From: an uncultured Gammaproteobacteria bacterium
GTDB lineage: Bacteria > Patescibacteriota > Patescibacteriia > Magasanikbacterales > JBBTQS01
Direction of reading: 5' to 3'
NCBI GenBank assembly: GCA_965230935.1
Contig: OZ246400.1
Span: 374,359-438,358 of the forward strand
Length of the DNA stretch: 64,000 nucleotides
This document shows, one piece after another, positions 1 to 64,000 of the stretch; within the stretch, counting starts at the first letter, position 1; each line of letters starts with the position of its first letter. The notes beneath the pieces are model-generated. The model had not been told where the DNA came from. It saw only the letters and a program-made list of their open reading frames with translations, and did not search any database. A program made the position numbers and the translations under genes.

Positions 1-287
1 CTTGCCATATTGGAAGTGAAACCCAATACCGTATGCCAAAAACGTACTTGCAAGCAGAATCACGGATTTGAGCAACGAGGACATCTGATCCCAATTGGAG
101 GACACAAACAAAATAGCGCCAATTCCCAAAAGAACAGCACCGATAGTTGAAATAGTAACCACTAGCTTACCTGATGTCCGTTCCTTTTTTTGCTGCGCCA
201 CATCCAGCAGCATTTTGTCTGCCTGTGCTTGGGTAATAGTTCCCTCACTTACCCATTTGGTAATTTGTTGTTGATCAATCATAATGT
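1..287 (-). CDS. membrane protein, N-terminal part; gene continues beyond window start
   Basis: Minus-strand ATG at 285-287. Frame stays open to position 1. Translation MIDQQQITKWVSEG...VVTISTIGAVLLGIGAILFV shows a hydrophobic helix. Not in the ORF track because it is truncated. Confidence 0.4.
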
Positions 288-372
288 TGTCACACAATAG
301 TCTTGCACAAAGTATACCAAACAAAAACCCGCTATGCACGCAGTGAGCGGAATTCTGGTTGTGTTGTGTTGG

Positions 373-825
373 TTACTTCCCCATTGGATCTTGCAACATC
401 TGTGCGATGAGTCGACCGTCAATGATCGCCTCGGCGATCTCCCGAATAAGCTGTTGCGCCCACATAAGCTGCGCCGGTCGAGCATGTCCTAGACGTGAAA
501 ATCCAAAGGTGGCGATGCGAATCCACGAATAGATCGGCTCCTCAAGAGCGTGGTTCGCTGGGTCAGCGTTGAGCCGCAAAACTCTCGCGTGCAATCGCTC
601 AACAATTTCTTCGTTATACACCCACCCCCAAACACTTTGCAGATATTCGGGATAATCACCATTTCGCACCACGATACGCAATGCCCGCTGCACTTGCTCA
701 CGCGTGAACCGACGGGGGTTAGTTTGATCGTCAAGAGCATACCCCTTTTCGGAGTACCTCATGAATCGCAACACATCAAGCAGGAGCAAGAGGTGCTGCA
801 AGTTGATATCGGTATGCCGATACAC
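373..825 (-). CDS. hypothetical protein (150 aa)
   Basis: Intact ORF with host-like composition. No motif I can name with confidence. Confidence 0.4.
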   Translation of the reverse strand: MYRHTDINLQHLLLLLDVLRFMRYSEKGYALDDQTNPRRFTREQVQRALRIVVRNGDYPEYLQSVWGWVYNEEIVERLHARVLRLNADPANHALEEPIYSWIRIATFGFSRLGHARPAQLMWAQQLIREIAEAIIDGRLIAQMLQDPMGK

Positions 826-904
826 GTAGAACCTCGCTCAACTGGTTAATGGGATTACAAAGAACGATAGCCTAGGCTATCACGAACAAACTACTACGTC
901 AACA

Positions 905-2293
905 CTATGGCGAAAAACCTACCTGATAGGTATTTTGTTCAAAATCCCAATAGAGGAGCGCTTGATTGTCAGCTAAACTGACATCGATGTCTTTTTGTAA
1001 AAATGTAATTTGTTTTTCGTGAATTGGAGAAAGTGTGGCAAATGCAGCGACCACGTGTGCGTTATTTGCTGCAAACGGACGATCAGATGCAACAAATATA
1101 TGCGAACTTCTCTGCTTCGCAATCTGTTCAACACTCGATCGCAGCGTACTACCACTTGTATAGATCAATGGATATTCTTGCGCAACACGCACACCCCAAA
1201 ACACAACTTGCCAAATCACTATTACAGAGATGAATATTGCGCTTGCACGCCGCATACGTGGCGCAAGCCGTGTGACAATTACAACAAGGACGATCACCAT
1301 TCCAATACGTGGCAAATACGTATAGCGGGATGCAAGAGGACTCCACCAGTGTTCTGTTACAAAAAAGAGAGTTGGCAAACTTGCTAATACTGCCCATGCA
1401 ACACCGAACCAAACAAGTTTGTATTTGCGCCAAGCAACCAAACTTGCCGCCAAAACCACCCCCGCACCAACAGACCACATCAAGGCGGTACTCTCCTGTA
1501 CCCATAACCCAATTGGTATTACCAAATCAAACAGCACGAGTGGCAACTTTGCCAATGCTCCAAAACTGAGTTCCCACAACCCACTTTGCAATGCAACCGA
1601 AGAACCCTGCCATGCAACTTGCGCAAACAGATACCACAGCGTGGTCGCAGCGACGAGAAACCCTAATCCATAATGCAATAAAGACTTTGGAATCTGTTTT
1701 TTCCGAATACCTTGAACCAGCAACAATAGTACTAACAACGGGCCAACCATGACACCGGTCTCTTTCGTCAGCAACGCCAATAACACGAATACAAAACTCA
1801 GCAACGCCCAAGGCCATGTTGCACGATATAAAAATCGCTGATAACTCACCAATGACGCCATTACCCACAACGTCACGATGCTATGCATTTGTGATGCCAC
1901 CCACACCAGCGGCTCATACGCAGTCCCGGCCACCAATACCAACACCAAGGTCAATACCGCAGCAACTCGCCGACCACTGAGTTGCATCATAAGCACACCA
2001 CTCAACCAACTCACCAGCACATGCACTATCAATCCCACAAAAAAATACACCCAGACAAGATATCCAGCCCAGCTTGCAAATACCGCAAAATACAAATTCA
2101 TTACCGGCGAGAAAAAGCTGGCCATGCGCGCGCTGAACAAATTCCCCCATTGCTGCGCAACACGCTCACCATGCCACATCCACGTAAAATCATCGGAGAA
2201 AAATTCACCAAACCACAAGGTCCAGCCAAATAATGCGGCTGTAAGCATGCTGGAACCCAATAATAATCTTATGTAAAATCGACTTGTGCTCAT
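905..2293 (-). CDS. polytopic membrane protein, GT-C/PMT-like glycosyltransferase candidate
   Basis: 462 aa with more than 10 predicted TM helices and W/F-rich loops. The family assignment is inference from topology only. Confidence 0.45.
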   Translation of the reverse strand: MSTSRFYIRLLLGSSMLTAALFGWTLWFGEFFSDDFTWMWHGERVAQQWGNLFSARMASFFSPVMNLYFAVFASWAGYLVWVYFFVGLIVHVLVSWLSGVLMMQLSGRRVAAVLTLVLVLVAGTAYEPLVWVASQMHSIVTLWVMASLVSYQRFLYRATWPWALLSFVFVLLALLTKETGVMVGPLLVLLLLVQGIRKKQIPKSLLHYGLGFLVAATTLWYLFAQVAWQGSSVALQSGLWELSFGALAKLPLVLFDLVIPIGLWVQESTALMWSVGAGVVLAASLVAWRKYKLVWFGVAWAVLASLPTLFFVTEHWWSPLASRYTYLPRIGMVIVLVVIVTRLAPRMRRASAIFISVIVIWQVVFWGVRVAQEYPLIYTSGSTLRSSVEQIAKQRSSHIFVASDRPFAANNAHVVAAFATLSPIHEKQITFLQKDIDVSLADNQALLYWDFEQNTYQVGFSP

Positions 2294-2343
2294 AAAAATC
2301 TATCCAAATTGTACGGCATTTTGAGATATCTTTAAACTCATTA

Positions 2344-2371
2344 TTGACAATTCCCCTATAATTGCTATACT
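2344..2371 (+). promoter_or_regulatory. sigma70-like promoter for infC-rpmI-rplT
   Basis: TTGACA at 2344-2349, 16-nt spacer, TATACT at 2366-2371, 30 nt upstream of the infC start. Confidence 0.35.
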
Positions 2372-2400
2372 CTTGCCGTATCTTTTCATGACTAAATCCA

Positions 2401-2994
2401 ATGCGAATCTCACGAAAAAAACGCCCTAAGCACGAGCAAAAAGTCCGCTATCGGTTCAACCAACAGATCCGTGTTCCTGTAATACGTCTTATTGGCCTTG
2501 ATGGCGAGCATGTTGGTGAAATGGCAACCGAACAAGCAATGACAATGGCCAAAGAGCAAGGATTGGATTTGGTGGAGATTAATCCAAAGTCTCGCCCACC
2601 AATTTGTAAGATTGTTGAATACGGCCAATTTAAATATCAAATCGAAAAAGAAGAACGCCAAAAACGTGCCAACCAAAAAGCGGTTGAAGTCAAAGGTATT
2701 CGTATTTCCGCTCGAATTGGTGAAGGAGACAAAGAGATTCGACGCAAACAAGCGCTTAAATTCTTTAAACAAGGCAACAAGGTTAAAATCGAACTTATCC
2801 TTCGTGGGCGAGAAAATGCGCAAAGAGATCGTGCTGCAGAAATCGTGCGCTCATTTATTGAAAGTCTGCGAGAACTAGCTGATGTCAATGTTGAACAAGA
2901 CGTCAAGCGCCAAGGAAACAAGTTTACTGCACTTTTGGCTGGTAAAATAAAGGAAAACCCAGAAGATCATGCTGGTGATAACTCCGAGGTCTAG
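2401..2994 (+). CDS. infC: translation initiation factor IF-3
   Basis: Strong family resemblance: LIGLDGEHVGEM...GLDLVEINPKSRPPICKIVEYGQFKYQ...KVKIELILRGRE. Confidence 0.9.
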   Translation: MRISRKKRPKHEQKVRYRFNQQIRVPVIRLIGLDGEHVGEMATEQAMTMAKEQGLDLVEINPKSRPPICKIVEYGQFKYQIEKEERQKRANQKAVEVKGIRISARIGEGDKEIRRKQALKFFKQGNKVKIELILRGRENAQRDRAAEIVRSFIESLRELADVNVEQDVKRQGNKFTALLAGKIKENPEDHAGDNSEV

Positions 2995-3044
2995 CCCTTG
3001 CATAAAACCCGAGATTACGATATAGTAGTGCCACTTTAAAAAGT

Positions 3045-3245
3045 ATGCCAAAGCTCAAAACACATAAAGCGTCAAAAAAGCGCATTAAAAAGACCAAAAC
3101 CGGCAAAATTATCACTCGAACTGCTGGTCAAGGCCACTTTAATGCACGCGAAGCAGGCAAAACCACACGAAAGAAGCGACGCAATAAAAATTTGAGCAAG
3201 GCTAATAAAAGAGTGACTAAAACATCCATGCCGTACGCTGGATAA
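3045..3245 (+). CDS. rpmI: 50S ribosomal protein L35
   Basis: MPKLKTHKASKKRIKKTKTGKI... is a typical L35. It sits in the conserved infC-rpmI-rplT order. Confidence 0.9.
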   Translation: MPKLKTHKASKKRIKKTKTGKIITRTAGQGHFNAREAGKTTRKKRRNKNLSKANKRVTKTSMPYAG

Positions 3246-3253
3246 GCAATAGT

Positions 3254-3598
3254 ATGCCACGAGTTAAACGCGGAACTGTCCGACAAAAAAAGCGCGCTGC
3301 CATTTTAAAGCAAGCCAAAGGATATAAATGGGGTCGCAAAAAATTAATCAAACTTGCCAAGACAGCTATTATTAAGGCTGGCGCTCATGCGTATCGCGAT
3401 CGACGACTCAAAAAACGCACTAACCGCCGCCTATGGAATATTCGTATCAACGCGGCCGCGCGAGCCAATGATATGACCTACAGCACATTTATTGATGCGC
3501 TCAAGAAAAAAGAGGTTAAGCTGGATCGCAAAGTGCTTTCCCAAATCGCAGCAGAGCATCCAGAAGTATTTACCAAAATTGTAGAAACAGTAAAATAA
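3254..3598 (+). CDS. rplT: 50S ribosomal protein L20
   Basis: MPRVKRGTVRQKKRAAILKQAKGYKWGRKKL... and AHAYRDRRLKKRTNRRLWNIRINAAAR are canonical L20. Confidence 0.9.
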   Translation: MPRVKRGTVRQKKRAAILKQAKGYKWGRKKLIKLAKTAIIKAGAHAYRDRRLKKRTNRRLWNIRINAAARANDMTYSTFIDALKKKEVKLDRKVLSQIAAEHPEVFTKIVETVK

Positions 3599-3610
3599 AT
3601 CGAAATCTCA

Positions 3611-3640
3611 ACCCCCGCCTTGTCGGCGGGGTTTTTGTTT
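3611..3640. terminator. bidirectional rho-independent terminator
   Basis: acccccgcc-ttgtc-ggcggggt followed by ttttgttt. It lies between convergent rplT and the transporter gene. Confidence 0.6.
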
Positions 3641-4937
3641 ATCCGGCTTTTTTAATTTTTCCCAACAAAGCGACATCAGGTAAAGATGGTGTTTTGGAAA
3701 ACTTCACCAAGAAGAAATAATTGACAACCAAAAGCGCAAATAAACTTACCACTGCAGTAATAAAACTCACCTCAAACACTGCCAAGACAAGTGCGAGCGC
3801 ACCATACAAAACAGCTTTAACCACCATACTGGTGGCGTTACGATACATTGATCCACTGAGTGGATCGACTTTTTTTGCACGTTCAAATAAATCACTATCA
3901 AGTGGAATACTCACTAATACACTAAACAGACCAATCAAAAATACGGTCACCATGTAAAACATTGGCTCATCAATACTGAGTCGCAAAATCCACGTTATGG
4001 CAATAAGTCCAGCCCCTAAGGCAATGGTCTTTCCTCGATCAGAACTGTGTACTTTACCGGCAAAATAACTAAAGACAGCAAAGGTGATGGAGATAATCAC
4101 GGGCAGATAGGCCACCGACTCAATTGATCCAAATACGGCGTAAATAAACAGCGGCCAAAGTACATTCTCTGCAGCTCCATGCAGTGCATATAATCCCATG
4201 GAAAGATAGTTTCTCTTTTCCCGCCATCCTTTAAAAAAGGCTTTAAATGTTTTTTGTGGACGAACTGGTATGTCATGTAAATGATCCAATTTGAACAACG
4301 GAACCAATGAAAGGAGCAAAATTACCATGCTGATCGCAACAAGTAACTTTTGTGAAACAAATACCAAAATAAATGCGCCAACCAGTGGTGCGGCAATTCC
4401 GGCAATAGTACGGACAATATAAAAAATACTTGTTCCTTTCCCTGCTCCCCGTTTTTTATTATTGCTTTGGATAAATAGATATAAGTGAGCAACCCAATAA
4501 AACGCATCATATAAGGCCCACAAGGTAGCCAAAAGCACCAAGTTTGGCCAAGAAAAATCCATTTGATAGAACACAAAAAAGAATCCTGCGCTCATGAGCG
4601 TGGCAAAAATAATCACCCACCGCGCACCGATGCGACGAACGAGATCTCGAGAAAAAAAGTTAATAGGAACATTAATGGCATGGATCAAAAAATAAAAAAT
4701 CATTACATCAGTAAGTGATCGACCATTAATCAGGAGCAACACCGGAATAAACACGGCAATGAGTGCGCGTGAAAACACATGCAACCACACTGAAAGTTCA
4801 AATAGCCAAAAATCAGAGTGCATCAGCTTGTACATCTGATTATTGTGGTAGCTATGGAAAAGGTGCATAACTTTTTTGGAGAAATCTGCATGGTAGTATA
4901 CCATGGAAATAGTGTGTTTTTGCACAGTCCATGACAC
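3639..4937 (-). CDS. MFS-type transporter
   Basis: About 12 TM helices with a central loop. True start is probably an internal Met (MHLFHSY... near 4868). The ORF-track N-terminus overlaps the next gene. Confidence 0.6.
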   Translation of the reverse strand: MSWTVQKHTISMVYYHADFSKKVMHLFHSYHNNQMYKLMHSDFWLFELSVWLHVFSRALIAVFIPVLLLINGRSLTDVMIFYFLIHAINVPINFFSRDLVRRIGARWVIIFATLMSAGFFFVFYQMDFSWPNLVLLATLWALYDAFYWVAHLYLFIQSNNKKRGAGKGTSIFYIVRTIAGIAAPLVGAFILVFVSQKLLVAISMVILLLSLVPLFKLDHLHDIPVRPQKTFKAFFKGWREKRNYLSMGLYALHGAAENVLWPLFIYAVFGSIESVAYLPVIISITFAVFSYFAGKVHSSDRGKTIALGAGLIAITWILRLSIDEPMFYMVTVFLIGLFSVLVSIPLDSDLFERAKKVDPLSGSMYRNATSMVVKAVLYGALALVLAVFEVSFITAVVSLFALLVVNYFFLVKFSKTPSLPDVALLGKIKKAG

Positions 4938-5293
4938 AGTGGAGGGAAGACCCGATGAATCGGAAGACGCTTCTTGCGCTTCTGGGCGCTGTGGTCCTCT
5001 TCGCCGCTCCTGCCGTCACCGACACCAACGACCCGGTGATCGACGACACGCAGGGCGACGAGAGTTCGCAAGCCCAGGCCACTCCGGCCAACCCGACCGC
5101 GCCGATGGATGCCGCCCAGGCGACCTGCGACGAGACCGTCGCGAACACCTTCAAGCAGCGGACTACGCGAGACGTGGACCGTGCGGCGACCTCGAGCGAG
5201 GCGATGGCAAGTTGGGCCTGGTGGGCGAACACGCGTGGCGGAGGTCACGCCTCGGCGAGTGCGGCGCTGACCGACACCGGAGGCTGCTGCTGA
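4931..5293 (+). CDS. small secreted protein, GC-rich
   Basis: Signal peptide MNRKTLLALLGAVVLFAAPAV, Ala/Thr/Asp-rich body, ends ...GGCC. Local GC is about 65%, much higher than the flanks. Confidence 0.4.
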   Translation: MTQWREDPMNRKTLLALLGAVVLFAAPAVTDTNDPVIDDTQGDESSQAQATPANPTAPMDAAQATCDETVANTFKQRTTRDVDRAATSSEAMASWAWWANTRGGGHASASAALTDTGGCC

Positions 5294-5527
5294 TCTGACC
5301 CGGCCGCCCTCGGCGTCAGAGCACACACAACACACATACAACAACGGAAGCTACCCTACCGGGACGGCTTTTGTTTTTATATTGAATACTTTGGCGAGCT
5401 GTGCTACACTCGCTCCATCATCGTGTACTCAGACCCAGGAAGGAATACTGAGGCGCATTACCGCAAATGCGTACGATAGCTTGAGAGGTGTTCAGCCCAA
5501 GCAATAAGAGGAGGTTACCGTACTTAC

Positions 5528-6154
5528 ATGACACCCACCTTTGCGGACTTCAGTTGGCTCGTGCTCGCCGCGAAAGAAGAGGTTGTGCACAAGGCCCGTG
5601 CTGACCTTGAGGAGCAATTAAACGAGCTCATGCGGGACTTCATAATGGCCTCGTTGTGTGATCGGGGGATTAGCGAAGATGCCCCGAAAGAAGAGCGCAC
5701 CTTCGAGGTTGATGATCCGAACAACACGCCACTTGGACACGAGGCGCAACAAGCGTTTGCGCCGCTCCAGGCGTTTGTGGACGAACACGATCTCAAGGCG
5801 ACTTATGACGCCGAGCTCAAATTCGTCCCCAATGTGCTCACAACATCGCCTACCACAATAGCGCAGCTCACCATCTGGCGAAATGGCAAGGTCCTGAGAA
5901 AAAAATGCTTCAGGTTACTGGAACAAGTCGGCGCCTTGTACGAGGCATCGACCGGGTGGCTCACGGAGCTGCGTATCCCCAGCCGGGTCGCGGAAGAGCT
6001 GTACGAGAAAATCATCACCCAGCTTTGTGAACTGGCCGGCCTGACACTCGAGGATGGCAAGCTGTTAAACAAGGCGATCGATACGGACGACATGTCCATG
6101 ATACTCTTGCTCATGAGCAAAAGTCTCGGCGGCATGAGCGGTCCGCCACAATAA
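5528..6154 (+). CDS. hypothetical protein (208 aa), moderately GC-rich
   Basis: Intact ORF with no recognised motif. Confidence 0.4.
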   Translation: MTPTFADFSWLVLAAKEEVVHKARADLEEQLNELMRDFIMASLCDRGISEDAPKEERTFEVDDPNNTPLGHEAQQAFAPLQAFVDEHDLKATYDAELKFVPNVLTTSPTTIAQLTIWRNGKVLRKKCFRLLEQVGALYEASTGWLTELRIPSRVAEELYEKIITQLCELAGLTLEDGKLLNKAIDTDDMSMILLLMSKSLGGMSGPPQ

Positions 6155-6225
6155 CACCAAACCAACACACAACCACTACCCCACCCAAGCACGAACGCGA
6201 GGGTGGGGTTGGTGTTTTGGAAAGT

Positions 6226-6278
6226 AAAAACCACCTCTCGGTGGCTTTTCATAATTGTATAGTTATACAAGTTTTGCG
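6226..6278. repeat. direct repeat copy A (terminator hairpin + palindrome + degenerate tRNA-Asp 3' end)
   Basis: aaaaaccacctctcggtggctttt then ttgtatagttatacaagttttgcgg. About 90% identical to 8187-8238. What follows (gagcgatgggacg) weakly resembles the tRNA-Asp 3' end. Confidence 0.6.
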
Positions 6279-6307
6279 GGAGCGATGGGACGTGGTTAGA
6301 ACTTCTT

Positions 6308-6832
6308 TTAGTCTAAATCTCTCTCAACTAACTCTTCTAAGTCTGAGCCACTAAACACACAATGATATTCTTTTGGCTTACCTTTTTTCATCATTCTTGG
6401 TAGAAATGCTGGGATATTGGAAACCACCTCTTTGTTCTTGGAATCACATACCCACTCAAGCGACTTCCATTCTAAGACACCCTCTTCTATTTCCTTCTTT
6501 TTCCAATCTATAAACTCATCTGGAAATTCTGCTATATACGTCGCCATGCCCTTATCTGAATTCCAAGCATCTTCTACTTCAGACCAGGTTACTATTCCAG
6601 CATAATGGATTTCTATTGCAGCTTGGAGACTAAACCCCGCCTCCTCCATCACTTCTCGTCGTACCGCCTCATCTGGCGTCTCTTGCTCTTCAATTTTTCC
6701 ACCAATACCATTCCATTTATACTGATTTGGCGCTCTTTTTCTATAGAGCATTAGGACCTTACCCCTGCTGATGCAAAAACAGATTGTATACGAAGTAGGG
6801 ATAGTCATACTACTTCTTGCACACACAAACAA
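6308..6832 (-). CDS. NUDIX hydrolase
   Basis: Nudix box GGKIEEQETPDEAVRREVMEEAGF (GX5EX7REUXEEXGU). Confidence 0.8.
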   Translation of the reverse strand: MFVCARSSMTIPTSYTICFCISRGKVLMLYRKRAPNQYKWNGIGGKIEEQETPDEAVRREVMEEAGFSLQAAIEIHYAGIVTWSEVEDAWNSDKGMATYIAEFPDEFIDWKKKEIEEGVLEWKSLEWVCDSKNKEVVSNIPAFLPRMMKKGKPKEYHCVFSGSDLEELVERDLD

Positions 6833-7460
6833 TTACCTTAAACTCCTTAATGTCTTTGATATATTGATACTCTGGAACTACAACCGCCTTCTCATTTTCC
6901 TCTAGTCGGTACTGCTCGATCTGCAAGCCTGCATTACTCATTGCACTCTTAAAATCTTCATCTGTTTTAAATAAATCATGGACTATCACATAATCTTTTG
7001 AACCTAATCGCAGGGGCACCTCTGTATTGTGGAGCTCTGAATTTTCAGTGACAAAAGTGTTAAAACTACAAACCAAATAACCACCTTTTCGTAAAACCCT
7101 AAAAATTTCATTGAACGGTTTTTGCAAATCCTTACAATGTTGTATTACAAAGTTGGAAAAAACCAGATCGAAACTATTATCTTCATAAGGCATGTTTGCT
7201 ATATCACCAAGCACAAACCCTGCCCCACAATTCCTCTCTTGAGCACGATTAATCATCGGTTGACTAATATCAATCCCCTTTGCAGAACTCGCACCCTTTT
7301 CTAAAAACTTGCATGCATATCTACCATCACCACAACCAAGATCTAAAACATCTTTATTTTTTACGCCAATATCTCCTAAGAGCTCAAAAATCTTAACATC
7401 GGTGACGTTGTAATCATCACGTGATTCGAGATATTTATCTGTGAGTTCTTTGGAATACAT
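6810..7460 (-). CDS. class I SAM-dependent methyltransferase
   Basis: Motif I VLDLGCGDGRY, with a post-I acidic residue and the overall fold pattern. Confidence 0.75.
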   Translation of the reverse strand: MYSKELTDKYLESRDDYNVTDVKIFELLGDIGVKNKDVLDLGCGDGRYACKFLEKGASSAKGIDISQPMINRAQERNCGAGFVLGDIANMPYEDNSFDLVFSNFVIQHCKDLQKPFNEIFRVLRKGGYLVCSFNTFVTENSELHNTEVPLRLGSKDYVIVHDLFKTDEDFKSAMSNAGLQIEQYRLEENEKAVVVPEYQYIKDIKEFKVIVCVCKK

Positions 7461-7464
7461 GACA

Positions 7465-8157
7465 TCACTTGCTTACTACAACTAATTTTTGCCCTATAGT
7501 AAACTCCGGTTTATCTAACCGTTCTGACAAGAACTTTTCCATCTCTAGCATCTTCGCGTCATACACATTATCAGGAGCGATTATGAGCACACGGACAAAA
7601 TCTGCGAGCTCCTTAAAACTATTAGCGTGTATTGGAACAGAAAATGTAGAGACTGCATACTCCAAACCTTTTAATAAAGACTCATCAAAAACATCATACT
7701 GAATATCACCGATAGACTCTTTTGAAAAATTGATCAACTCTCCAACAAAATCATCATTAGAATTATAACAAAGCAAAACCCTTCCACCGTCTTTTGTGTT
7801 AGATAATGCCTTATTAAAAGCCTGTTTAGTTGTATTGGTATAAGCAAAATGACCCCAAACATGAGAAAGGAGCACTACGTCATACTGATCATCGATTGTA
7901 ACATCCTCCCACTTACCTTGAATAAATGTCAGACTGCCATCTGATTCGGTTTCATCAAAATCAACAAGTGTTATATGAAAATAATTCGGTTGAATTGCTT
8001 TGGTGATTACCCCCTTTGCGCAACCGATATCGAGTACCATGGTATCTGATGTTATATTTACTGTCTTCTTGATCTGTTCGACAATAGCGGACTCTTCTTT
8101 TGTTATATCTTTAAAGACTTCGAACTGTTGGAAGAATTTTTTGTAATCTTTATTCAT
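7465..8157 (-). CDS. class I SAM-dependent methyltransferase (second copy)
   Basis: Motif VLDIGCAKG. Start trimmed to MNKDYKK (ATG near 8157). The ORF-track extension would run through the att repeat. Confidence 0.65.
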   Translation of the reverse strand: MNKDYKKFFQQFEVFKDITKEESAIVEQIKKTVNITSDTMVLDIGCAKGVITKAIQPNYFHITLVDFDETESDGSLTFIQGKWEDVTIDDQYDVVLLSHVWGHFAYTNTTKQAFNKALSNTKDGGRVLLCYNSNDDFVGELINFSKESIGDIQYDVFDESLLKGLEYAVSTFSVPIHANSFKELADFVRVLIIAPDNVYDAKMLEMEKFLSERLDKPEFTIGQKLVVVSK

Positions 8158-8186
8158 ACAAAGATAGGTTATCAAAACAACAGTAG

Positions 8187-8260
8187 AAAAACCACCTCTC
8201 GGTGGCTTTCTCTCTTGTATAACTATACAAGTTTTGCGGACCGGACGGGACTCGAACCCG
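8187..8260. repeat. direct repeat copy B plus 27-bp duplicate of tRNA-Asp 3' end (att site of integrative element)
   Basis: 8187-8238 matches 6226-6278. 8234-8260 (ttgcggaccggacgggactcgaacccg) is identical to 21211-21237, the 3' end of the intact tRNA-Asp. Confidence 0.75.
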
Positions 8261-8465
8261 ACCACGTAGAAATATATATTCATCAGTAAATGCAGCCTAA
8301 AGCTGTAAATACCTAGTGAATACAGTGTTTTCTGCAATTCCCATTTGTCTCGCTTGGTCTTATCTTACCCCTCCTTTTCCCATCTCGTGGGCAGTATATG
8401 GGCAGTGCGTCTGGGGAGGGGTATCAATTGCAAGCTAGATTAAACACGCCCCCTACACCTGCTCA

Positions 8466-9464
8466 CTATTTCCCAATCCAATACCTTCCAAACACCTCAC
8501 CTCTAATCTTCCTCCCATTCCCATGCCGTAACATCCCAAGATAGGATTGCAAGGTTTCATTTTTTGGATGCTCAATGATACGTCGCAATGCTCTGCGTTT
8601 TGTCACCGTGCGCAGTGTACGGTGATCTGCAAACAATTTCCAACCAAGAAAATCCACACCAGATGATAAATTTTGAAGATGTATTTTGTTTGGATGCAAG
8701 CAGAGCTGTAGCTTGTCTTGGAGAAATGACTTAACTTTTAGTAGTTGTTCTTCAAGCTGTACTTTGCTGTGAGATAACAATACAAAATCGTCTGCATAGC
8801 GAATATAATACTTTGCCCTGAGTTTATGTTTTACCCACTGGTCAAACTGGTTCATGTAGATATTAGAAAAGAGTTGTGATGTTAGATTACCAAGTGGCAT
8901 ACCCTTTTGACTATTTTCGACTGAGAAACTTGAAATAACATTGTTAAGTAACCAAAGAATATCTGTGTCTGAAATGTATTGCTTAAAGACATTGAGGAGA
9001 ATATCATGATCCACGCTTGCAAAAAACTTACGAATATCGCACTTTAGCACCCAACAGTGTCTGGTATTGTTCTGGCTTACTGTGTACATCATGGCACGGA
9101 ATCTATCTCGTGCTTTTTGGGTTCCTTTGCCAATACGGCAAGAGTACGAGTCTGCGATGAACGTCCTGTCAAAGAATGGATAGAGCATGCGTACAATGGC
9201 ATGGTGTACTAGCCTATCTTGCACACTTGCTTTGTGGATGTGGCGTACTTTTGGATCAGTGATGATAAAGCTATGATAGCCACCATGTCTGTACGTCTTG
9301 TTTACAAGATAGTCATGAAGCGTTAGGATATGATCCATTAGGTTACGTTCAAAGTGTTGGACATCCTTTCTTTTGGATTTACCTACTCTAAACTCACGCC
9401 ATGCAGATAACAGGTTCTCTATGGCAATAATATCTTCAAATGTATGAGTCAATTGAATTTTCAT
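8466..9464 (-). CDS. diversity-generating retroelement reverse transcriptase
   Basis: RT domains including YADD (IRYADDFVLL). The DGR-specific motif-4 variant LGNLTSQ replaces the group II QG motif. It is short (~330 aa) with no maturase or endonuclease domain. Start is probably MKIQL at 9464. Confidence 0.85.
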   Translation of the reverse strand: MKIQLTHTFEDIIAIENLLSAWREFRVGKSKRKDVQHFERNLMDHILTLHDYLVNKTYRHGGYHSFIITDPKVRHIHKASVQDRLVHHAIVRMLYPFFDRTFIADSYSCRIGKGTQKARDRFRAMMYTVSQNNTRHCWVLKCDIRKFFASVDHDILLNVFKQYISDTDILWLLNNVISSFSVENSQKGMPLGNLTSQLFSNIYMNQFDQWVKHKLRAKYYIRYADDFVLLSHSKVQLEEQLLKVKSFLQDKLQLCLHPNKIHLQNLSSGVDFLGWKLFADHRTLRTVTKRRALRRIIEHPKNETLQSYLGMLRHGNGRKIRGEVFGRYWIGK

Positions 9465-9513
9465 AATACACACAAGTCTCCCCCCCCCCAACGCTCTTGA
9501 TGATCTACCAATA

Positions 9514-9834
9514 GTGGTTAAGCTCCAGACAAGCTATAAACACTGGCATGGGTTCTTGGTTCACCTTCCAAGACTCACGAGATACACACTTGGCGTGAAG
9601 ATAGATTCACTCTATACCGATTGCCTTGAGCTAGCACTAAGCGCGGGATATGCGCCAAAAGCAGAGAAGCTGCGCATTATTATGAAGCTAAATACCAAGG
9701 TGGACGCGTTAAAGTTTTTCTTAAGGGTGCTTTGGGATCTAAAAGGACTGGATAATAATAAGTATGTAGTGCTTTCCACACATCTGGCTGAAATAGGCAA
9801 AATGGTTGGCGGATGGATGAAATACCTCAAATAG
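9514..9834 (+). CDS. Avd-like four-helix-bundle accessory protein (23S IVS-protein family)
   Basis: 106 aa. The C-terminus LSTHLAEIGKMVGGWMKYL fits the four-helix-bundle/Avd pattern. Transcribed divergently from the RT. Confidence 0.55.
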   Translation: MVKLQTSYKHWHGFLVHLPRLTRYTLGVKIDSLYTDCLELALSAGYAPKAEKLRIIMKLNTKVDALKFFLRVLWDLKGLDNNKYVVLSTHLAEIGKMVGGWMKYLK

Positions 9835-9882
9835 CTAAACTCCTCCTAATTGCAGGAGTTTATGCATAAATAGACTTGCAGC

Positions 9883-9995
9883 GCGAGGAAGCGGTAGTTG
9901 CGATTCCAGTCGTTGTCGAAGTAGTTGACGTTCAGATCGCGGTTGTCACCGTTCCTGTTGAGCACCAGCACGTGGTGATTGCCGTTGAACACGGG
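9883..9995 (-). repeat. DGR template repeat (TR)
   Basis: 113 bp. Minus-sense translation PVFNGNHHVLVLNRNGDNRDLNVNYFDNDWNRNYRFLA is rich in AAC/AAT codons. All 22 mismatches to the VR fall at TR adenines. Confidence 0.85.
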
Positions 9996-10367
9996 TCACG
10001 CAGTCATGTTATGTATAGTGCCACCTGTGCCACCACCCATTGAATACTCTCTGGGTTGAATCGTATACGAAAGCAAATCTTTCACAGCACTATACACCAA
10101 GTATATTCATGGAAGCATGATGTCAACTCACGAGAGAACACCGTGGTCTTCTCTATTCTGGCGTACACACCGTGCTTAGTCTATAACCGCCCAGAGCCGT
10201 AGCCATGAACTGTTTCATTACAAACCAAGAAAATTGTAGCATAAAAAAACGAAACCCCACATGACGCTTCTTCCGTGTGGAAGTGAATCATGCAGGGTTT
10301 GTCGTGTTGTCCGCCAAGGAAACAAGGGCAAAATCCAAGTGGAAAGTGCCCAAGTGTCCAAGTGCCG

Positions 10368-11039
10368 CTACTTGCAGGCGAGGAAGCGGAAGTCGCGACT
10401 CCAGTCGTAGACGAAGTAGTCGACGCCCAGATCGCGGTCGCCACCGTCCCCGAGGAGCACCAGCACGCGGCGACAGCCGCTGAACACGGGCATCTGCTCG
10501 CTGAGGATGACGATCGGGAACTGACGCTGCAGCTCACCGTGCTGTGCGCCAAACGCCAGACCGTCCGCGATGGTGGGGCGCTTGAGCCCATGCTGGCGCA
10601 TGTACGCGAGCGCGTCCTTGCTGCTGGCGCGGCGGTCGAGGTGCACCAACACCAGCTCGCGCTCCTGACGGTCGGTCTTCTGGATCGGCCAGTGGTGCGC
10701 CTGCTTGTCCTTGACCAGATCGCTCGTCCAGTCGTAGTTACCCGCGTCGCGCAACATCTTGAAACGCTCCACGGGGTCGTCGGACACGGTGCAGTCCACG
10801 ATCGTACGGTAAACCTGTAGACCGAGGGGCTGAGGCGTGATGATCGTCTGCCCCGCCGTGGGCTGCTCACCACCGATGATGCTGCGCTGAGCCGCACGAA
10901 CGGCGTCGCCGAGCGCACTCTTGTCGGAGAGCAGGAGCTGTGCCTGCTCATAGGTGAGATCGGTGAGAGCGAACCCACCAAGGGTGAGAGCCAAATCCTT
11001 GGCCTGACCAGCTGTCATCTGTCGGACTGTCCCACTCAT
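10368..11039 (-). CDS. DGR target (variable) protein, C-terminal CLec-like VR region
   Basis: 223 aa, GC-rich, VR covers the last ~38 codons before the TAG stop at 10368-10370. No obvious signal peptide. Confidence 0.75.
   Translation of the reverse strand: MSGTVRQMTAGQAKDLALTLGGFALTDLTYEQAQLLLSDKSALGDAVRAAQRSIIGGEQPTAGQTIITPQPLGLQVYRTIVDCTVSDDPVERFKMLRDAGNYDWTSDLVKDKQAHHWPIQKTDRQERELVLVHLDRRASSKDALAYMRQHGLKRPTIADGLAFGAQHGELQRQFPIVILSEQMPVFSGCRRVLVLLGDGGDRDLGVDYFVYDWSRDFRFLACK
10378..10490 (-). repeat. DGR variable repeat (VR) at 3' end of target gene
   Basis: 113 bp aligning gap-free with the TR at 91/113 identity, every difference at a TR adenine. Encodes the target C-terminus ...PVFSGCRRVLVLLGDGGDRDLGVDYFVYDWSRDFRFLA. 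Confidence 0.85.
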
Positions 11040-11204
11040 GGGCTATTCCTCCAAAGGTAATAATTGGCTTTTCTATTTGTGCTTACCTAACCGTTAGGCG
11101 CACGAGACAATGCCAGTAAAGAACTTGTGAGAAAGCATAGCATAAATTAGCCATTTTGTCAATGGTTTTGCTAAAATAAAGTAATTTTTGTAAGCCCCCC
11201 ACTC

Positions 11205-11978
11205 TTACTCACTATTTGTATCTATAAGCTGAAGCCTGCAATCTGGGGTTTTAGTATCGCATTCATAACCTATACTTACTTCCAAGATTTCGCCACCTCT
11301 TCTTTGTGTTGATAGAAATGTTTCAAATTGAAACGTTTCTGCGTTTTGTAGGAGTTTGAGCCAATTTTTGTAGGTCGGCTTATTGCTTTCCGAGTAAGGT
11401 ATTGATACAAAAGGTATGTCTGACAAACTGTACAACAATGCCGTCGTACTAGTTGGTGGCACTGCTAAACTTTCGCTTCGCAACAAGTGACCATCTAAAG
11501 GTTGATATGAATAACCATTTACTTCTTTACTTAAAGAAATATAGATACTGTCCCATATTTTAAGTGGCTCTCCATAGTCAACTGAACTATTAACAAATAG
11601 GTATGCATTAGATATTTCCCCTTCGGTCTTGATGAATTTTTTAAACTCCCGACCATAAACTTGACCGTCATCATCCACCCAACTAGGAGTAGTTGTTACA
11701 AGCTCAAGTTTGGTTAGCTTTTTGAAAAAGTTAAAGTCTGGATACTTAGTTATAGACTCTTCGCTTGCTTTGTGGTCAATTTGCTTCTTTACCACCTCTT
11801 CAATTTCTGTTTCTGAAACTTGATTCAACCCTAAATCTTTCCTGAGCCAATCAATACCTAAGTCTACTAATTGAATTATGGTTACAGTTAGTGTCACGAC
11901 CACAATAAAAATTACTATTGGGTATATAATCTTTTTTAACTCGTTAGCCATCTTCTTCTCTTTATTTTTTTCAGACAT
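11205..11978 (-). CDS. hypothetical protein with N-terminal TM anchor
   Basis: 257 aa with one N-terminal hydrophobic helix, then a soluble domain. Confidence 0.45.
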   Translation of the reverse strand: MSEKNKEKKMANELKKIIYPIVIFIVVVTLTVTIIQLVDLGIDWLRKDLGLNQVSETEIEEVVKKQIDHKASEESITKYPDFNFFKKLTKLELVTTTPSWVDDDGQVYGREFKKFIKTEGEISNAYLFVNSSVDYGEPLKIWDSIYISLSKEVNGYSYQPLDGHLLRSESLAVPPTSTTALLYSLSDIPFVSIPYSESNKPTYKNWLKLLQNAETFQFETFLSTQRRGGEILEVSIGYECDTKTPDCRLQLIDTNSE

Positions 11979-11980
11979 AT

Positions 11981-12391
11981 CTACTTTTCATTTCGAAATT
12001 GTTTGTCTCCATACAACAGCAAATTCACAGACATCAATAACCAAAAACATTGTTTAGTTAATTTGTGGTTTAATTCAAATAGAGTTTGCCAACGTAATAC
12101 TTTGTTTGCTTTGATGGCGGAGAGTGAACCTACTACCATTATTAATAATAGAATTTTAAGCCCAACTGAATCGTCTTCGGTGATACGGGTGATCACTCTA
12201 TCTAAAAAACCACCCAAAAACAAGTTGAGTAGCACGAAGACGAGAACTAGATTTATGATTTGAAGTACAAAAGTCTTCTTTTTTATGAGAAAACTGTTAA
12301 AGAATGGTTTAAAATAAGACAAAAAAGAGGACATCATCTCCGTCCACAGTTCACCATGATTACTATATTTGTACCTGTTTTTAGGGTTCAT
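11981..12391 (-). CDS. small membrane protein
   Basis: 136 aa with 3 predicted TM helices. Tightly coupled to the downstream gene. Confidence 0.4.
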   Translation of the reverse strand: MNPKNRYKYSNHGELWTEMMSSFLSYFKPFFNSFLIKKKTFVLQIINLVLVFVLLNLFLGGFLDRVITRITEDDSVGLKILLLIMVVGSLSAIKANKVLRWQTLFELNHKLTKQCFWLLMSVNLLLYGDKQFRNEK

Positions 12392-12580
12392 TTTTCTTCC
12401 ACATCCTTTTTACCACATTTTTAATCTGATTTCCATAACATGAAGAATGGCTTAATTGAATTTTTAGATTTATATTCTATGTTTTTACACGCTTTCACTG
12501 ACGTATATTTTTAAGCCAGTAATCGAAAAGGATTGCTGATATTTTCTCAGCAATCTCGTTTTGTGTATCATCATCCATAC

Positions 12581-13714
12581 TTAATGGTTTGTACTCTTAA
12601 ATACTTCAAAAGAATCTAGCTTAGTAAAATCAATCTCAAAAGTACTGTCTTCATTCTTGTAAAGCACAACACTATCAAGTCCAATTTCTTGCAATTTATC
12701 ATAAGTAACGAGTTCCCCCTCTTTTAATCTCAAAATATCACGGAGTATCCACGTACCAAGTTTAATGTTCGGATTGCTCATAAGGGCTTTTGACCCATCC
12801 TGACAAACCTTCGCGCTAATGGTCTCACCATTTGGCAATTTAAGATCAAATGGTTCATCCCTTGGAGGGAAAAATTTAGGGAACTTCTTGTGAATCCATT
12901 TAGGTATTGGAATATACACTTCGTTTGCGTGGCGAGCACGTCCGCCAGCATTCCACTGATTAAGTCCGCTCTTAGTAGGTACTTCGCCCTGTGTTCGCGT
13001 AGAGTAAAGAGGGAGGAAGACGTGCGTCTGTTTTTTGATTGGAGCAAAATGCAGTGTTTCTCTAACTTCTAGAAACATTTTTTCTAATTCATCAAATGGG
13101 TCATCAAGTATTCTCGTGCTTAGTTCTAGTATATGTGGTGGTGTGATAAATCTCTTAAAGAGAGTACTCTTAGTCAGGTTAAGTGTGTATTCGTTTTTGG
13201 CGTCTCTAAAGTAGATTGTGTTCCCATTTTTGCTTGGTGAAATTCCACCAATCTTATCAATGTTGATCGTATCCATTTCAGTTTCATACACAAAAATCCT
13301 TCTAGGAGCTCGCGTCACGCAGTGGTAGATCATTGAGTCTAGCCCATGGATCGTTTTTGTAGCTTCAATTCGTCTGTTTCTCATCTCTGCCACTCGTAAC
13401 ACCTTGCTTTCAATATCTAGATCTCGAAATGTCTTCGCTTCCTTGTTGAACTCAGCAACTTTTTGTAGTGAGGCGCTATTTTTCTCTAGAAATGTTTTTA
13501 TACCAATACCAACGTTGTCTTTTGAGGCATCGGCAGAAACATCTGAACGGGAAAGGTTCTTGGCATCAAACGATCTACAGAAAAGATTTTCAGCAATTCG
13601 ATATTGGATGTACGGCTCCTCACCATCAGAGAATAGACGAGAAAGAGAACCGATGGTTGTCAGCATCGTCTGGTAGTACTGGAGTGACTTTTTTGTTTGG
13701 CTTTCAAGGAACAT
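12581..13714 (-). CDS. type II restriction endonuclease candidate
   Basis: Start ATG at 13712-13714, directly 3' of the MTase TAG (tagtATG). Size and position fit the cognate REase of the adjacent m5C MTase. No named motif recognised. Confidence 0.5.
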   Translation of the reverse strand: MFLESQTKKSLQYYQTMLTTIGSLSRLFSDGEEPYIQYRIAENLFCRSFDAKNLSRSDVSADASKDNVGIGIKTFLEKNSASLQKVAEFNKEAKTFRDLDIESKVLRVAEMRNRRIEATKTIHGLDSMIYHCVTRAPRRIFVYETEMDTINIDKIGGISPSKNGNTIYFRDAKNEYTLNLTKSTLFKRFITPPHILELSTRILDDPFDELEKMFLEVRETLHFAPIKKQTHVFLPLYSTRTQGEVPTKSGLNQWNAGGRARHANEVYIPIPKWIHKKFPKFFPPRDEPFDLKLPNGETISAKVCQDGSKALMSNPNIKLGTWILRDILRLKEGELVTYDKLQEIGLDSVVLYKNEDSTFEIDFTKLDSFEVFKSTNH

Positions 13715-13715
13715 A

Positions 13716-14681
13716 CTATGCCTGTAAAGCCTTAAAGATATTTTTCGCGATTCTTCTAATGACTGGAACAGAGACAGAGTTACCGAACTGCTTGTACAAG
13801 GCAGAGTCAGGAAGGTCATCTGGTAGCTTGATGTTGAAGAAGCCCTGTATTCTTGCACATTCAAGAGGGGTTAGTTTTCGTATACCCTTCTTGTCTTTGA
13901 CAATCGGTACATTATGACCACCCATTCCCATGTTTGCAGTAAGTGTTGGGCAGACACTTTTTTTGTTTTCTCTCACATATTTGCGCCTCCATTGATAGAC
14001 CGTGTCAGTGGAAGTAACATGATTTTTTAATTTTTTGAACAATGGTTTGCCATTGTAGTAGTACTTTTCATCAACCTCTTTTTCGAGTAGTTGTTTGAAA
14101 TTCTTTGATAGTGGGATCTTTCTTGGGAATACAAAATGTTCGAATGCTTTTTTATTTTTAAAGCCTACTATATATATGCGTTCCCTGTTTTGTGGAAGGT
14201 TTCCATGTAGCATGGTGTTGAGTACCGCTTCTGTGACGTGATATCCCTCACCTTCTAGAGATTGCTTTATGGTTTTGTAAGTCCTGCCACCATCATGCCC
14301 TTTGAGATTTTTAACATTTTCAAGAAATACAAAGTTTGGTTTTTTCTCTGAAACTATATCCATAATTCTGAAGAAAAGATTTCCTCTGCCTTTCTTGTCC
14401 TTGAATCCCTTTCTATACCCGGCAACTGAAAATGGCTGACATGGGAAGCCACCCAACAAGCCGTCAAATTTTTTTGGTAATTGTGTTAACTCAACTTCAT
14501 TAATGTCTTTGATCACTAATTTAGGGTCGGAAAAATTGAGATCATAAGTAGTTTTGCAGTGACGTTCATAATCATTAGCAAAAAGTGTGGTGAAACCCTC
14601 TTGCTCAAAACCCAGTCGTATTCCACCAACACCAGCAAAAAGATCAATAGTGGTGTAGCCTCTATTTTTAGATTTGTACAT
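13716..14681 (-). CDS. DNA (cytosine-5)-methyltransferase
   Basis: Motif I DLFAGVGG, motif IV GFPCQPFS, motif VI ENVKNL, motif X QFGNSVSVPV. Confidence 0.9.
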   Translation of the reverse strand: MYKSKNRGYTTIDLFAGVGGIRLGFEQEGFTTLFANDYERHCKTTYDLNFSDPKLVIKDINEVELTQLPKKFDGLLGGFPCQPFSVAGYRKGFKDKKGRGNLFFRIMDIVSEKKPNFVFLENVKNLKGHDGGRTYKTIKQSLEGEGYHVTEAVLNTMLHGNLPQNRERIYIVGFKNKKAFEHFVFPRKIPLSKNFKQLLEKEVDEKYYYNGKPLFKKLKNHVTSTDTVYQWRRKYVRENKKSVCPTLTANMGMGGHNVPIVKDKKGIRKLTPLECARIQGFFNIKLPDDLPDSALYKQFGNSVSVPVIRRIAKNIFKALQA

Positions 14682-14944
14682 AAAAAGACGACTTATCTTT
14701 TGATAAGCCGCCGAGAAGCCTCTCTAGAGTGGACGACCCGACGGGTCTACACACTCACAGAACGCAAAGCGCCTGATCGTGTACCGCGAGTCGCCCGCTG
14801 TAATTCACGATCAGGAACCAGTGCATTCTGGCTCTTAACGTTTCTGTAAGTGTGTAGACAAAGCCATCTTAGCAAATGTATTAAGTAATGGGAATAGGGG
14901 TTGATTTTTCTTTGATTTTTAGTAATCTTTAGGAAAGAATAAAT

Positions 14945-16132
14945 ATGAACATAAATAAACTAGGCTCAGAAGAGTTATTTCTCTACAAATTTTTTATATT
15001 GCAAGATCCAGAATTCTTTGAGCAAGAATTCACTCTTGTGGATTTGGCAAAAAATTCCAACCTGAGTTTCAAAATTGTTTTCCGTACTCTATTGAAGATG
15101 GTTAAATCTGGTCATGTCAGTTTTCTGAAGTGTTATTTGCAGGAAAGTTACATAGACAAGCATCTCAAGAAGAAGGAAGCACTTATAGAAAAAGAAAATC
15201 GAAAATCTGTGGCGAGCATGTCTGGTGGTTTTCTTGTGCAAGAGACAAAACAAAGAACATCAAAAGAAGATAAGTATTGTGGTTTGCCAAAAGACCATTA
15301 TGATAAGCTTCAGAAAGATGGAGTGCTCCATTTGGGTCTAAGTGACGACGAGGTTATGAGTAATTTGGAGGGAGTTTCAGAAGATCTGGTCCTCCAGAGT
15401 CTTATTTTTAAGATTAAGATTAATGAAGGATTGCTTGATTTTATGAAGAGGTATTCCTTTGCAATCATCAACGATGAATTCGCGGATGGACGGAAACTCA
15501 GTTATCTCGCTCAAAAGAAAGGTCTTGCTACCGAGATAGGCACCCAAATACACATGGGATTCCCGTTGAAGGGGGTACGACTTAATTCAACGGATGTGCT
15601 ATTTGGAAAAAAGAATAATCCTTTACAATCCCCGCCATTTTTTAGTTTTTTGCATACGTTGGTAGGTATGGAGGCTGAGGGGTTGATAACTATTCGAAGG
15701 ATAGAATATCCTCAACCACTCAGGGTCCCAGTTGTTATCACATCTGAATTAAAAGATTGGCACCCATTGCATGTTTTACTATCTGCAGACCCTAAGAAAT
15801 TTGTAAAATATTACAATGAGGAGGTTGTCCAGAAAGATGATGTCTCAACCCCGCTTTTTAGATTCGTGGATGGTGTTTTCTTTAGGGATGGTGAATCTTG
15901 TGTTCTAAAATTTAATGAAAAAACTCTTGAATACAATGTGCTTGCCGTGGCGTTTAATAAGGAGTTTGGTGAGAAAATAGACATGGCGGTACGGGGCATA
16001 GATGCCTCCAGCTGGAAGCAGTTGCGTGATACTGTAGATAGACTAAATAAAAAGATCGCGCCAAGCTTTGGTATTGGAGATTTCTTTGAGATTATACACT
16101 CAGATAAACATTTTTACAGAAGAGTACACTGA
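14945..16132 (+). CDS. hypothetical protein (395 aa), element cargo
   Basis: Intact ORF with N-terminal HTH-like segment. Function unknown; could be a replication or regulatory protein. Confidence 0.45.
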   Translation: MNINKLGSEELFLYKFFILQDPEFFEQEFTLVDLAKNSNLSFKIVFRTLLKMVKSGHVSFLKCYLQESYIDKHLKKKEALIEKENRKSVASMSGGFLVQETKQRTSKEDKYCGLPKDHYDKLQKDGVLHLGLSDDEVMSNLEGVSEDLVLQSLIFKIKINEGLLDFMKRYSFAIINDEFADGRKLSYLAQKKGLATEIGTQIHMGFPLKGVRLNSTDVLFGKKNNPLQSPPFFSFLHTLVGMEAEGLITIRRIEYPQPLRVPVVITSELKDWHPLHVLLSADPKKFVKYYNEEVVQKDDVSTPLFRFVDGVFFRDGESCVLKFNEKTLEYNVLAVAFNKEFGEKIDMAVRGIDASSWKQLRDTVDRLNKKIAPSFGIGDFFEIIHSDKHFYRRVH

Positions 16133-16224
16133 TGAGTGATTTCACTCACCGGTGACTCACGCTAAATAGGTTAAGCTCACGCTGTGGGCTTTTTTGATTT
16201 AAAAAACAATTAACAAATCTAATT

Positions 16225-16497
16225 ATGAAACGAAATATCAATTACAAATATTTGGAAGATAGAGAAAATTACTTTTCGACCTATGATCTGGGATGTGTGT
16301 CTTCCCTAGTTAGTGTTGGGCACAGGATTTTTCACACAGAGAAAGTTGGGGGGACCAGTCGTGTTTTGTTTGTCTTTGAAATGACTGATGAGATTCTGAT
16401 GGATTCACAAAAATATTGGTCGGGAGAGCTTGAGGTGGATGCTCAGACGTACTTTAACACCCTAAAGAATTTAAAGAGCAGAATCTATTCCACATAA
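16225..16497 (+). CDS. hypothetical protein (90 aa)
   Basis: Co-directional small ORF in the element. Confidence 0.3.
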   Translation: MKRNINYKYLEDRENYFSTYDLGCVSSLVSVGHRIFHTEKVGGTSRVLFVFEMTDEILMDSQKYWSGELEVDAQTYFNTLKNLKSRIYST

Positions 16498-16600
16498 ATA
16501 ATGCTCACTGACGAAATGGTCGAGGAGTACCGCGAGCTGTACCGCAAACAATACATAGACCGATCCTAAAAAGGGAAATAACTAACCAATAAAAATTATT

Positions 16601-16825
16601 ATGAAATCACTTGAACGACGATTCCAACGAATCCTAAAAAAACAAACTGGCTGGAGTACCTACCTTTGCTTTGCTAATGCCGTAAAGGGACAGTGCTTCC
16701 GCAAACGCACAATACAGTACTGGTTCAGCAAACTTGTCGAACCAAAAGACTACAGCCTCGGTGACAAAAAACAGATTGTTAACTTCTTGCACCACATCTC
16801 AAATGAGCGTGAGGACGGCACATAA
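16601..16825 (+). CDS. hypothetical protein (74 aa)
   Basis: Co-directional small ORF in the element. Confidence 0.3.
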   Translation: MKSLERRFQRILKKQTGWSTYLCFANAVKGQCFRKRTIQYWFSKLVEPKDYSLGDKKQIVNFLHHISNEREDGT

Positions 16826-16906
16826 TGAGGGCTATTTTGCCCGCTCCGTTCTTGTTTAAGCCGCAGGTACACCAAGTGCCATAAACCTAAAAATTACTTA
16901 ATTAGT

Positions 16907-19099
16907 ATGAGTTCCAGAACAATGAACATTACCCAATATCTCACTGAAAAAGACATTGAATTCACAACAGCGAATGGTGAGCTAGTCACAAAATGCCTAT
17001 TCAATGGCTGTGATGATGACAGCAGACCAAATGAGCGCCATCTTTATTTTGATGCTGAAACCAGCCAATACGACTGCAAAAAGTGTGGACAGCAAGGCAA
17101 CCTAATTACTCTTGCTAGACACTTTGGAGACACACTCAGCAACAAACAACCATCACAAAAAAAGACCGTTAAAAAACGGAGAAAAAACGCTAGTATCACC
17201 ATTGAACAGGTGGAGCAGTGCTATGACGCATTACCTGAGAATATCAGACAATATCTACACAATCGTGGGATCAATGACGACCTTATCAATCACTTCAAAA
17301 TTGGCTGGGGTGAATTCTACAATAAGTACTGGATAACCATCCCCATCAAGAACAAGGATGGAGATTTTGTATTCTTCAAATTACGTCGTGACCCCCAATC
17401 AGAGCAGGGCAATAAATACCAATTTTACCCCACAGGTAGCGAGTCAACACTTTTTGGATGGGATATGTTCAAGGGCAACCAAGATATGGTAATGATCTGC
17501 GAGGGAGAATTTGATGCAATGCTACTGCAAAGCATCGGTATCCCTGCAATCACGTCTACAGCAGGTGTGGGAACGTTCAAACAAGATTGGATTACCAGCC
17601 TCAAAAAATTAAGAAAGATATATATTTGCTTTGATACTGACGATGCAGGAATAAAAGGAGCAGAAACCCTAATCAAAAAACTCGACCAAGAACTGGGCAA
17701 TAGAACAACAATCTACAAAACCTCCCTGCCAGAACGCATGAAAAAAGGTAAGGACGTAACTGATTACATCACAAAGTACAATGGCAACCCAGACGAACTT
17801 ACAAAAGAATGTTCTACCTATGCTGGCGGACGTAAGCCCATTGATACCAGTAAATTCAAACCACTTACATCTGATGATGTCGTGCGTGTACTTGGTCTTA
17901 CTATTAAAAAAGACGAGGAAAATAAATTGATCACGTTCCTTTGCGCTCTCTCTGCGTATACAGAACAATCCCAATTTAACCTTAGCTTCAACGCACCATC
18001 ATCGACTGGAAAAAGTTTTATTCCAATGGAAGTATCTACTCTTTTTCCCGCTGAGGACGTTATGAAACTTGGTGACTGCTCACCTAAAGCTTTTTTTCAT
18101 GAGCAAGGTGAATATGACAAAGAGACCAATACCATGCTTGTTGACCTATCAAGAAAGATACTTATTTTCCTTGACCAACCACACAACAGCCTCCTTGAAC
18201 GTCTCCGTTCCCTATTGTCACACGACCAAAAGGAAATGATCTCCAAGATCACTGATAAGAATCAGCGAGGCGGTAACAGAACCAAGACTGTTATCCTACG
18301 CGGCTATCCAGCCGTCATCTTCTGTAGTGCAGGTCTTAAAATTGACGAGCAAGAAAGCACACGTTTTATCCTGCTCTCACCACAAACCAACCAAGAAAAA
18401 CTGCGTTTTGCAATACAAGAAAAGATTAAGAAAGAATCAGATTATGACGCATATAGAGATAGCCTAAACGCAAATCCAGAACGTGCCTTACTGAAGGAAC
18501 AAATTGAAGCAATTAGAGACGAAAACATTGATGAAATACGCATTGAAAATCCAGAGATCATTGAGCAAGAATTCTTCTCCAAAAGGGATAAGCTCAAGCC
18601 ACGTCATCAACGTGATATTGGCAGACTTATGGGGCTAACCAAGATTTTTGCACTGCTCAATGTGTGGTTTCGTGAACGAGATGGATCAACCATTGTGGCA
18701 ACTCAAAAAGATTTTGAAGAAGCACTTAAGCTCTGGAATAAAATCTCTGAAAGCCAAGAATACAACCTACCCCCTTACGTTTATGAACTGTACAAGGATG
18801 TAATCATACCCGCTTTTGATGAAAAGAATGCAGACCGCCTACCTGCTGCTGAGCCTATTGGAGTCACAAGAAAGGAAATACTACAAAAGCACTACGAGGT
18901 GTACGGAAGAATGGTACAAGACTGGCAACTACGACAGCAGATCATCCCCATGCTTGAAACCGCAGGGCTGTTGTCACAAGACCCCGACCCAGATGATAAG
19001 CGAAGAATACTCATTACTCCTACAGATAAACTCGCAAAAATAGATATGGTGAGTGACACTGGGGAGCTAGAGTTTCCACCAGAAATAACAGGTGATTAA
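16907..19099 (+). CDS. DNA primase / P-loop NTPase (primase-helicase) of mobile element
   Basis: N-terminal Cys4 zinc finger (CLFNGC...CKKCG). Toprim motifs (MICEGEFDAM...ICFDTDDAG). Downstream Walker A NAPSSTGKSF. Confidence 0.75.
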   Translation: MSSRTMNITQYLTEKDIEFTTANGELVTKCLFNGCDDDSRPNERHLYFDAETSQYDCKKCGQQGNLITLARHFGDTLSNKQPSQKKTVKKRRKNASITIEQVEQCYDALPENIRQYLHNRGINDDLINHFKIGWGEFYNKYWITIPIKNKDGDFVFFKLRRDPQSEQGNKYQFYPTGSESTLFGWDMFKGNQDMVMICEGEFDAMLLQSIGIPAITSTAGVGTFKQDWITSLKKLRKIYICFDTDDAGIKGAETLIKKLDQELGNRTTIYKTSLPERMKKGKDVTDYITKYNGNPDELTKECSTYAGGRKPIDTSKFKPLTSDDVVRVLGLTIKKDEENKLITFLCALSAYTEQSQFNLSFNAPSSTGKSFIPMEVSTLFPAEDVMKLGDCSPKAFFHEQGEYDKETNTMLVDLSRKILIFLDQPHNSLLERLRSLLSHDQKEMISKITDKNQRGGNRTKTVILRGYPAVIFCSAGLKIDEQESTRFILLSPQTNQEKLRFAIQEKIKKESDYDAYRDSLNANPERALLKEQIEAIRDENIDEIRIENPEIIEQEFFSKRDKLKPRHQRDIGRLMGLTKIFALLNVWFRERDGSTIVATQKDFEEALKLWNKISESQEYNLPPYVYELYKDVIIPAFDEKNADRLPAAEPIGVTRKEILQKHYEVYGRMVQDWQLRQQIIPMLETAGLLSQDPDPDDKRRILITPTDKLAKIDMVSDTGELEFPPEITGD

Positions 19100-19122
19100 C
19101 TGGAGCATACTAAAAAATCATC

Positions 19123-19794
19123 TTGATAAAAAATCAAAATTCTCTAATGATTTCGGCATCCAGAAATATGGCACGCTATTACTACAACAAAAAAGAAGAG
19201 GCTGACGACCTGAGAAAAATTGAGATATGGACGCTCAAAAAATGGGGGTATTTAGGAACATCTCGATCTGGAACCATCACATGGACTCACGGTTTTAGCG
19301 GCAAGAAGAATAGTGTAGGCATACAAACGATATTCTGGAGTAGCAACCCACAACTACGCATACACTACACACAAACTGATTGGCAGACAGATGAGAAAAA
19401 AGACTTTGACTATCAAATTCCGTTAGTCACTACACCTTGCAACTTGGGCGGAAAACGATACTGGTTTCAATGTCCTTGGTATAAAAATGGTGTGTACTGT
19501 GGAAAGCGTGTTGGTGTGATCTACAAAGGTGGAGACTATTTCGCCTGTAGACATTGCTACGACCTGAGTTATGCAAGCAAGAATGTAAACAGACACTACA
19601 GATTATTTGCGTATGGTCAGATGCTTGATCTGGAAGAGAAAATCAGAAAACTAGAGGACGAAGTAACAACTCAATACTACAACGGACGTCCTACCCGTAA
19701 GTACAGACGACTATTGGAGCTAAAGAGAAGATATTACGGCTTTGATATTGATGCTGTTCTTGAAAATATGGAAAAACTACTTAAAAACACGTAA
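19123..19794 (+). CDS. hypothetical protein with Cys-rich zinc-ribbon-like segment
   Basis: CPWYKNGVYCGKR...CRHCYDLSY. Confidence 0.45.
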   Translation: MIKNQNSLMISASRNMARYYYNKKEEADDLRKIEIWTLKKWGYLGTSRSGTITWTHGFSGKKNSVGIQTIFWSSNPQLRIHYTQTDWQTDEKKDFDYQIPLVTTPCNLGGKRYWFQCPWYKNGVYCGKRVGVIYKGGDYFACRHCYDLSYASKNVNRHYRLFAYGQMLDLEEKIRKLEDEVTTQYYNGRPTRKYRRLLELKRRYYGFDIDAVLENMEKLLKNT

Positions 19795-19853
19795 AATGAG
19801 TAGTGCCTACGAGATTATATCTCACAGACGCACTGCTCTATACAACTAAATCA

Positions 19854-20078
19854 ATGTCAAAAGAGTCGACACAATTGATGACCGTAAAAGACGTCTGTGA
19901 ATTCCTAAGAATTTCCAAATCAGCAGTCTACAGACTAACTGATCGCCGTGAAGTTCCCTTCTATAGGATTCGCAGTGGCTTGAGATTCAAGAAGTCAGAT
20001 CTACTTTCCTACTTGGAAAATTGTCGACTTGAGGCAATAAATGAACATGAATATGGCAGTGCGAATAATAGATCGTAA
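19854..20078 (+). CDS. excisionase/AlpA-like HTH DNA-binding protein
   Basis: MTVKDVCEFLRISKSAVYRLTDRREVPFYRIRSGLRFKKSDLLSYLE is the MerR-type excisionase helix-turn-helix. Sits immediately upstream of the integrase. Confidence 0.6.
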   Translation: MSKESTQLMTVKDVCEFLRISKSAVYRLTDRREVPFYRIRSGLRFKKSDLLSYLENCRLEAINEHEYGSANNRS

Positions 20079-21177
20079 ATGGTACGTGGACATAAGAGAT
20101 AACATCGGCAAACGCCATCGTCTTAAAAGCCCTGAGAATAGCAAGAAAGGAGCATTGGCGTACGAGAGACTACTCTTGGGTCGGATCAGTCGTAATGAAC
20201 CACTCAGAGGCGTAGAGGATCAAAAATCTCCCTTGTTCAAGGATTTTGCACAGCAATGGCTTAAGAGCTACGTAGCATCAAACAATAAGCCTAGTGTGCA
20301 AACCACCAAACGAGAGATTATCGGAAACCACCTCACACCTTTCTTCGGGGCAAGGCACATAGACCAGATAACAGGTTGGATGATCGAGCAGTTCAAGACT
20401 AAAAAGCAGTCAGAAGGACTCGCACCAAAAACAGTGAACAATATACTCACTGTATTGCGAACATGCTTAAATCACGCACATGAATGGGAGCTGATTGAGA
20501 AACCAATAAAGATCAAACCAGTAAAGTGCCCAGAACCTAAGACAAAATACCTTAGTCGAGATGAGCTTTCATTACTCCTCTCAGACACAGAAGCTGGTAT
20601 GTGGAATGACATGATCCTGATTGCCACTCATACAGGAATGCGTTTTGGCGAACTCTGTGGTCTTCATTGGGAAGATGTGGAGCTAGACACCAAAACGATA
20701 TATGTAAGGCGTGCGCTAGTTAGAAAACTCCTCACGACACCCAAGAGTGGTAAGAAAAGAGCGATCCCAATGAGTGATGCCGTGGTGAAACGACTCAAGC
20801 AGATGCGGCGACAAGGAAAGTTTGTCTTTATGCGAGAAGATGGACGGGAGATCACCAAAGGAATGGGATTGCCAGAACTGCATAAAATCTGCGATAGGGT
20901 CGGTATTCAGCGAGTTGGCTGGCATACACTCAGACACACCTTCGCTACAATGCTAGTAGAGGGCGGAGAAAGCCTCAGAGTGATTCAAAAGCTTCTAGGT
21001 CACTCTACAATCCGCATGACAGAGCGATACTCTCACGTGCCAGATTCTTCACTTACCAAGGCTGTTCAGAAACTTGATTCAATCCAATTTGGAGAAAGTT
21101 TGGGCAGTATATGGGCAGTGGATTTTCTGCGAGAAACAGAAACAAAAATACCAGTAGGCACAAAAGCCTATAAATAA
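20041..21177 (+). CDS. tyrosine site-specific integrase
   Basis: C-terminal catalytic signature HTLRHTFATMLVEGGESLRVIQKLLGHSTIRMTERYSHV. Adjacent to a tRNA. Confidence 0.9.
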   Translation: MNMNMAVRIIDRKWYVDIRDNIGKRHRLKSPENSKKGALAYERLLLGRISRNEPLRGVEDQKSPLFKDFAQQWLKSYVASNNKPSVQTTKREIIGNHLTPFFGARHIDQITGWMIEQFKTKKQSEGLAPKTVNNILTVLRTCLNHAHEWELIEKPIKIKPVKCPEPKTKYLSRDELSLLLSDTEAGMWNDMILIATHTGMRFGELCGLHWEDVELDTKTIYVRRALVRKLLTTPKSGKKRAIPMSDAVVKRLKQMRRQGKFVFMREDGREITKGMGLPELHKICDRVGIQRVGWHTLRHTFATMLVEGGESLRVIQKLLGHSTIRMTERYSHVPDSSLTKAVQKLDSIQFGESLGSIWAVDFLRETETKIPVGTKAYK

Positions 21178-21213
21178 AAGAAAAAACTCCTCTCGGAGTT
21201 AAATCTTTCCTTG

Positions 21214-21287
21214 CGGACCGGACGGGACTCGAACCCGCGACCTCCGCCGTGACAGGGCGGCATTCTAACCAGCTGAACTACCGGTCC
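21214..21287 (-). tRNA. tRNA-Asp (anticodon GTC)
   Basis: Manual fold: acceptor GGACCGG/CCGGTCC, D-arm, anticodon stem CCGCC/GGCGG with loop CTGTCAC, T-arm GCGGG-TTCGAGT-CCCGT. CCA is not encoded. Confidence 0.9.
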
Positions 21288-21298
21288 GTGGAGTGAGT

Positions 21299-21326
21299 GA
21301 CAAGGAAATACTTGTATTTCCTTGTC
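21299..21326. repeat. perfect 12-bp-stem palindrome
   Basis: gacaaggaaata-cttg-tatttccttgtc immediately 5' of the tRNA-Asp gene. Confidence 0.4.
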
Positions 21327-21588
21327 CGAACGGAGCGGGCCGGTCTCCTGAATCCAGCTTTGTTGGATGAAGGTAGACAGGTCCGAATGATCATACTATC
21401 TCACTAGCGTCAATACTATATACTAAACCCTTTTTCTTGTCTAGACATGTATATCCCCAAAATCAAAAGAGTCCGTATCTGCTTGATCACCGTTCGGTGA
21501 GCTGATACGAACTCTAATGGTTGTTGTGTTGTTATGTTTGTGCGATCGGCCAGCTTACGCTAGCCGCTGAGGTCGTCGCCCGCGACGA

Positions 21589-22761
21589 TCAGTCGCAGAC
21601 GTCCCCGGCGCCGTCGCCGTCCGCGTCCGCCTGGTTGGGGTTGGGGACGCTCGGGCAGTTGTCCAACGCGTCGGGAACCCCATCGGCATCGGCATCCGCC
21701 TCGCACATGTCCCACACCTGGCAGCTGAAGCCGGCGGCGCACGTGCCGCAGCTCCCGCCGCAGCCATCGCCGCCGCACTCGAAGCCATCGCAGTCCGGAG
21801 TGCAGTCCTCGACGCAGGCGCCCGAAGCGCAGACGCTCTCGGCACCGGCCGAGTCCAGGCACGGGCTCCCATCGAGCGCGTCGGTGTTCACGCACTCGTC
21901 CGCGTCCTCGTCGCACTTGTCGATCGTGGTGCACGCCTCGCCGTCGTCACAGGTCTTCACCGTGCCCGAGCAGGCGCCGTTGCTGCACGCGTCGCCGCTG
22001 GTGCAGAACAGGCCGTCGTCACACGGGTCGCTGTTGTTGACGGTGAGGCAGTCGCCGTTGGCGCTGGTGCCGTCGCAACTGTTCGTGGTGCACAGGTTCC
22101 CGTCGTCGCAGTCCTTGTCCGTGCTCACGCACTCGCCGCTCACGCACGCGTCCACGGTGCACACGTTCCCGTCGTCGCAGTTGTTCTCGTCGAACGGCGC
22201 GTTGACGCACCCGACGGCCGGGTCGCAGCTGTCGTTGGTACACGGGTTCCCATCGTCGCAGTCCGGCGCCGCGCCGCCCACGCACACGCCATCGGCGCAC
22301 GCGTCGGCCGTGGTACAGGCATCTCCGTCGCTACACGCGTCGCCGGTCTCCAGGATGTGCCCACAGGTCAGGGAGTTGCCGCAGAAGTCGGACGTGCAGG
22401 AATTCCCGTCGTCGCAGGCCTCGTTGGTCTGGCACGTGACGTCGCCGGAGCTGCAGTCGCTGAACTTGACGTACGCGCAGTTACCGGTCCCATCCCCGCT
22501 CGGGTTCATGACGCACTTGGCGCCCACGGCCTCGCCGGCGGGCACGCAGCTGTCGTTCTCCGCGAGCGACACGCACTCGGTGTCCGCGACGCAGGCGTCG
22601 AGGCCGGCGTGCAGCGTGCTGAAGCCCGAAGGCGCCTTCGGTCGCGGCGCTTCGACGCTGATGAGCGACTCCTCGCTCTCGCCGTTGGCGCAGCCAGTGA
22701 TGAAACAACAGAGGAGAAGATAGGCCAGGGTGGCCACGGTCATCGAGATCTTCGTACGCAT
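21589..22761 (-). CDS. Cys-rich secreted lipoprotein with CDDGNxCTxDxC repeats and C-terminal thrombospondin-type-3 Ca-binding repeat, GC-rich
   Basis: Lipobox [10 protein letters not shown]. More than 10 repeats of CDDGN.CT.D.C. C-terminus [33 protein letters not shown]. About 65% GC. Start taken at MRTKISM. Confidence 0.6.
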
Positions 22762-23013
22762 GGAAAAGAGCTCCTTCTTGCGCTCGAGCCCCCCAACTAT
22801 GTGTCGAGAGGGTGTCTTCAAGGGAAACGTATGGCCACCCCGCGGCAGCCCACGAGGTAGTGGTCCTCAACATCATGTCAAAGAACACCCGCTGCCAGAC
22901 CAGAAGCCTGCAAGCGAGCGGAACCGTAGTAATAACCCAAACCAGGCCTACTACGAGAACATCATACCCTAGCATTTTGGTAAAATTATGTCAAGTTTAG
23001 ATTAAAAAATAAA

Positions 23014-23087
23014 CCACCAGTGTATTTTGAGACTTACTTCACAATTGCTCGAAGCAATTGTGCGTAAATCGAAGAATACACTGGTGG
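23014..23087. terminator. nested long hairpin downstream of dinB
   Basis: Outer 13-bp stem ccaccagtgtatt/aatacactggtgg enclosing inner palindrome caattgc-tcgaa-gcaattg. Confidence 0.4.
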
Positions 23088-23106
23088 CAAAATTTTTAAC
23101 CTAAAT

Positions 23107-24303
23107 TTAGCTAATTTTTCGAAATCCTACTTGCTCTTGGGCATATGACTGAGTAGAAGCCATAGCCCCATAAAATACTGAATATTCCCCATATTTGTTA
23201 TTGATTTTATCCATAGCTGATGTTACCTTCTGCGCTCTCTCATCAATAAACAGACGCTGTTGCCCACCAGCAAACCCCAATTTTGAAACCCCAACACCAA
23301 TAAGGCGGTACGGACTTATCACCTTCTGAGCACTAAACATACGGGTAGCAGCACCAAAAATCGCATATGACTCGCTACAATGAGGCAACACATCCTCATG
23401 AGCCGACTGTCCACTTCCGTCTCGACATCGCCAAAAACAAAATACTCGACCAGCATGCTTGTTTTGTCGTCGCATACGCCTCCCAACACGTTCGCACATT
23501 TTCATCAATACTCCACGCAACGCATCTGAGGAAGTGGTACGAAACGGTAATGAGTATTGTGCACTGATGGATTTTTGATCAGTTACCCGATCAGTTTGTA
23601 ACTCCTCAACTTCAACTCCATGAAGCTTGGACCAAAGTACATGACCAGTTTTGCCAAATAACCGAAATAGGGTAATGGAATCGGTACCGTACAAATCATA
23701 TAATGTGTATACACCAATACGTCGTAACTTACGCGCAACGCCTGGGCCAATCCCCCAGGCGCTTTGAATGTCCCGATTGCGATACCATTGCGGAATATCT
23801 TTTGCACCTAGCATCACTAATCCATCCGGCTTCATTGAGTCTCCTGCAAGTTTGGCCAAGAATCGAGTTGGCGCAATCCCAATTGATGCTTTGATCCAAT
23901 CACCAATCTCTTTTGAGATACGATGTTTGATCTCATGCGCAAGTGCCAGTGCTTGCTCTGGGGTTCGCGCTACCCAGTCGATGTTGAGAAACGCCTCATC
24001 AATACTATATTGCTCAACTTGTGGGGAGTACTGTCGACATAATTGCATAAACGCTGCAGAGTACAGTCGATACTTACCTGGAGTACTGGTCATAGCAACA
24101 ACCTGCGCACATCGTGCTCGCGCATCGGCCAAAATCATACCAGTTCTAATCCCATATTCACGCTTCGCCTCGATAGAGGAGGCAAGTACCACACCACGCT
24201 TACCCATATATGCTAAAACCACCACAGGTTTACCGCGCAAACTCGGGTTGATCTGCTGCTCTACAGAAGCGAAAAATGAATTCATATCAATGTGCATGAT
24301 CAT
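23107..24303 (-). CDS. dinB: DNA polymerase IV (Y-family)
   Basis: N-terminus MIMHIDMNSFFASVEQQINPSLRGKPVVV, and Y-family palm/finger motifs. Start trimmed to 24303. Confidence 0.85.
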   Translation of the reverse strand: MIMHIDMNSFFASVEQQINPSLRGKPVVVLAYMGKRGVVLASSIEAKREYGIRTGMILADARARCAQVVAMTSTPGKYRLYSAAFMQLCRQYSPQVEQYSIDEAFLNIDWVARTPEQALALAHEIKHRISKEIGDWIKASIGIAPTRFLAKLAGDSMKPDGLVMLGAKDIPQWYRNRDIQSAWGIGPGVARKLRRIGVYTLYDLYGTDSITLFRLFGKTGHVLWSKLHGVEVEELQTDRVTDQKSISAQYSLPFRTTSSDALRGVLMKMCERVGRRMRRQNKHAGRVFCFWRCRDGSGQSAHEDVLPHCSESYAIFGAATRMFSAQKVISPYRLIGVGVSKLGFAGGQQRLFIDERAQKVTSAMDKINNKYGEYSVFYGAMASTQSYAQEQVGFRKIS

Positions 24304-24498
24304 AGACAATGTTATCCACAAAATGTTTCTTGACGTGTTTTTTCCATTCGTTATAATTTTGTTCAGTCTCGTTTTCGAGACAGAAAAACGCCGGGGCGGC
24401 ACTCCATCGCACGGCGTTTTTCGTTTGGACTTGCGTCCGTAATGTTGTACAACGCTATCCAAAGCGTATATGCGATTATTACATTTTATTTTTGTTTT

Positions 24499-25110
24499 TT
24501 AGACCCTACTAAATTGTCGGATGACTGCGCGTACTATGCCTTGGATATTGGGATCACGAGCGTATATTGGATCCATGGTTGAATTCGCCGGCTGCAATCG
24601 GATCCTCGCCTTTTCTCGATAAAACTTTTTCAGTGTTGCATACGCATTATCAAGTAATGCCACAACAATATCACCATTACTTGGTGATGGATTTCTCTCT
24701 ACAACAACATAATCACCATCAAAAATACCTTCTTCAATCATGGACTCACCTTTAACCTGCAATACATACGAGTTAAAACTATCTACGACAAAGTTGGCTG
24801 GCACTGCGACCGTCTCATTTTGATCTTCAAGCGCCTCAATTGGCTCACCGGCAGTAATCAAACCTACTAATGGCAGTAAAATGGCCCGTCCGGTGCGAAC
24901 TGCTTTGCGCGTAGGGGTTAATGATCGTGCCTGACCCTCTGTTGCCTCTAAATATCCTTTTGCAATCAAATTCTGGACATGCTCATGTACCGTAGCAACT
25001 GACGAGACACCAACTTCTTGTGCAATTTCCTCAAGAGAAGGAGCATAACCATAATGCATGGTGTAATTGACGATAAACTCCAGAACGATTTTTTGCTTTG
25101 GTGTTAACAT
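24499..25110 (-). CDS. lexA: LexA repressor
   Basis: N-terminal wHTH, then an S24 peptidase domain (VKGESMIEEGIFDGDYVVV, catalytic Ser/Lys spacing). Confidence 0.85.
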   Translation of the reverse strand: MLTPKQKIVLEFIVNYTMHYGYAPSLEEIAQEVGVSSVATVHEHVQNLIAKGYLEATEGQARSLTPTRKAVRTGRAILLPLVGLITAGEPIEALEDQNETVAVPANFVVDSFNSYVLQVKGESMIEEGIFDGDYVVVERNPSPSNGDIVVALLDNAYATLKKFYREKARIRLQPANSTMDPIYARDPNIQGIVRAVIRQFSRV

Positions 25111-25117
25111 AAAAAGC

Positions 25118-25139
25118 AGTATGAATACAATTTCATACT
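25118..25139. promoter_or_regulatory. candidate LexA (SOS) operator upstream of lexA
   Basis: Perfect inverted repeat agtatgaa-tacaat-ttcatact. The core GAATACAATTTC resembles the Gram-positive CGAACN4GTTCG box. Confidence 0.35.
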
Positions 25140-25182
25140 ACCCGAATAAAAACCGAAAGTCAAGTCAACCTCTGTGGATAAC

Positions 25183-26574
25183 CTACAGCTCAACTTCTTT
25201 CATTTCAATTTGATCTTTATGCAAAGAAAACACCACAGCAACACTCCCCTTTTTCGCCAACTTCTTTGCGCGAATAAAACGCCGCATCGCTGCAATTTGA
25301 GTACGTAATGCAAATACTCTTGGGAACACTCCCCACAACAAATTGAGGCGCTGTGCATGCGCCGAGTCATGCGCATTCACCACAATTGGCAACTCCGGAC
25401 GAAACCGTCGAATGTGTGAGCTTAAATGCGCAGCACTTCGATCAACTAACAGTGCACTGACATCACTACTACGCGCCAACAATGACGCCAAACCAGCTAA
25501 TTCATCGTGATGCAAAAAATCCTGCATCCGAGTTACTGCCGGCAAATAGTCGTCAAATACTGATTGCTCTGTTTGGATGATTATCTCGGCCATGGTTCGT
25601 ACTGCTTCTACAGGATATTTCCCAGTGGCAGACTCTCCGGAGAGCATCGTGGCGTCAGTATGATCAATCACTGCATTGGCAACATCAGATATCTCGGCAC
25701 GTGTTGGACGTGGTTTGCTCACCATACTCCCGAGCATCTCCGTTGCCACAATCACCGCACGATTGGCAGCAATGGCTTTTTGCGCAATCTTCTTTTGCAC
25801 CACCGGCACAGCAGCGCCTTTGGTCTCGAGTGCCAAATCCCCACGAGCAATCATCACTGCATCAACCTGTTGCAAAATCGCATCAATATCATCGACCGCG
25901 CCCTTCATTTCAATTTTCCCAACAATAAGCGGCCACGGCTTTCCTTTAGGTAACCGCCGCTTAATCAGCGCACGTAATTGCACCACATCTTTTGCACTGC
26001 GAATAAACGAAAGAGAAACAATATCAACACCTTGCTGGAGTCCAAAACGTAAATCCTCTTTATCCTTTTGTGTGATGGTACGAACTGACAATGTAGCGCC
26101 GGGCACATTCACCCCTTTGTGACTTTTCAGCAGTCCGCCAACGACCACCTTGGTGACAATATCTTTACGATCAACCCGTTGAACCACCAACTCAAGCAAT
26201 CCATCATCAAGTAAAATATGATCGCCTTTACGAACATCTTTGTATAAAGTTTTTACTTGAAGCGGCACCGTACCTTTGCTTGGCTTAGCTGAACAAGAAA
26301 GCACCAGACTTGCGCCTTTACGAAGCGATATTCCATCATCTGGCACCTCACCAATGCGCATCTTTGGCCCTGACAAATCCTGTAGAATGGCGATAGGCTC
26401 ACCGGTTTTTTTTGCAACCCCTCGAATCGTACGCATCAACGCGCGATGTTGCGCATGCGTGCCATGAGAAAAATTGAGCCGAGCCACATTCATACCAGCA
26501 CGAACCATTCGAGTTATGGTATTTGCTTTTGTGCTAGCCGGACCAATAGTGCACACGATTTTAGTACGTTTCAT
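25183..26574 (-). CDS. pyk: pyruvate kinase
   Basis: MKRTKIVCTIGPASTKANTITRMVRAGMNVARLNFSHGTHAQH is canonical. Confidence 0.9.
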   Translation of the reverse strand: MKRTKIVCTIGPASTKANTITRMVRAGMNVARLNFSHGTHAQHRALMRTIRGVAKKTGEPIAILQDLSGPKMRIGEVPDDGISLRKGASLVLSCSAKPSKGTVPLQVKTLYKDVRKGDHILLDDGLLELVVQRVDRKDIVTKVVVGGLLKSHKGVNVPGATLSVRTITQKDKEDLRFGLQQGVDIVSLSFIRSAKDVVQLRALIKRRLPKGKPWPLIVGKIEMKGAVDDIDAILQQVDAVMIARGDLALETKGAAVPVVQKKIAQKAIAANRAVIVATEMLGSMVSKPRPTRAEISDVANAVIDHTDATMLSGESATGKYPVEAVRTMAEIIIQTEQSVFDDYLPAVTRMQDFLHHDELAGLASLLARSSDVSALLVDRSAAHLSSHIRRFRPELPIVVNAHDSAHAQRLNLLWGVFPRVFALRTQIAAMRRFIRAKKLAKKGSVAVVFSLHKDQIEMKEVEL

Positions 26575-26575
26575 A

Positions 26576-27829
26576 TTATTGCGTTTGGCCAAATTCACCG
26601 AGAATTACGCTAAGGTCAAGTTCTTGCGCATCGCGCAATATACCAAGGGTCACTTGATCCTCTGGAGCAAATTCAGCAATAACTTTTGCAAGCGGATTAT
26701 CTTGGGTGATGAGCTTATCATTAATACGAACAATCACATCACCCTCCTGTACACCGGCAAGCGCTGCAGGTGATCCTGGAATAACTCCGGGAGTGTTTGG
26801 GCCTTCGGCTGGGACAATATATGCTCCTTCATGTACTGAGAGACCAAGCGCATTAGCAGTTATCTGATCTAACAAACTATACCGTACCCCAAGCCATGGG
26901 CGCACAATACGACCAAATTTTTGTACCGAGTCAATCGCCCGCTTAGCAACATTAATTGGTGTGGCAAACCCCACAGACTGTCCTTGGCGGGATACTGCCG
27001 TGTTTACGCCAATAACCACACCGTCAAGCGAGATCAGTGGTCCACCTGAATTTCCAGGGTTGATTGCGGCGTCAGTTTGAATCGCCTCTTCAATGACTTC
27101 ATTAGAACCGCGTCCATTTCCCGCCACGACCCGACGATTAATGCCAGAGATAATTCCGCGCGTAACGGTGTTATCAAATTCTGATAACGCATTTCCAATC
27201 GCAATAACCGTCTGGCCAATGGTAATGCCATCTGAATCTCCTAACTGCGCAAATGGGAGATCGTTGGCTTCGATCTGAATAACGGCAATGTCATGAATGG
27301 GATCACGAGCCAACACCTGCGCAACAAATTCGCGGTCATTTGCTAAGGTGACGCGATACTCAGCATCTTCATCTTCAACCACATGACGATTCGTGAGAAT
27401 CATGCCATCTGCAGCAATCACAAATCCCGTCCCGCCCCCAACCTGTACCTTCTCACGCGGAATAGCTTCGGCAGATCCATCTGGCGATAATCCAAATGGT
27501 TCACCAAAGAAAAACTCATCAAAGAAAAAAGGGCCGGTCTGATTACTAATGGTGCGTCTTTCTTTAAAAATTCCAACACTTACTACCGCCGGACTTAATG
27601 CCTGCACCACACCGATCGTTGCCGCTTCTTCATCACGTAATTCAGCCAACCCATCTTTGATTTGATCAGGATCAACCTGAATCACCCCACCGACACTTGG
27701 GACACTCACTGCGTCACCGCGAGACAAACCACCAGCTGATAAAATCAAAAATGCAGAAATTGCACCCACTACAGCTGCAACAATAATCGAAAAATAGACA
27801 TTCCCTTGGTTTGGCTTATTCATTGGCAT
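26576..27829 (-). CDS. htrA: HtrA/DegP-family serine protease with PDZ domain
   Basis: Catalytic triad context with NPGNSGGPL. N-terminal TM anchor, C-terminal PDZ. Confidence 0.85.
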   Translation of the reverse strand: MPMNKPNQGNVYFSIIVAAVVGAISAFLILSAGGLSRGDAVSVPSVGGVIQVDPDQIKDGLAELRDEEAATIGVVQALSPAVVSVGIFKERRTISNQTGPFFFDEFFFGEPFGLSPDGSAEAIPREKVQVGGGTGFVIAADGMILTNRHVVEDEDAEYRVTLANDREFVAQVLARDPIHDIAVIQIEANDLPFAQLGDSDGITIGQTVIAIGNALSEFDNTVTRGIISGINRRVVAGNGRGSNEVIEEAIQTDAAINPGNSGGPLISLDGVVIGVNTAVSRQGQSVGFATPINVAKRAIDSVQKFGRIVRPWLGVRYSLLDQITANALGLSVHEGAYIVPAEGPNTPGVIPGSPAALAGVQEGDVIVRINDKLITQDNPLAKVIAEFAPEDQVTLGILRDAQELDLSVILGEFGQTQ

Positions 27830-28151
27830 TGTCTGATTCTGGCTTTACTCTATTTTGAAACGACTTGATCACTTCTTCCGGTGCAAACTTGCCGAGTCCT
27901 TTAAGCACCTGTTCCGGACCACTATTCACTATCGTCTCTTGCAATACACTAATCTTCCCCTGAATCCAACGCGGCAACAGTACCGTGCTGGCGATAATCG
28001 CCGCCGCTAAAATCAATAACTTAACCCACCCCCATACACTGCCAAGAATTTGTACTAATCGCACACGCTTAGTGGTGTGTAAGTTTTGCTCTGCCAACTC
28101 AATATTACGCTTGAGTAATTTGACGAGCTGCTTGTATTGTTCATCAGTCAT
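27816..28151 (-). CDS. hypothetical small membrane protein
   Basis: 111 aa with one TM helix. Confidence 0.35.
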   Translation of the reverse strand: MTDEQYKQLVKLLKRNIELAEQNLHTTKRVRLVQILGSVWGWVKLLILAAAIIASTVLLPRWIQGKISVLQETIVNSGPEQVLKGLGKFAPEEVIKSFQNRVKPESDNANE

Positions 28152-28156
28152 ACCTC

Positions 28157-28642
28157 CTATGTGCGACGCGACACGCGTGTGCCAGCTTTACGCTTGCGCG
28201 TTAATTTGTTAAGTTCGCGCTGAAAACTTTTGACATCTTCAAACTGACGGTACACACTGGCAAATCGAATGTACGCAATCTTATCAAAGCGCTTAAGATG
28301 TTTCATGACAATCTCACCAATTTGTAAACTTGGTATCTCGCGCTTTTTCTTTTTCTGAATATCTTGCTCGATTCGGTTTACTAGATTTTTAAACGCCTCA
28401 GCGGTGTACGATCGTTTTTCAAGTGATTTGTACAACCCGCGCGAAAGTTTGTCTCGAGTATAGGCTTCGCGTTTTCCATCACTTTTGACAACCACAATAT
28501 CAAGAATTTCTGCTTCTTCAATTGTAGAAAATCGAAATTGGCACTTTTCACACTCACGACGACGGCGAATTCCCATACCGTCGGAGGAGACTCGCGTATC
28601 AACTACTTTTGTTTCTTGATGTTTGCAGACCGGACAGTGCAT
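28157..28642 (-). CDS. nrdR: transcriptional repressor NrdR
   Basis: MHCPVCKHQETKVVDTRVSSDGMGIRRRRECEKC zinc ribbon plus ATP-cone. Confidence 0.85.
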   Translation of the reverse strand: MHCPVCKHQETKVVDTRVSSDGMGIRRRRECEKCQFRFSTIEEAEILDIVVVKSDGKREAYTRDKLSRGLYKSLEKRSYTAEAFKNLVNRIEQDIQKKKKREIPSLQIGEIVMKHLKRFDKIAYIRFASVYRQFEDVKSFQRELNKLTRKRKAGTRVSRRT

Positions 28643-28662
28643 AGCCCATCCAGTATACCACA

Positions 28663-29940
28663 CTAACCGCCCATTTTGCGACGAATAAACGCCGGGATCT
28701 CAAGCTCCTCATCAGCACCGGTATCCACCTCATCGACTGACTTGCGCTTGGGTTTTTTACTACTTTTTTTACTGCTTGGTGCAGGAGCTGGTGCTTCCTG
28801 CTCAGTATCAGAAAATGATTTGCGTTGAAATGTTGGTTGCGCAGTTTCTTGTTGCACAGCCGGAGTAGTAGTCGGGCGAGCCCCAAACCCATTGGTAGGT
28901 GCTGCTACGCCGCCTTGCGCAAAAAGATTTTTGCTAGGGGAAAACATACTGCGATCAATCTGTGGCTGCTCCACACGTGCCGGACGACGATCATCAAACC
29001 CAGTTGCCACCACCGTGATCTTAATCTCATCTTTGAGTCGATCATCAATAATTGCACCAAAGATTACCTTTGCATCCTCATCAGTATTTTCGGTAATGAC
29101 TTTAGCGGCTTCATTGACCTCTTGCATAGACAAATCAGGACTTCCGGCAACCGTGAAGAGGATACCACGAGCACCATCTACTGATACTTCGAGCAGCGGA
29201 CTTGCAATCGCTTCTTTGGCAGCAGTCACCGCACGATTTTCACCTGATCCACGACCAATCCCCATGAGCGCCGTACCACGATCAAACATGATTGATTTAA
29301 CATCGGCAAAGTCAACGTTGATAAGTCCAGGTGTGGTAATGATCTCAGAGATCCCTTGAACACCTTGACGCAACACATCATCAACAATTTTGAATGCATC
29401 AATCAGTGATGTTTTCTTATCAATGATTTGCAACACGCGATCATTTGGGATGCTAATAATAGTATCAACATTTGCCGCTAACTCTTCATAGCCATCATCA
29501 GCAATGTTGCGACGTTGTGCACCTTCGAACGTGAATGGTCTTGTGACTACACCCACGGTTAACGCGCCGGACTCTCGCGCAATCTTCGCGATTTCGGGAG
29601 CCGCACCTGTTCCGGTTCCACCACCAAGACCACAAGTAACAAACACCATGTCCGTTGCTTTAAACATGTCACGGATTTCATTTTGAGATTCTTCAGCTGA
29701 CGCACGACCGAGATTTGGATCCATACCAGCACCAAGACCACGAGTAACGGTACGGCCAATCTGTAACTTTTGAGGGGCCAAAGAATGATGCAATGCTTGA
29801 ATATCCGTATTGATGGCAACAAAGTCAACGCCCTTGATGCGTGCTGAGATCATGCGGTTAATTGCTGAGTTTCCAGAACCGCCAACACCAACGACTTTTA
29901 TTTTTGCGAATGTTTCAATTTCAGGTTTCACTTGAGGCAT
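28663..29940 (-). CDS. ftsZ: cell division protein FtsZ
   Basis: [16 protein letters not shown] tubulin signature. Start trimmed to MPQVKPEI.... Confidence 0.9.
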
Positions 29941-30053
29941 AGATTCATCAATAGGTATGTGAACACTTTTTGTGCTCAAATACAATCTAAATACAAAATG
30001 TGGGCGTACCCACATCCGTAGTGTAACCTAGATATCTTTTTCTGACAATAGCA

Positions 30054-31319
30054 CTATGGGATAAGTGATTTGAACCACTTTTGTACCTGTTTATTCACTT
30101 TATCCACGGTCTTAAATTTAGAAATCACACTCCCCCATCCACGACTCTCGCCAGTACGCATATGCAAGCCCCACTGTACCAATCCAATCACCGTTGCAAA
30201 TGACAAATCATTTACTTTGTCCGTGACACTTGATACTTCAAACGGATGACCAAGCGATGCCGGAAGTGCCAGCGCCTCTTTACTAACTTCAACAATTCCC
30301 GGAAGCTTTGCTCCTCCGCCGGTAAACACAACGCCGGCCGGCAAAATACGACTGCGACCAATACGCGCAAGTTCATCATCTACTTTTTCTAAAATCTCTT
30401 CAACGCGTGCTTGAATAATTTGGGCAACATATTTTTTGGAGACCTCTTCAGTTTCATCAGCACCAAGATCAGCCAGATCAATTGTCTCGCGCTTGTGAAT
30501 CCCTTTCGTAACCGCATTACCATATTCAATCTTCACACGCTCAGCAACATCAATTGACGTACGCAATCCAATCGCGATGTCATTAGTAATATGCTCTGAA
30601 CCAATAGGCAATACTGCTGTATGAATCACATCTCCCTCTTCATACACTGCCATACTGGTGGTTGAACCACCCAAGTTAATTACCGCAACACCAAGTTCTT
30701 TTTGTCGACGGGTAACTACTGCTTCAGCCGTTGCTAAAATCCCAAGTACTAAATCATCGATATCGACTCCGGTGCGATATACCGATCGAGTAAGATTTTT
30801 GATCTGCGAAGAAACCCCTTGAATAATTTGCGCATCAACTTCGAGGCGCACACCGGTCATACCAACCGGATCTTTAATCCCTACTTGTCCGTCGACCGTA
30901 AAACTTTTTGGCAGCACATGAAGAATCTCGTAGTTAATTGGTGTAGCCACTGTTCGTGAAGCCTCGACCGCACGCGACACATCATCCTCAGTAATCTCGC
31001 CGTCAGAACGTGAAACCGCAATTACTCCTTTACTCTCTTGGGACAAAATGTGACTCCCGGAAATTCCAACCCAGACATGCTCGATTGGTGCGCCGATCAT
31101 ACGTTCGGCACGCTCAAGACAGGCGCTGATGGAAGAAACCGTCTCTTCAATACTGGTCACAATTCCTTTATGTACGCCTTCTGAAGGTACTTCTGCAGCA
31201 CCAACAATATGCAAAGTCTCACCTTCTGCACGAACCATCGGTTGCCCAACCGCAATACGCACGGCTGTTGAGCCGATATCAAGTCCAGCAATAAGTTCTT
31301 CTCGAATCTTTGCTCTCAT
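30054..31319 (-). CDS. ftsA: cell division protein FtsA
   Basis: Actin-like ATPase with LDIGSTAVRIAVG at the N-terminus. Lies upstream of ftsZ. Confidence 0.9.
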   Translation of the reverse strand: MRAKIREELIAGLDIGSTAVRIAVGQPMVRAEGETLHIVGAAEVPSEGVHKGIVTSIEETVSSISACLERAERMIGAPIEHVWVGISGSHILSQESKGVIAVSRSDGEITEDDVSRAVEASRTVATPINYEILHVLPKSFTVDGQVGIKDPVGMTGVRLEVDAQIIQGVSSQIKNLTRSVYRTGVDIDDLVLGILATAEAVVTRRQKELGVAVINLGGSTTSMAVYEEGDVIHTAVLPIGSEHITNDIAIGLRTSIDVAERVKIEYGNAVTKGIHKRETIDLADLGADETEEVSKKYVAQIIQARVEEILEKVDDELARIGRSRILPAGVVFTGGGAKLPGIVEVSKEALALPASLGHPFEVSSVTDKVNDLSFATVIGLVQWGLHMRTGESRGWGSVISKFKTVDKVNKQVQKWFKSLIP

Positions 31320-31332
31320 GGGATGAACACAA

Positions 31333-31782
31333 TTATTGATCTATAGTATACACCAGTTTCTCTTGAAGCGCATACATGGTCTTAGCTTCGTTTGCCTCTG
31401 CATGATCGTGACCAAGCAGATGCAGCATTCCATGCGCAAGCATTCGGGCAAATTCAACACGGTAACTCACCTGATTTGTTTTTGCCTGTCGAATAATCTG
31501 CGGTACACATACGACAATCTCTCCAAGCTCGTGCTGATCCTCAACTCCAGCCCAATGCACGTCATAGGACTCATGTGCTGGAAATGACAACACGTCTGTC
31601 ACAGTTGCTTCACCTGAGTACAACGCATGAAGTGTTTTCATGCGTGCATCACCAACACAGATCACACTTACTGATGTCTTCGCTGGGAGTTTGAGCCTTC
31701 GGGCAATCTGATCCAGCGCCTGCGTAATCCACTGACGCGATACTCCGATGCGCCGTAGTCGAGTTGAAATCGTACTGTGCAT
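31333..31782 (-). CDS. ybeY: rRNA maturation endoribonuclease YbeY
   Basis: HGMLHLLGHDH metal-binding motif. Confidence 0.85.
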   Translation of the reverse strand: MHSTISTRLRRIGVSRQWITQALDQIARRLKLPAKTSVSVICVGDARMKTLHALYSGEATVTDVLSFPAHESYDVHWAGVEDQHELGEIVVCVPQIIRQAKTNQVSYRVEFARMLAHGMLHLLGHDHAEANEAKTMYALQEKLVYTIDQ

Positions 31783-31787
31783 AGCGA

Positions 31788-33032
31788 TTACTCTTCTGCA
31801 TCAGCAACCGTCGGTGTAGTAGTAGGTGTTGCAGTGGATGTACTTACCGTAACATTTCCGGTGTCAATATCAGCGGCTGGAGTGTTGATAACCGTACTTG
31901 TGGCTGTTGCTGACGGACTACTTGGCGTTGATGTGCTTACTCCACTTGGTGTGGAAGTACTTACCCCATCAACAGTGGACGTTACCACACCATCTTGTTC
32001 TCCTGGCAAGACTACTCCTTCAGCTAACGTAGTTTCATACAGACTTTCCGCCATCATCCGCATAGTGGTTTTAAAATTAATCGCACTGCGCACACCAGGC
32101 TGATACTGCATAACCAGTACGGCATCAGACCAAGCAAAATAATATCGTTGACGATTGGCTTCAAACCAACCGCTAGTCCCCACGCGATTTTGCCATGGAA
32201 TCAAGCTGGAAAATACTACTTCTGGATTGTTTTTCGCAAACCACGCTACAAATGATTCATTATTTTCAAGTACATAATGGGTCAACGACACATATTCACC
32301 AGTGAGTGATGTGAAGAACACCTCGTCTTTTGTAGACTCATCAACTGCGGCAGCAAGCCAATCAGTTGGATAAAGCAATGCATAATCGTGTACTGGATTG
32401 GTATATTTTGCAATATTGTTTGAATCCTCAATAGTATCCGGTGCTTCACGCATCGGATCATAAAGATTGATCACCTCAAGACCATCAAGATATCCGTCAC
32501 CGTCACTATCGCCATCAGCGACATCAGCAGCAAACAATTCTTCTTCAATATCAGTAAGTCCATCACTGTCAAAATCAATCGTGCTAGCAAGTTGTACCAA
32601 TGGACTCAACAACGTTGGCGTACTTGTTGCCACTATTTCCGGTGGGTCTTCTTGAGTATCCGGTGGTATCTCATTAATCGGTGTTATCTGTACCGGTGGT
32701 GTAGTTACCGGAATCTGTCGAGTTGGTTCTGGCAAATCACGGGTGTAATACCATGTTGCCCCACCGATGACTGCCAATAGTACGACAACTCCCATACCAA
32801 TAGTCATCCACTTTTTCTTATGCCCATGTGGTGTACCATACCGCGGGACTGCTGTCGTTGGCTTTGGCTTGGCCGGTGCCGTTGGTGTAACCACTGGTGC
32901 CGGAGGTTTTGGTGCCGGAGTAATATTCTTCGCGCCATAATACGTCTTCGGAATACTATGAATCCGAATTTCTTCGTCTGGCACCACCGGCTCTGTAACC
33001 GCGGCTTTCTTTTTTTTGCCAAAACCTAACAT
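31788..33032 (-). CDS. membrane-anchored surface protein with Pro/Thr-rich linker and acidic Ca-binding-type repeats
   Basis: DSDGLTDIEEELFAADVADGDSDGDGYLDGLEV. One TM helix. Confidence 0.5.
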   Translation of the reverse strand: MLGFGKKKKAAVTEPVVPDEEIRIHSIPKTYYGAKNITPAPKPPAPVVTPTAPAKPKPTTAVPRYGTPHGHKKKWMTIGMGVVVLLAVIGGATWYYTRDLPEPTRQIPVTTPPVQITPINEIPPDTQEDPPEIVATSTPTLLSPLVQLASTIDFDSDGLTDIEEELFAADVADGDSDGDGYLDGLEVINLYDPMREAPDTIEDSNNIAKYTNPVHDYALLYPTDWLAAAVDESTKDEVFFTSLTGEYVSLTHYVLENNESFVAWFAKNNPEVVFSSLIPWQNRVGTSGWFEANRQRYYFAWSDAVLVMQYQPGVRSAINFKTTMRMMAESLYETTLAEGVVLPGEQDGVVTSTVDGVSTSTPSGVSTSTPSSPSATATSTVINTPAADIDTGNVTVSTSTATPTTTPTVADAEE

Positions 33033-33035
33033 GTA

Positions 33036-33896
33036 TTATTGTGCTCCGGGAACAGCAAACAATCGTCCTGCCCCTTTTGGATTAAATCCATTGTCAATCT
33101 CCGTACCATCACCATAACTATCGCCATCGGTATCCTCATTAAGCGGATCAGTGCCCCATGCCTCAATCTCTTCTTGATCAGTCAAACCATCGCCATCTGT
33201 ATCAGGATCTTGCGGATCAGTACCATACCCCACTTCTTCTTGATCAGTAAGCCCATCATTGTCAGAGTCAGTAATTGTCGGTTGAGTTGGCGATGGAACA
33301 GTACTCGTGGTCGCAGTTGAATCCGTGGGAGTGGTATCACCTATCGAACTGGTATCAGTAATGGAAGAATCGGTATCTGGAGTGGTTGTTGCACTACTAC
33401 TGTTTGTTGGATCAACAGCTGGAGTATCAAAAGTAAACCCACTTGGTCCGGCTGAAGATTCCTCATCTGAGTTATCCGAAGTGGCAGCTGGGGTCGGTGT
33501 AGTGGTCACAGTATCAGACGACGTGTCCAGAAATGCTCCATACGCCCACCAACCAATCCCACCAAGAATAGCAAGGATCACAATAATACCAATGATCATA
33601 AACCACTTACTTTGCGTCATTGGAGCCTTCAATTCATAAATACTCACTCCTTCGCCTGGAATACCAGTGTCTTTGGGTGAATCTGCATTCATTGGCTTAA
33701 GCTTGCCGCTTTCGAGTGCTGAAGGGCCAATGTCGACCGCTTCATATTGCGGTGGCGCACTTGGTGCTTCTGGAGCCCCTGCACCATCTGCCGGAGGTGC
33801 TTCTGGAGTTGTAGGTCCAGCACTAGGCAAATCAGAGGTTCCGGAAAACATATCATCCGGTGCATTGTTAGGAGGTTGTTGTGGCTTATCAAACAT
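33036..33896 (-). CDS. membrane-anchored surface protein with thrombospondin-type-3-like repeats
   Basis: DSDNDGLTDQEEVGYGTDPQDPDTDGDGLTDQEEIEAWGTDPLNEDTDGDSYGDG. One TM helix. Confidence 0.5.
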   Translation of the reverse strand: MFDKPQQPPNNAPDDMFSGTSDLPSAGPTTPEAPPADGAGAPEAPSAPPQYEAVDIGPSALESGKLKPMNADSPKDTGIPGEGVSIYELKAPMTQSKWFMIIGIIVILAILGGIGWWAYGAFLDTSSDTVTTTPTPAATSDNSDEESSAGPSGFTFDTPAVDPTNSSSATTTPDTDSSITDTSSIGDTTPTDSTATTSTVPSPTQPTITDSDNDGLTDQEEVGYGTDPQDPDTDGDGLTDQEEIEAWGTDPLNEDTDGDSYGDGTEIDNGFNPKGAGRLFAVPGAQ

Positions 33897-33926
33897 ATTC
33901 TTTAATTAAAAGTAGTGGATTGATTA

Positions 33927-36900
33927 TTAAATAACTTCATGGCATTCGCTATCATCTATCGTACAACTATTTGTACAGTATAACTCTTTATCACCATCTC
34001 CGAAAAAGCCACCACCAAATGTGAAATCACCACAATCTAATCCTCCAAAATCAAACCCCTCACATTCCTCAGTAGCTTGTCGTATTCCATCTCCACAAAC
34101 ACTTCCACATTGTGACAAATCAATCTTACAACTTGAATCACATAGTGGACCACCTTCACTACAGAGCACGTCACTTGGGAAGGTGTCACCGTCACACTCC
34201 TCAGCTCCACCAAGAATTCCGTCGCCACAATACACATAGGTACACGCATCATAGTTTAAGGTGCAGTCCACATTACACTGTACGATTCCTGCAGGGAACT
34301 CAGTTGAGTTGGCACAGGTCTTTGTGCCCACGTCATTCGTGTCACACTGTTCTTGGAGTTGCTTAATCCCATCTCCACATGTTCCACCGGTTAGAGTAAC
34401 CTTTTTACAAATATTACTACAATAAGTACAACTCTCGCCATACTGCGCCGCACAAACCGAACCATTGCTTGCGCCATTGTCACACTCCTCTCCACCATTT
34501 GGCTCATGGACTCCATTACCACATACCGCAGGACTTGCACCAAGCGGTTCACTCGATTGATTTACCAAACACTTCTCTGGCAAAAGCGTACATTCATTGC
34601 TACATAATTGTACAAACTGCCCCGGAATACCATCTTTAGTACAGGCATCTCCAGTATAAATTACCCCGTCACCGCCGTCACACTCTTCTTGCGGTGACTG
34701 CTTCACTGAATCACCACAATACGGACCATACTCTTGACAGTCCCAGTTGCAAGAATTTTCTTGATCATGTGCATATATGGTTTGAGCACCGGTCGGCTTG
34801 TAGATGGTAAGCACATGACACCCACTCACACAGGGCAATCCACTCAATGGACAGGTTCCATCGGGCAGACATTGGAACTGCGTCCAACACGTATCCCCTG
34901 ATTGATCTAAACACCATTGATACGTCTTTGGTGTTCCACCGCCAACTGTTGGGAGGGTATCCATGGCAGACTGCACCTCCTCAACAGGGACAGAAGTGTA
35001 ATGCTGTGACCCATCCGTAAGGTGTGCCTTGACCTGAATGACAATACCAGGATCACACACCTCACCAAACTGGCTTTGAATTTGCCCGTCAGCACATCCA
35101 CCAAACTCGCCATAATCTGTCTGACAATCTGCCGAACAGGCATTGTAACTGCCGTTCAGTGGCCCGTCATCACATACCTCAGTTCCGGCAAGGACAATAC
35201 CATCTCCACAAAAACCAAGCGGCTGACATTGTATTTCATAATCTTCTACAAACGACGGGCTTGCCACTTGTACTGCTGAATAAAATTGACAATTTGCCGG
35301 ACATTCATAGACATACTTACCTTGGAAGCTCACCCCATTTTCATCAACCACAGAACAGCTCTTTGGATCCTGAATTCCTGAAGCACCAATTCCTCCTTCA
35401 AGGACGGTAGCACCAACGATCGTGCCAAACTCACAATCCTCATCAACATTTAATACCCCATCACCACAAATCCCACCCGGCGCTTCTGGTTGACCAGTAC
35501 AGACTGGGTTCATCATGTATTGTGCACCACTCAGGCTATTACTTGGTTTCCAACTCCATGGTGATCGCAACTCACCCTCAGCATATAGTCGATAGCCATA
35601 CACTGCGGGAGCCCCCACTTGATGTCGACGATAAGTATACACCTTTGATCCAGCCAGACATTGATAGGTCTGCGCTTGCTCATCCCAACACGTTTGATCA
35701 TCAGTTCCTTCGGCACCACAACCGGTACGATAGGCATTGAGCGGGTCCACCGGAAGCGCTTCGCCAAGTTCCTTACCTAGCACATCCTGCCATGAAGCCC
35801 ATGTGCTGACCGTTTGACCGCCAATAAAGCTCCCTTCTGTAAGCTGTGGTGGTTGACCATGTTGAATTTTGTACGCTTCAACCAACTGACCGACGTGAGC
35901 AAGATCTGCCATACGAATCACATCACGTTGTAATTGCTCATTGATCGAGCGACAGGTGAGACTATTTTCGTTGAAACCACCAGCCATCAAAGCAGTATCA
36001 TTCAAACAATCAAGTGGTGAGTTACAAATCTTGTTTTCAAAATATGATCCACTTGGTACTCCCCAAGGATTCATGTACCCACAACGGTCGATGTTGTATC
36101 CAATGGCAATATTCGTATTAAACAACATGTTTTGCAACATTTGGTTGGCAATACTCTTGGTCGATGCTGACGCGTCCTCACTGTGGGATACCACATACAT
36201 GTTGGTATACCGCTGATTAAAGCCGCTGTACGATGCGCCGGTCAGGTTTGCCGCAGCAATATACGTAGACTTCCCTTCAGTAATTGCTTGATACCCGCCG
36301 ACCTCAGTTGCCGTAGGTGAACCGGTAAAGCCTTGTTTGCTATACCAATCTTGAGCTGAGAGATGTTCCGGATTACTTAGCACCCGAACACCAATTACCT
36401 CATTGTTTTGCGGATTGCGGAAGAATACTGACTTAATCACATTCGGATCTGGGTCAGCAACATCATGAACCGTTACTGATGGCAACAGGACATGTTGTGC
36501 TTGAAGTGCTGCAATCTCTTGTGGTGTAGCACCTTCTGGTGGCGTTGGGGCGTTGTTTCCTCGACAATACCAGGTTGAAAAGTGCGTATCACTCTCTTCA
36601 TATGGGAAACTCACACCACCCAATGCCGGATCAGGTATTGGCCATGGATTTTCACACGCGGTATTTATCAATGATGCAAAACCATTGTACACCTCGCCAG
36701 TAGTACTCACTTCAGAAAGTGTATCAACCGTAATGGTGGCATTTGCCATCAAAATATCAGTTCCTTTCTCCGACTCTGGCTGTACACTAACCGAATCCCC
36801 AACCGCATCACCCACAATATGGGCAACCACATCATTTTTGAGCTCCCATGACCAATCCCAGGCATAATCATTGGTGGTGGTAATTGCAGTTGCTTGTCCA

Positions 36901-39900
36901 CCCAACATGGTCTGTGCTACCGCCACAAAATTTGCCTGACCAAGTAATCCTGATGTGGTAAACACATAGGATCCCGGCTCAACCACCACTTTGTCAATCT
37001 GACAAATCGATTCATCAGTATCAAACTGCCAATCGTAATCTGCTGCCAATCCAACGCCAATACTATTCTCTACATCAGTGGTGATTGTAGGATAATAGGT
37101 AACACCAGGCGAGAGAAGTTCTTTTGGTATTAAGAATAGCTTTGTTACTGTAGTAATATTTCCTCCCTCTGACGTTTGAATGTCAGCCAATTGAATATCA
37201 AAATCAACGGTATCAGCACATGTTACCTGTGCATAAATTGGCTCGATACTAAACCATCCACGAACAGTATTGACTACTGCAAACCAAGCACGTCGATACC
37301 ATGGATCATTTGGATTAGTTGTTGAAAGCGCAACAATACTTCCATTAAGATCAGTACACGCCTCCGGACTATCAACATCAATGTTCAACTGAATTGCTCC
37401 AGGCGCCAATACTGAATCAGGATTAATTTGATCAGTAAACTCAACACTTAACATCACATTACGACACAAATTGCTTCCGATTGGCTGCTCAGAACCTGGC
37501 ACCACTTCCGGGCGGAGGTGACAACAGGTATCAGTACCAACCCCCCAATCAGTTGCATCAGGACACTGAGCATCATGGGTAAATCCACATTGGATTGCAT
37601 AACTCCCTACCGCCTCAACGGTTCCATAATCTGCGGTGACTGAGGTGCTCCGTTTGTTGTCTTGCACCAACCCATCACAACCAGGACCAATACAATCAAC
37701 ACCGTAGACATATTGGACCGGATCAACCTTACTGTCGCCTTCAATACTCATTATTGCCGTACTATCACAACTCGTTAGCTCTCCAACTTCGACAACACCA
37801 TTTCCACAAAACGATCCATTAAGTAGTGAAGCCCCTTCGAGCAGACAATTTGCACTACACCCATCACCATCTTGGCTATTAGCATCGTCACATTGCTCCC
37901 CGTTTGAGCCGGTTACCAGCCCATCTCCACAATAAAGTCCTCCATCGCTATTCTCTGTAAGTGTATTCCCCACTAAGGTACATTGATCAGTACACACCGT
38001 AGCAAATGACTCTTGCAATATTGCACTACTTGAAGCAGCAGCAGTCTCACAAAATTCATCCTCTCCAGGCTCGATCTCACCGTTTCCACACACCGTCACC
38101 CCAACACAAGAGAAAGTCGGATCAATAAGCTTAGCTGATTCACACGCATCATACCCCGGTGCGCTTCCTGTAAGGAGGCATTGCTCACAACTCACACCAC
38201 CATCACATTCCTCACCAACCCCAATATCACCATTTCCACATTCGGAAAATGGTGATGCGGCACCAAGCCACAGACATAAAACATTGTTACATCCTTCCTC
38301 GCCATCACATGCCTCACCATAGGTGGTGTTTCCATCACCACACACACTCCCAATACCTTCAGTGTTTCCTTCCCACAAACACGAGGAGCTACACCCATCA
38401 CCATCAAAAATATTACCATCATCACAACTTTCAACCCCCTCTACGAGCAGTCCGTCCCCACACACCGGTGTACCAACCGGTTGTGACCCTTTGCCAAGAC
38501 AGCTTGGCGTACAATAAAGCGAGTTATCTACTACCGCCAGGTCAAACAAGGTCCCGTCTTGATCTTTCAATAATTCGGCGACTTTGGTATTCCCGATTGA
38601 CCAGTTCCAATTGTATGAACTTGCTTGCAGCTCTTGACCAGTGCTTGGACTACAGTCATCCGGGCTCCCAAAGGCATGTGCAGTGTATTTTTTAACAATG
38701 CCAACATGTGGGACTAATACTGACTCCGGCTCAAGTGTTGCATTCACAATATCACAGCTTGCACCACTGGTTTTGGTTCTAAACTTCCAACTGAAGTACT
38801 GCGCATTAGCAGCTCCTGATGGATACAGCTGATCTTGATTTAAACTGGTCACGGGGATTCCCACACCGCTTTGCCCTTGAATACCCAACTCGCCAACGCG
38901 CAACAACACGCGATACCATGTTGCCGGAGCCAACACGCCGGCATGTTGCAGCTTGAGCCGATTACCAAAAATAGCATCATCTTGTTCGCTCAAATCAACT
39001 GATACCGGCTCAGCATTAAGCAGCGTACCAGGAGTGGCCAATCCATCTGCGCCGACTTCAATCAAACATGACTCGTTTGCACACGGCACTACCAATACAT
39101 GCGCACCAATAGTTGAGTCTGTGGTGATGTCTTTCAAATTAACGTTAGTGGAGAAATCCATGGTGATCGCCACATTTGAACATGCCGTACTACAAGTTGG
39201 GCCAACTGTACTGATTGCCGGAGGAGCGACAGTAATATGCAATGCCCCGCTGCCAGTGCGCTCTTCTGTAGTTGCGCTGATCTCAGCCGGTGTTTCCGGA
39301 TCTGTTTGATTATTTGCTACTACGTTCTGTGTTGCACCAACGCTGATCAACTCACCTGCAGTACCACCATCAGGGTGTGCCAACAATGCCTTATCAACAT
39401 CACTGACCTCCCAATCCCAACTGTATTGATTGCCATCAAGTACAATACACACATCAGCAGCAAGTGGATTTGCTTTCCAATCCACCGGCGCAGTGTCACC
39501 ATCGTCATTAATTACTTTTTCAACCAAACCAAATTCATCAGCCGTATAATCAGTTGGTGTGACATTTACATCATTAACGGCACACGCCTGATCACTTACT
39601 CGTGTTTTAAATGTGAAACAATATGATTCATTGTCGCCCAAAGTACAGCTTGCCAATGGCTCCATTGCAACACCGGAAAGACTTTCAAGATCAGTGGTAA
39701 CGGCCACACGATACCACGAGTCGGTATCCCAGCCATCATGCACTTCACCTACTCCAGCGGCATTAAGACGAAGCTGTACACCATCGTGATCTTCGTCTTG
39801 TGAGAAAAATGTATATACACTTGGCAAATGCGGACCAACCTCACTACACGGATCATCGCCTCCTGCAGTACATTTTTGCACGTACACTGCATCATTATGG

Positions 39901-42900
39901 AAGGTGGCCGGGTTCATGAGTTGAGAAAACACCATGTTTACCACACTGTTTACACACACATCATTCCCACCACCATTACCAACCCATGGAGTTGGACTTT
40001 GGATATTGTCACTACATTGCTGCAACACTTGCGGCGCACCGTAATGAACCATGATCTCACTTACATCATCGTAACTACTGTCGAGCTCAACCACACTCAA
40101 TTGATTTGGCACGACCACAAGCTGTCCGGCGGTGTTCAGTTCTTTTTGACTCTCGCCAGTAACCTCAACATATTGCTTACAGGCGATTGGATTTGGTAAA
40201 TCATGCGGAAGTATCACTTGCGGATCATCACTTTGCCACTGCCAAGTAAATTGATCTGAACACGAGTTAAGAATGAAACATTCTGATTCTTTTGCTAATG
40301 CATATGCATTCCAGCTCAACGGCTCCTCAACATCCACTTCTAGACCGTCAGCATCAAGTACGGTTTGCACATTCGGATTGAGAATCAACCCTGTGCCACT
40401 TTGCAGCTGATCAGTGTTGCTGATCTCATATGCAGCGGGCTCAACTTGGACAGAACCGATGGTACATGAGTTGCCACTCTCACTGGTCTTAAATGCATAA
40501 CAATACACACTATCTTCGTCTAGTGCCGTTCCTGCACAGCTCCCATTTCCAACAAGACTTAAGCCTTTACTCAAGCTACTAATTCCACTGCTTAATCCAA
40601 CCATGTACCACGTATCGCTCTTGAAGTTTGCCAGTGGATACACTCGCAAATAACTCTGCAATCCATCAGGACCAATCTCCGAATCATAGTCAAACTGGTT
40701 CTGCAATGCGACCTGTCCATGTTCAACTGTCTCACACGCAACGGTCGAATCCTCACTAGCACCTAAACATTCATACACTTGCACTGACCCCAGTTTTCCT
40801 TGATTAATCGAAATAGTACTTTCATCAATGGCAATCGAAAACTTCACCCCAATTGATGCGGTTGAACACACTGACGTGCCACCAGGATGATTTTCCCATG
40901 GTGTTGGTGATGGCAATGCTCCACCGCCACATTCTTCAATCACTACCGGTGGGAAATCCTCGGTATCCGGTGTCTTATTACCGGTATAGAATGTGTAGGC
41001 ATAGGCAGCTTCTTCAACATTAAAATTGTCACACGTCTGCGGTACCTGTTTCCCCTCAACAAACGTAAAGTTATTAATACATGAACCCGTATTACAACAA
41101 GTTTGCTGATCAGTACAAATATCAGCATCATTATTACAATTTTGTACAGTAAACAAGGCAGTATTGCTGTCTGCGTCAGATGCATTAGTCATCTTAACCG
41201 GACCAGTAGCCGCGCCTGTTGGCACAGGAGTATACAGTTTTTCTTCCTGCCAATTATCATCAACTATCGGCGCATCAACATCTTTCCAATAAGTAATCGT
41301 TCCGGTTTGATCACCAAAGCCCTCCCCATGAATAAACACATCAGTGCCCTCTGGACCATTATTCGGTACTAATGCACATACCCCTGGAGTTGGAAGACCA
41401 TCAACCACTTCAAACGGCACACTATTACTGACGTCATTGTCTGGGTCATTGTCTGCATCATTGCGCACTACGGCGATATGATAGTTGCCCAAATCTGTTT
41501 CAGGCACTTTGACCACAATTGACTTTTCAGACCATACTCCTGCAGCTGTACACATTGGTGGGAAATCAAAATTACCGAGCACCTCAATATCAGTTGGTGC
41601 ACCACCTGCATCAAGTTTGATAAACTTCACCACATTCTGGAAGTACCCAAAATTGTTTCCGGAAATAGTAATGTATTGGTCTTTTGGTCCTTGTCCACGA
41701 CTAAGCGAAGCAATGGTTGGCGCCGGAGAATCCCCTTCACCAAGTACGGTAAACGGCAACGGATTACTTTGTTTCTCTTGAACGAGTACATCAGCAAGAA
41801 AATTCCCAACTGAGATTGCCGGCACCGTAGCGCTTACTTGGGATAACGCCGGACCATCACCAATGATGGCTGATTGTCCACTAAAGCGAACATCAAGTTC
41901 TGATTTGGTAACACTAAGGTTTTTGCCGTAAAACGTCACTAATGCACCAGGAAGTTCGGCATTTGGCATAACACTACACAATCCTGGTATTGCCGGATCC
42001 GGTTCAGTAATGGTGAGTGCATTTGGCAGATACGCACCACGATCATCAGTTGTACTATCAGCACCATGAACATTCTTGACTACCACAGGATAGACCTGAT
42101 CAACGGTCAAACCACCTGGGACTTCGATAATAATCGCTGTTTCAGTCCAGCTACTGGTTCCGGCAAAACATTGCGCTTGTGAAACCGGAATCTCTACTAC
42201 TGTCTCCCCACTTTGATCAAGTAACTCCACACTTCCCTCACTACCAAAATAATCACCCAAAATCGTCACCCACTGGCTTTGACCCGCAGATTCAGGAGTC
42301 ACTGAATTAATGATTGGCAAATTCACACATTGCCCGCCCTCTGGAATTGGGTCAGCCGCTGCGGTCCACTTGAGTGTGGCACCATAGATTGCAAAGAGAT
42401 CTTCAAATTCACACTGATTACAGCCAATATATGCGCGCACCTTATCTGATTCATTTTCAAACGCATGGGTTACGGTATATTTAGTCCAAGTATCCGTTAA
42501 GGAAATGGTATTCGCTTTAAACTCATAATTTTGTCCGGGAGCAGTGCTGAGCAATAAGGTGATCGCATTTGGCGAGTCAAGACCGGGGTCTTTCTTTGCC
42601 CATAAACTGAGCTCAAAGGTGTTGCCTTGGGTCTTTTGTTCAAATTGACGATCCATGAATTTGCTATCAGCATCACCGGATTGCATAAGAACGGCATTGC
42701 CCTCACCTGCCGGACTTGAATAGTCATTTTGTCGGATGAATAACCCTAAAGCGATATTCCATGCATCAAACGCAACAGAATCCTCCATAAACGTCTTTGG
42801 CGGCTTTGGCAAATTCAAACATACTCCGGAAGCGCATTGGCTATTATCTTCACACGAACTTCCTGAACATTGCCCACAACTTCCTCCCGGTGGGCTACAG

Positions 42901-44099
42901 TCTTTCCCGGTCTCATCAGTATTCGGTGTCTGTTGATCGTCAAAACAATGCGCAGGGGCAACTTTCACATTTACAGCATCAGACGTAGTTTGATGATCGT
43001 CAACGTCATAGGCCACTGCGGTCACATCAACAAACGCACCAAGACTCAAACCTGTGGTATTCCAACTATTGGTACTCACCACCTGCGGGAACGGAAGATT
43101 AAAATCAACACTCACCGTATCGATAAGATCAGCGCCAGCATAAAATTCAACCAAACTAACACCAAGGTCATCATTTACTAGTGCATCAACTTGTACACTT
43201 GCCCCCTGAGGAATCTGTCCACCATCATCTGGTTGAGTAATACTTACTGTTGGCGCCTCAAGGTCAAGCTGGTCACCGGTCGTAAATGTGCCGGTACACG
43301 CGCTTCCCAACCCACAAGAAACCAGCTTATCACCAACTGACCGCACCCCCTTCGTTTGCGAACTATTCACTTCAACCGTGTACTTTTGATTCTTATCTAA
43401 ACATCCGGTCGTTGGTTCAGGTGCATCAACACAATCGGCAGTTGGTTTGAGTGTTACCATGCTTCCATTGGTCTCATAATCCACATCTACCAGCGCATGC
43501 TCCCCGGTTTTACGCAAGGTAATACCTCCATCCTCAGCCGTATTTTCTTCAACGTCATCATTAAACACAATATGAACACTCACATTATAGTTTGGCAAGG
43601 CCCCACTTGGTACAATATCTTCCACAATAAAGTTGACAACTGTCCCGTTACCACAATTAGTGATACATCCATTGCTATCACCATCACCATCTAAATCAAA
43701 AATGGTCCCGGTCGCTTCACCAAATTCCTTCAACACAAAATGCGTAATGGAAAACGCGGTCATCACAATCAAAAGTCCGATCCCAGCCTGTAATAAAATC
43801 CTTTTTGCAAGATTAATCCGATCTTCGTTTCCGCCCGCAGTCATCCACATGAAGCCGGCATAAAGCACAATAACCACTCCAATGATCCCCAAAAATCCTA
43901 ATACCACACGTACAATCTTGGCAATCGTCACTTTAAGATCTTGATTCCCCAATCCTGTCTCTTGCTGAAAATCAGCAAGGTCAGTATCGATCTGCGCAAA
44001 TGTAGAAGTTTCGATCCCGAAAAGCGCAAACACCACGACCAAGACTGCTCCGAGAATGAGCATGCGCTTCCACACAATTGTTGAATGCGTTGTGGTCAT
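33927..44099 (-). CDS. giant surface protein (3390 aa): VirB2/TrbC-pilin-like N-terminal domain, Ig-like region, C-terminal Cys-rich repeat region
   Basis: Uninterrupted 10.2 kb ORF. N-terminus has a signal peptide then two hydrophobic helices. About 15 C-terminal repeats of CG[DN]G..E.CDDGN...DGCS..C. Confidence 0.8.
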   Translation of the reverse strand: MTTTHSTIVWKRMLILGAVLVVVFALFGIETSTFAQIDTDLADFQQETGLGNQDLKVTIAKIVRVVLGFLGIIGVVIVLYAGFMWMTAGGNEDRINLAKRILLQAGIGLLIVMTAFSITHFVLKEFGEATGTIFDLDGDGDSNGCITNCGNGTVVNFIVEDIVPSGALPNYNVSVHIVFNDDVEENTAEDGGITLRKTGEHALVDVDYETNGSMVTLKPTADCVDAPEPTTGCLDKNQKYTVEVNSSQTKGVRSVGDKLVSCGLGSACTGTFTTGDQLDLEAPTVSITQPDDGGQIPQGASVQVDALVNDDLGVSLVEFYAGADLIDTVSVDFNLPFPQVVSTNSWNTTGLSLGAFVDVTAVAYDVDDHQTTSDAVNVKVAPAHCFDDQQTPNTDETGKDCSPPGGSCGQCSGSSCEDNSQCASGVCLNLPKPPKTFMEDSVAFDAWNIALGLFIRQNDYSSPAGEGNAVLMQSGDADSKFMDRQFEQKTQGNTFELSLWAKKDPGLDSPNAITLLLSTAPGQNYEFKANTISLTDTWTKYTVTHAFENESDKVRAYIGCNQCEFEDLFAIYGATLKWTAAADPIPEGGQCVNLPIINSVTPESAGQSQWVTILGDYFGSEGSVELLDQSGETVVEIPVSQAQCFAGTSSWTETAIIIEVPGGLTVDQVYPVVVKNVHGADSTTDDRGAYLPNALTITEPDPAIPGLCSVMPNAELPGALVTFYGKNLSVTKSELDVRFSGQSAIIGDGPALSQVSATVPAISVGNFLADVLVQEKQSNPLPFTVLGEGDSPAPTIASLSRGQGPKDQYITISGNNFGYFQNVVKFIKLDAGGAPTDIEVLGNFDFPPMCTAAGVWSEKSIVVKVPETDLGNYHIAVVRNDADNDPDNDVSNSVPFEVVDGLPTPGVCALVPNNGPEGTDVFIHGEGFGDQTGTITYWKDVDAPIVDDNWQEEKLYTPVPTGAATGPVKMTNASDADSNTALFTVQNCNNDADICTDQQTCCNTGSCINNFTFVEGKQVPQTCDNFNVEEAAYAYTFYTGNKTPDTEDFPPVVIEECGGGALPSPTPWENHPGGTSVCSTASIGVKFSIAIDESTISINQGKLGSVQVYECLGASEDSTVACETVEHGQVALQNQFDYDSEIGPDGLQSYLRVYPLANFKSDTWYMVGLSSGISSLSKGLSLVGNGSCAGTALDEDSVYCYAFKTSESGNSCTIGSVQVEPAAYEISNTDQLQSGTGLILNPNVQTVLDADGLEVDVEEPLSWNAYALAKESECFILNSCSDQFTWQWQSDDPQVILPHDLPNPIACKQYVEVTGESQKELNTAGQLVVVPNQLSVVELDSSYDDVSEIMVHYGAPQVLQQCSDNIQSPTPWVGNGGGNDVCVNSVVNMVFSQLMNPATFHNDAVYVQKCTAGGDDPCSEVGPHLPSVYTFFSQDEDHDGVQLRLNAAGVGEVHDGWDTDSWYRVAVTTDLESLSGVAMEPLASCTLGDNESYCFTFKTRVSDQACAVNDVNVTPTDYTADEFGLVEKVINDDGDTAPVDWKANPLAADVCIVLDGNQYSWDWEVSDVDKALLAHPDGGTAGELISVGATQNVVANNQTDPETPAEISATTEERTGSGALHITVAPPAISTVGPTCSTACSNVAITMDFSTNVNLKDITTDSTIGAHVLVVPCANESCLIEVGADGLATPGTLLNAEPVSVDLSEQDDAIFGNRLKLQHAGVLAPATWYRVLLRVGELGIQGQSGVGIPVTSLNQDQLYPSGAANAQYFSWKFRTKTSGASCDIVNATLEPESVLVPHVGIVKKYTAHAFGSPDDCSPSTGQELQASSYNWNWSIGNTKVAELLKDQDGTLFDLAVVDNSLYCTPSCLGKGSQPVGTPVCGDGLLVEGVESCDDGNIFDGDGCSSSCLWEGNTEGIGSVCGDGNTTYGEACDGEEGCNNVLCLWLGAASPFSECGNGDIGVGEECDGGVSCEQCLLTGSAPGYDACESAKLIDPTFSCVGVTVCGNGEIEPGEDEFCETAAASSSAILQESFATVCTDQCTLVGNTLTENSDGGLYCGDGLVTGSNGEQCDDANSQDGDGCSANCLLEGASLLNGSFCGNGVVEVGELTSCDSTAIMSIEGDSKVDPVQYVYGVDCIGPGCDGLVQDNKRSTSVTADYGTVEAVGSYAIQCGFTHDAQCPDATDWGVGTDTCCHLRPEVVPGSEQPIGSNLCRNVMLSVEFTDQINPDSVLAPGAIQLNIDVDSPEACTDLNGSIVALSTTNPNDPWYRRAWFAVVNTVRGWFSIEPIYAQVTCADTVDFDIQLADIQTSEGGNITTVTKLFLIPKELLSPGVTYYPTITTDVENSIGVGLAADYDWQFDTDESICQIDKVVVEPGSYVFTTSGLLGQANFVAVAQTMLGGQATAITTTNDYAWDWSWELKNDVVAHIVGDAVGDSVSVQPESEKGTDILMANATITVDTLSEVSTTGEVYNGFASLINTACENPWPIPDPALGGVSFPYEESDTHFSTWYCRGNNAPTPPEGATPQEIAALQAQHVLLPSVTVHDVADPDPNVIKSVFFRNPQNNEVIGVRVLSNPEHLSAQDWYSKQGFTGSPTATEVGGYQAITEGKSTYIAAANLTGASYSGFNQRYTNMYVVSHSEDASASTKSIANQMLQNMLFNTNIAIGYNIDRCGYMNPWGVPSGSYFENKICNSPLDCLNDTALMAGGFNENSLTCRSINEQLQRDVIRMADLAHVGQLVEAYKIQHGQPPQLTEGSFIGGQTVSTWASWQDVLGKELGEALPVDPLNAYRTGCGAEGTDDQTCWDEQAQTYQCLAGSKVYTYRRHQVGAPAVYGYRLYAEGELRSPWSWKPSNSLSGAQYMMNPVCTGQPEAPGGICGDGVLNVDEDCEFGTIVGATVLEGGIGASGIQDPKSCSVVDENGVSFQGKYVYECPANCQFYSAVQVASPSFVEDYEIQCQPLGFCGDGIVLAGTEVCDDGPLNGSYNACSADCQTDYGEFGGCADGQIQSQFGEVCDPGIVIQVKAHLTDGSQHYTSVPVEEVQSAMDTLPTVGGGTPKTYQWCLDQSGDTCWTQFQCLPDGTCPLSGLPCVSGCHVLTIYKPTGAQTIYAHDQENSCNWDCQEYGPYCGDSVKQSPQEECDGGDGVIYTGDACTKDGIPGQFVQLCSNECTLLPEKCLVNQSSEPLGASPAVCGNGVHEPNGGEECDNGASNGSVCAAQYGESCTYCSNICKKVTLTGGTCGDGIKQLQEQCDTNDVGTKTCANSTEFPAGIVQCNVDCTLNYDACTYVYCGDGILGGAEECDGDTFPSDVLCSEGGPLCDSSCKIDLSQCGSVCGDGIRQATEECEGFDFGGLDCGDFTFGGGFFGDGDKELYCTNSCTIDDSECHEVI

Positions 44100-44100
44100 A

Positions 44101-46002
44101 TTATGGTGTTAACTCACATGCCGTACCTTGCGGATTCCCATTACAACAATACGGTCCACCATTTCCATTACACGCTGACAAGTTATCATCAGCTGCTGGC
44201 AAGAAACAGTTATATGCTGCATCCATAATGGTTGATGGCAAATATGGTGCATAGACTGCATTTTCGGCCATTGGAGTACCATGATGCAGGTAAAAATCAG
44301 ACCGCGTGTCGTAAAAATCAAACACTGGACTCCCCGCTTCAAGTGCCACATCAACGAATAATTTAGAAAATCCAACACCAAAATCAGCCGGATCAGCCCC
44401 CAACATCACATCTGAAAAACTACTGGTCATCATTGGTTTACTAAAGCCAATCACTGGATCGAGTGTAAGATCAACTTTGGTCTGCTGAATGCTTGGCGCC
44501 AATGATACTACTTGTGGCGGGAGTAAATCTTTATCTCCTGAAGTTAAGAAAGTAAATGAAAAATCGTCAGCTGGCGGGCCTGACGCCACACCATCAACTT
44601 CGCCAGCATTAACCCCTCCACCATCCATTGAGTTACCAACCACATCAACCACACCATGATAGCCTAGTGGTTCAACCAATGGATGATATTTTCCGGTTGG
44701 ATCATCACTTCCGGGATTTTTTAAATCTGCTGCTTTGGTATATACCTGAATCGTGGATTCACCCGGCAAACAGTAGACATCCTTGCCACAGCTATTGGTT
44801 CCGCAGAAATTCTCTGGATCGTCTGCTTGAAATTCGACAGTTCGGTAGCCATTGGTAATACGATACGTTCCTTTGACTGGTGTCACACTCAGCGCATCAG
44901 GATCACCAGTTACCGCGCCAATCACAATATTGTTGAACCCATCAACAACTTTTCCGCTTACTGCGGTTGGATAAATCGCTTCGTTAAACGTAATACTTAC
45001 CGCGATATTCTTAGGCAGCTCTTTCTCTGTAGTCATGTTAGGAAATGTGCTCTCCACAACCGGAGGCGTTACATCAACCACAGTATTAACCATAAACTCC
45101 CAATCATAATCCGGCTCAGTTAAGGTGAAGAGCGATTTGCCATTGGTGTTTTTGATCTCACTGGTCAACGTGACTTGGTAATGCGTATCAACCAAGGATG
45201 AGCCAAGCAGATCAACCGGGGTAAAGATAAAGGTTTTCTTATCTGCCCCCATAACCACATTCACTGCCGTGACCTTGTATTTATCCGGGTCAATCGGATC
45301 TCCGCCTGCGGCCGCTGCGACGTCAGCAGCAATCTCATCATCACTTGGCAAACGCTCAATATCAACTGCTTCGATGCGAAGCTCATCATAGATCATACTA
45401 TCGCCACTTTCCTGAGGGGTGCCGAGTGGTGTGGTCTTACCAGCCGGTGCTTGCATCACTGATGCCGGTTCTACTGGAATCTTGAAGGTCACCATAATTG
45501 GTGTGTTTCGTGGGATATCAACTGCATTACGATCTGGATAATGCGACTCAATAATTGTTCCTAGTGCTGAGCTGTTTCCAAATGAGATACCACCGCTTGC
45601 AGATCCTGAACCTGAATTTCCTTTTCCGATGTCGTTAAAACTCGTAATGACAAATTGCACAATGGTAAATGCGCTCATGATAATGAGTAAGCCAACGCCC
45701 GCATTAATCAAAATCCGCTTTGCTTTGGCTATTTTATCTTCATTTCCATTTGCCGTCATCCAAATAAACCCACCCCACATCACAATAACCGCTGCAATAA
45801 TACCCAAAAATCCGAGCAGAACTCGGACGATTTTTGCGATCGTTACTTTAATATCTTGATTACCTAATCCGGTCTGCTGCTGAAAATCCTGCAAGTCAGT
45901 ATCAATTTGTGCGTGTGCGATTTCCGGTACAACCACCAAAAAACTTGCCACTACTGCAGCACCCAGAGCTCCATACATGATCTGTTGTAATCGTTTAGGC
46001 AT
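44101..46002 (-). CDS. surface protein (633 aa) with paralogous VirB2/TrbC-pilin-like N-terminal domain
   Basis: The first ~110 residues are about 70% identical to the giant protein N-terminus (AQIDTDL.DFQQ.TGLGNQD.KVTIAKIVRV.LGFLGII...). Confidence 0.7.
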   Translation of the reverse strand: MPKRLQQIMYGALGAAVVASFLVVVPEIAHAQIDTDLQDFQQQTGLGNQDIKVTIAKIVRVLLGFLGIIAAVIVMWGGFIWMTANGNEDKIAKAKRILINAGVGLLIIMSAFTIVQFVITSFNDIGKGNSGSGSASGGISFGNSSALGTIIESHYPDRNAVDIPRNTPIMVTFKIPVEPASVMQAPAGKTTPLGTPQESGDSMIYDELRIEAVDIERLPSDDEIAADVAAAAGGDPIDPDKYKVTAVNVVMGADKKTFIFTPVDLLGSSLVDTHYQVTLTSEIKNTNGKSLFTLTEPDYDWEFMVNTVVDVTPPVVESTFPNMTTEKELPKNIAVSITFNEAIYPTAVSGKVVDGFNNIVIGAVTGDPDALSVTPVKGTYRITNGYRTVEFQADDPENFCGTNSCGKDVYCLPGESTIQVYTKAADLKNPGSDDPTGKYHPLVEPLGYHGVVDVVGNSMDGGGVNAGEVDGVASGPPADDFSFTFLTSGDKDLLPPQVVSLAPSIQQTKVDLTLDPVIGFSKPMMTSSFSDVMLGADPADFGVGFSKLFVDVALEAGSPVFDFYDTRSDFYLHHGTPMAENAVYAPYLPSTIMDAAYNCFLPAADDNLSACNGNGGPYCCNGNPQGTACELTP

Positions 46003-46037
46003 GAAACATCCTCAACACAACAGCACTTGAGTGACGG

Positions 46038-46484
46038 TTACGTTCCCAAGGCTTCTTGCAATAATTGACGTACCCGAGAACCATCAGCTTGGCCAGCGAT
46101 CTTTTGCATCACTGAACCCATACAGGTATTGATTGCTGGCGCCTCAGTTTGGTCAATTACTTCTTGTATTATAGCACGAATTTGCTCATCTGACAGCTCC
46201 TCAGGAAGAAAGCTGCTAAGCACTTGCACCTCCGCTCGTGTTTTGGCAACTAGATCCTCTCGCCCGCCTTTTTCAAATTCAACCAGTGCGTCTTTAAGTT
46301 GCTTGGCTTGACTCTTTACTACTTTTTGCACTGCTACTTCGTCCAGCTCCTTGTCCTGCTTGCGCAATTCAATTTCTTGATTTGCAATCGCGGTTTTTAA
46401 CAAACGAAGCACGGATAGATCCGGCTCTTTTTTTTCTCGCATGGCGCTCACCATGGCTGATGTTATAGTGTCTTGAAGTCCCAT
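46038..46484 (-). CDS. GatB/YqeY domain protein
   Basis: Typical GatB/YqeY family pattern (LKTAIANQEIE...LSSFLPEELSDEQIRAII). Confidence 0.75.
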   Translation of the reverse strand: MGLQDTITSAMVSAMREKKEPDLSVLRLLKTAIANQEIELRKQDKELDEVAVQKVVKSQAKQLKDALVEFEKGGREDLVAKTRAEVQVLSSFLPEELSDEQIRAIIQEVIDQTEAPAINTCMGSVMQKIAGQADGSRVRQLLQEALGT

Positions 46485-46568
46485 ATACTCCTCTTAATTT
46501 ACGTATTCAGTATACGCGAGATGCAAAACAAAAACAACCTCTCATGAGGTTGTTTTTGCGCCAAGTAA

Positions 46569-46820
46569 CTATCTGCGTCGGCCGCCACGGCGTTTGCGCA
46601 GATCTTCTTCTTTGATCTTACCGGTTTTAATGCCGTATTCAATCTTACTCGTCTTGTCCAAGCGCAATAACTTTGATGCTTTCAACTTGTTTTTGTTTGG
46701 ATCACGCTTATAAAACTGCTTCTTTTTGACTTGCAACAGCTTACCGCTCATTTTCATGGTGTTGCGAAATCGACGCAAAAGCGCTTCAAAACTTTCATTC
46801 TTTTTTCGTTTGACTTCTAT
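46569..46820 (-). CDS. rpsU: 30S ribosomal protein S21
   Basis: MIEVKRKKNESFEALLRRFRNTMKMSGKLLQVKKKQFYKRD... Confidence 0.8.
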   Translation of the reverse strand: MEVKRKKNESFEALLRRFRNTMKMSGKLLQVKKKQFYKRDPNKNKLKASKLLRLDKTSKIEYGIKTGKIKEEDLRKRRGGRRR

Positions 46821-46850
46821 CATATCAGTCACCTCACTTCCCAAAGATTA

Positions 46851-48206
46851 CTATTTATTTTTTGTTACCTTTTGTTTTTTGACAATCTTCTTGAACTCCT
46901 CAACCACATTGTCATACGGTACCACCTCTTGATTGCCTGATTCCATATCACGTACAATAACTGTATTATCTTGAACCTCTTTTTGTCCAACTAACAATAC
47001 ATGCGAAATACCAAGCTCATTTGCAATTTCAAGCTGCGCTTTAAGTGATCCTTTTCCAAATGCCTCAGCAAGTGTGAACTTTGCCTCGCGCAAGGTATTG
47101 TATAGCGCCAATGCACGACGACGTCCAGATTCACCAAGTTGCGCCACAAAAATCTGCGGTGCACGTGGGCTTTTCATCTTCACTTTCTGCTCTTTCATGG
47201 CAAGGATTGTACGATCAATTCCTGGCGCGACTCCAACACCTGGCGTTGGCTTGCCGCCAATGGTCTCGATTAAAGGATCATACCGCCCACCACCACATAA
47301 CGCGATTTGCGCTTTATCCTCTGCATCAGTAGCGACAAACTCAAATACGGTATTGTTGTAATAATCAAGCCCACGGACAATAAATGGATCTAAGAAATAT
47401 GGAATCTCGAGCTCATCAAGATATTCCAACACTGCCATAAAGTGGTCTTTGGACTCTTTACTCAGCCAATCTAAGATCTGTGGCGCTTCACTGCGCACTT
47501 CGCGACACTGCTCTTCTTTACAATCAAGTAGGCGAAGTGGATTACGCACCAAACGCTTTTGACAATGCTCACACAACTCTTTTTTGCGAGGACGATACCA
47601 TTGCACCAATTCCATCTTATATCGTGTGCGATCCTCAGCCGAACCAATACTATTGATATGCACACGCGTTGAAAGACCAAGTTCTTTAAAGAACAAATAC
47701 GTAATCAAAATAATTTGTGCATCCATGATTGGCGCGTCGCTCCCGATAATTTCGAAGTCTGTTTGCCAAAACTGACGATATCGCCCTGCTTGTGGACGAT
47801 CGTGACGAAATGCTGGCCCCCAAACCCACAACTTTTGTGGTTGTGGACGGTTAAACATGCCGTTGTTAACATACGCACGACAAATCGATGCGGTCCATTC
47901 TGGGCGAAGCGCCAACTTGGTCTTCTCATCCTTATCAAGAAAATTGTACATTTCCTTCTCAACAATATCAGTTGCCTTACCAACGGTACGCACAAAAAGT
48001 TCTTCATGCTCAACAACCGGTGTTTCAATTCGAGAAAAACCAAACTGATCCATGAGCTTTTGCGCCACTTCAAAACACTTTCGCCAATACCGTTCATCTT
48101 CCGGCAAAATATCACGCATACCCCGAACAGTCTTCGGGGTTCTGATTTTCTTTTTCTTTGGCACATCAGCTTTAGCTGATGCCTTTTTGTCAGCTGCTTT
48201 TGGCAT
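46851..48206 (-). CDS. hisS: histidyl-tRNA synthetase
   Basis: VRGMRDILPED...FSRIETPVVE is the class II HisRS signature. Confidence 0.9.
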   Translation of the reverse strand: MPKAADKKASAKADVPKKKKIRTPKTVRGMRDILPEDERYWRKCFEVAQKLMDQFGFSRIETPVVEHEELFVRTVGKATDIVEKEMYNFLDKDEKTKLALRPEWTASICRAYVNNGMFNRPQPQKLWVWGPAFRHDRPQAGRYRQFWQTDFEIIGSDAPIMDAQIILITYLFFKELGLSTRVHINSIGSAEDRTRYKMELVQWYRPRKKELCEHCQKRLVRNPLRLLDCKEEQCREVRSEAPQILDWLSKESKDHFMAVLEYLDELEIPYFLDPFIVRGLDYYNNTVFEFVATDAEDKAQIALCGGGRYDPLIETIGGKPTPGVGVAPGIDRTILAMKEQKVKMKSPRAPQIFVAQLGESGRRRALALYNTLREAKFTLAEAFGKGSLKAQLEIANELGISHVLLVGQKEVQDNTVIVRDMESGNQEVVPYDNVVEEFKKIVKKQKVTKNK

Positions 48207-48208
48207 GA

Positions 48209-48847
48209 TTATAGATTATCGTAGATCGGACGCTCAGGTCGTCCAAATTTATCAATTGGCCAGCCGCGTAACCAGACGCGACCAACAATATCTTTTCGTT
48301 TGATTGAGCCAAACTTTCGTGAGTCAAAACTCACCCCACGGTTATCACCCATCACAAAGTATTCATCTTCACCCATGGTATGTACCAACTCACCTTGGGT
48401 ATAGGTCATGTCAGACAAGTAATCCTCATCAATCACAACTCCCTGCGGATGTTCGGTGTTGTACACAACAACTTTTCCGCCTTGGATTTTTACTTTCTCC
48501 CCTGGCAAACCAATAATGCGTTTCAGGAAAAAGTCGCGAGCATCGCCATTATGGCGAAACACCACCACATCCCCACGCTTCGGTTCACCAAGTCTATAGG
48601 TAATCTCGTCAATGATCAAGTACTCTGATTCTGAAAAACTTGGTTCCATGCTCTGTCCTTTTACGTCAAATGGACGAAACAAGAAATATCGCACCACCAG
48701 GATGATCACTACCACCAAAACAATTATCTTCGCTAATTCAAGAAAGACTACTTTGGCGGCAAAGAGCTTGGATTCAGACTCGTGTTTAGGGTCGTAAAGA
48801 CCGGGATCTTCCATCATAATGGACCAATCTACGCAAAAGTATAGCAC
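48209..48847 (-). CDS. lepB: signal peptidase I
   Basis: Catalytic Ser box GQSMEPS and the GDNRGVSFDSR box. Confidence 0.85.
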   Translation of the reverse strand: MLYFCVDWSIMMEDPGLYDPKHESESKLFAAKVVFLELAKIIVLVVVIILVVRYFLFRPFDVKGQSMEPSFSESEYLIIDEITYRLGEPKRGDVVVFRHNGDARDFFLKRIIGLPGEKVKIQGGKVVVYNTEHPQGVVIDEDYLSDMTYTQGELVHTMGEDEYFVMGDNRGVSFDSRKFGSIKRKDIVGRVWLRGWPIDKFGRPERPIYDNL

Positions 48848-49020
48848 GCGAACCGATAATTGGCAAGAATCAAAGGAAATACGCTAAAAATACATTGACC
48901 GCTCCATTTCTGGGCGGTCAGCGTGTTGTATTTAATTGATTGTTGGCCTCCTTGGCCCTCTTCTCCTTCCTTGGTCTTCTATTTGGTTTTGACCACCGCC
49001 TTCGCAGCGGGCGGCGTGTC

Positions 49021-49389
49021 TCAGCGAATCCGGTCGATGTGCCGTGGCGTCCCACGCCAGTGCATGTCACCACGTCGGCGACGCATGGCGAGGTGACTGG
49101 ACTGCCCCACCTCGAACCCCGTCTGCGCTTGCAGCGACGGCGGTTGGTAGAAATCCACGAGCAGACCGTTATCGTTCACACGAACGCGACGACGGGGAGT
49201 CCGCTGCAGATAATGCAGATGCCGCACGCCCTGGACGGTCTCGCTCGAATCGGCAGCCTCACGTGAGCGACGGCCCCAGACCTGATCTACCAGGACCATC
49301 AGCAGGACCATCGCCAGCATGGCCCAGCGAATCGCCACTCCCATGTTCTCGATCCAGTTGCTTGCCAACGAATAATCGTCGATACCCAT
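49021..49389 (-). CDS. hypothetical small membrane-anchored protein in GC-rich patch
   Basis: 122 aa with one TM helix. The region 48940-49450 is GC-rich with overlapping ORFs on both strands, so the coding strand is uncertain. Confidence 0.25.
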   Translation of the reverse strand: MGIDDYSLASNWIENMGVAIRWAMLAMVLLMVLVDQVWGRRSREAADSSETVQGVRHLHYLQRTPRRRVRVNDNGLLVDFYQPPSLQAQTGFEVGQSSHLAMRRRRGDMHWRGTPRHIDRIR

Positions 49390-49460
49390 GGCACCTCCAA
49401 AGCCTACACCAGCTGCGATCCCTCATCGCTGCGTTGGTAAACCAGACTCCTTTATTACCA

Positions 49461-49490
49461 AAAAAGCCGCTTTTTGTCAAGCGGCTTTCC
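49461..49490 (-). terminator. rho-independent terminator
   Basis: aaagccgctt-tttgtc-aagcggcttt flanked by T/A runs, downstream of the 49505-50428 gene. Confidence 0.55.
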
Positions 49491-49504
49491 TAGATTAAGC
49501 AATT

Positions 49505-50428
49505 TTATGCTACCAAATCAGCAGCAGAGACTTGATCTTTCTGTGGCCCTGGGGCTGTCTTATCTACCTGTCCTGAGAGCTGCAAGTACATATGTGCAGA
49601 AGCGACTACGGTAAGCGGGAACGTGACAAACAACCCTAAGAAAAACGGAATCATGCTTACTAGCATCAATACTTGGGTGAGCATCTGAAAGCTAAACATA
49701 TCAAGCTTAGCTCCTTTGGTTGCTTGCCCACTTGCTTTAAGCGCTTCGATTGGCCCCATCTTTTTATCAACAATGTAAAAGTAAAACAACTGGTACTTGT
49801 ACATCCAAATGATTCCTGGGATCAATACCAGTATAAATCCAACCAAAATGATAAGGGTATACAAGATCATTCCTGCAATCATCTTCAATATCAACGATGC
49901 CCCAGAAAACAAGGTGCCAAATGATACATCTTGACCACGCGCATGTGCGAGTCCAACAGTAAACAAACCGATCATGATCAAAAAGTAGAGGAAAAACAAG
50001 ACAATCGCTACCACGCTTCCTACTGCCATGCCAAGCTGTTGCGTGACCACTGATGCTACGATTTCAAGCGCCACGAAAAATACCAAGATACCAACCCACA
50101 TCCAGAAATGACGTTTTGTTGCCGCCCATCCATTGCGCAACGCTGCTGGAATGGAAAATCCAACGCTGTACCGTGAACTGAGATATAGGCCAAATGGCAA
50201 AAGGATAATACTGATTACCGCCAAGATGCCAAGAAATGCTAATCCCTGACCAACAACCCCACCGATAAGCATAGCAAGTTCACCACCACTTGCAGTACCT
50301 TCTGCCACCACAGTCCCTTGAGAAGCAAGCTGTGTGAAAAAAGTAGTAAGCGCGTACAATGGGAGGATAAATAACATAGCAAATGGCAATGCCATGAACA
50401 CTATCCCAAGATTACGTTTTCCTTTCAT
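49505..50428 (-). CDS. polytopic membrane protein
   Basis: 307 aa with about 7 TM helices. Confidence 0.5.
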   Translation of the reverse strand: MKGKRNLGIVFMALPFAMLFILPLYALTTFFTQLASQGTVVAEGTASGGELAMLIGGVVGQGLAFLGILAVISIILLPFGLYLSSRYSVGFSIPAALRNGWAATKRHFWMWVGILVFFVALEIVASVVTQQLGMAVGSVVAIVLFFLYFLIMIGLFTVGLAHARGQDVSFGTLFSGASLILKMIAGMILYTLIILVGFILVLIPGIIWMYKYQLFYFYIVDKKMGPIEALKASGQATKGAKLDMFSFQMLTQVLMLVSMIPFFLGLFVTFPLTVVASAHMYLQLSGQVDKTAPGPQKDQVSAADLVA

Positions 50429-50641
50429 AAGGATTGATTAAGAATTATGGAGAAATGTACGGAGAGAGTATAGCATAAAAAAGCTCTTTGATTCCAAAGA
50501 TGACAGCAATAAAAACAGAAAACCGCGACGCGTAGCGAAGCGGGTCTCTGGTTGTTGTTGATTGTGAATCAGTGGATTTCCTTAAATCTAGCCCGTAGAT
50601 CCAGTCTCAAAGAAATTCATCGATTGGTTGAGGTGAAACCC

Positions 50642-51217
50642 TTAAGCACCACTCCCGCTGGACTGAGTCGAACTGTCTACTGCCGTCATGCGACAAACTC
50701 GATAGACCTGAACGACTGCTGAAGGATCCGTTCTTGGAGATTGCCAATAAGGCAAGTACACCAGTCTCAACCCCTCAGGCAAGGCCAGATTGACGATGTC
50801 CCGGAGCGCGCCAATCAGATCCCGTGCGTGCCCTTCACTCATACCAAAAGGGCACAATGTCGAGACGAGCAGGTTATCGGTACCTCTCCAAAGCTGACGA
50901 GCTCCAAAGGGCCGGTCATGCCCGTGTGCATCAGCCTCCCAAGCCTCAGGTCGGTATCCATTGTCATTGACCTCCTCCCCCTCACCCAGGAGCAGTCGAA
51001 TTCGCTCGACTGGGACCTGCGGGAGAGCCCAGAACTGCTTATGGGGCTCGATGAGGGTCTCGGTGTAAGTTGCTGAAAACATTATACTTCCTGCTGCGCC
51101 GATCGTCCACAGCACGTCGGCCAGCTCTACAAGAAGCTGCTCGCGGCGAGTTGCGGAGTCGAGACCGTAGAACCTCTTATTGAGATTCACATTGACGACG
51201 CCATTCGCGAGCATCAC
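50642..51217 (-). CDS. hypothetical protein, GC-rich
   Basis: Start trimmed to MLANGV. The longer ORF overlaps the recombinase gene. Confidence 0.3.
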   Translation of the reverse strand: MMLANGVVNVNLNKRFYGLDSATRREQLLVELADVLWTIGAAGSIMFSATYTETLIEPHKQFWALPQVPVERIRLLLGEGEEVNDNGYRPEAWEADAHGHDRPFGARQLWRGTDNLLVSTLCPFGMSEGHARDLIGALRDIVNLALPEGLRLVYLPYWQSPRTDPSAVVQVYRVCRMTAVDSSTQSSGSGA

Positions 51218-51229
51218 AGCGCTTTCGCC

Positions 51230-52651
51230 GTGAACGAGATGCAACTCACGGACCGCGGCACGCTGGTCTATGCCCCTGCGCGGCCGAAGTTTCAGCAACT
51301 TATTCTCTGGTTGCGTGAGGGTGCGCTCCGCGGCGTGGTGTTCATGTGCTGGGACCGCGCCAGCAGGAACGATCAGGACAAGCTCATGCTGCGAGAACTC
51401 ATCGACCGCGGAGTCGACGTTCGCTTTGCCCATGCCGCGTACGCACGCAACAGCTCCGGTGAATTGCACATGGACATCGATAGCATGGTCTCGGCGTACC
51501 ACTCAAGGAAGCTGAGCGAGCAGATCACGGCTGTGCACGACAAGCTTATGCGTGAGGGCAAGTACCCGTTCCAGGCTCCTACTGGGTACCTGGACACAGG
51601 GAGCATCAAGGAAGTCGATCCGCACTATCGCGGAACGCTCCGCATGATTTTTGAGCTGTTCGTTACGGGCTCTTGGAGTTACGAGGCGCTGGCGAGGTGG
51701 GCAAATGCGCAGGGCCTGAGACAGCGACCTCGACGCGCAGCCCGTTCTGCAGACCAACTCGCCAACGCGATGCCGAACCTCAATCCTAGGATTGCTCGCC
51801 CCCTAACGCACAAGACTATCGAGGCCATGTTGAAGAATCCGTTCTATGCAGGCAAGACGGTGTGGCACGGGGAGATGTTCGACGCGGTTCACGAACCGGT
51901 GATAACGCTGGACACCTTTCACGCCGTTCAAGAGGTCCTCGCTGGACGCGGCCGAACACGGCTCGCGCCGATGGATGAGGGTGCCGAACCGTATGTCTAC
52001 CGCCGCATGATTCGGTGTGCGTGCGGTCGCGCCTTCTCACCGTATACCAAGAAGGGGCATCGGTACTACACGGTTAGCTGTCGACGTTCCTGTGATAATA
52101 CGGTTCGAAACCTGTCCGAGCGGCGTGTCGACTCGCTCGTGGCCTCGCTCATGGAACGGCTGTCGTTGACAGGCGCCGAGCTGACCGCGCTCGTCGAGAG
52201 AACACATGAGGGGCTAGATGCCCTGCGGGCAAAGGCCGAACAACGGAGGGTCAAGATTCGCAATGCTCTCCAGGAGGCTGCACGTGACCTCAAGTACTTG
52301 GACGAAAACAAGGTGCTCCTCCTGCGCGGTGGCACCATGACGCCCGACGAGCACCTTTCTCGAGTTGGAAGGCTCCGCGCGAAGGAAGCGAAGCTGCAGG
52401 CGGAATTGGACGTACCCGACCCCGAACTGGAGGAAATCGCCGATGGAGTCGGAGAGTTTCTTGAACTCCTAAATTGCGCTAAATCAACCTACAAAACGGC
52501 TCCCGCGACCATCAGGCGGCAGCTTGTCGAGGAGGTACTTCTTGAACTCCGCTTGGAGCACGGAAGTGTCGCTGAAATTAGAGCCAAACCCGGGTTCGAT
52601 GTACTGCTGAAAAGGGGGTGGCTCCACGGTGGTGGGCGATCCAGGAATTGA
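51230..52651 (+). CDS. large serine recombinase family protein, catalytic domain apparently degenerate
   Basis: DRASRN, recombinase domain, zinc ribbon (CACGRAFSPY...SCRRSCD) and a coiled coil are all present. Where Y.RVS..Q is expected the sequence reads VYAPARPKFQQ, so the catalytic Ser is lost. GC-rich. The 3' end overlaps tRNA-Ile. Confidence 0.55.
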   Translation: MNEMQLTDRGTLVYAPARPKFQQLILWLREGALRGVVFMCWDRASRNDQDKLMLRELIDRGVDVRFAHAAYARNSSGELHMDIDSMVSAYHSRKLSEQITAVHDKLMREGKYPFQAPTGYLDTGSIKEVDPHYRGTLRMIFELFVTGSWSYEALARWANAQGLRQRPRRAARSADQLANAMPNLNPRIARPLTHKTIEAMLKNPFYAGKTVWHGEMFDAVHEPVITLDTFHAVQEVLAGRGRTRLAPMDEGAEPYVYRRMIRCACGRAFSPYTKKGHRYYTVSCRRSCDNTVRNLSERRVDSLVASLMERLSLTGAELTALVERTHEGLDALRAKAEQRRVKIRNALQEAARDLKYLDENKVLLLRGGTMTPDEHLSRVGRLRAKEAKLQAELDVPDPELEEIADGVGEFLELLNCAKSTYKTAPATIRRQLVEEVLLELRLEHGSVAEIRAKPGFDVLLKRGWLHGGGRSRN

Positions 52652-52706
52652 ACCTGGGACCTCTACATTATCAGTGTAGCGCTCTAACCAACTGAGCTAA
52701 TCGCCC
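52630..52706 (-). tRNA. tRNA-Ile (anticodon GAT)
   Basis: GGGCGATTAGCTCAGTTGGTTAGAGCGCTACACTGATAATGTAGAGGTCCCAGGTTCAATTCCTGGATCGCCCACCA. Lies downstream of the 16S. Confidence 0.9.
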
Positions 52707-53098
52707 GTAGTGAGGGAGAAAAATGTTTACATTTTTTCTTCCGAACGAAGGGCGATTAGCTATGGAGCATCACAACGTGATGCAAAATAGCTTAACGACT
52801 CATTGACGCTAACGCCCTAAATTGTAATTTCTAAACAAAAACCCCTCCAATCCACGTGCTTCAGTCTACTACACTTAACTCTTGCGAGCAAGGGATTCAG
52901 ACTGCAACGCATAGACTGCAGGGGAAATAGCGTAACACCGCTACCGACGACAGAGAAACATTACCTAACTTTCTTTTTTGTTTTATGTTTTTTGTTCATT
53001 TCACTAACGAAATGCCGACTGAAGTACGTACTCTTACGAGTACGCCAACTCCCTAGAAAGGAGGTGATCCACGAACAGCTTCCGCTACCCGTGCCTTG

Positions 53099-53933
53099 TT
53101 CATGTTATTCACTATGTCGCCATAATGCATGGACTATATCACATTCCTCTGATTGAATCGTCTTCGTTTTTCTGGATGCCATGAGCCAATGTGCTCAACG
53201 AAGGACATGAGTGATTCTGCACGAACAAATACACGCCAGTAATCAGGATCTACCCGTTTACTAGGATTGTGTAACTTGCCACACATGATTCCCATATCTG
53301 CTAACATATTTTTCAGCATTTGTACTTTCTGCTGATTTTTTTGTGTTAACTGAATGTAGAATCGTGCGTGTATATCGTGCGGAATACCACCTTCGGCATC
53401 GAAGAATCCGCGGAGATAGGCTTGCTGCTCTATTTTTGATCCCAATTCTAATGGATTGAGTTCAAAATTCAGAAATTCAGCAAGTGTCTCCAACACATAC
53501 ACATTGCGCGTTTTTCCTTCCTGATAAATCCAGGAAGAATATCCGATATGTGCTAGTAGTACTTTCATGATTTGCAACCACGCAACACATTTCTGTGATA
53601 TGCGGAAGCGATGATTACTACTATACGTACCATCATGTAACGCGCCATTCATGTATGCACGAATGACTTTTCCGTCAGTAGGATCTCGGCGTGTAGTCTC
53701 TGAGGGGTCACGCGTCTGCCTGTGGCAGTGCCGCGGACTTCCCTGCTGATTGACTGCTATCACAGGTTTTCTCAGAACTTCTGACAAAATCTGTGAAACA
53801 CTTGAAGCATTTTCACTCATAAGACAATAGAGTAATTAGAATACTCTATCATGAGTAGCTCAAGATTCCCAGTGTTTCCAGCATATAGCCAAGTTTTTCC
53901 TAAGCGATTACTCGCGAAGGGTCGCAACAAATT
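53099..53933 (-). mobile_element. group-I-type intron in 16S rRNA (between GTCGTAA and CAAGG, about E. coli position 1506)
   Basis: 16S continuity breaks after GTCGTAA and resumes at CAAGGCACGGGTAGCGGAAGCTG...GGATCACCTCCTTTCT. The inserted segment carries a LAGLIDADG ORF. Confidence 0.7.
53134..53820 (-). CDS. LAGLIDADG homing endonuclease (intron-encoded)
   Basis: LRGFFDAEGGI motif. 228 aa, entirely inside the 16S insertion. Confidence 0.85.
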   Translation of the reverse strand: MSENASSVSQILSEVLRKPVIAVNQQGSPRHCHRQTRDPSETTRRDPTDGKVIRAYMNGALHDGTYSSNHRFRISQKCVAWLQIMKVLLAHIGYSSWIYQEGKTRNVYVLETLAEFLNFELNPLELGSKIEQQAYLRGFFDAEGGIPHDIHARFYIQLTQKNQQKVQMLKNMLADMGIMCGKLHNPSKRVDPDYWRVFVRAESLMSFVEHIGSWHPEKRRRFNQRNVI

Positions 53934-54085
53934 TACGACTTCACCCTGATCACTGACCCCAGCTTGGCCCCACGAACGTGGTACTTAAGCCGTTGCCAAC
54001 TTTCCTGGTGTGACGGGCGGTGAGTACAAGACCCGAGAACGTATTCAACGCGCCGTGGCTGATGCGCGTTTACTAGCGATTCCGA

Positions 54086-54129
<44 letters not shown>

Positions 54130-54157
54130 GGTTATGGGATTAGCTCCACCTCGCGGT

Positions 54158-54188
<31 letters not shown>

Positions 54189-54427
54189 TGTGTGTCGCCC
54201 TGGACGTAAGAGACATGCTGATTTGACGTCATCCTCACCTTCCTCCTGCTTGCGCAGGCAGTCTCGTATGATATGTAACATACGACGAGGGTTGCGCTCG
54301 TTACCCCACTAAAGGGTACACCTCACGGCACGAGCTGACGGCAACCATGCATCACCTCTCAAACACCCTCGAAGGAGTCTTCTTTTCAGAAGATGTGCAG
54401 TTTAAGTTTAAGCCCAGGTAAGGTTCC

Positions 54428-54480
<53 letters not shown>

Positions 54481-55361
54481 TATTCCTTTGAGTTTTAATC
54501 TTGCGACCGTACTCCCCAGGCGGGATACTTAACGCGTTAGCTTTTTTCGACGGCACTGACAGGGTCGATACTGCCAATACCTAGTATCCATCGTTTAGGG
54601 CGTGGACTACTCGGGTATCTAATCCGATTCGCTCCCCACGCTTTCGTCCATGAGTGTCAGGCATGTTCCAGTGAGCTGCCTTCGCCTTTGGTGTTCTTGC
54701 TGATATCAACGCTTATTACGACTACACCAGCAATTCCGCTCACCTCTCCCAGCCTCTAGTCTAGCAGTTTCACGCGCGATTTCTGAGTTAAGCCCAGAGC
54801 TTTAACGTGTGACTTACTTGACCACCTGCGGACCCTTTACGCCCAATAAATCCGGATAACGCTTGAGGTCTCTGTATTACCGCTGCTGCTGGCACAGAGT
54901 TTGCAACCTCTTATTCCTGTGGTACCGTCATAGGTTCTTCCCACAGAAAAGCAGTTTACACCCCGAAAGGCGTCTTCCTGCACGCGGCGTCGCTCCATCA
55001 GGCTTTCGCCCATTGTGGAAGATTCTTGACTGCAGCCTCCCGTAGGAGTCTGGGCAGTGTCTCAGTCCCAGTGAGTGGGGTCATGCTCTCACACCCCATA
55101 CCCGTCGTAGCCTTGGTAAGCCGTTACCTTACCAACAAGCTGATAGGCCGCAGGTTTCTCGTGCACCGATAAATCTTTACATGGGAATGACTTATGTCCC
55201 CCCATGTCCATCGTGTATTAGCCCATTTTTCAATGGGTTGTCCACGAGTGCACGGTAAATTACCTACGTGTTACTCTCCCGTTTGCCACTTACCATCTTC
55301 GGCGTAATCCACCGAAGCTTCATACAATTGAAAATGGTTCGTTCGACTTGCATGCCTTAGA

Positions 55362-55401
<40 letters not shown>

Positions 55402-55710
55402 ATTAAAGTTTTTGATCTTTGGATCTTTAAGGAATAGTTAGAAATAATGATGTCTCTGTCTGCGGCAATGGTTTTGACGCAGAATTTGTAAAAATCATCC
55501 TCTTCAACAGCTTTGAGAAGAAAAAACAGAGACTCAAATGCATTGCAGTCGCTGTTTTTTCGTCTCCACGGTTTCTGATCAATCAGACCTATGGTACTGT
55601 CGGTTGTGAAGTTATCCACCGGTAGTTTAGCGATAGTTGCACATATTGTCAAGAGCTTTGGGGGTATAATCTGTGTATAGAATTTTTGGCGCAAAAAATG
55701 CGGTTTTACC

Positions 55711-55739
55711 TTGACAAAACGTCTTTTTTGTGCTATAGT
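55711..55739 (+). promoter_or_regulatory. consensus sigma70 promoter
   Basis: TTGACA at 55711-55716, 17-nt spacer, TATAGT at 55734-55739. About 175-nt leader before the 55920 gene. Confidence 0.45.
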
Positions 55740-55919
55740 GTATTGTTATCGTAGCTCATTTTGCTTGGCCAAAATTAGCCAAAAATGAATCGTAAGGAGG
55801 GTGTTTTATGTAAATACTCTTATTACGGGGCGCTTTTGGGCGAACCGGACAATCGTACTGTAAGGCGGCACGAAGCCGTCCGTTATCCGCTTTTTGACAA
55901 CTGAATTTGAGAGGGAGAA

Positions 55920-56312
55920 ATGGCCGAGAAATTCAACTGGAGCAAGTTCGTGCAGATGAGCGTGGTGTACGCGATCATCGGCGTGGTGTGCATCACCCTG
56001 CTGGGGGTGGCCAAGGACTCGACCACCGACCTGGCCATCGCCATGATCATCTTCCTGGTCGGCGGCGCGATCAACTACCTGGCCATCGGCTTCGTGCCGG
56101 CGCAGCAGTTGGCCGCCTGGCTCAACCACGACGGCGAGATGGTCGATTTCGGCCTGGTGTTCTGGACGGTCGTGATCGGCATGCCGGTGGCATGCCTGGT
56201 GGGCTTGTTCTGGATCTACATCAGACACCGGCTCGACCAGGCAATCCGGAGCGCCAAGGCGGCCATCCGCATGGGCGGCCCGTCGACGAGGCGCAAGGAC
56301 GACCCGAATTGA
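55920..56312 (+). CDS. small 4-TM membrane protein, GC-rich
   Basis: RBS GAGGGAG. 130 aa with 4 hydrophobic helices. About 65% GC. Confidence 0.5.
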   Translation: MAEKFNWSKFVQMSVVYAIIGVVCITLLGVAKDSTTDLAIAMIIFLVGGAINYLAIGFVPAQQLAAWLNHDGEMVDFGLVFWTVVIGMPVACLVGLFWIYIRHRLDQAIRSAKAAIRMGGPSTRRKDDPN

Positions 56313-56422
56313 CCCTTTCAACCGCGCTCGCCAGATCCTACGGGTTATGGCTCGAGCGAAGCCGCGTCCATCCTTCGGGCGCGACGGCCACGTGTTGCGG
56401 CTCAAAGCAACATCACAACCAC

Positions 56423-56460
56423 AAGCCCGCCTGGCGAATACACGTCGGCGGGCTTTGTGA
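56423..56460 (+). terminator. rho-independent terminator
   Basis: aagcccgcc ... ggcgggctttgtgattc. Confidence 0.5.
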
Positions 56461-56478
56461 TTCTATATACTATTTGCA

Positions 56479-57129
56479 TTATGATGAATGTTCCTGACGC
56501 CACTTCTCAATCTTTGCATGATCTCCGCTTAACAACACCTCTGGCACTTTCCATCCATTAAACTCTTCTGGGCGCGTATACTGTGGGTACTCTGCTCCTG
56601 CTGATTCCCCTTTGCCAAACGTTTCTTGCGTGAGCGATTCTTCATTGCCAAGTACACCTGGCACTAGTCGCGCCACTGCTTCAGTGACGGTAAGCGCTGG
56701 AAGCTCTCCACCAGCTAATACATATTTTCCAACTGAGATTTCTTCATCAGCCAGATGATCAATCACTCGCTGATCAATCCCCTCGTACCGACCACAAATC
56801 ATCACCAGTCGATCGTACTGTTGTGCAAACTCTTCTGCTACGCGCTGAGTAAACTCGCGACCGCGAGGCGACATCACTATCACGCGTGTTTTTACATCAC
56901 GTTTTGGCAAACTCTCAAGCGCAGCAACAATCGGCTGCACCTTCATCACCATACCAGCGCCCCCGCCATATGGCGTATCATCGACCGTGTTATGTTTATC
57001 GTCTGAAAACGTACGAATATCAACCGGATGTACGGTAATATGCCCAGCCTCTTGCCCACGCCCAAGAATACTCGCGTTAGCGTAGTGTTCAACGAGTTCT
57101 GGAAAAATGGTGAGAATGTCGAATTGCAT
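56479..57129 (-). CDS. trmD: tRNA (guanine37-N1)-methyltransferase
   Basis: MQFDILTIFPE...TPYGGGAGMVMK is canonical TrmD. Confidence 0.9.
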   Translation of the reverse strand: MQFDILTIFPELVEHYANASILGRGQEAGHITVHPVDIRTFSDDKHNTVDDTPYGGGAGMVMKVQPIVAALESLPKRDVKTRVIVMSPRGREFTQRVAEEFAQQYDRLVMICGRYEGIDQRVIDHLADEEISVGKYVLAGGELPALTVTEAVARLVPGVLGNEESLTQETFGKGESAGAEYPQYTRPEEFNGWKVPEVLLSGDHAKIEKWRQEHSS

Positions 57130-58603
57130 AAACAAACAAGAAAATTACAAAGCCAATACCAAGTGGATGGTTCATAAACGGACTAATCGCATGGGTAGCC
57201 ATAATGGCAAAGATTCCAGCAATGAGGCCGAAGTCTAAATATACCCGATCTGATTGCTTTGGCAAGTTTTGCCACATCATCACGACGATATATCCCAACC
57301 ACACCAAGAACAACACCACACCAAGCAGTCCGATCTCCACAGCCATATCAAGCCATCCAAATTCAAGTGCCGTGGTACTAATTATTCCTTGATTTCGAAC
57401 ATCTGTACTTTCATAAGTGATAGCTGTACCAAAACCAGAACCAAGTATTGGTTGTTGCTGTATTTGCGTCAACAATGGCATAAATTGATTAATGCGATTT
57501 TGCACTCCTGGCTCACCGGTTGTGAACAGCTCCTTTTGGACTGCCGGACGTTCACCAGAAAGAGCGCTTAGACTACTACCAATACCCTGGATTGCATACA
57601 CACTTATTACCGAACTGATGATCACCCACAATACCACCACTTGGGCTCCTCGCCATTTAAACTTTATCTTAGATTGTCCAATAACCATCAACAAAAGCCA
57701 CACACAAATGCCGGCCAATGCTCCCACCCAAAAACTTCTAAAAAGCGTCAGGATAATCCCAAATACCACGACCCCCATGAGCGTTACGGTTTGGGAGGTC
57801 TTTTTGATTGGTCCATTAAGTCGCGCATACACATATCCCATAAGAATCAGAAGCGCGGGGAGCAAAAACAACTCAGACCAAAAATAAATCCGCCACATAC
57901 CGCTTGCTGCTGGTGCAATCTGCCCCCCACCGGTTTGGCGCTCAAAATGATAAAGCAATGAAGTAAGTCCTGGAATTGCCAATGAAAAAACAATAAAGAA
58001 TAGAGCAGCCTTGGTTATCAGAAAAGCAATCGCTGCTTTAACAATAGTAAAAACACGTTTGAAAAATGTTTTTGAGTGAACAACATCAAATAGTGGGAAC
58101 ACCAACGCAATATAAAACCAGTTGTTTGCATCAGCAATCACCCGACCAATAGGATACCCCTTGATCCATATCCCATTACCCACTGCAAACAGGAGTACCA
58201 CAAAAAACGGCAATACATATCGAAATGATGAATGACTTATCAAGCCTGGCCATTGTTTTTTGCGTATACGATCAATACCCCATGCCAACATCACTGCAAC
58301 AAAGAGCGCCATGCGAATAGACACTCTTCCCCAACTCAGATCATAGGCAATGTCATACCAAAACAAGTGCCCCTTAGATCCGATAAGTAACTCGGCTGCC
58401 AAAAGCAACACCCCCCATTCCAATCGATACAATGCAACAACAAACGTAACCAATGTGATTACCAAAAAAAGACTGGTATGCAGCCAATCAATACGAAAGG
58501 AGATAGCAGAAAGAATGGTGATCCCAACAAATCCCCAAAACCATTGCCACATTGGATTACACGAATGAAACCGTTGCATAAACAAAAACAAACACCGCGG
58601 CAA
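57089..58603 (-). CDS. polytopic membrane protein, O-antigen ligase/polymerase-like
   Basis: About 12 TM helices with a large periplasmic loop. The true start is probably an internal Met. Family assignment is from topology only. Confidence 0.45.
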   Translation of the reverse strand: MPRCLFLFMQRFHSCNPMWQWFWGFVGITILSAISFRIDWLHTSLFLVITLVTFVVALYRLEWGVLLLAAELLIGSKGHLFWYDIAYDLSWGRVSIRMALFVAVMLAWGIDRIRKKQWPGLISHSSFRYVLPFFVVLLFAVGNGIWIKGYPIGRVIADANNWFYIALVFPLFDVVHSKTFFKRVFTIVKAAIAFLITKAALFFIVFSLAIPGLTSLLYHFERQTGGGQIAPAASGMWRIYFWSELFLLPALLILMGYVYARLNGPIKKTSQTVTLMGVVVFGIILTLFRSFWVGALAGICVWLLLMVIGQSKIKFKWRGAQVVVLWVIISSVISVYAIQGIGSSLSALSGERPAVQKELFTTGEPGVQNRINQFMPLLTQIQQQPILGSGFGTAITYESTDVRNQGIISTTALEFGWLDMAVEIGLLGVVLFLVWLGYIVVMMWQNLPKQSDRVYLDFGLIAGIFAIMATHAISPFMNHPLGIGFVIFLFVYAIRHSHHFSRTR

Positions 58604-58638
58604 CTATACCACGGTGTCTGCTTTATCTTCAATTGATT

Positions 58639-58974
58639 TTAGAGGTTAAGATCCTCGACTGCTGAAGTATCAACATCGTCCATATCAGAACCACCATTGT
58701 TACGTGGTGGGCGTCCGCTTCCCTCTGGCTCAAAGATGCGCAAGTTTACTCGAGCATCCATTTTTGCACCAACGGTACGGACAAGACGACGAATTGCCTC
58801 TGCAGTTTGACCTTTACGACCAATGATGTAGCCCATGTCAGATGGATTGACGTGAAGCGTAATCAATACGCCGCGTTCGTCCACCTTACGCTCGGTTTTT
58901 ACATCCTCAGGATGATTAACCAGCGCTTTGACAAGGTCTTCTACAAACTGCTGATCCTGTTCCATATTCGTCAC
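58639..58974 (-). CDS. KH-domain RNA-binding protein (YlqC/UPF0109-like)
   Basis: GYIIGRKGQTAEAIRRLVR KH GXXG loop. Conserved neighbourhood with rpsP and trmD. Confidence 0.8.
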   Translation of the reverse strand: MTNMEQDQQFVEDLVKALVNHPEDVKTERKVDERGVLITLHVNPSDMGYIIGRKGQTAEAIRRLVRTVGAKMDARVNLRIFEPEGSGRPPRNNGGSDMDDVDTSAVEDLNL

Positions 58975-59079
58975 AGAAATAAATTATGTGCACTCATCGC
59001 ATTACTGTCGACCTGAATCATTGAGATTCACCAGCATGATGATTGGCGAAAATACTATAGCAAAAAAATGGTCGCTTGT

Positions 59080-59995
59080 CAAGTTGGATTATATAAAAAT
59101 GTGAAGAGGGGCCCCGGCCACGATTGCTCGTGTGTTGTCGCCAGGACCCCTCAAGGGGTTGCGGGCCCGAAGACCCACGGTTGCGGACGTTGCGACCAGG
59201 TCGCCAACGCCCTGTACGATTGGGAGCGCCGTGGGCACCCCCGACGAAGACAAGCGGGGAGAAGGCCCCCCCCACCTGGTGTCGGCTAGGCCGACGCGAC
59301 CCTGCGGTTTGCGCTGTGCCGTCAACCGGTTCAGACGACAAGTGCGGTGGTTGCAAGGCCAAGGGGCCGTGACGATCAGTGACCAGGCCCGGTGGGCGTG
59401 CGTCCTGAGATTTCGCCGCGGCACTCCTGCACATCTGCTACCCGAAGGCGTGCAGCCCAGGAGTCGGTGGTGCCTGACACCGTTGCCAGGCTTTATCAGG
59501 ATACAGCACCTGAACGGCGCTGTCAAGATTTTTGCCGTTTTGAAACGCGCACAAATTTCAAGAGCCGGCTGGGTTGCAGCTGGCTCTGAAGGTGCCGTTG
59601 TGGCAGCGTGTTTATTTTCTCGGACATTTAGAGGAGGCAAGGAACCATCTCGCAGAGACAATCCGTCCATCCACTGGCGAACGGGGCTCCCTCGGAGATA
59701 TTGCACGGAGTAAATCCGAACTCACTCGCAAGACGAAACCCGCCTCCCCTAAACATCGTCGCAAGTGTCACCCTACGTATCGTAACCTATCGAACCTCGG
59801 CGTATGACTGCTCCGTTTCCTGCCACCCGAAGGACGACTTTGTATCTAGCAGCGTAGCGTCGAGAGACGCTCAGCTCTTAAGCCCCCTTGCGGGGAGTAG
59901 GAATCCACCAGGCCCCGTCAGTCCATGGTCTGCATTGCGCCCCAGGGTAGGGCCAACACTCGCCGCGATCGTCAGGAACATAGCCATTGGCTGGG
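59080..59995. ncRNA. GC-rich ~0.9 kb apparently non-coding insert; candidate structured RNA or foreign remnant
   Basis: About 65% GC. Only mutually overlapping Arg/Pro-rich ORFs on both strands. Lies between rpsP and the KH gene. A tmRNA-like tag-frame GCC...TATCTAGCAGCGTAG (..YLAA*) is on the + strand and a GGGGAGGCGGGTTTCG start on the - strand. No T-arm or CCA end was found. Confidence 0.2.
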
Positions 59996-60035
59996 TACGA
60001 TAGTATATTGGCTGCATATATTTGTCAAGACATAC

Positions 60036-60078
60036 AAAAACAGCACTGGTTTCCCAGTGCTGTTACGCTTTATTTTTA
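60036..60078. terminator. bidirectional terminator downstream of rpsP
   Basis: cagcactgg-tttc-ccagtgctg with T-runs on both sides. Confidence 0.55.
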
Positions 60079-60083
60079 GCAAT

Positions 60084-60521
60084 TTATTCGTTTGCTGCCT
60101 CTGTTTCTTTTGGTGCTTCCGCTGTCGGCTCTGCAGGCTCTTCTGTAGGAGTTTCTTCTGGTGAATCTTGTGCTTCTTTCGGTGCTTCTTCAGTTGCTTT
60201 TGCTTCTTTAGCAGCTTCTGCTTTTTCATCTAACTTTGCTTGGCGTTTCTTGCTGATGCTGACCACAGCCCGTTTATCCCCTTTAATTAACCCTTCAGCC
60301 ACAAACAAATTATGAACCGTATCTGTTGGTTGCGCACCAACAGACAGCCAGTACTCCACGCGTTCTTTTTTCAACGTCAATGTGCTTGGATTGGTTCGTG
60401 GATTGTAGTTCCCAAGAATTTCCTTATGATTTCCATACGGATCTTTGGTATGCTCAGTAACCACAATTCGATATTCTGGCTGTTTCTTTTTACCAACGAG
60501 GGCAAGTTTAATCTTTAACAT
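60084..60521 (-). CDS. rpsP: 30S ribosomal protein S16 with acidic/Ala-rich C-terminal extension
   Basis: MLKIKLALVGKKKQPEYRIVV... Confidence 0.85.
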   Translation of the reverse strand: MLKIKLALVGKKKQPEYRIVVTEHTKDPYGNHKEILGNYNPRTNPSTLTLKKERVEYWLSVGAQPTDTVHNLFVAEGLIKGDKRAVVSISKKRQAKLDEKAEAAKEAKATEEAPKEAQDSPEETPTEEPAEPTAEAPKETEAANE

Positions 60522-60590
60522 AATCAATTTGCTCAAATGCAATACGGCAGTAGTGTACCGATCAACGTCAAATTCGTCAAGACCTCCTCC

Positions 60591-62876
60591 CTACCGAGCT
60601 GCTTGAGCCTGCGCCTGTTCTAATTTAACCGAAAGCATGCGAGAAACGCCATCGTCTCCCATGGTGATCCCATAGAGTACGTCTGCAGCCTCCATAGTGG
60701 CACGATTGTGAGAGATCACAATAAATTGTGTCTTGCTTGCGAGCTCCTCGAGAATCTTTGAAAACCGAAGCGAGTTACTTTCATCTAGCGCAGCGTCCAC
60801 CTCATCAAGCACTACAAATGGAGATGGATTAATCGACAAAATTGCACACAGCAATGCCACCGATGCCATCGCTCGTTCTCCACCGGAGAGCACGCTCACG
60901 TCTGCAATGCGCTTTCCTGGCGGCGTAGCGTGAATATCAATACCAGCAAGCTCCTCTGCAGCAGCTTCATCCAACTCATGCTCCAACGCATCAACGTCAT
61001 GCACGTGTTGCTCATCATTAGTCTCTGCCACAGGTCGTGGCCGTGGTTCTTGTTTAATTTGCACAATGCCTGCCTTTCCACCATCAAAGAGTAATTTGAA
61101 ATACCGATCAAATTCTTTGTTAATTGCAGCAAATGCTGACTTGCGTTTAGTACGCATAACATCATCCAGGGATGCAATCACTTTTTGCAACCCATGCATG
61201 GCACCATCAAGATCCTCAACTTGTTCTGTTAAGAAGCTATAGCGCTCTTGGGTTTGCGCATATTCTTCGATGATCTCTTCATCAATACTCCCAATTAACT
61301 CAAGTTGTCGGCGTAGACGATACACATCGTGCTGCACATCAGACACCACCACACTGCGGAGTGCACTTGGCTTTTGTGCGATGATTTCATCTTTAAGCTC
61401 AAGCACTTCGCGGTCAATTTCTTCAGAAAGTGCTTGTTGTCGAGTTTCCACGCGAGCAAGTTGTACAGCAGCATCACTTAATTTTCGCTGCGCCTCGTGC
61501 AACGCGCTTTGATGAGTTTGTAACTCACGCTGCAATTCAAAAAAGCTACTCTTCTTTTTCTGTTCATCTTTGCTAAATGCTTGCATGCGTGCCTGACGCT
61601 CTGCCACCTCTTCTTCAAGCAACACTAATGTCTTTTCGAGTTCGAGAATCTGCGCTTTGATCTTGGTATCAATAAATGGTTTGCGCTTTTCCGGTGCCGG
61701 TTTTTGTAATCGATCAATTAACCCGGAAACGCGCTTACTAATCTTGCCAAGCAACCGTGTAAGGACAGACTGATCTTTTTGCGCAGCATGTCCTTTGAGT
61801 TCAGCCTGAACCGTTTCAAGCTCCATAATAATTTTGGAAAGCGGAAGTGGCGTCCACTTTGCCTCATTTTGCGCGCGCATTTTGGCAACCTCCATTGCAT
61901 TGGTCAATCGCAACAATTCCTCCTTGGTTGAGGACCGCTTCGCATAGACTTGCTCGTATTCTTTTTGCAATTGCGTATAGGTGTCACTATCAGTTTCAGC
62001 TACTTCCATTTCTCGCATTTTTTCAAACGCGACGTCATATTGTTTTTGAATACTTTGGGACGCCTCCTGTGCTGCTCCATGCTTGCGCAGTGCCTCTTTA
62101 TATTGGCTAGCGCTTTCCACCCACTGCGCACCATAATACTGAAGGTATTTTTCTTTCAGTTGCTGCTCTACACTTTCACGTTTCTCAAGACGCTTTACTT
62201 GGCGCGTCAGGCTCGACAATCGTGGTGCAATCTCTTGCAACAACATTTTGGTCTCGTGCAAATTCTCTTTTGTGGCATGTAACTTGAGTGTTGAACGATG
62301 TCGCTTAATTTGAAACTCTTTAATCCCGGCTGCTTCGTCAAAAAATTGCTTGCGCTCTGCTGCACTTGCCATCAACATATGATCAATCATTCCCTGGCCA
62401 ATTACAGTGTATGTTTTTTGCGCAAAATGGGCACGCGCCAACAAAAGCTGAATATCTGCCAATCGAACCGTCTGATTATTGATCAGATATTCTGACTCAC
62501 CTGATCGATACACCCGTCGTGTAATAGCAATCTCACTATAATCAAACACACTATCTTCCTCTTCTGGTCCTGGGGTTATGGTTCCGTCTTCATTGTTGAG
62601 CGTTAGGGTAACTTGCGCAAATCCAAGTCGTGATTTATTGGCAGAACCGGAAAAAATCACATCCTGACTTTTCTTTCCACGAATGGTCTTGAGTGATTGC
62701 TCGCCCAACACCCACCGAATAGCATCAGCAACATTACTTTTTCCACTCCCATTTGGGCCCACGATACCGGTAATCCCTTTATGTTTGGATTGTGGTGGGA
62801 TAAATTCAAAAACAGTCTTTTTGGCAAAAGACTTAAAGCCTTGGATTTCCATCTGCTGCAAATGCATAGTACCCAC
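60591..62876 (-). CDS. smc: SMC-like chromosome segregation ATPase (short form, 761 aa)
   Basis: Walker A GPNGSGKSN. Long coiled-coil. ABC signature LSGGERAMASVALL. Walker B/D-loop VLDEVDAALD. Confidence 0.8.
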   Translation of the reverse strand: MGTMHLQQMEIQGFKSFAKKTVFEFIPPQSKHKGITGIVGPNGSGKSNVADAIRWVLGEQSLKTIRGKKSQDVIFSGSANKSRLGFAQVTLTLNNEDGTITPGPEEEDSVFDYSEIAITRRVYRSGESEYLINNQTVRLADIQLLLARAHFAQKTYTVIGQGMIDHMLMASAAERKQFFDEAAGIKEFQIKRHRSTLKLHATKENLHETKMLLQEIAPRLSSLTRQVKRLEKRESVEQQLKEKYLQYYGAQWVESASQYKEALRKHGAAQEASQSIQKQYDVAFEKMREMEVAETDSDTYTQLQKEYEQVYAKRSSTKEELLRLTNAMEVAKMRAQNEAKWTPLPLSKIIMELETVQAELKGHAAQKDQSVLTRLLGKISKRVSGLIDRLQKPAPEKRKPFIDTKIKAQILELEKTLVLLEEEVAERQARMQAFSKDEQKKKSSFFELQRELQTHQSALHEAQRKLSDAAVQLARVETRQQALSEEIDREVLELKDEIIAQKPSALRSVVVSDVQHDVYRLRRQLELIGSIDEEIIEEYAQTQERYSFLTEQVEDLDGAMHGLQKVIASLDDVMRTKRKSAFAAINKEFDRYFKLLFDGGKAGIVQIKQEPRPRPVAETNDEQHVHDVDALEHELDEAAAEELAGIDIHATPPGKRIADVSVLSGGERAMASVALLCAILSINPSPFVVLDEVDAALDESNSLRFSKILEELASKTQFIVISHNRATMEAADVLYGITMGDDGVSRMLSVKLEQAQAQAAR

Positions 62877-63004
62877 CTATTGTACTATGGGTACTATCCT
62901 CAAGCAATCGTCCTTATAATTTGACGGTCTAAATTACTAACCCCGCAGACTGTTAGGCCGCGGGGAAGTGGTTGTTTGAATTGTGTTTTTGCTTCTGCTC
63001 GACG

Positions 63005-63988
63005 TCAGGATGCACTGGTCGTCAAGCCAAGCTTGGTGATGGTGTTCAAGAACATCTTGGTGTCGAACACCTTCTGCAGCTCCTCAGGAGGGTTGATCCG
63101 AAGGTTTCCGTAGTAGCTGAGCATGCACCCGATACAGAAGTTGGACCACTCGTTCCAGTGAACGTCCTCCACAGCCGGAGCATCACCCACGATTTGATCT
63201 CGTACCACGGTCAGGAACGCGCCGCATTGGAGCATCCCAGCGCGGGACAAAACCTCGTCGGGGTCGCTGAACTGATCGGTGACGACTGGTTGCGTAGCAA
63301 AGGAGATGGATGTTGAGCCCACCTGCGACTCCGGTGCTTCAACAGCCTGCAGCAGCCCTTGGACAATCTCTTTGACTCCCCCTGGAGAAAGAAGGTTCTC
63401 AGCAACACGCAACTGCGCGCACAACCGATCGACCTCTGCCACCAGTCCGGTGAACAGCTCGTCCGGAGTCTCCGGGGTGAACGGTTCGGCCGCATCCTCG
63501 TTGGCCAGGGTGTGCAATCCCGAAGGATGCAACAACCGAAGCGCGTTTTCCACGCTTAGATCAACGCTCGAGCGCGTCGCGCCCCAACCACGAAATACCG
63601 GCGCACCGGATCTGCGGTTGGTTTGGGCACGAAAACGCCAGTCAACCGCACCGATCCCCTGGTACACCGTAGTGCCAAGGAACCAATGCATGGTCCACTG
63701 CCAACGCCAGAAGCACAGCAGTGTCGCGCCCCACTCGATGATCAGATCCTTGGCCATCCAGAGCAGCTCGATCCAACCGTCGGTTTGCACCGCTTTAACC
63801 GCGGCGCTCCAACAGCGGAGCACCCACTGGGGGAACATCTTGTGCCAAGTGGCCCAGCGCCAGGACGGAAACCACCCTCCCAACGCGTGCACCAGGTGAT
63901 GCGGCATGTCGAAGACTTCCACGTCACCAAAGAGCAGGCGCTTGGTCTGCTCGAACTCGCGCGAGCGCGACTTGATGCAGACCTGCAA
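63005..63988 (-). CDS. hypothetical protein, GC-rich; may extend beyond window end
   Basis: 327-aa ORF, W/H-rich (HHLVH). The reading frame is still open at the window edge. Confidence 0.3.
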   Translation of the reverse strand: MQVCIKSRSREFEQTKRLLFGDVEVFDMPHHLVHALGGWFPSWRWATWHKMFPQWVLRCWSAAVKAVQTDGWIELLWMAKDLIIEWGATLLCFWRWQWTMHWFLGTTVYQGIGAVDWRFRAQTNRRSGAPVFRGWGATRSSVDLSVENALRLLHPSGLHTLANEDAAEPFTPETPDELFTGLVAEVDRLCAQLRVAENLLSPGGVKEIVQGLLQAVEAPESQVGSTSISFATQPVVTDQFSDPDEVLSRAGMLQCGAFLTVVRDQIVGDAPAVEDVHWNEWSNFCIGCMLSYYGNLRINPPEELQKVFDTKMFLNTITKLGLTTSAS

Positions 63989-64000
63989 CTCGCCGTCCTT

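Follow-up and report, generated by a model that had tools for sequence, protein, structure and literature searches.

Why should a giant surface protein begin like a pilin? The question is raised by two adjacent genes, M and G, in a window of 64 kb (the whole stretch of DNA analysed, 64,000 nucleotides) from an ultra-small, ABY1/Uhrbacteria-like bacterium of the Patescibacteria (CPR). A sequence-only reading had credited both products with an N-terminal hairpin of the VirB2/TrbC pilin type, and its guess at an episymbiont-like organism fits the relatives of M and G, which are Patescibacteria. The two ORFs, of 633 and 3,390 aa, are present as that reading described them (Table 1); the TAA stop of M is followed after 1 base by the ATG of G, the two being translationally coupled.

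Table 1. Coordinates, in the window, of genes M and G, their parts and their neighbours
Feature	Coordinates	Strand	Basis and remarks
Housekeeping block: signal peptidase I (48209-48847), HisRS, S21, YqeY	46038..48847	-	Pfam; upstream of M, co-oriented
Gene M	44101..46002	-	ORF and translation; 633-aa modular pilin-like surface protein
M signal peptide, aa 1-31	45910..46002	-	Predicted cleavage between AHA and Q; hydrophobic segment 5-31
M pilin hairpin, aa 32-125	45628..45909	-	Acidic N-tail, helix 1, GNEDK loop, helix 2; PF18895 43.6 bits, residues 49-118
M Gly/Ser-rich flexible linker, about aa 126-146	45565..45627	-	pLDDT <50 at residues 125-140
M extracellular body	44104..45564	-	Beta-rich, Ig-like; Pfam Big_5 in 4 stretches; AF2 beta-sandwich string
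Gene G	33927..44099	-	ORF and translation; 3,390-aa giant modular pilin-like surface protein
G signal peptide, aa 1-35	43995..44099	-	Predicted cleavage between TFA and Q; hydrophobic segment 5-37
G pilin hairpin, aa 36-129	43713..43994	-	N-terminus alone: PF18895 31.7 bits, PF04956 TrbC 20 bits
G extracellular body	33930..43712	-	Big_5/Big_7 aa 171-330, TIG aa 595-984, Big_5-like modules, two Cys-rich acidic blocks
G IPT/TIG region, about aa 595-984	41148..42317	-	PF01833 61.1 bits on whole protein, plus segment matches
G Cys-rich acidic repeat block 1, about aa 1880-2110	37770..38462	-	CGDG..E.CDDGN..DGCS..C by regex; TIGR02232 67.1 bits; DUF4215
G Cys-rich repeat block 2, C-terminal end, about aa 2878-3390	33930..35468	-	DUF4215; repeat starts 2878-3335
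286-aa TSP3 protein	33036..33896	-	PF18884 TSP3_bac 56.8 bits; downstream of G
414-aa protein	31788..33032	-	One hydrophobic stretch; TSP3-like DxDxDG motif by eye

M consists, in order, of a signal peptide, the pilin hairpin, a Gly/Ser linker, a string of Ig-like domains and a small Cys-rich C-terminal knot; its AF2 model has a pLDDT of 86, M scores 37.9 bits with PF18895 and 62.9 bits with Big_5 in Pfam, and the PF18895 plus PF13205 architecture is common to nearly all of its 88 homologues. Whole G matches TIG, Big_5, Big_7, DUF4215 and PF18895. Both signal peptides had been said to end in AxA, which holds for M, where across the 12 closest family members A31 never changes and Q32 hardly ever does, but not for G, whose site is of the form TxA. 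The layout then follows the earlier description: the motif QIDTDLxDFQQxTGLGNQD and two hydrophobic helices with a GNED(K/R) loop between them, modelled by AF2 in M as helices 49-83 and 88-128 with a pLDDT of about 90. The expected N-terminal identity of about 70% is that of the mature hairpins (M 32-125 and G 36-129, about 94 aa each, ungapped), and over 113 aa the N-termini are 65% identical (E 8e-50). The similarity goes far beyond hydrophobicity.

Is the hairpin really a pilin? Scanned alone, both hairpins exceed the gathering cut-off of PF18895 (T4SS_pilin; 26.6 bits), and the earlier reading of a VirB2/TrbC-type hairpin fused to large extracellular bodies, which had proposed such a profile comparison, is supported; neither M nor G reaches the cut-off of PF04956 (27.9 bits). 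By BLASTP, the nearest relatives of the hairpin are 55 free PF18895 pilins of Patescibacteria, 95-141 aa long and 35-63% identical (up to 56% for the top match, and as high as 60% when hairpin columns are counted); 30 of 53 of these relatives match PF04956 TrbC/VirB2 at E≤1e-3, the best at 1.9e-9. Fused and free forms have invariant Gly, Trp/Met/Thr and GNEDK positions in common, 50 of 82 consensus residues are identical, and per-column conservation is correlated (Spearman 0.61), Gly positions and loop included. A fused hairpin resembles free pilins (identity 0.55) no less than it does the fused hairpins of other genomes (0.51), and in both proteins conservation is highest in the hairpin, at 52% in M (37% in the body) and about 53% in G (26-40% in the body). 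The fused hairpins keep the residue constraints of free pilins, short loop included. A hairpin profile picks up 26,327 cluster representatives at E≤1e-10. A profile search of the PDB had 0 hits, and Foldseek gave no significant match to solved pilins (best E 0.33; 8dfu, E 4.4), the hairpin being too simple a fold for such a search.

Beyond the hairpin, both proteins run on through a flexible Gly-rich linker into a long body that is rich in beta structure and Cys, acidic, and free of any second membrane segment. Free pilins terminate a few residues past helix 2, and the linker of M, with the family consensus GGGGxGxG, begins at the same point. Five of the 8 Cys of the M body lie in its final 35 residues, and its best Foldseek matches are the S-layer proteins SbsC (4uic, E 1.6e-8) and Bacillus anthracis Sap, with low TM-scores of about 0.15. 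The G body is strongly acidic (457 D+E against 132 K+R), contains 146 Cys and has no further hydrophobic segment; its CGDG repeats, put at about 15 by the sequence-only reading, number 14 when starts of the form C[GA][DN]G are counted, of which 13 are CG[DN]G. Pfam found no SLH or other cell-wall-binding domain in M or G.

The pair is kept in at least 74 related species. A giant hairpin-bearing ORF comes after M in 74 of 74 related loci that continue past M, and G orthologues are collinear in 74 of 79 related giants. Hairpins of M and G are more alike within a genome (mean identity 0.64) than between genomes (0.51-0.53). In codons for identical residues the third position agrees in a fraction of 0.50, which gives no hint of a recent gene conversion. 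The surroundings are also fixed, with signal peptidase I (70 of 79 related loci), HisRS (71/79), S21 (72/79) and YqeY (50/79) upstream and a TSP3 protein, YbeY, FtsA and FtsZ downstream; the cassette is inherited vertically in this housekeeping neighbourhood. No VirB4, VirB6, VirD4 or other T4SS gene was found within the window, nor any T4SS family at the four related loci whose gene calls carry Pfam annotation. Of the two downstream TSP3 membrane proteins announced earlier, the Pfam match bears out the 286-aa one, which has a Pro-rich N-terminus, one hydrophobic stretch, a Thr/Ser-rich stalk and TSP3 Ca-binding repeats; a homologue lies directly after G in 10 loci with a visible G end and BLAST detection and also in L002, L003 and L004, and it is a probable cassette partner. 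The 414-aa protein matched no family in Pfam; a gene of about 403 aa occupies its position in L002 and L003, and it is a possible partner. The single hydrophobic stretch of each, read by eye, may be a transmembrane segment.

How do M and G compare with known systems? With the VirB2-like PF18895 pilins of Patescibacteria, such as the arrays of Southlakia epibionticum and TM7x (Quinonero-Coronel et al. 2025, PMC12102498; Wang et al. 2023, PMC10633639), they have in common a signal peptide, the two-helix hairpin and the motifs GFLGIIA...GGFxWMTAxGNEDK...AKK. Known free members end after 95-141 aa, whereas the M and G hairpins carry a C-terminal body of 500 or 3,260 aa; free pilins often stand in tandem arrays, frequently near virB4 (one array, in L006, has 11 PF18895 genes of 123-325 aa), whereas M and G form a fixed pair in a housekeeping locus. 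Pilins inside one array have a mean identity of just 25% (PMC12102498), far below the about 51% of M/G hairpins between genomes. Fused forms of these pilins are not described in the literature that could be searched. In the TrbC/VirB2/TraA conjugative pilins of diderm T4SSs (PF04956), too, a long signal peptide precedes two hydrophobic helices that form a hairpin around a short basic loop; in the canonical pilins both termini are outside, with the loop turned towards the cytoplasm or the pilus lumen. The sequence link to them runs through the relatives of M and G; M and G themselves stay below the cut-off, have no adjacent T4SS operon, belong to a monoderm and could not undergo head-to-tail cyclisation unless the body were cleaved off. 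To the profile of the Mycoplasma ICE pilin-like protein (NF045849, Mbov_0395/MMCAP2_0565 family), also from a monoderm, the hairpin can be aligned at 72 of 80 positions, and NCBI has already given this name to some M homologues; the scores, 35.9 and 32.2 bits, are under the equivalog cut-off of 40, and the Mycoplasma proteins are small and come from genes on mobile elements.

Other systems resemble M and G in role or design. The VirB5 tip protein and PrgB-type adhesins would be functional analogues, T4SS surface elements contacting the target cell, but they are not pilin fusions and have no sequence or fold relation to M and G. Modular type IV pilins such as PilB and PilC of Streptococcus sanguinis, and minor pilins with grafted adhesive domains, join a polymerisation module to a large C-terminal-side adhesive module and are incorporated at low stoichiometry, the same design principle; they belong to another superfamily, with a class III signal peptide, an N-terminal alpha-1 helix and T4P machinery, whereas the signal of M and G is of the SPase I type and their hairpin of the VirB2 type. 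Strings of Ig-like/Big_5 domains are also found in the S-layer proteins SbsC and Sap, and the giant membrane-associated proteins of CPR bacteria such as Vampirococcus are thought to serve host attachment (PMC8080830). A pilin-hairpin anchor is unreported for any of these, and M and G are without an SLH or cell-wall-binding domain.

The explanation that we favour, tentatively and at a little less than an even chance, is that M and G are modular VirB2-type pilins, cooperating surface proteins that display Ig-like and Cys-rich adhesive bodies on a T4SS pilus or its base. After cleavage of a Sec-type signal peptide between A and Q, the hairpin would insert with both termini outside, the acidic N-tail outside and the +2 GNEDK..KAKR loop inside, so that the entire body would be exported and exposed. 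The hairpins of M and G would bind each other, the free pilins of the cell and its pilin-handling machinery, presumably VirB3/VirB6/VirB4 homologues encoded elsewhere; through this association M and G would be displayed on the pilus, either as minor subunits or as those of its first layer (the tip), or else where the pilus is rooted, at the base. VirB2 is recruited by VirB3/VirB6 through its TM helices, and the conjugative pilus grows from the base under a pre-assembled tip, a mode of growth that accounts for the position of VirB5 at the tip (PMC12624023, which also covers TrbC/VirB2/TraA-type pilin biogenesis). Membership of PF18895, free pilins as nearest relatives, the high conservation of the hairpin with its free-pilin pattern, and the conserved cassette in fixed synteny count for modular pilins. 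Fusion at the natural C-terminus of free pilins, with a disordered Gly linker next, does so too, as does the within-genome likeness of the two hairpins. Against display on a pilus, a passenger of 3,260 aa is sterically incompatible with a major pilin subunit, and the free pilins adjoining the cassette in L030 and L057 are only about 25% identical to the fused hairpins, which also speaks against modular pilins, as do the fold and PDB searches that gave no significant hit. We know of no experimental observation of a pilus built of PF18895 proteins.

The strongest competing explanation, which we regard as quite possible, though less probable, is an S-layer-like envelope protein anchored by the hairpin. 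The hairpin would be an exapted module for membrane anchoring and heterodimerisation only, and M (short Ig-like stalk), G (giant canopy or fibre) and the Ca-binding TSP3 proteins would form a T4SS-independent coat, for which Sulfolobus SlaA/SlaB is a two-component analogue. In structure M comes closest to S-layer proteins, yet TM-scores of this order are those of generic Ig-like strings, and no wall-binding domain accompanies them. The cassette sits in a housekeeping operon by ftsA/ftsZ and T4SS genes never adjoin it in the examined loci; translation and cell-division genes suit a constitutive envelope protein, and the missing T4SS genes, like the S-layer-like body of M, count against modular pilins. 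The coat also gains from the core-feature conservation of G after M, from a G body that is collinear and orthologous, not shuffled, and from hairpin co-variation, which is equally consistent with an M-G membrane heterodimer; S-layer proteins have already been predicted in Patescibacteria (bioRxiv 10.1101/2024.05.28.596244). What speaks for more than an anchor is the hairpin itself: one TM helix, such as the neighbouring TSP3 proteins seem to use, is enough for anchoring, but here two helices and a short cytoplasmic loop are held to free-pilin residues as the most conserved part of M and G.

Could the fusion instead be a precursor, made for co-export or stoichiometry only and cut in or after the Gly-rich linker into a free pilin and a released or wall-associated giant? 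TrbC/VirB2 pilins are C-terminally trimmed, in RP4 by the S26-family peptidase TraF; the disordered linker begins where free pilins end, and in 70 of 79 loci the conserved block has a gene for an S26 signal peptidase at its head. But that gene, separated from M by HisRS, S21 and YqeY, resembles the housekeeping lepB of a reduced genome, the low-complexity linker varies in length and sequence among genomes and has no conserved cleavage motif, and the precedents trim short tails, not domains of 500-3,000 aa, which makes a polyprotein improbable. Least probable by far is chance resemblance, a signal peptide followed by two generic hydrophobic helices unrelated to pilins. The silent fold search, the empty PDB search and the low PF04956 scores would suit it, but the curated PF18895 scores, the BLASTP identity to free pilins and the PF04956 matches of these relatives effectively refute it, as the shared invariant residues and the reach of the hairpin profile also argue; a generic signal-anchor plus TM helix, named by the earlier reading as the alternative, does not fit a hairpin that is the most conserved part of the protein and keeps the free-pilin pattern.

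If M and G are modular pilins, what would they add to the cell? To our knowledge, VirB5 has not been reported in Patescibacteria. PrgB-type adhesins are undetected there as well (PMC12102498), and for these two reasons the T4SS of the phylum would otherwise be without an adhesin. Among 3,035 genomes of the phylum, 2,417 encode VirB4 and 1,948 encode VirB2-like pilins (PMC12102498), and in Southlakia the pilin array is essential (PMC10633639). M, as a short Ig-like stalk, and G, as a host-cell-binding fibre, would supply the missing adhesin, and the pair may be the long-sought host-attachment gear of Patescibacteria.

The 633-aa surface protein (M) and the 3,390-aa giant (G) are encoded by neighbouring genes in which, on inspection of the sequence, a single base separates the TAA of M from the ATG of G; because of this one-base gap, both genes are almost certainly co-transcribed and translationally coupled. 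The sequence-only reading, which had described two ORFs with related signal-peptide and hairpin N-termini, was right in all essentials, as seen from the ORFs, the hydropathy profiles and the AF2 models. Its figure of about 70% identity between the N-termini also held, since BLASTP aligned them at 65% identity over 113 aa (E 8e-50) and the mature 94-aa hairpin domains are 70% identical without gaps. Both proteins start with an SPase I-type signal peptide, and the AxA ending proposed for them applies to the predicted cleavage site of M (AHA↓Q32) and not to that of G (TFA↓Q36). An acidic tail, QIDTDLxDFQQxTGLGNQD, follows in both, and then a pair of long hydrophobic helices with a short GNED(K/R)..AKR loop between them; by hydropathy, the signal peptide and these two helices are the only hydrophobic segments. 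The AF2 model of the hairpin bears out the predicted layout, with helices at 49-83 and 88-128 and a pLDDT of about 90. Canonical VirB2/TraA pilins adopt an N-out, loop-in, C-out topology. From this analogy and from the distribution of charge in the hairpin, whose N-tail is acidic and whose inter-helix loop carries a net +2, we deduce that it would be oriented likewise, placing the whole body outside.

Which family does the hairpin belong to? The expected relationship to pilins was found with PF18895 (T4SS_pilin; gathering score 26.6 bits) and not with PF04956 (TrbC/VirB2; gathering score 27.9 bits). Against PF18895, the N-domain of M scored 43.6 bits alone and 37.9 bits in the whole protein, both above the gathering score, and that of G scored 31.7 bits alone, also above it, and 21.9 bits inside the 3,390-aa protein. 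Against PF04956, the N-domain of G remained below the gathering score (20 bits, E 8e-4) and that of M gave no match. A database search with the N-domain alone retrieved 55 proteins, all of 95-141 aa and all with PF18895, the named ones being from Patescibacteria or Uhrbacteria; BLASTP identity to these free pilins, that is, stand-alone PF18895 proteins without a C-terminal body, was 35-63% (56% for the top match). Among 53 aligned relatives, all 53 matched PF18895 and 30 matched PF04956 at E<=1e-3 (best 1.9e-9). An exhaustive profile search reached 75,862 cluster representatives at E<=1e-3 and 26,327 at E<=1e-10. One free pilin with 52% identity, P0002, is encoded among 11 PF18895 genes arranged in tandem, like the "pilin arrays" reported for Patescibacteria (PMC12102498). 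The Mycoplasma ICE model NF045849 (Mbov_0395/MMCAP2_0565 pilin-like conjugal transfer protein) aligned over nearly its full length to both hairpins, with scores (M 35.9 bits, G N-domain 32.2 bits) below its equivalog cut-off of 40 bits. Structural comparison brought no confirmation, a helical hairpin being too generic: a HMMER profile of the hairpin family had no match among PDB sequences at E<=10, and Foldseek with the AF2 hairpin, a fold too simple to discriminate, found nothing significant in the PDB (best E 0.33), with the A. pernix conjugation pilus 8dfu at rank 14 (E 4.4) amid many unrelated helical hairpins. On the basis of the PF18895 scores, the free-pilin relatives and their PF04956 matches, we assign the hairpin as a bona fide member of the VirB2-like pilin family of Patescibacteria; its link to classical VirB2/TrbC is indirect, yet solid at the family level.

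M and G share with PF18895 proteins the signal peptide followed by a hydrophobic two-helix hairpin of ~70 aa with a short charged loop. Whereas free pilins are ~100-140 aa long and end soon after helix 2, M and G continue, and the fusion point is where free pilins end. The fused forms constitute a distinct conserved subfamily. Other proteins of this family, encoded outside the window, carry up to 17 tandem hairpins per polypeptide: P0147 (1,775 aa) has 17 PF18895-matched stretches and P0144 (552 aa) has 6 clear hairpin repeats when read by eye. These 'poly-pilins' we take as further unreported modularity in the family.

In M, a disordered Gly/Ser linker (AF2 pLDDT below 50 at 125-140) leads to a row of confidently modelled Ig-like Big_5 domains, and the C-terminus forms a small Cys-rich knot (mean pLDDT 86). 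The body of G contains Big_5, Big_7, several IPT/TIG and further Big_5-like modules, together with two Cys-rich acidic repeat blocks (TIGR02232/DUF4215); with 146 Cys and 457 D+E versus 132 K+R, its content and composition are typical of an extracellular fibre stabilised by disulfides and Ca. A phmmer search of G against the PDB gave a weak Ig-domain match only, a 676-aa piece of its body had no match at E<=1e-10 in a 5.8-billion-protein database, and no PADLOC defence model was matched. Residues ~400-600 of G seem to be a lineage-specific insertion because just 11-13% of giant orthologues cover them, and a weak CBM_4_9-like match there (E 0.019) could indicate a carbohydrate-binding module. 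Another segment, ~2723-2815, is kept in 40 giant orthologues with the pattern LQRDVIRMADL...YK...PQL..GS....T.S.W.SW...LG..LG..LPVDPLN...C. By eye it resembled a type IV pilin or pseudopilin reduced to its soluble head, the hydrophobic helix being absent; this idea was rejected, as neither Pfam nor a 16-sequence PDB profile search supported it.

The best Foldseek matches of the M body were the S-layer proteins SbsC (4uic/4uj6, E about 2e-8) and Sap (9g93, E about 1e-4), with TM-scores of just about 0.15, low as expected for flexible Ig strings. S-layer proteins have the same kind of tandem Ig-like body, but they self-assemble into a 2-D lattice and possess a dedicated module for attachment to the cell wall (such as SLH or CWB2), and no such Pfam domain is found in M or G. 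Sortase-anchored (LPXTG) adhesins of Gram-positive bacteria end in the motif, a hydrophobic segment and a basic tail, whereas M (...ACELTP) and G (...SECHEVI) do not, and hydropathy shows no hydrophobic segment past residue 123 of M or 124 of G. Finally, type IV pilins and T2SS pseudopilins have a class III signal peptide (G↓F/M-TLxE) with a hydrophobic alpha-1 helix at the N-terminus; M and G present instead a two-helix hairpin after an SPase I-type AxA↓Q site, and match no T4P Pfam family.

The pair of genes (hereafter the cassette) is widely conserved. In databases, 88 M homologues were found, about 400-990 aa in length and almost all combining PF18895 with Big_5, from Uhr-, Falkow-, Magasanik- and Buchananbacteria, under names such as 'Ig-like domain-containing protein', 'pilin' or 'Mbov_0395 family pilin-like conjugal transfer protein'. 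A locus scan with a 12-sequence alignment as query and one genome per species returned at least 562 candidate relatives, free pilins perhaps among them, of which the best 80 were examined. Each of the 74 loci reaching past M has as its next gene a giant ORF with an N-terminal pilin hairpin (1,143 to >3,500 aa), and in the remaining 6 the sequence ends there. Upstream of M and in the same orientation lie genes for SPase I (70/79 loci), HisRS (71/79), S21 (72/79) and YqeY (50/79); downstream, in loci that show the end of G, a TSP3 protein is followed by YbeY, FtsA and FtsZ, the same order as in the window. Across the Uhr-/Magasanik-/Komeili-/Falkowbacteria group, no fewer than 74 related species genomes have the cassette at a single chromosomal location adjoining ftsA/ftsZ. 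The G orthologues from these loci have collinear bodies (~90% coverage, 26-40% identity), only residues ~400-600 being lineage-specific, and G takes up about 1% of a ~1-Mb genome. Conserved pairing, fixed synteny and collinear G bodies together mark the cassette as a core component, passed down vertically in a large clade of Patescibacteria (labelled ABY1-like on the basis of organism names), and not a mobile or sporadic adhesin gene. In 70/79 loci (L008-L086), the first gene of the syntenic block upstream of M encodes signal peptidase I (S26). TraF, the maturation peptidase of the RP4 TrbC pilin, is an S26 enzyme; the gene in the window is most likely just the housekeeping lepB. Many public MAG records with this Patescibacteria-specific cassette (L007, L008, L011, L012 and others) are titled 'uncultured Gammaproteobacteria bacterium', one Methylomirabilis and one Udaeobacter, which look like placeholder or wrong labels.

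The hairpin is the best-conserved part of both proteins (52% identity versus 37% for the body in M, about 53% versus about 28% in G). Per-column conservation correlates between fused hairpins and free pilins (Spearman 0.61), with identical consensus residues at 50 of 82 columns, and the common pattern covers the packing glycines and the loop motif; the similarity of fused hairpins to free pilins (0.55) is on a par with that to the fused hairpins of other genomes (0.51). Inside one genome, the mean identity between the M and G hairpins is 0.64, while between genomes it is 0.51 for M-M, 0.53 for G-G and 0.51 for M-G, orthologous pairs being just ahead of cross pairs (1,616 of 2,701 comparisons). 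Recent gene conversion as the source of this likeness is unlikely in the window genome, because in codons for identical residues the third positions of the two hairpins are just 50% identical (0.50); older events are possible. A dedicated adjacent partner pilin finds no support either, as the free pilins adjoining the cassette in two loci (L030 and L057) show no particular likeness to the fused hairpins (about 25% identity). We favour the view that the hairpin keeps specific contacts with a partner hairpin, and it probably contacts the same partners as free pilins do.

What could such contacts serve? TrbC/VirB2 conjugative pilins polymerise into an extracellular helical pilus, and VirB4 pulls them from the membrane. 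Our preferred reading, put forward tentatively, takes M and G as modular VirB2-type pilins that would be co-assembled with pilins and display a host-binding element on the T4SS pilus. Sec would export both proteins, the hairpin would hold them in the membrane (N-out/C-out), and they would assemble jointly and together with free pilins, M as an Ig-like stalk and G as a giant fibre, displayed at the tip, shaft or base of the pilus, where the display would serve for host binding. The identity of the domain, the fused architecture, its conservation and the co-variation of the hairpins are observed; pilus incorporation and host binding are what we infer here. In model T4SSs, VirB3/VirB6 recruit VirB2 through its TM helices, and the tip is pre-assembled with the pilus growing beneath it (PMC12624023). 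About 80% of Patescibacteria genomes encode VirB4, VirB2-like pilins are present in 1,948 assemblies, and no PrgB-like adhesin was detected in the phylum (PMC12102498); in the saccharibacterium Southlakia, the pilin array is essential (PMC10633639). The bolder proposal, in which M and G supply the Patescibacteria T4SS pilus with its missing adhesin or tip subunits, their hairpins seeding or capping the free-pilin filament, is rather unlikely. If true, the T4SS, which most Patescibacteria genomes possess and which is essential in Southlakia, would be primarily a host-attachment and host-access organelle bearing a fibre of >3,000 aa, this would be the first VirB2-type conjugative pilin carrying giant passenger domains, and poly-pilins, with up to 17 hairpins, would be another outcome of the same modularity.

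Genes of TrbC/VirB2 pilins lie within or next to a T4SS cluster (virB4, virB3, virB6), whereas the M/G locus has none. No T4SS family was found among the ORFs of the 64-kb window, in four related loci whose genes carry Pfam annotation, or in about 9 kb past one window end on the source contig (ERZ930065 k127_33187, 185 kb), and in about 70/79 loci the 3 kb upstream of M is the SPase-HisRS-S21-YqeY block. This lack of T4SS genes nearby, the housekeeping synteny and the S-layer-like fold of M all agree with the main alternative, which is possible, if somewhat doubtful, namely that the hairpin was exapted as an anchor and heterodimerisation module of a constitutive S-layer-like envelope. However, that the hairpin is the best-conserved part, keeps the free-pilin pattern and is so alike in M and G of one genome is evidence against a passive anchor. 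Processing of M and G as precursors is an improbable explanation, and a chance resemblance of the hairpin to pilins, to be set against the profile scores and the free-pilin relatives, is hardly credible.

The window contains further features (see table). A diversity-generating retroelement (DGR) was found in which, on the coding strand, all mismatches between template and variable repeats are template adenines altered in the variable repeat. It lies, with methyltransferases, in a stretch of lower GC (0.38-0.42) bounded by a tyrosine integrase, probably an integrated element or a defence island. The rRNA genes appear unlinked, because no 23S rRNA was found anywhere in the 64-kb window, and a second integrated element may occupy the site expected for the 23S gene; there, a GC-rich (0.54) stretch adjoins a large serine recombinase.

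Features of the window, with positions in nucleotides
Feature	Position	Strand	Remarks
Lower-GC stretch	~5500-21300		
DGR	8466-10981	-	
DGR reverse transcriptase ORF	8466-9491	-	PF00078
DGR template repeat (TR)	9883-9995	-	113 nt
DGR target ORF	10181-10981	-	266 aa; VR in C-terminal part; no Pfam match
DGR variable repeat (VR)	10378-10490	-	113 nt
NgoFVII-like restriction enzyme	12581-13864		in lower-GC stretch
C5 cytosine methylase	13716-14681		in lower-GC stretch
Toprim primase-like gene	16907-19099		in lower-GC stretch
Tyrosine integrase	20041-21177		abuts tRNA-Asp
tRNA-Asp	21213-21287		
Repeat protein, 410 aa	21589-22821	-	thrombospondin type 3 and Dicty_CTDC Cys-rich repeats; in GC-rich stretch past tRNA-Asp; antisense overlap with 400-aa ORF without Pfam match
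G	33927-44099	-	ORF, 3,390 aa
G residues ~2723-2815	35650-35930	-	conserved segment
G residues ~400-600	42300-42900	-	apparent insertion
M	44101-46002	-	ORF, 633 aa
Signal peptidase I (S26)	48209-48847	-	
Possible second integrated element	48900-52651		
ORF in GC-rich stretch	49505-50428		no Pfam match
ORF in GC-rich stretch	50642-51502		no Pfam match
Large serine recombinase	51230-52651	+	Resolvase and Recombinase domains; adjoins tRNA-Ile
tRNA-Ile	52630-52706	-	after intron-like RNA
Group I intron-like RNA	53110-53944	-	after 16S; RF00028, 48.7 bits, just below gathering score 50
LAGLIDADG homing-endonuclease ORF	53134-53820	-	inside intron-like RNA
16S rRNA	53900-55407	-	

The PF18895 family and its abundance in Patescibacteria were already known, and M-family proteins are deposited in databases under generic names. 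In a limited literature check, covering a T4SS survey (PMC12102498), a T4SS nomenclature review, Southlakia genetics (PMC10633639), a giant-gene survey and the Vampirococcus paper, no published description was found of a pilin hairpin joined to a large or giant body, or of the cassette. Much of bacterial diversity belongs to Patescibacteria/CPR, which are presumed to live attached to host cells. To our knowledge, their attachment machinery is essentially undescribed beyond Saccharibacteria; equally, as far as we know, their T4SS and VirB2-like pilins are widespread, and essential in the one genetically tractable species, with the adhesin or tip protein not yet found. Because both are surface proteins fused to a pilin module, kept at one conserved position in at least 74 genomes, and because G alone takes such a share of the genome, the M and G pair is a concrete candidate for a host-contact structure of Patescibacteria. 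The concept of modular pilins would thereby extend from type IV pili to conjugative-type pilins and, if the hairpin is an anchor only, the cassette would still be a strong envelope or S-layer candidate and an example of an exapted pilin.
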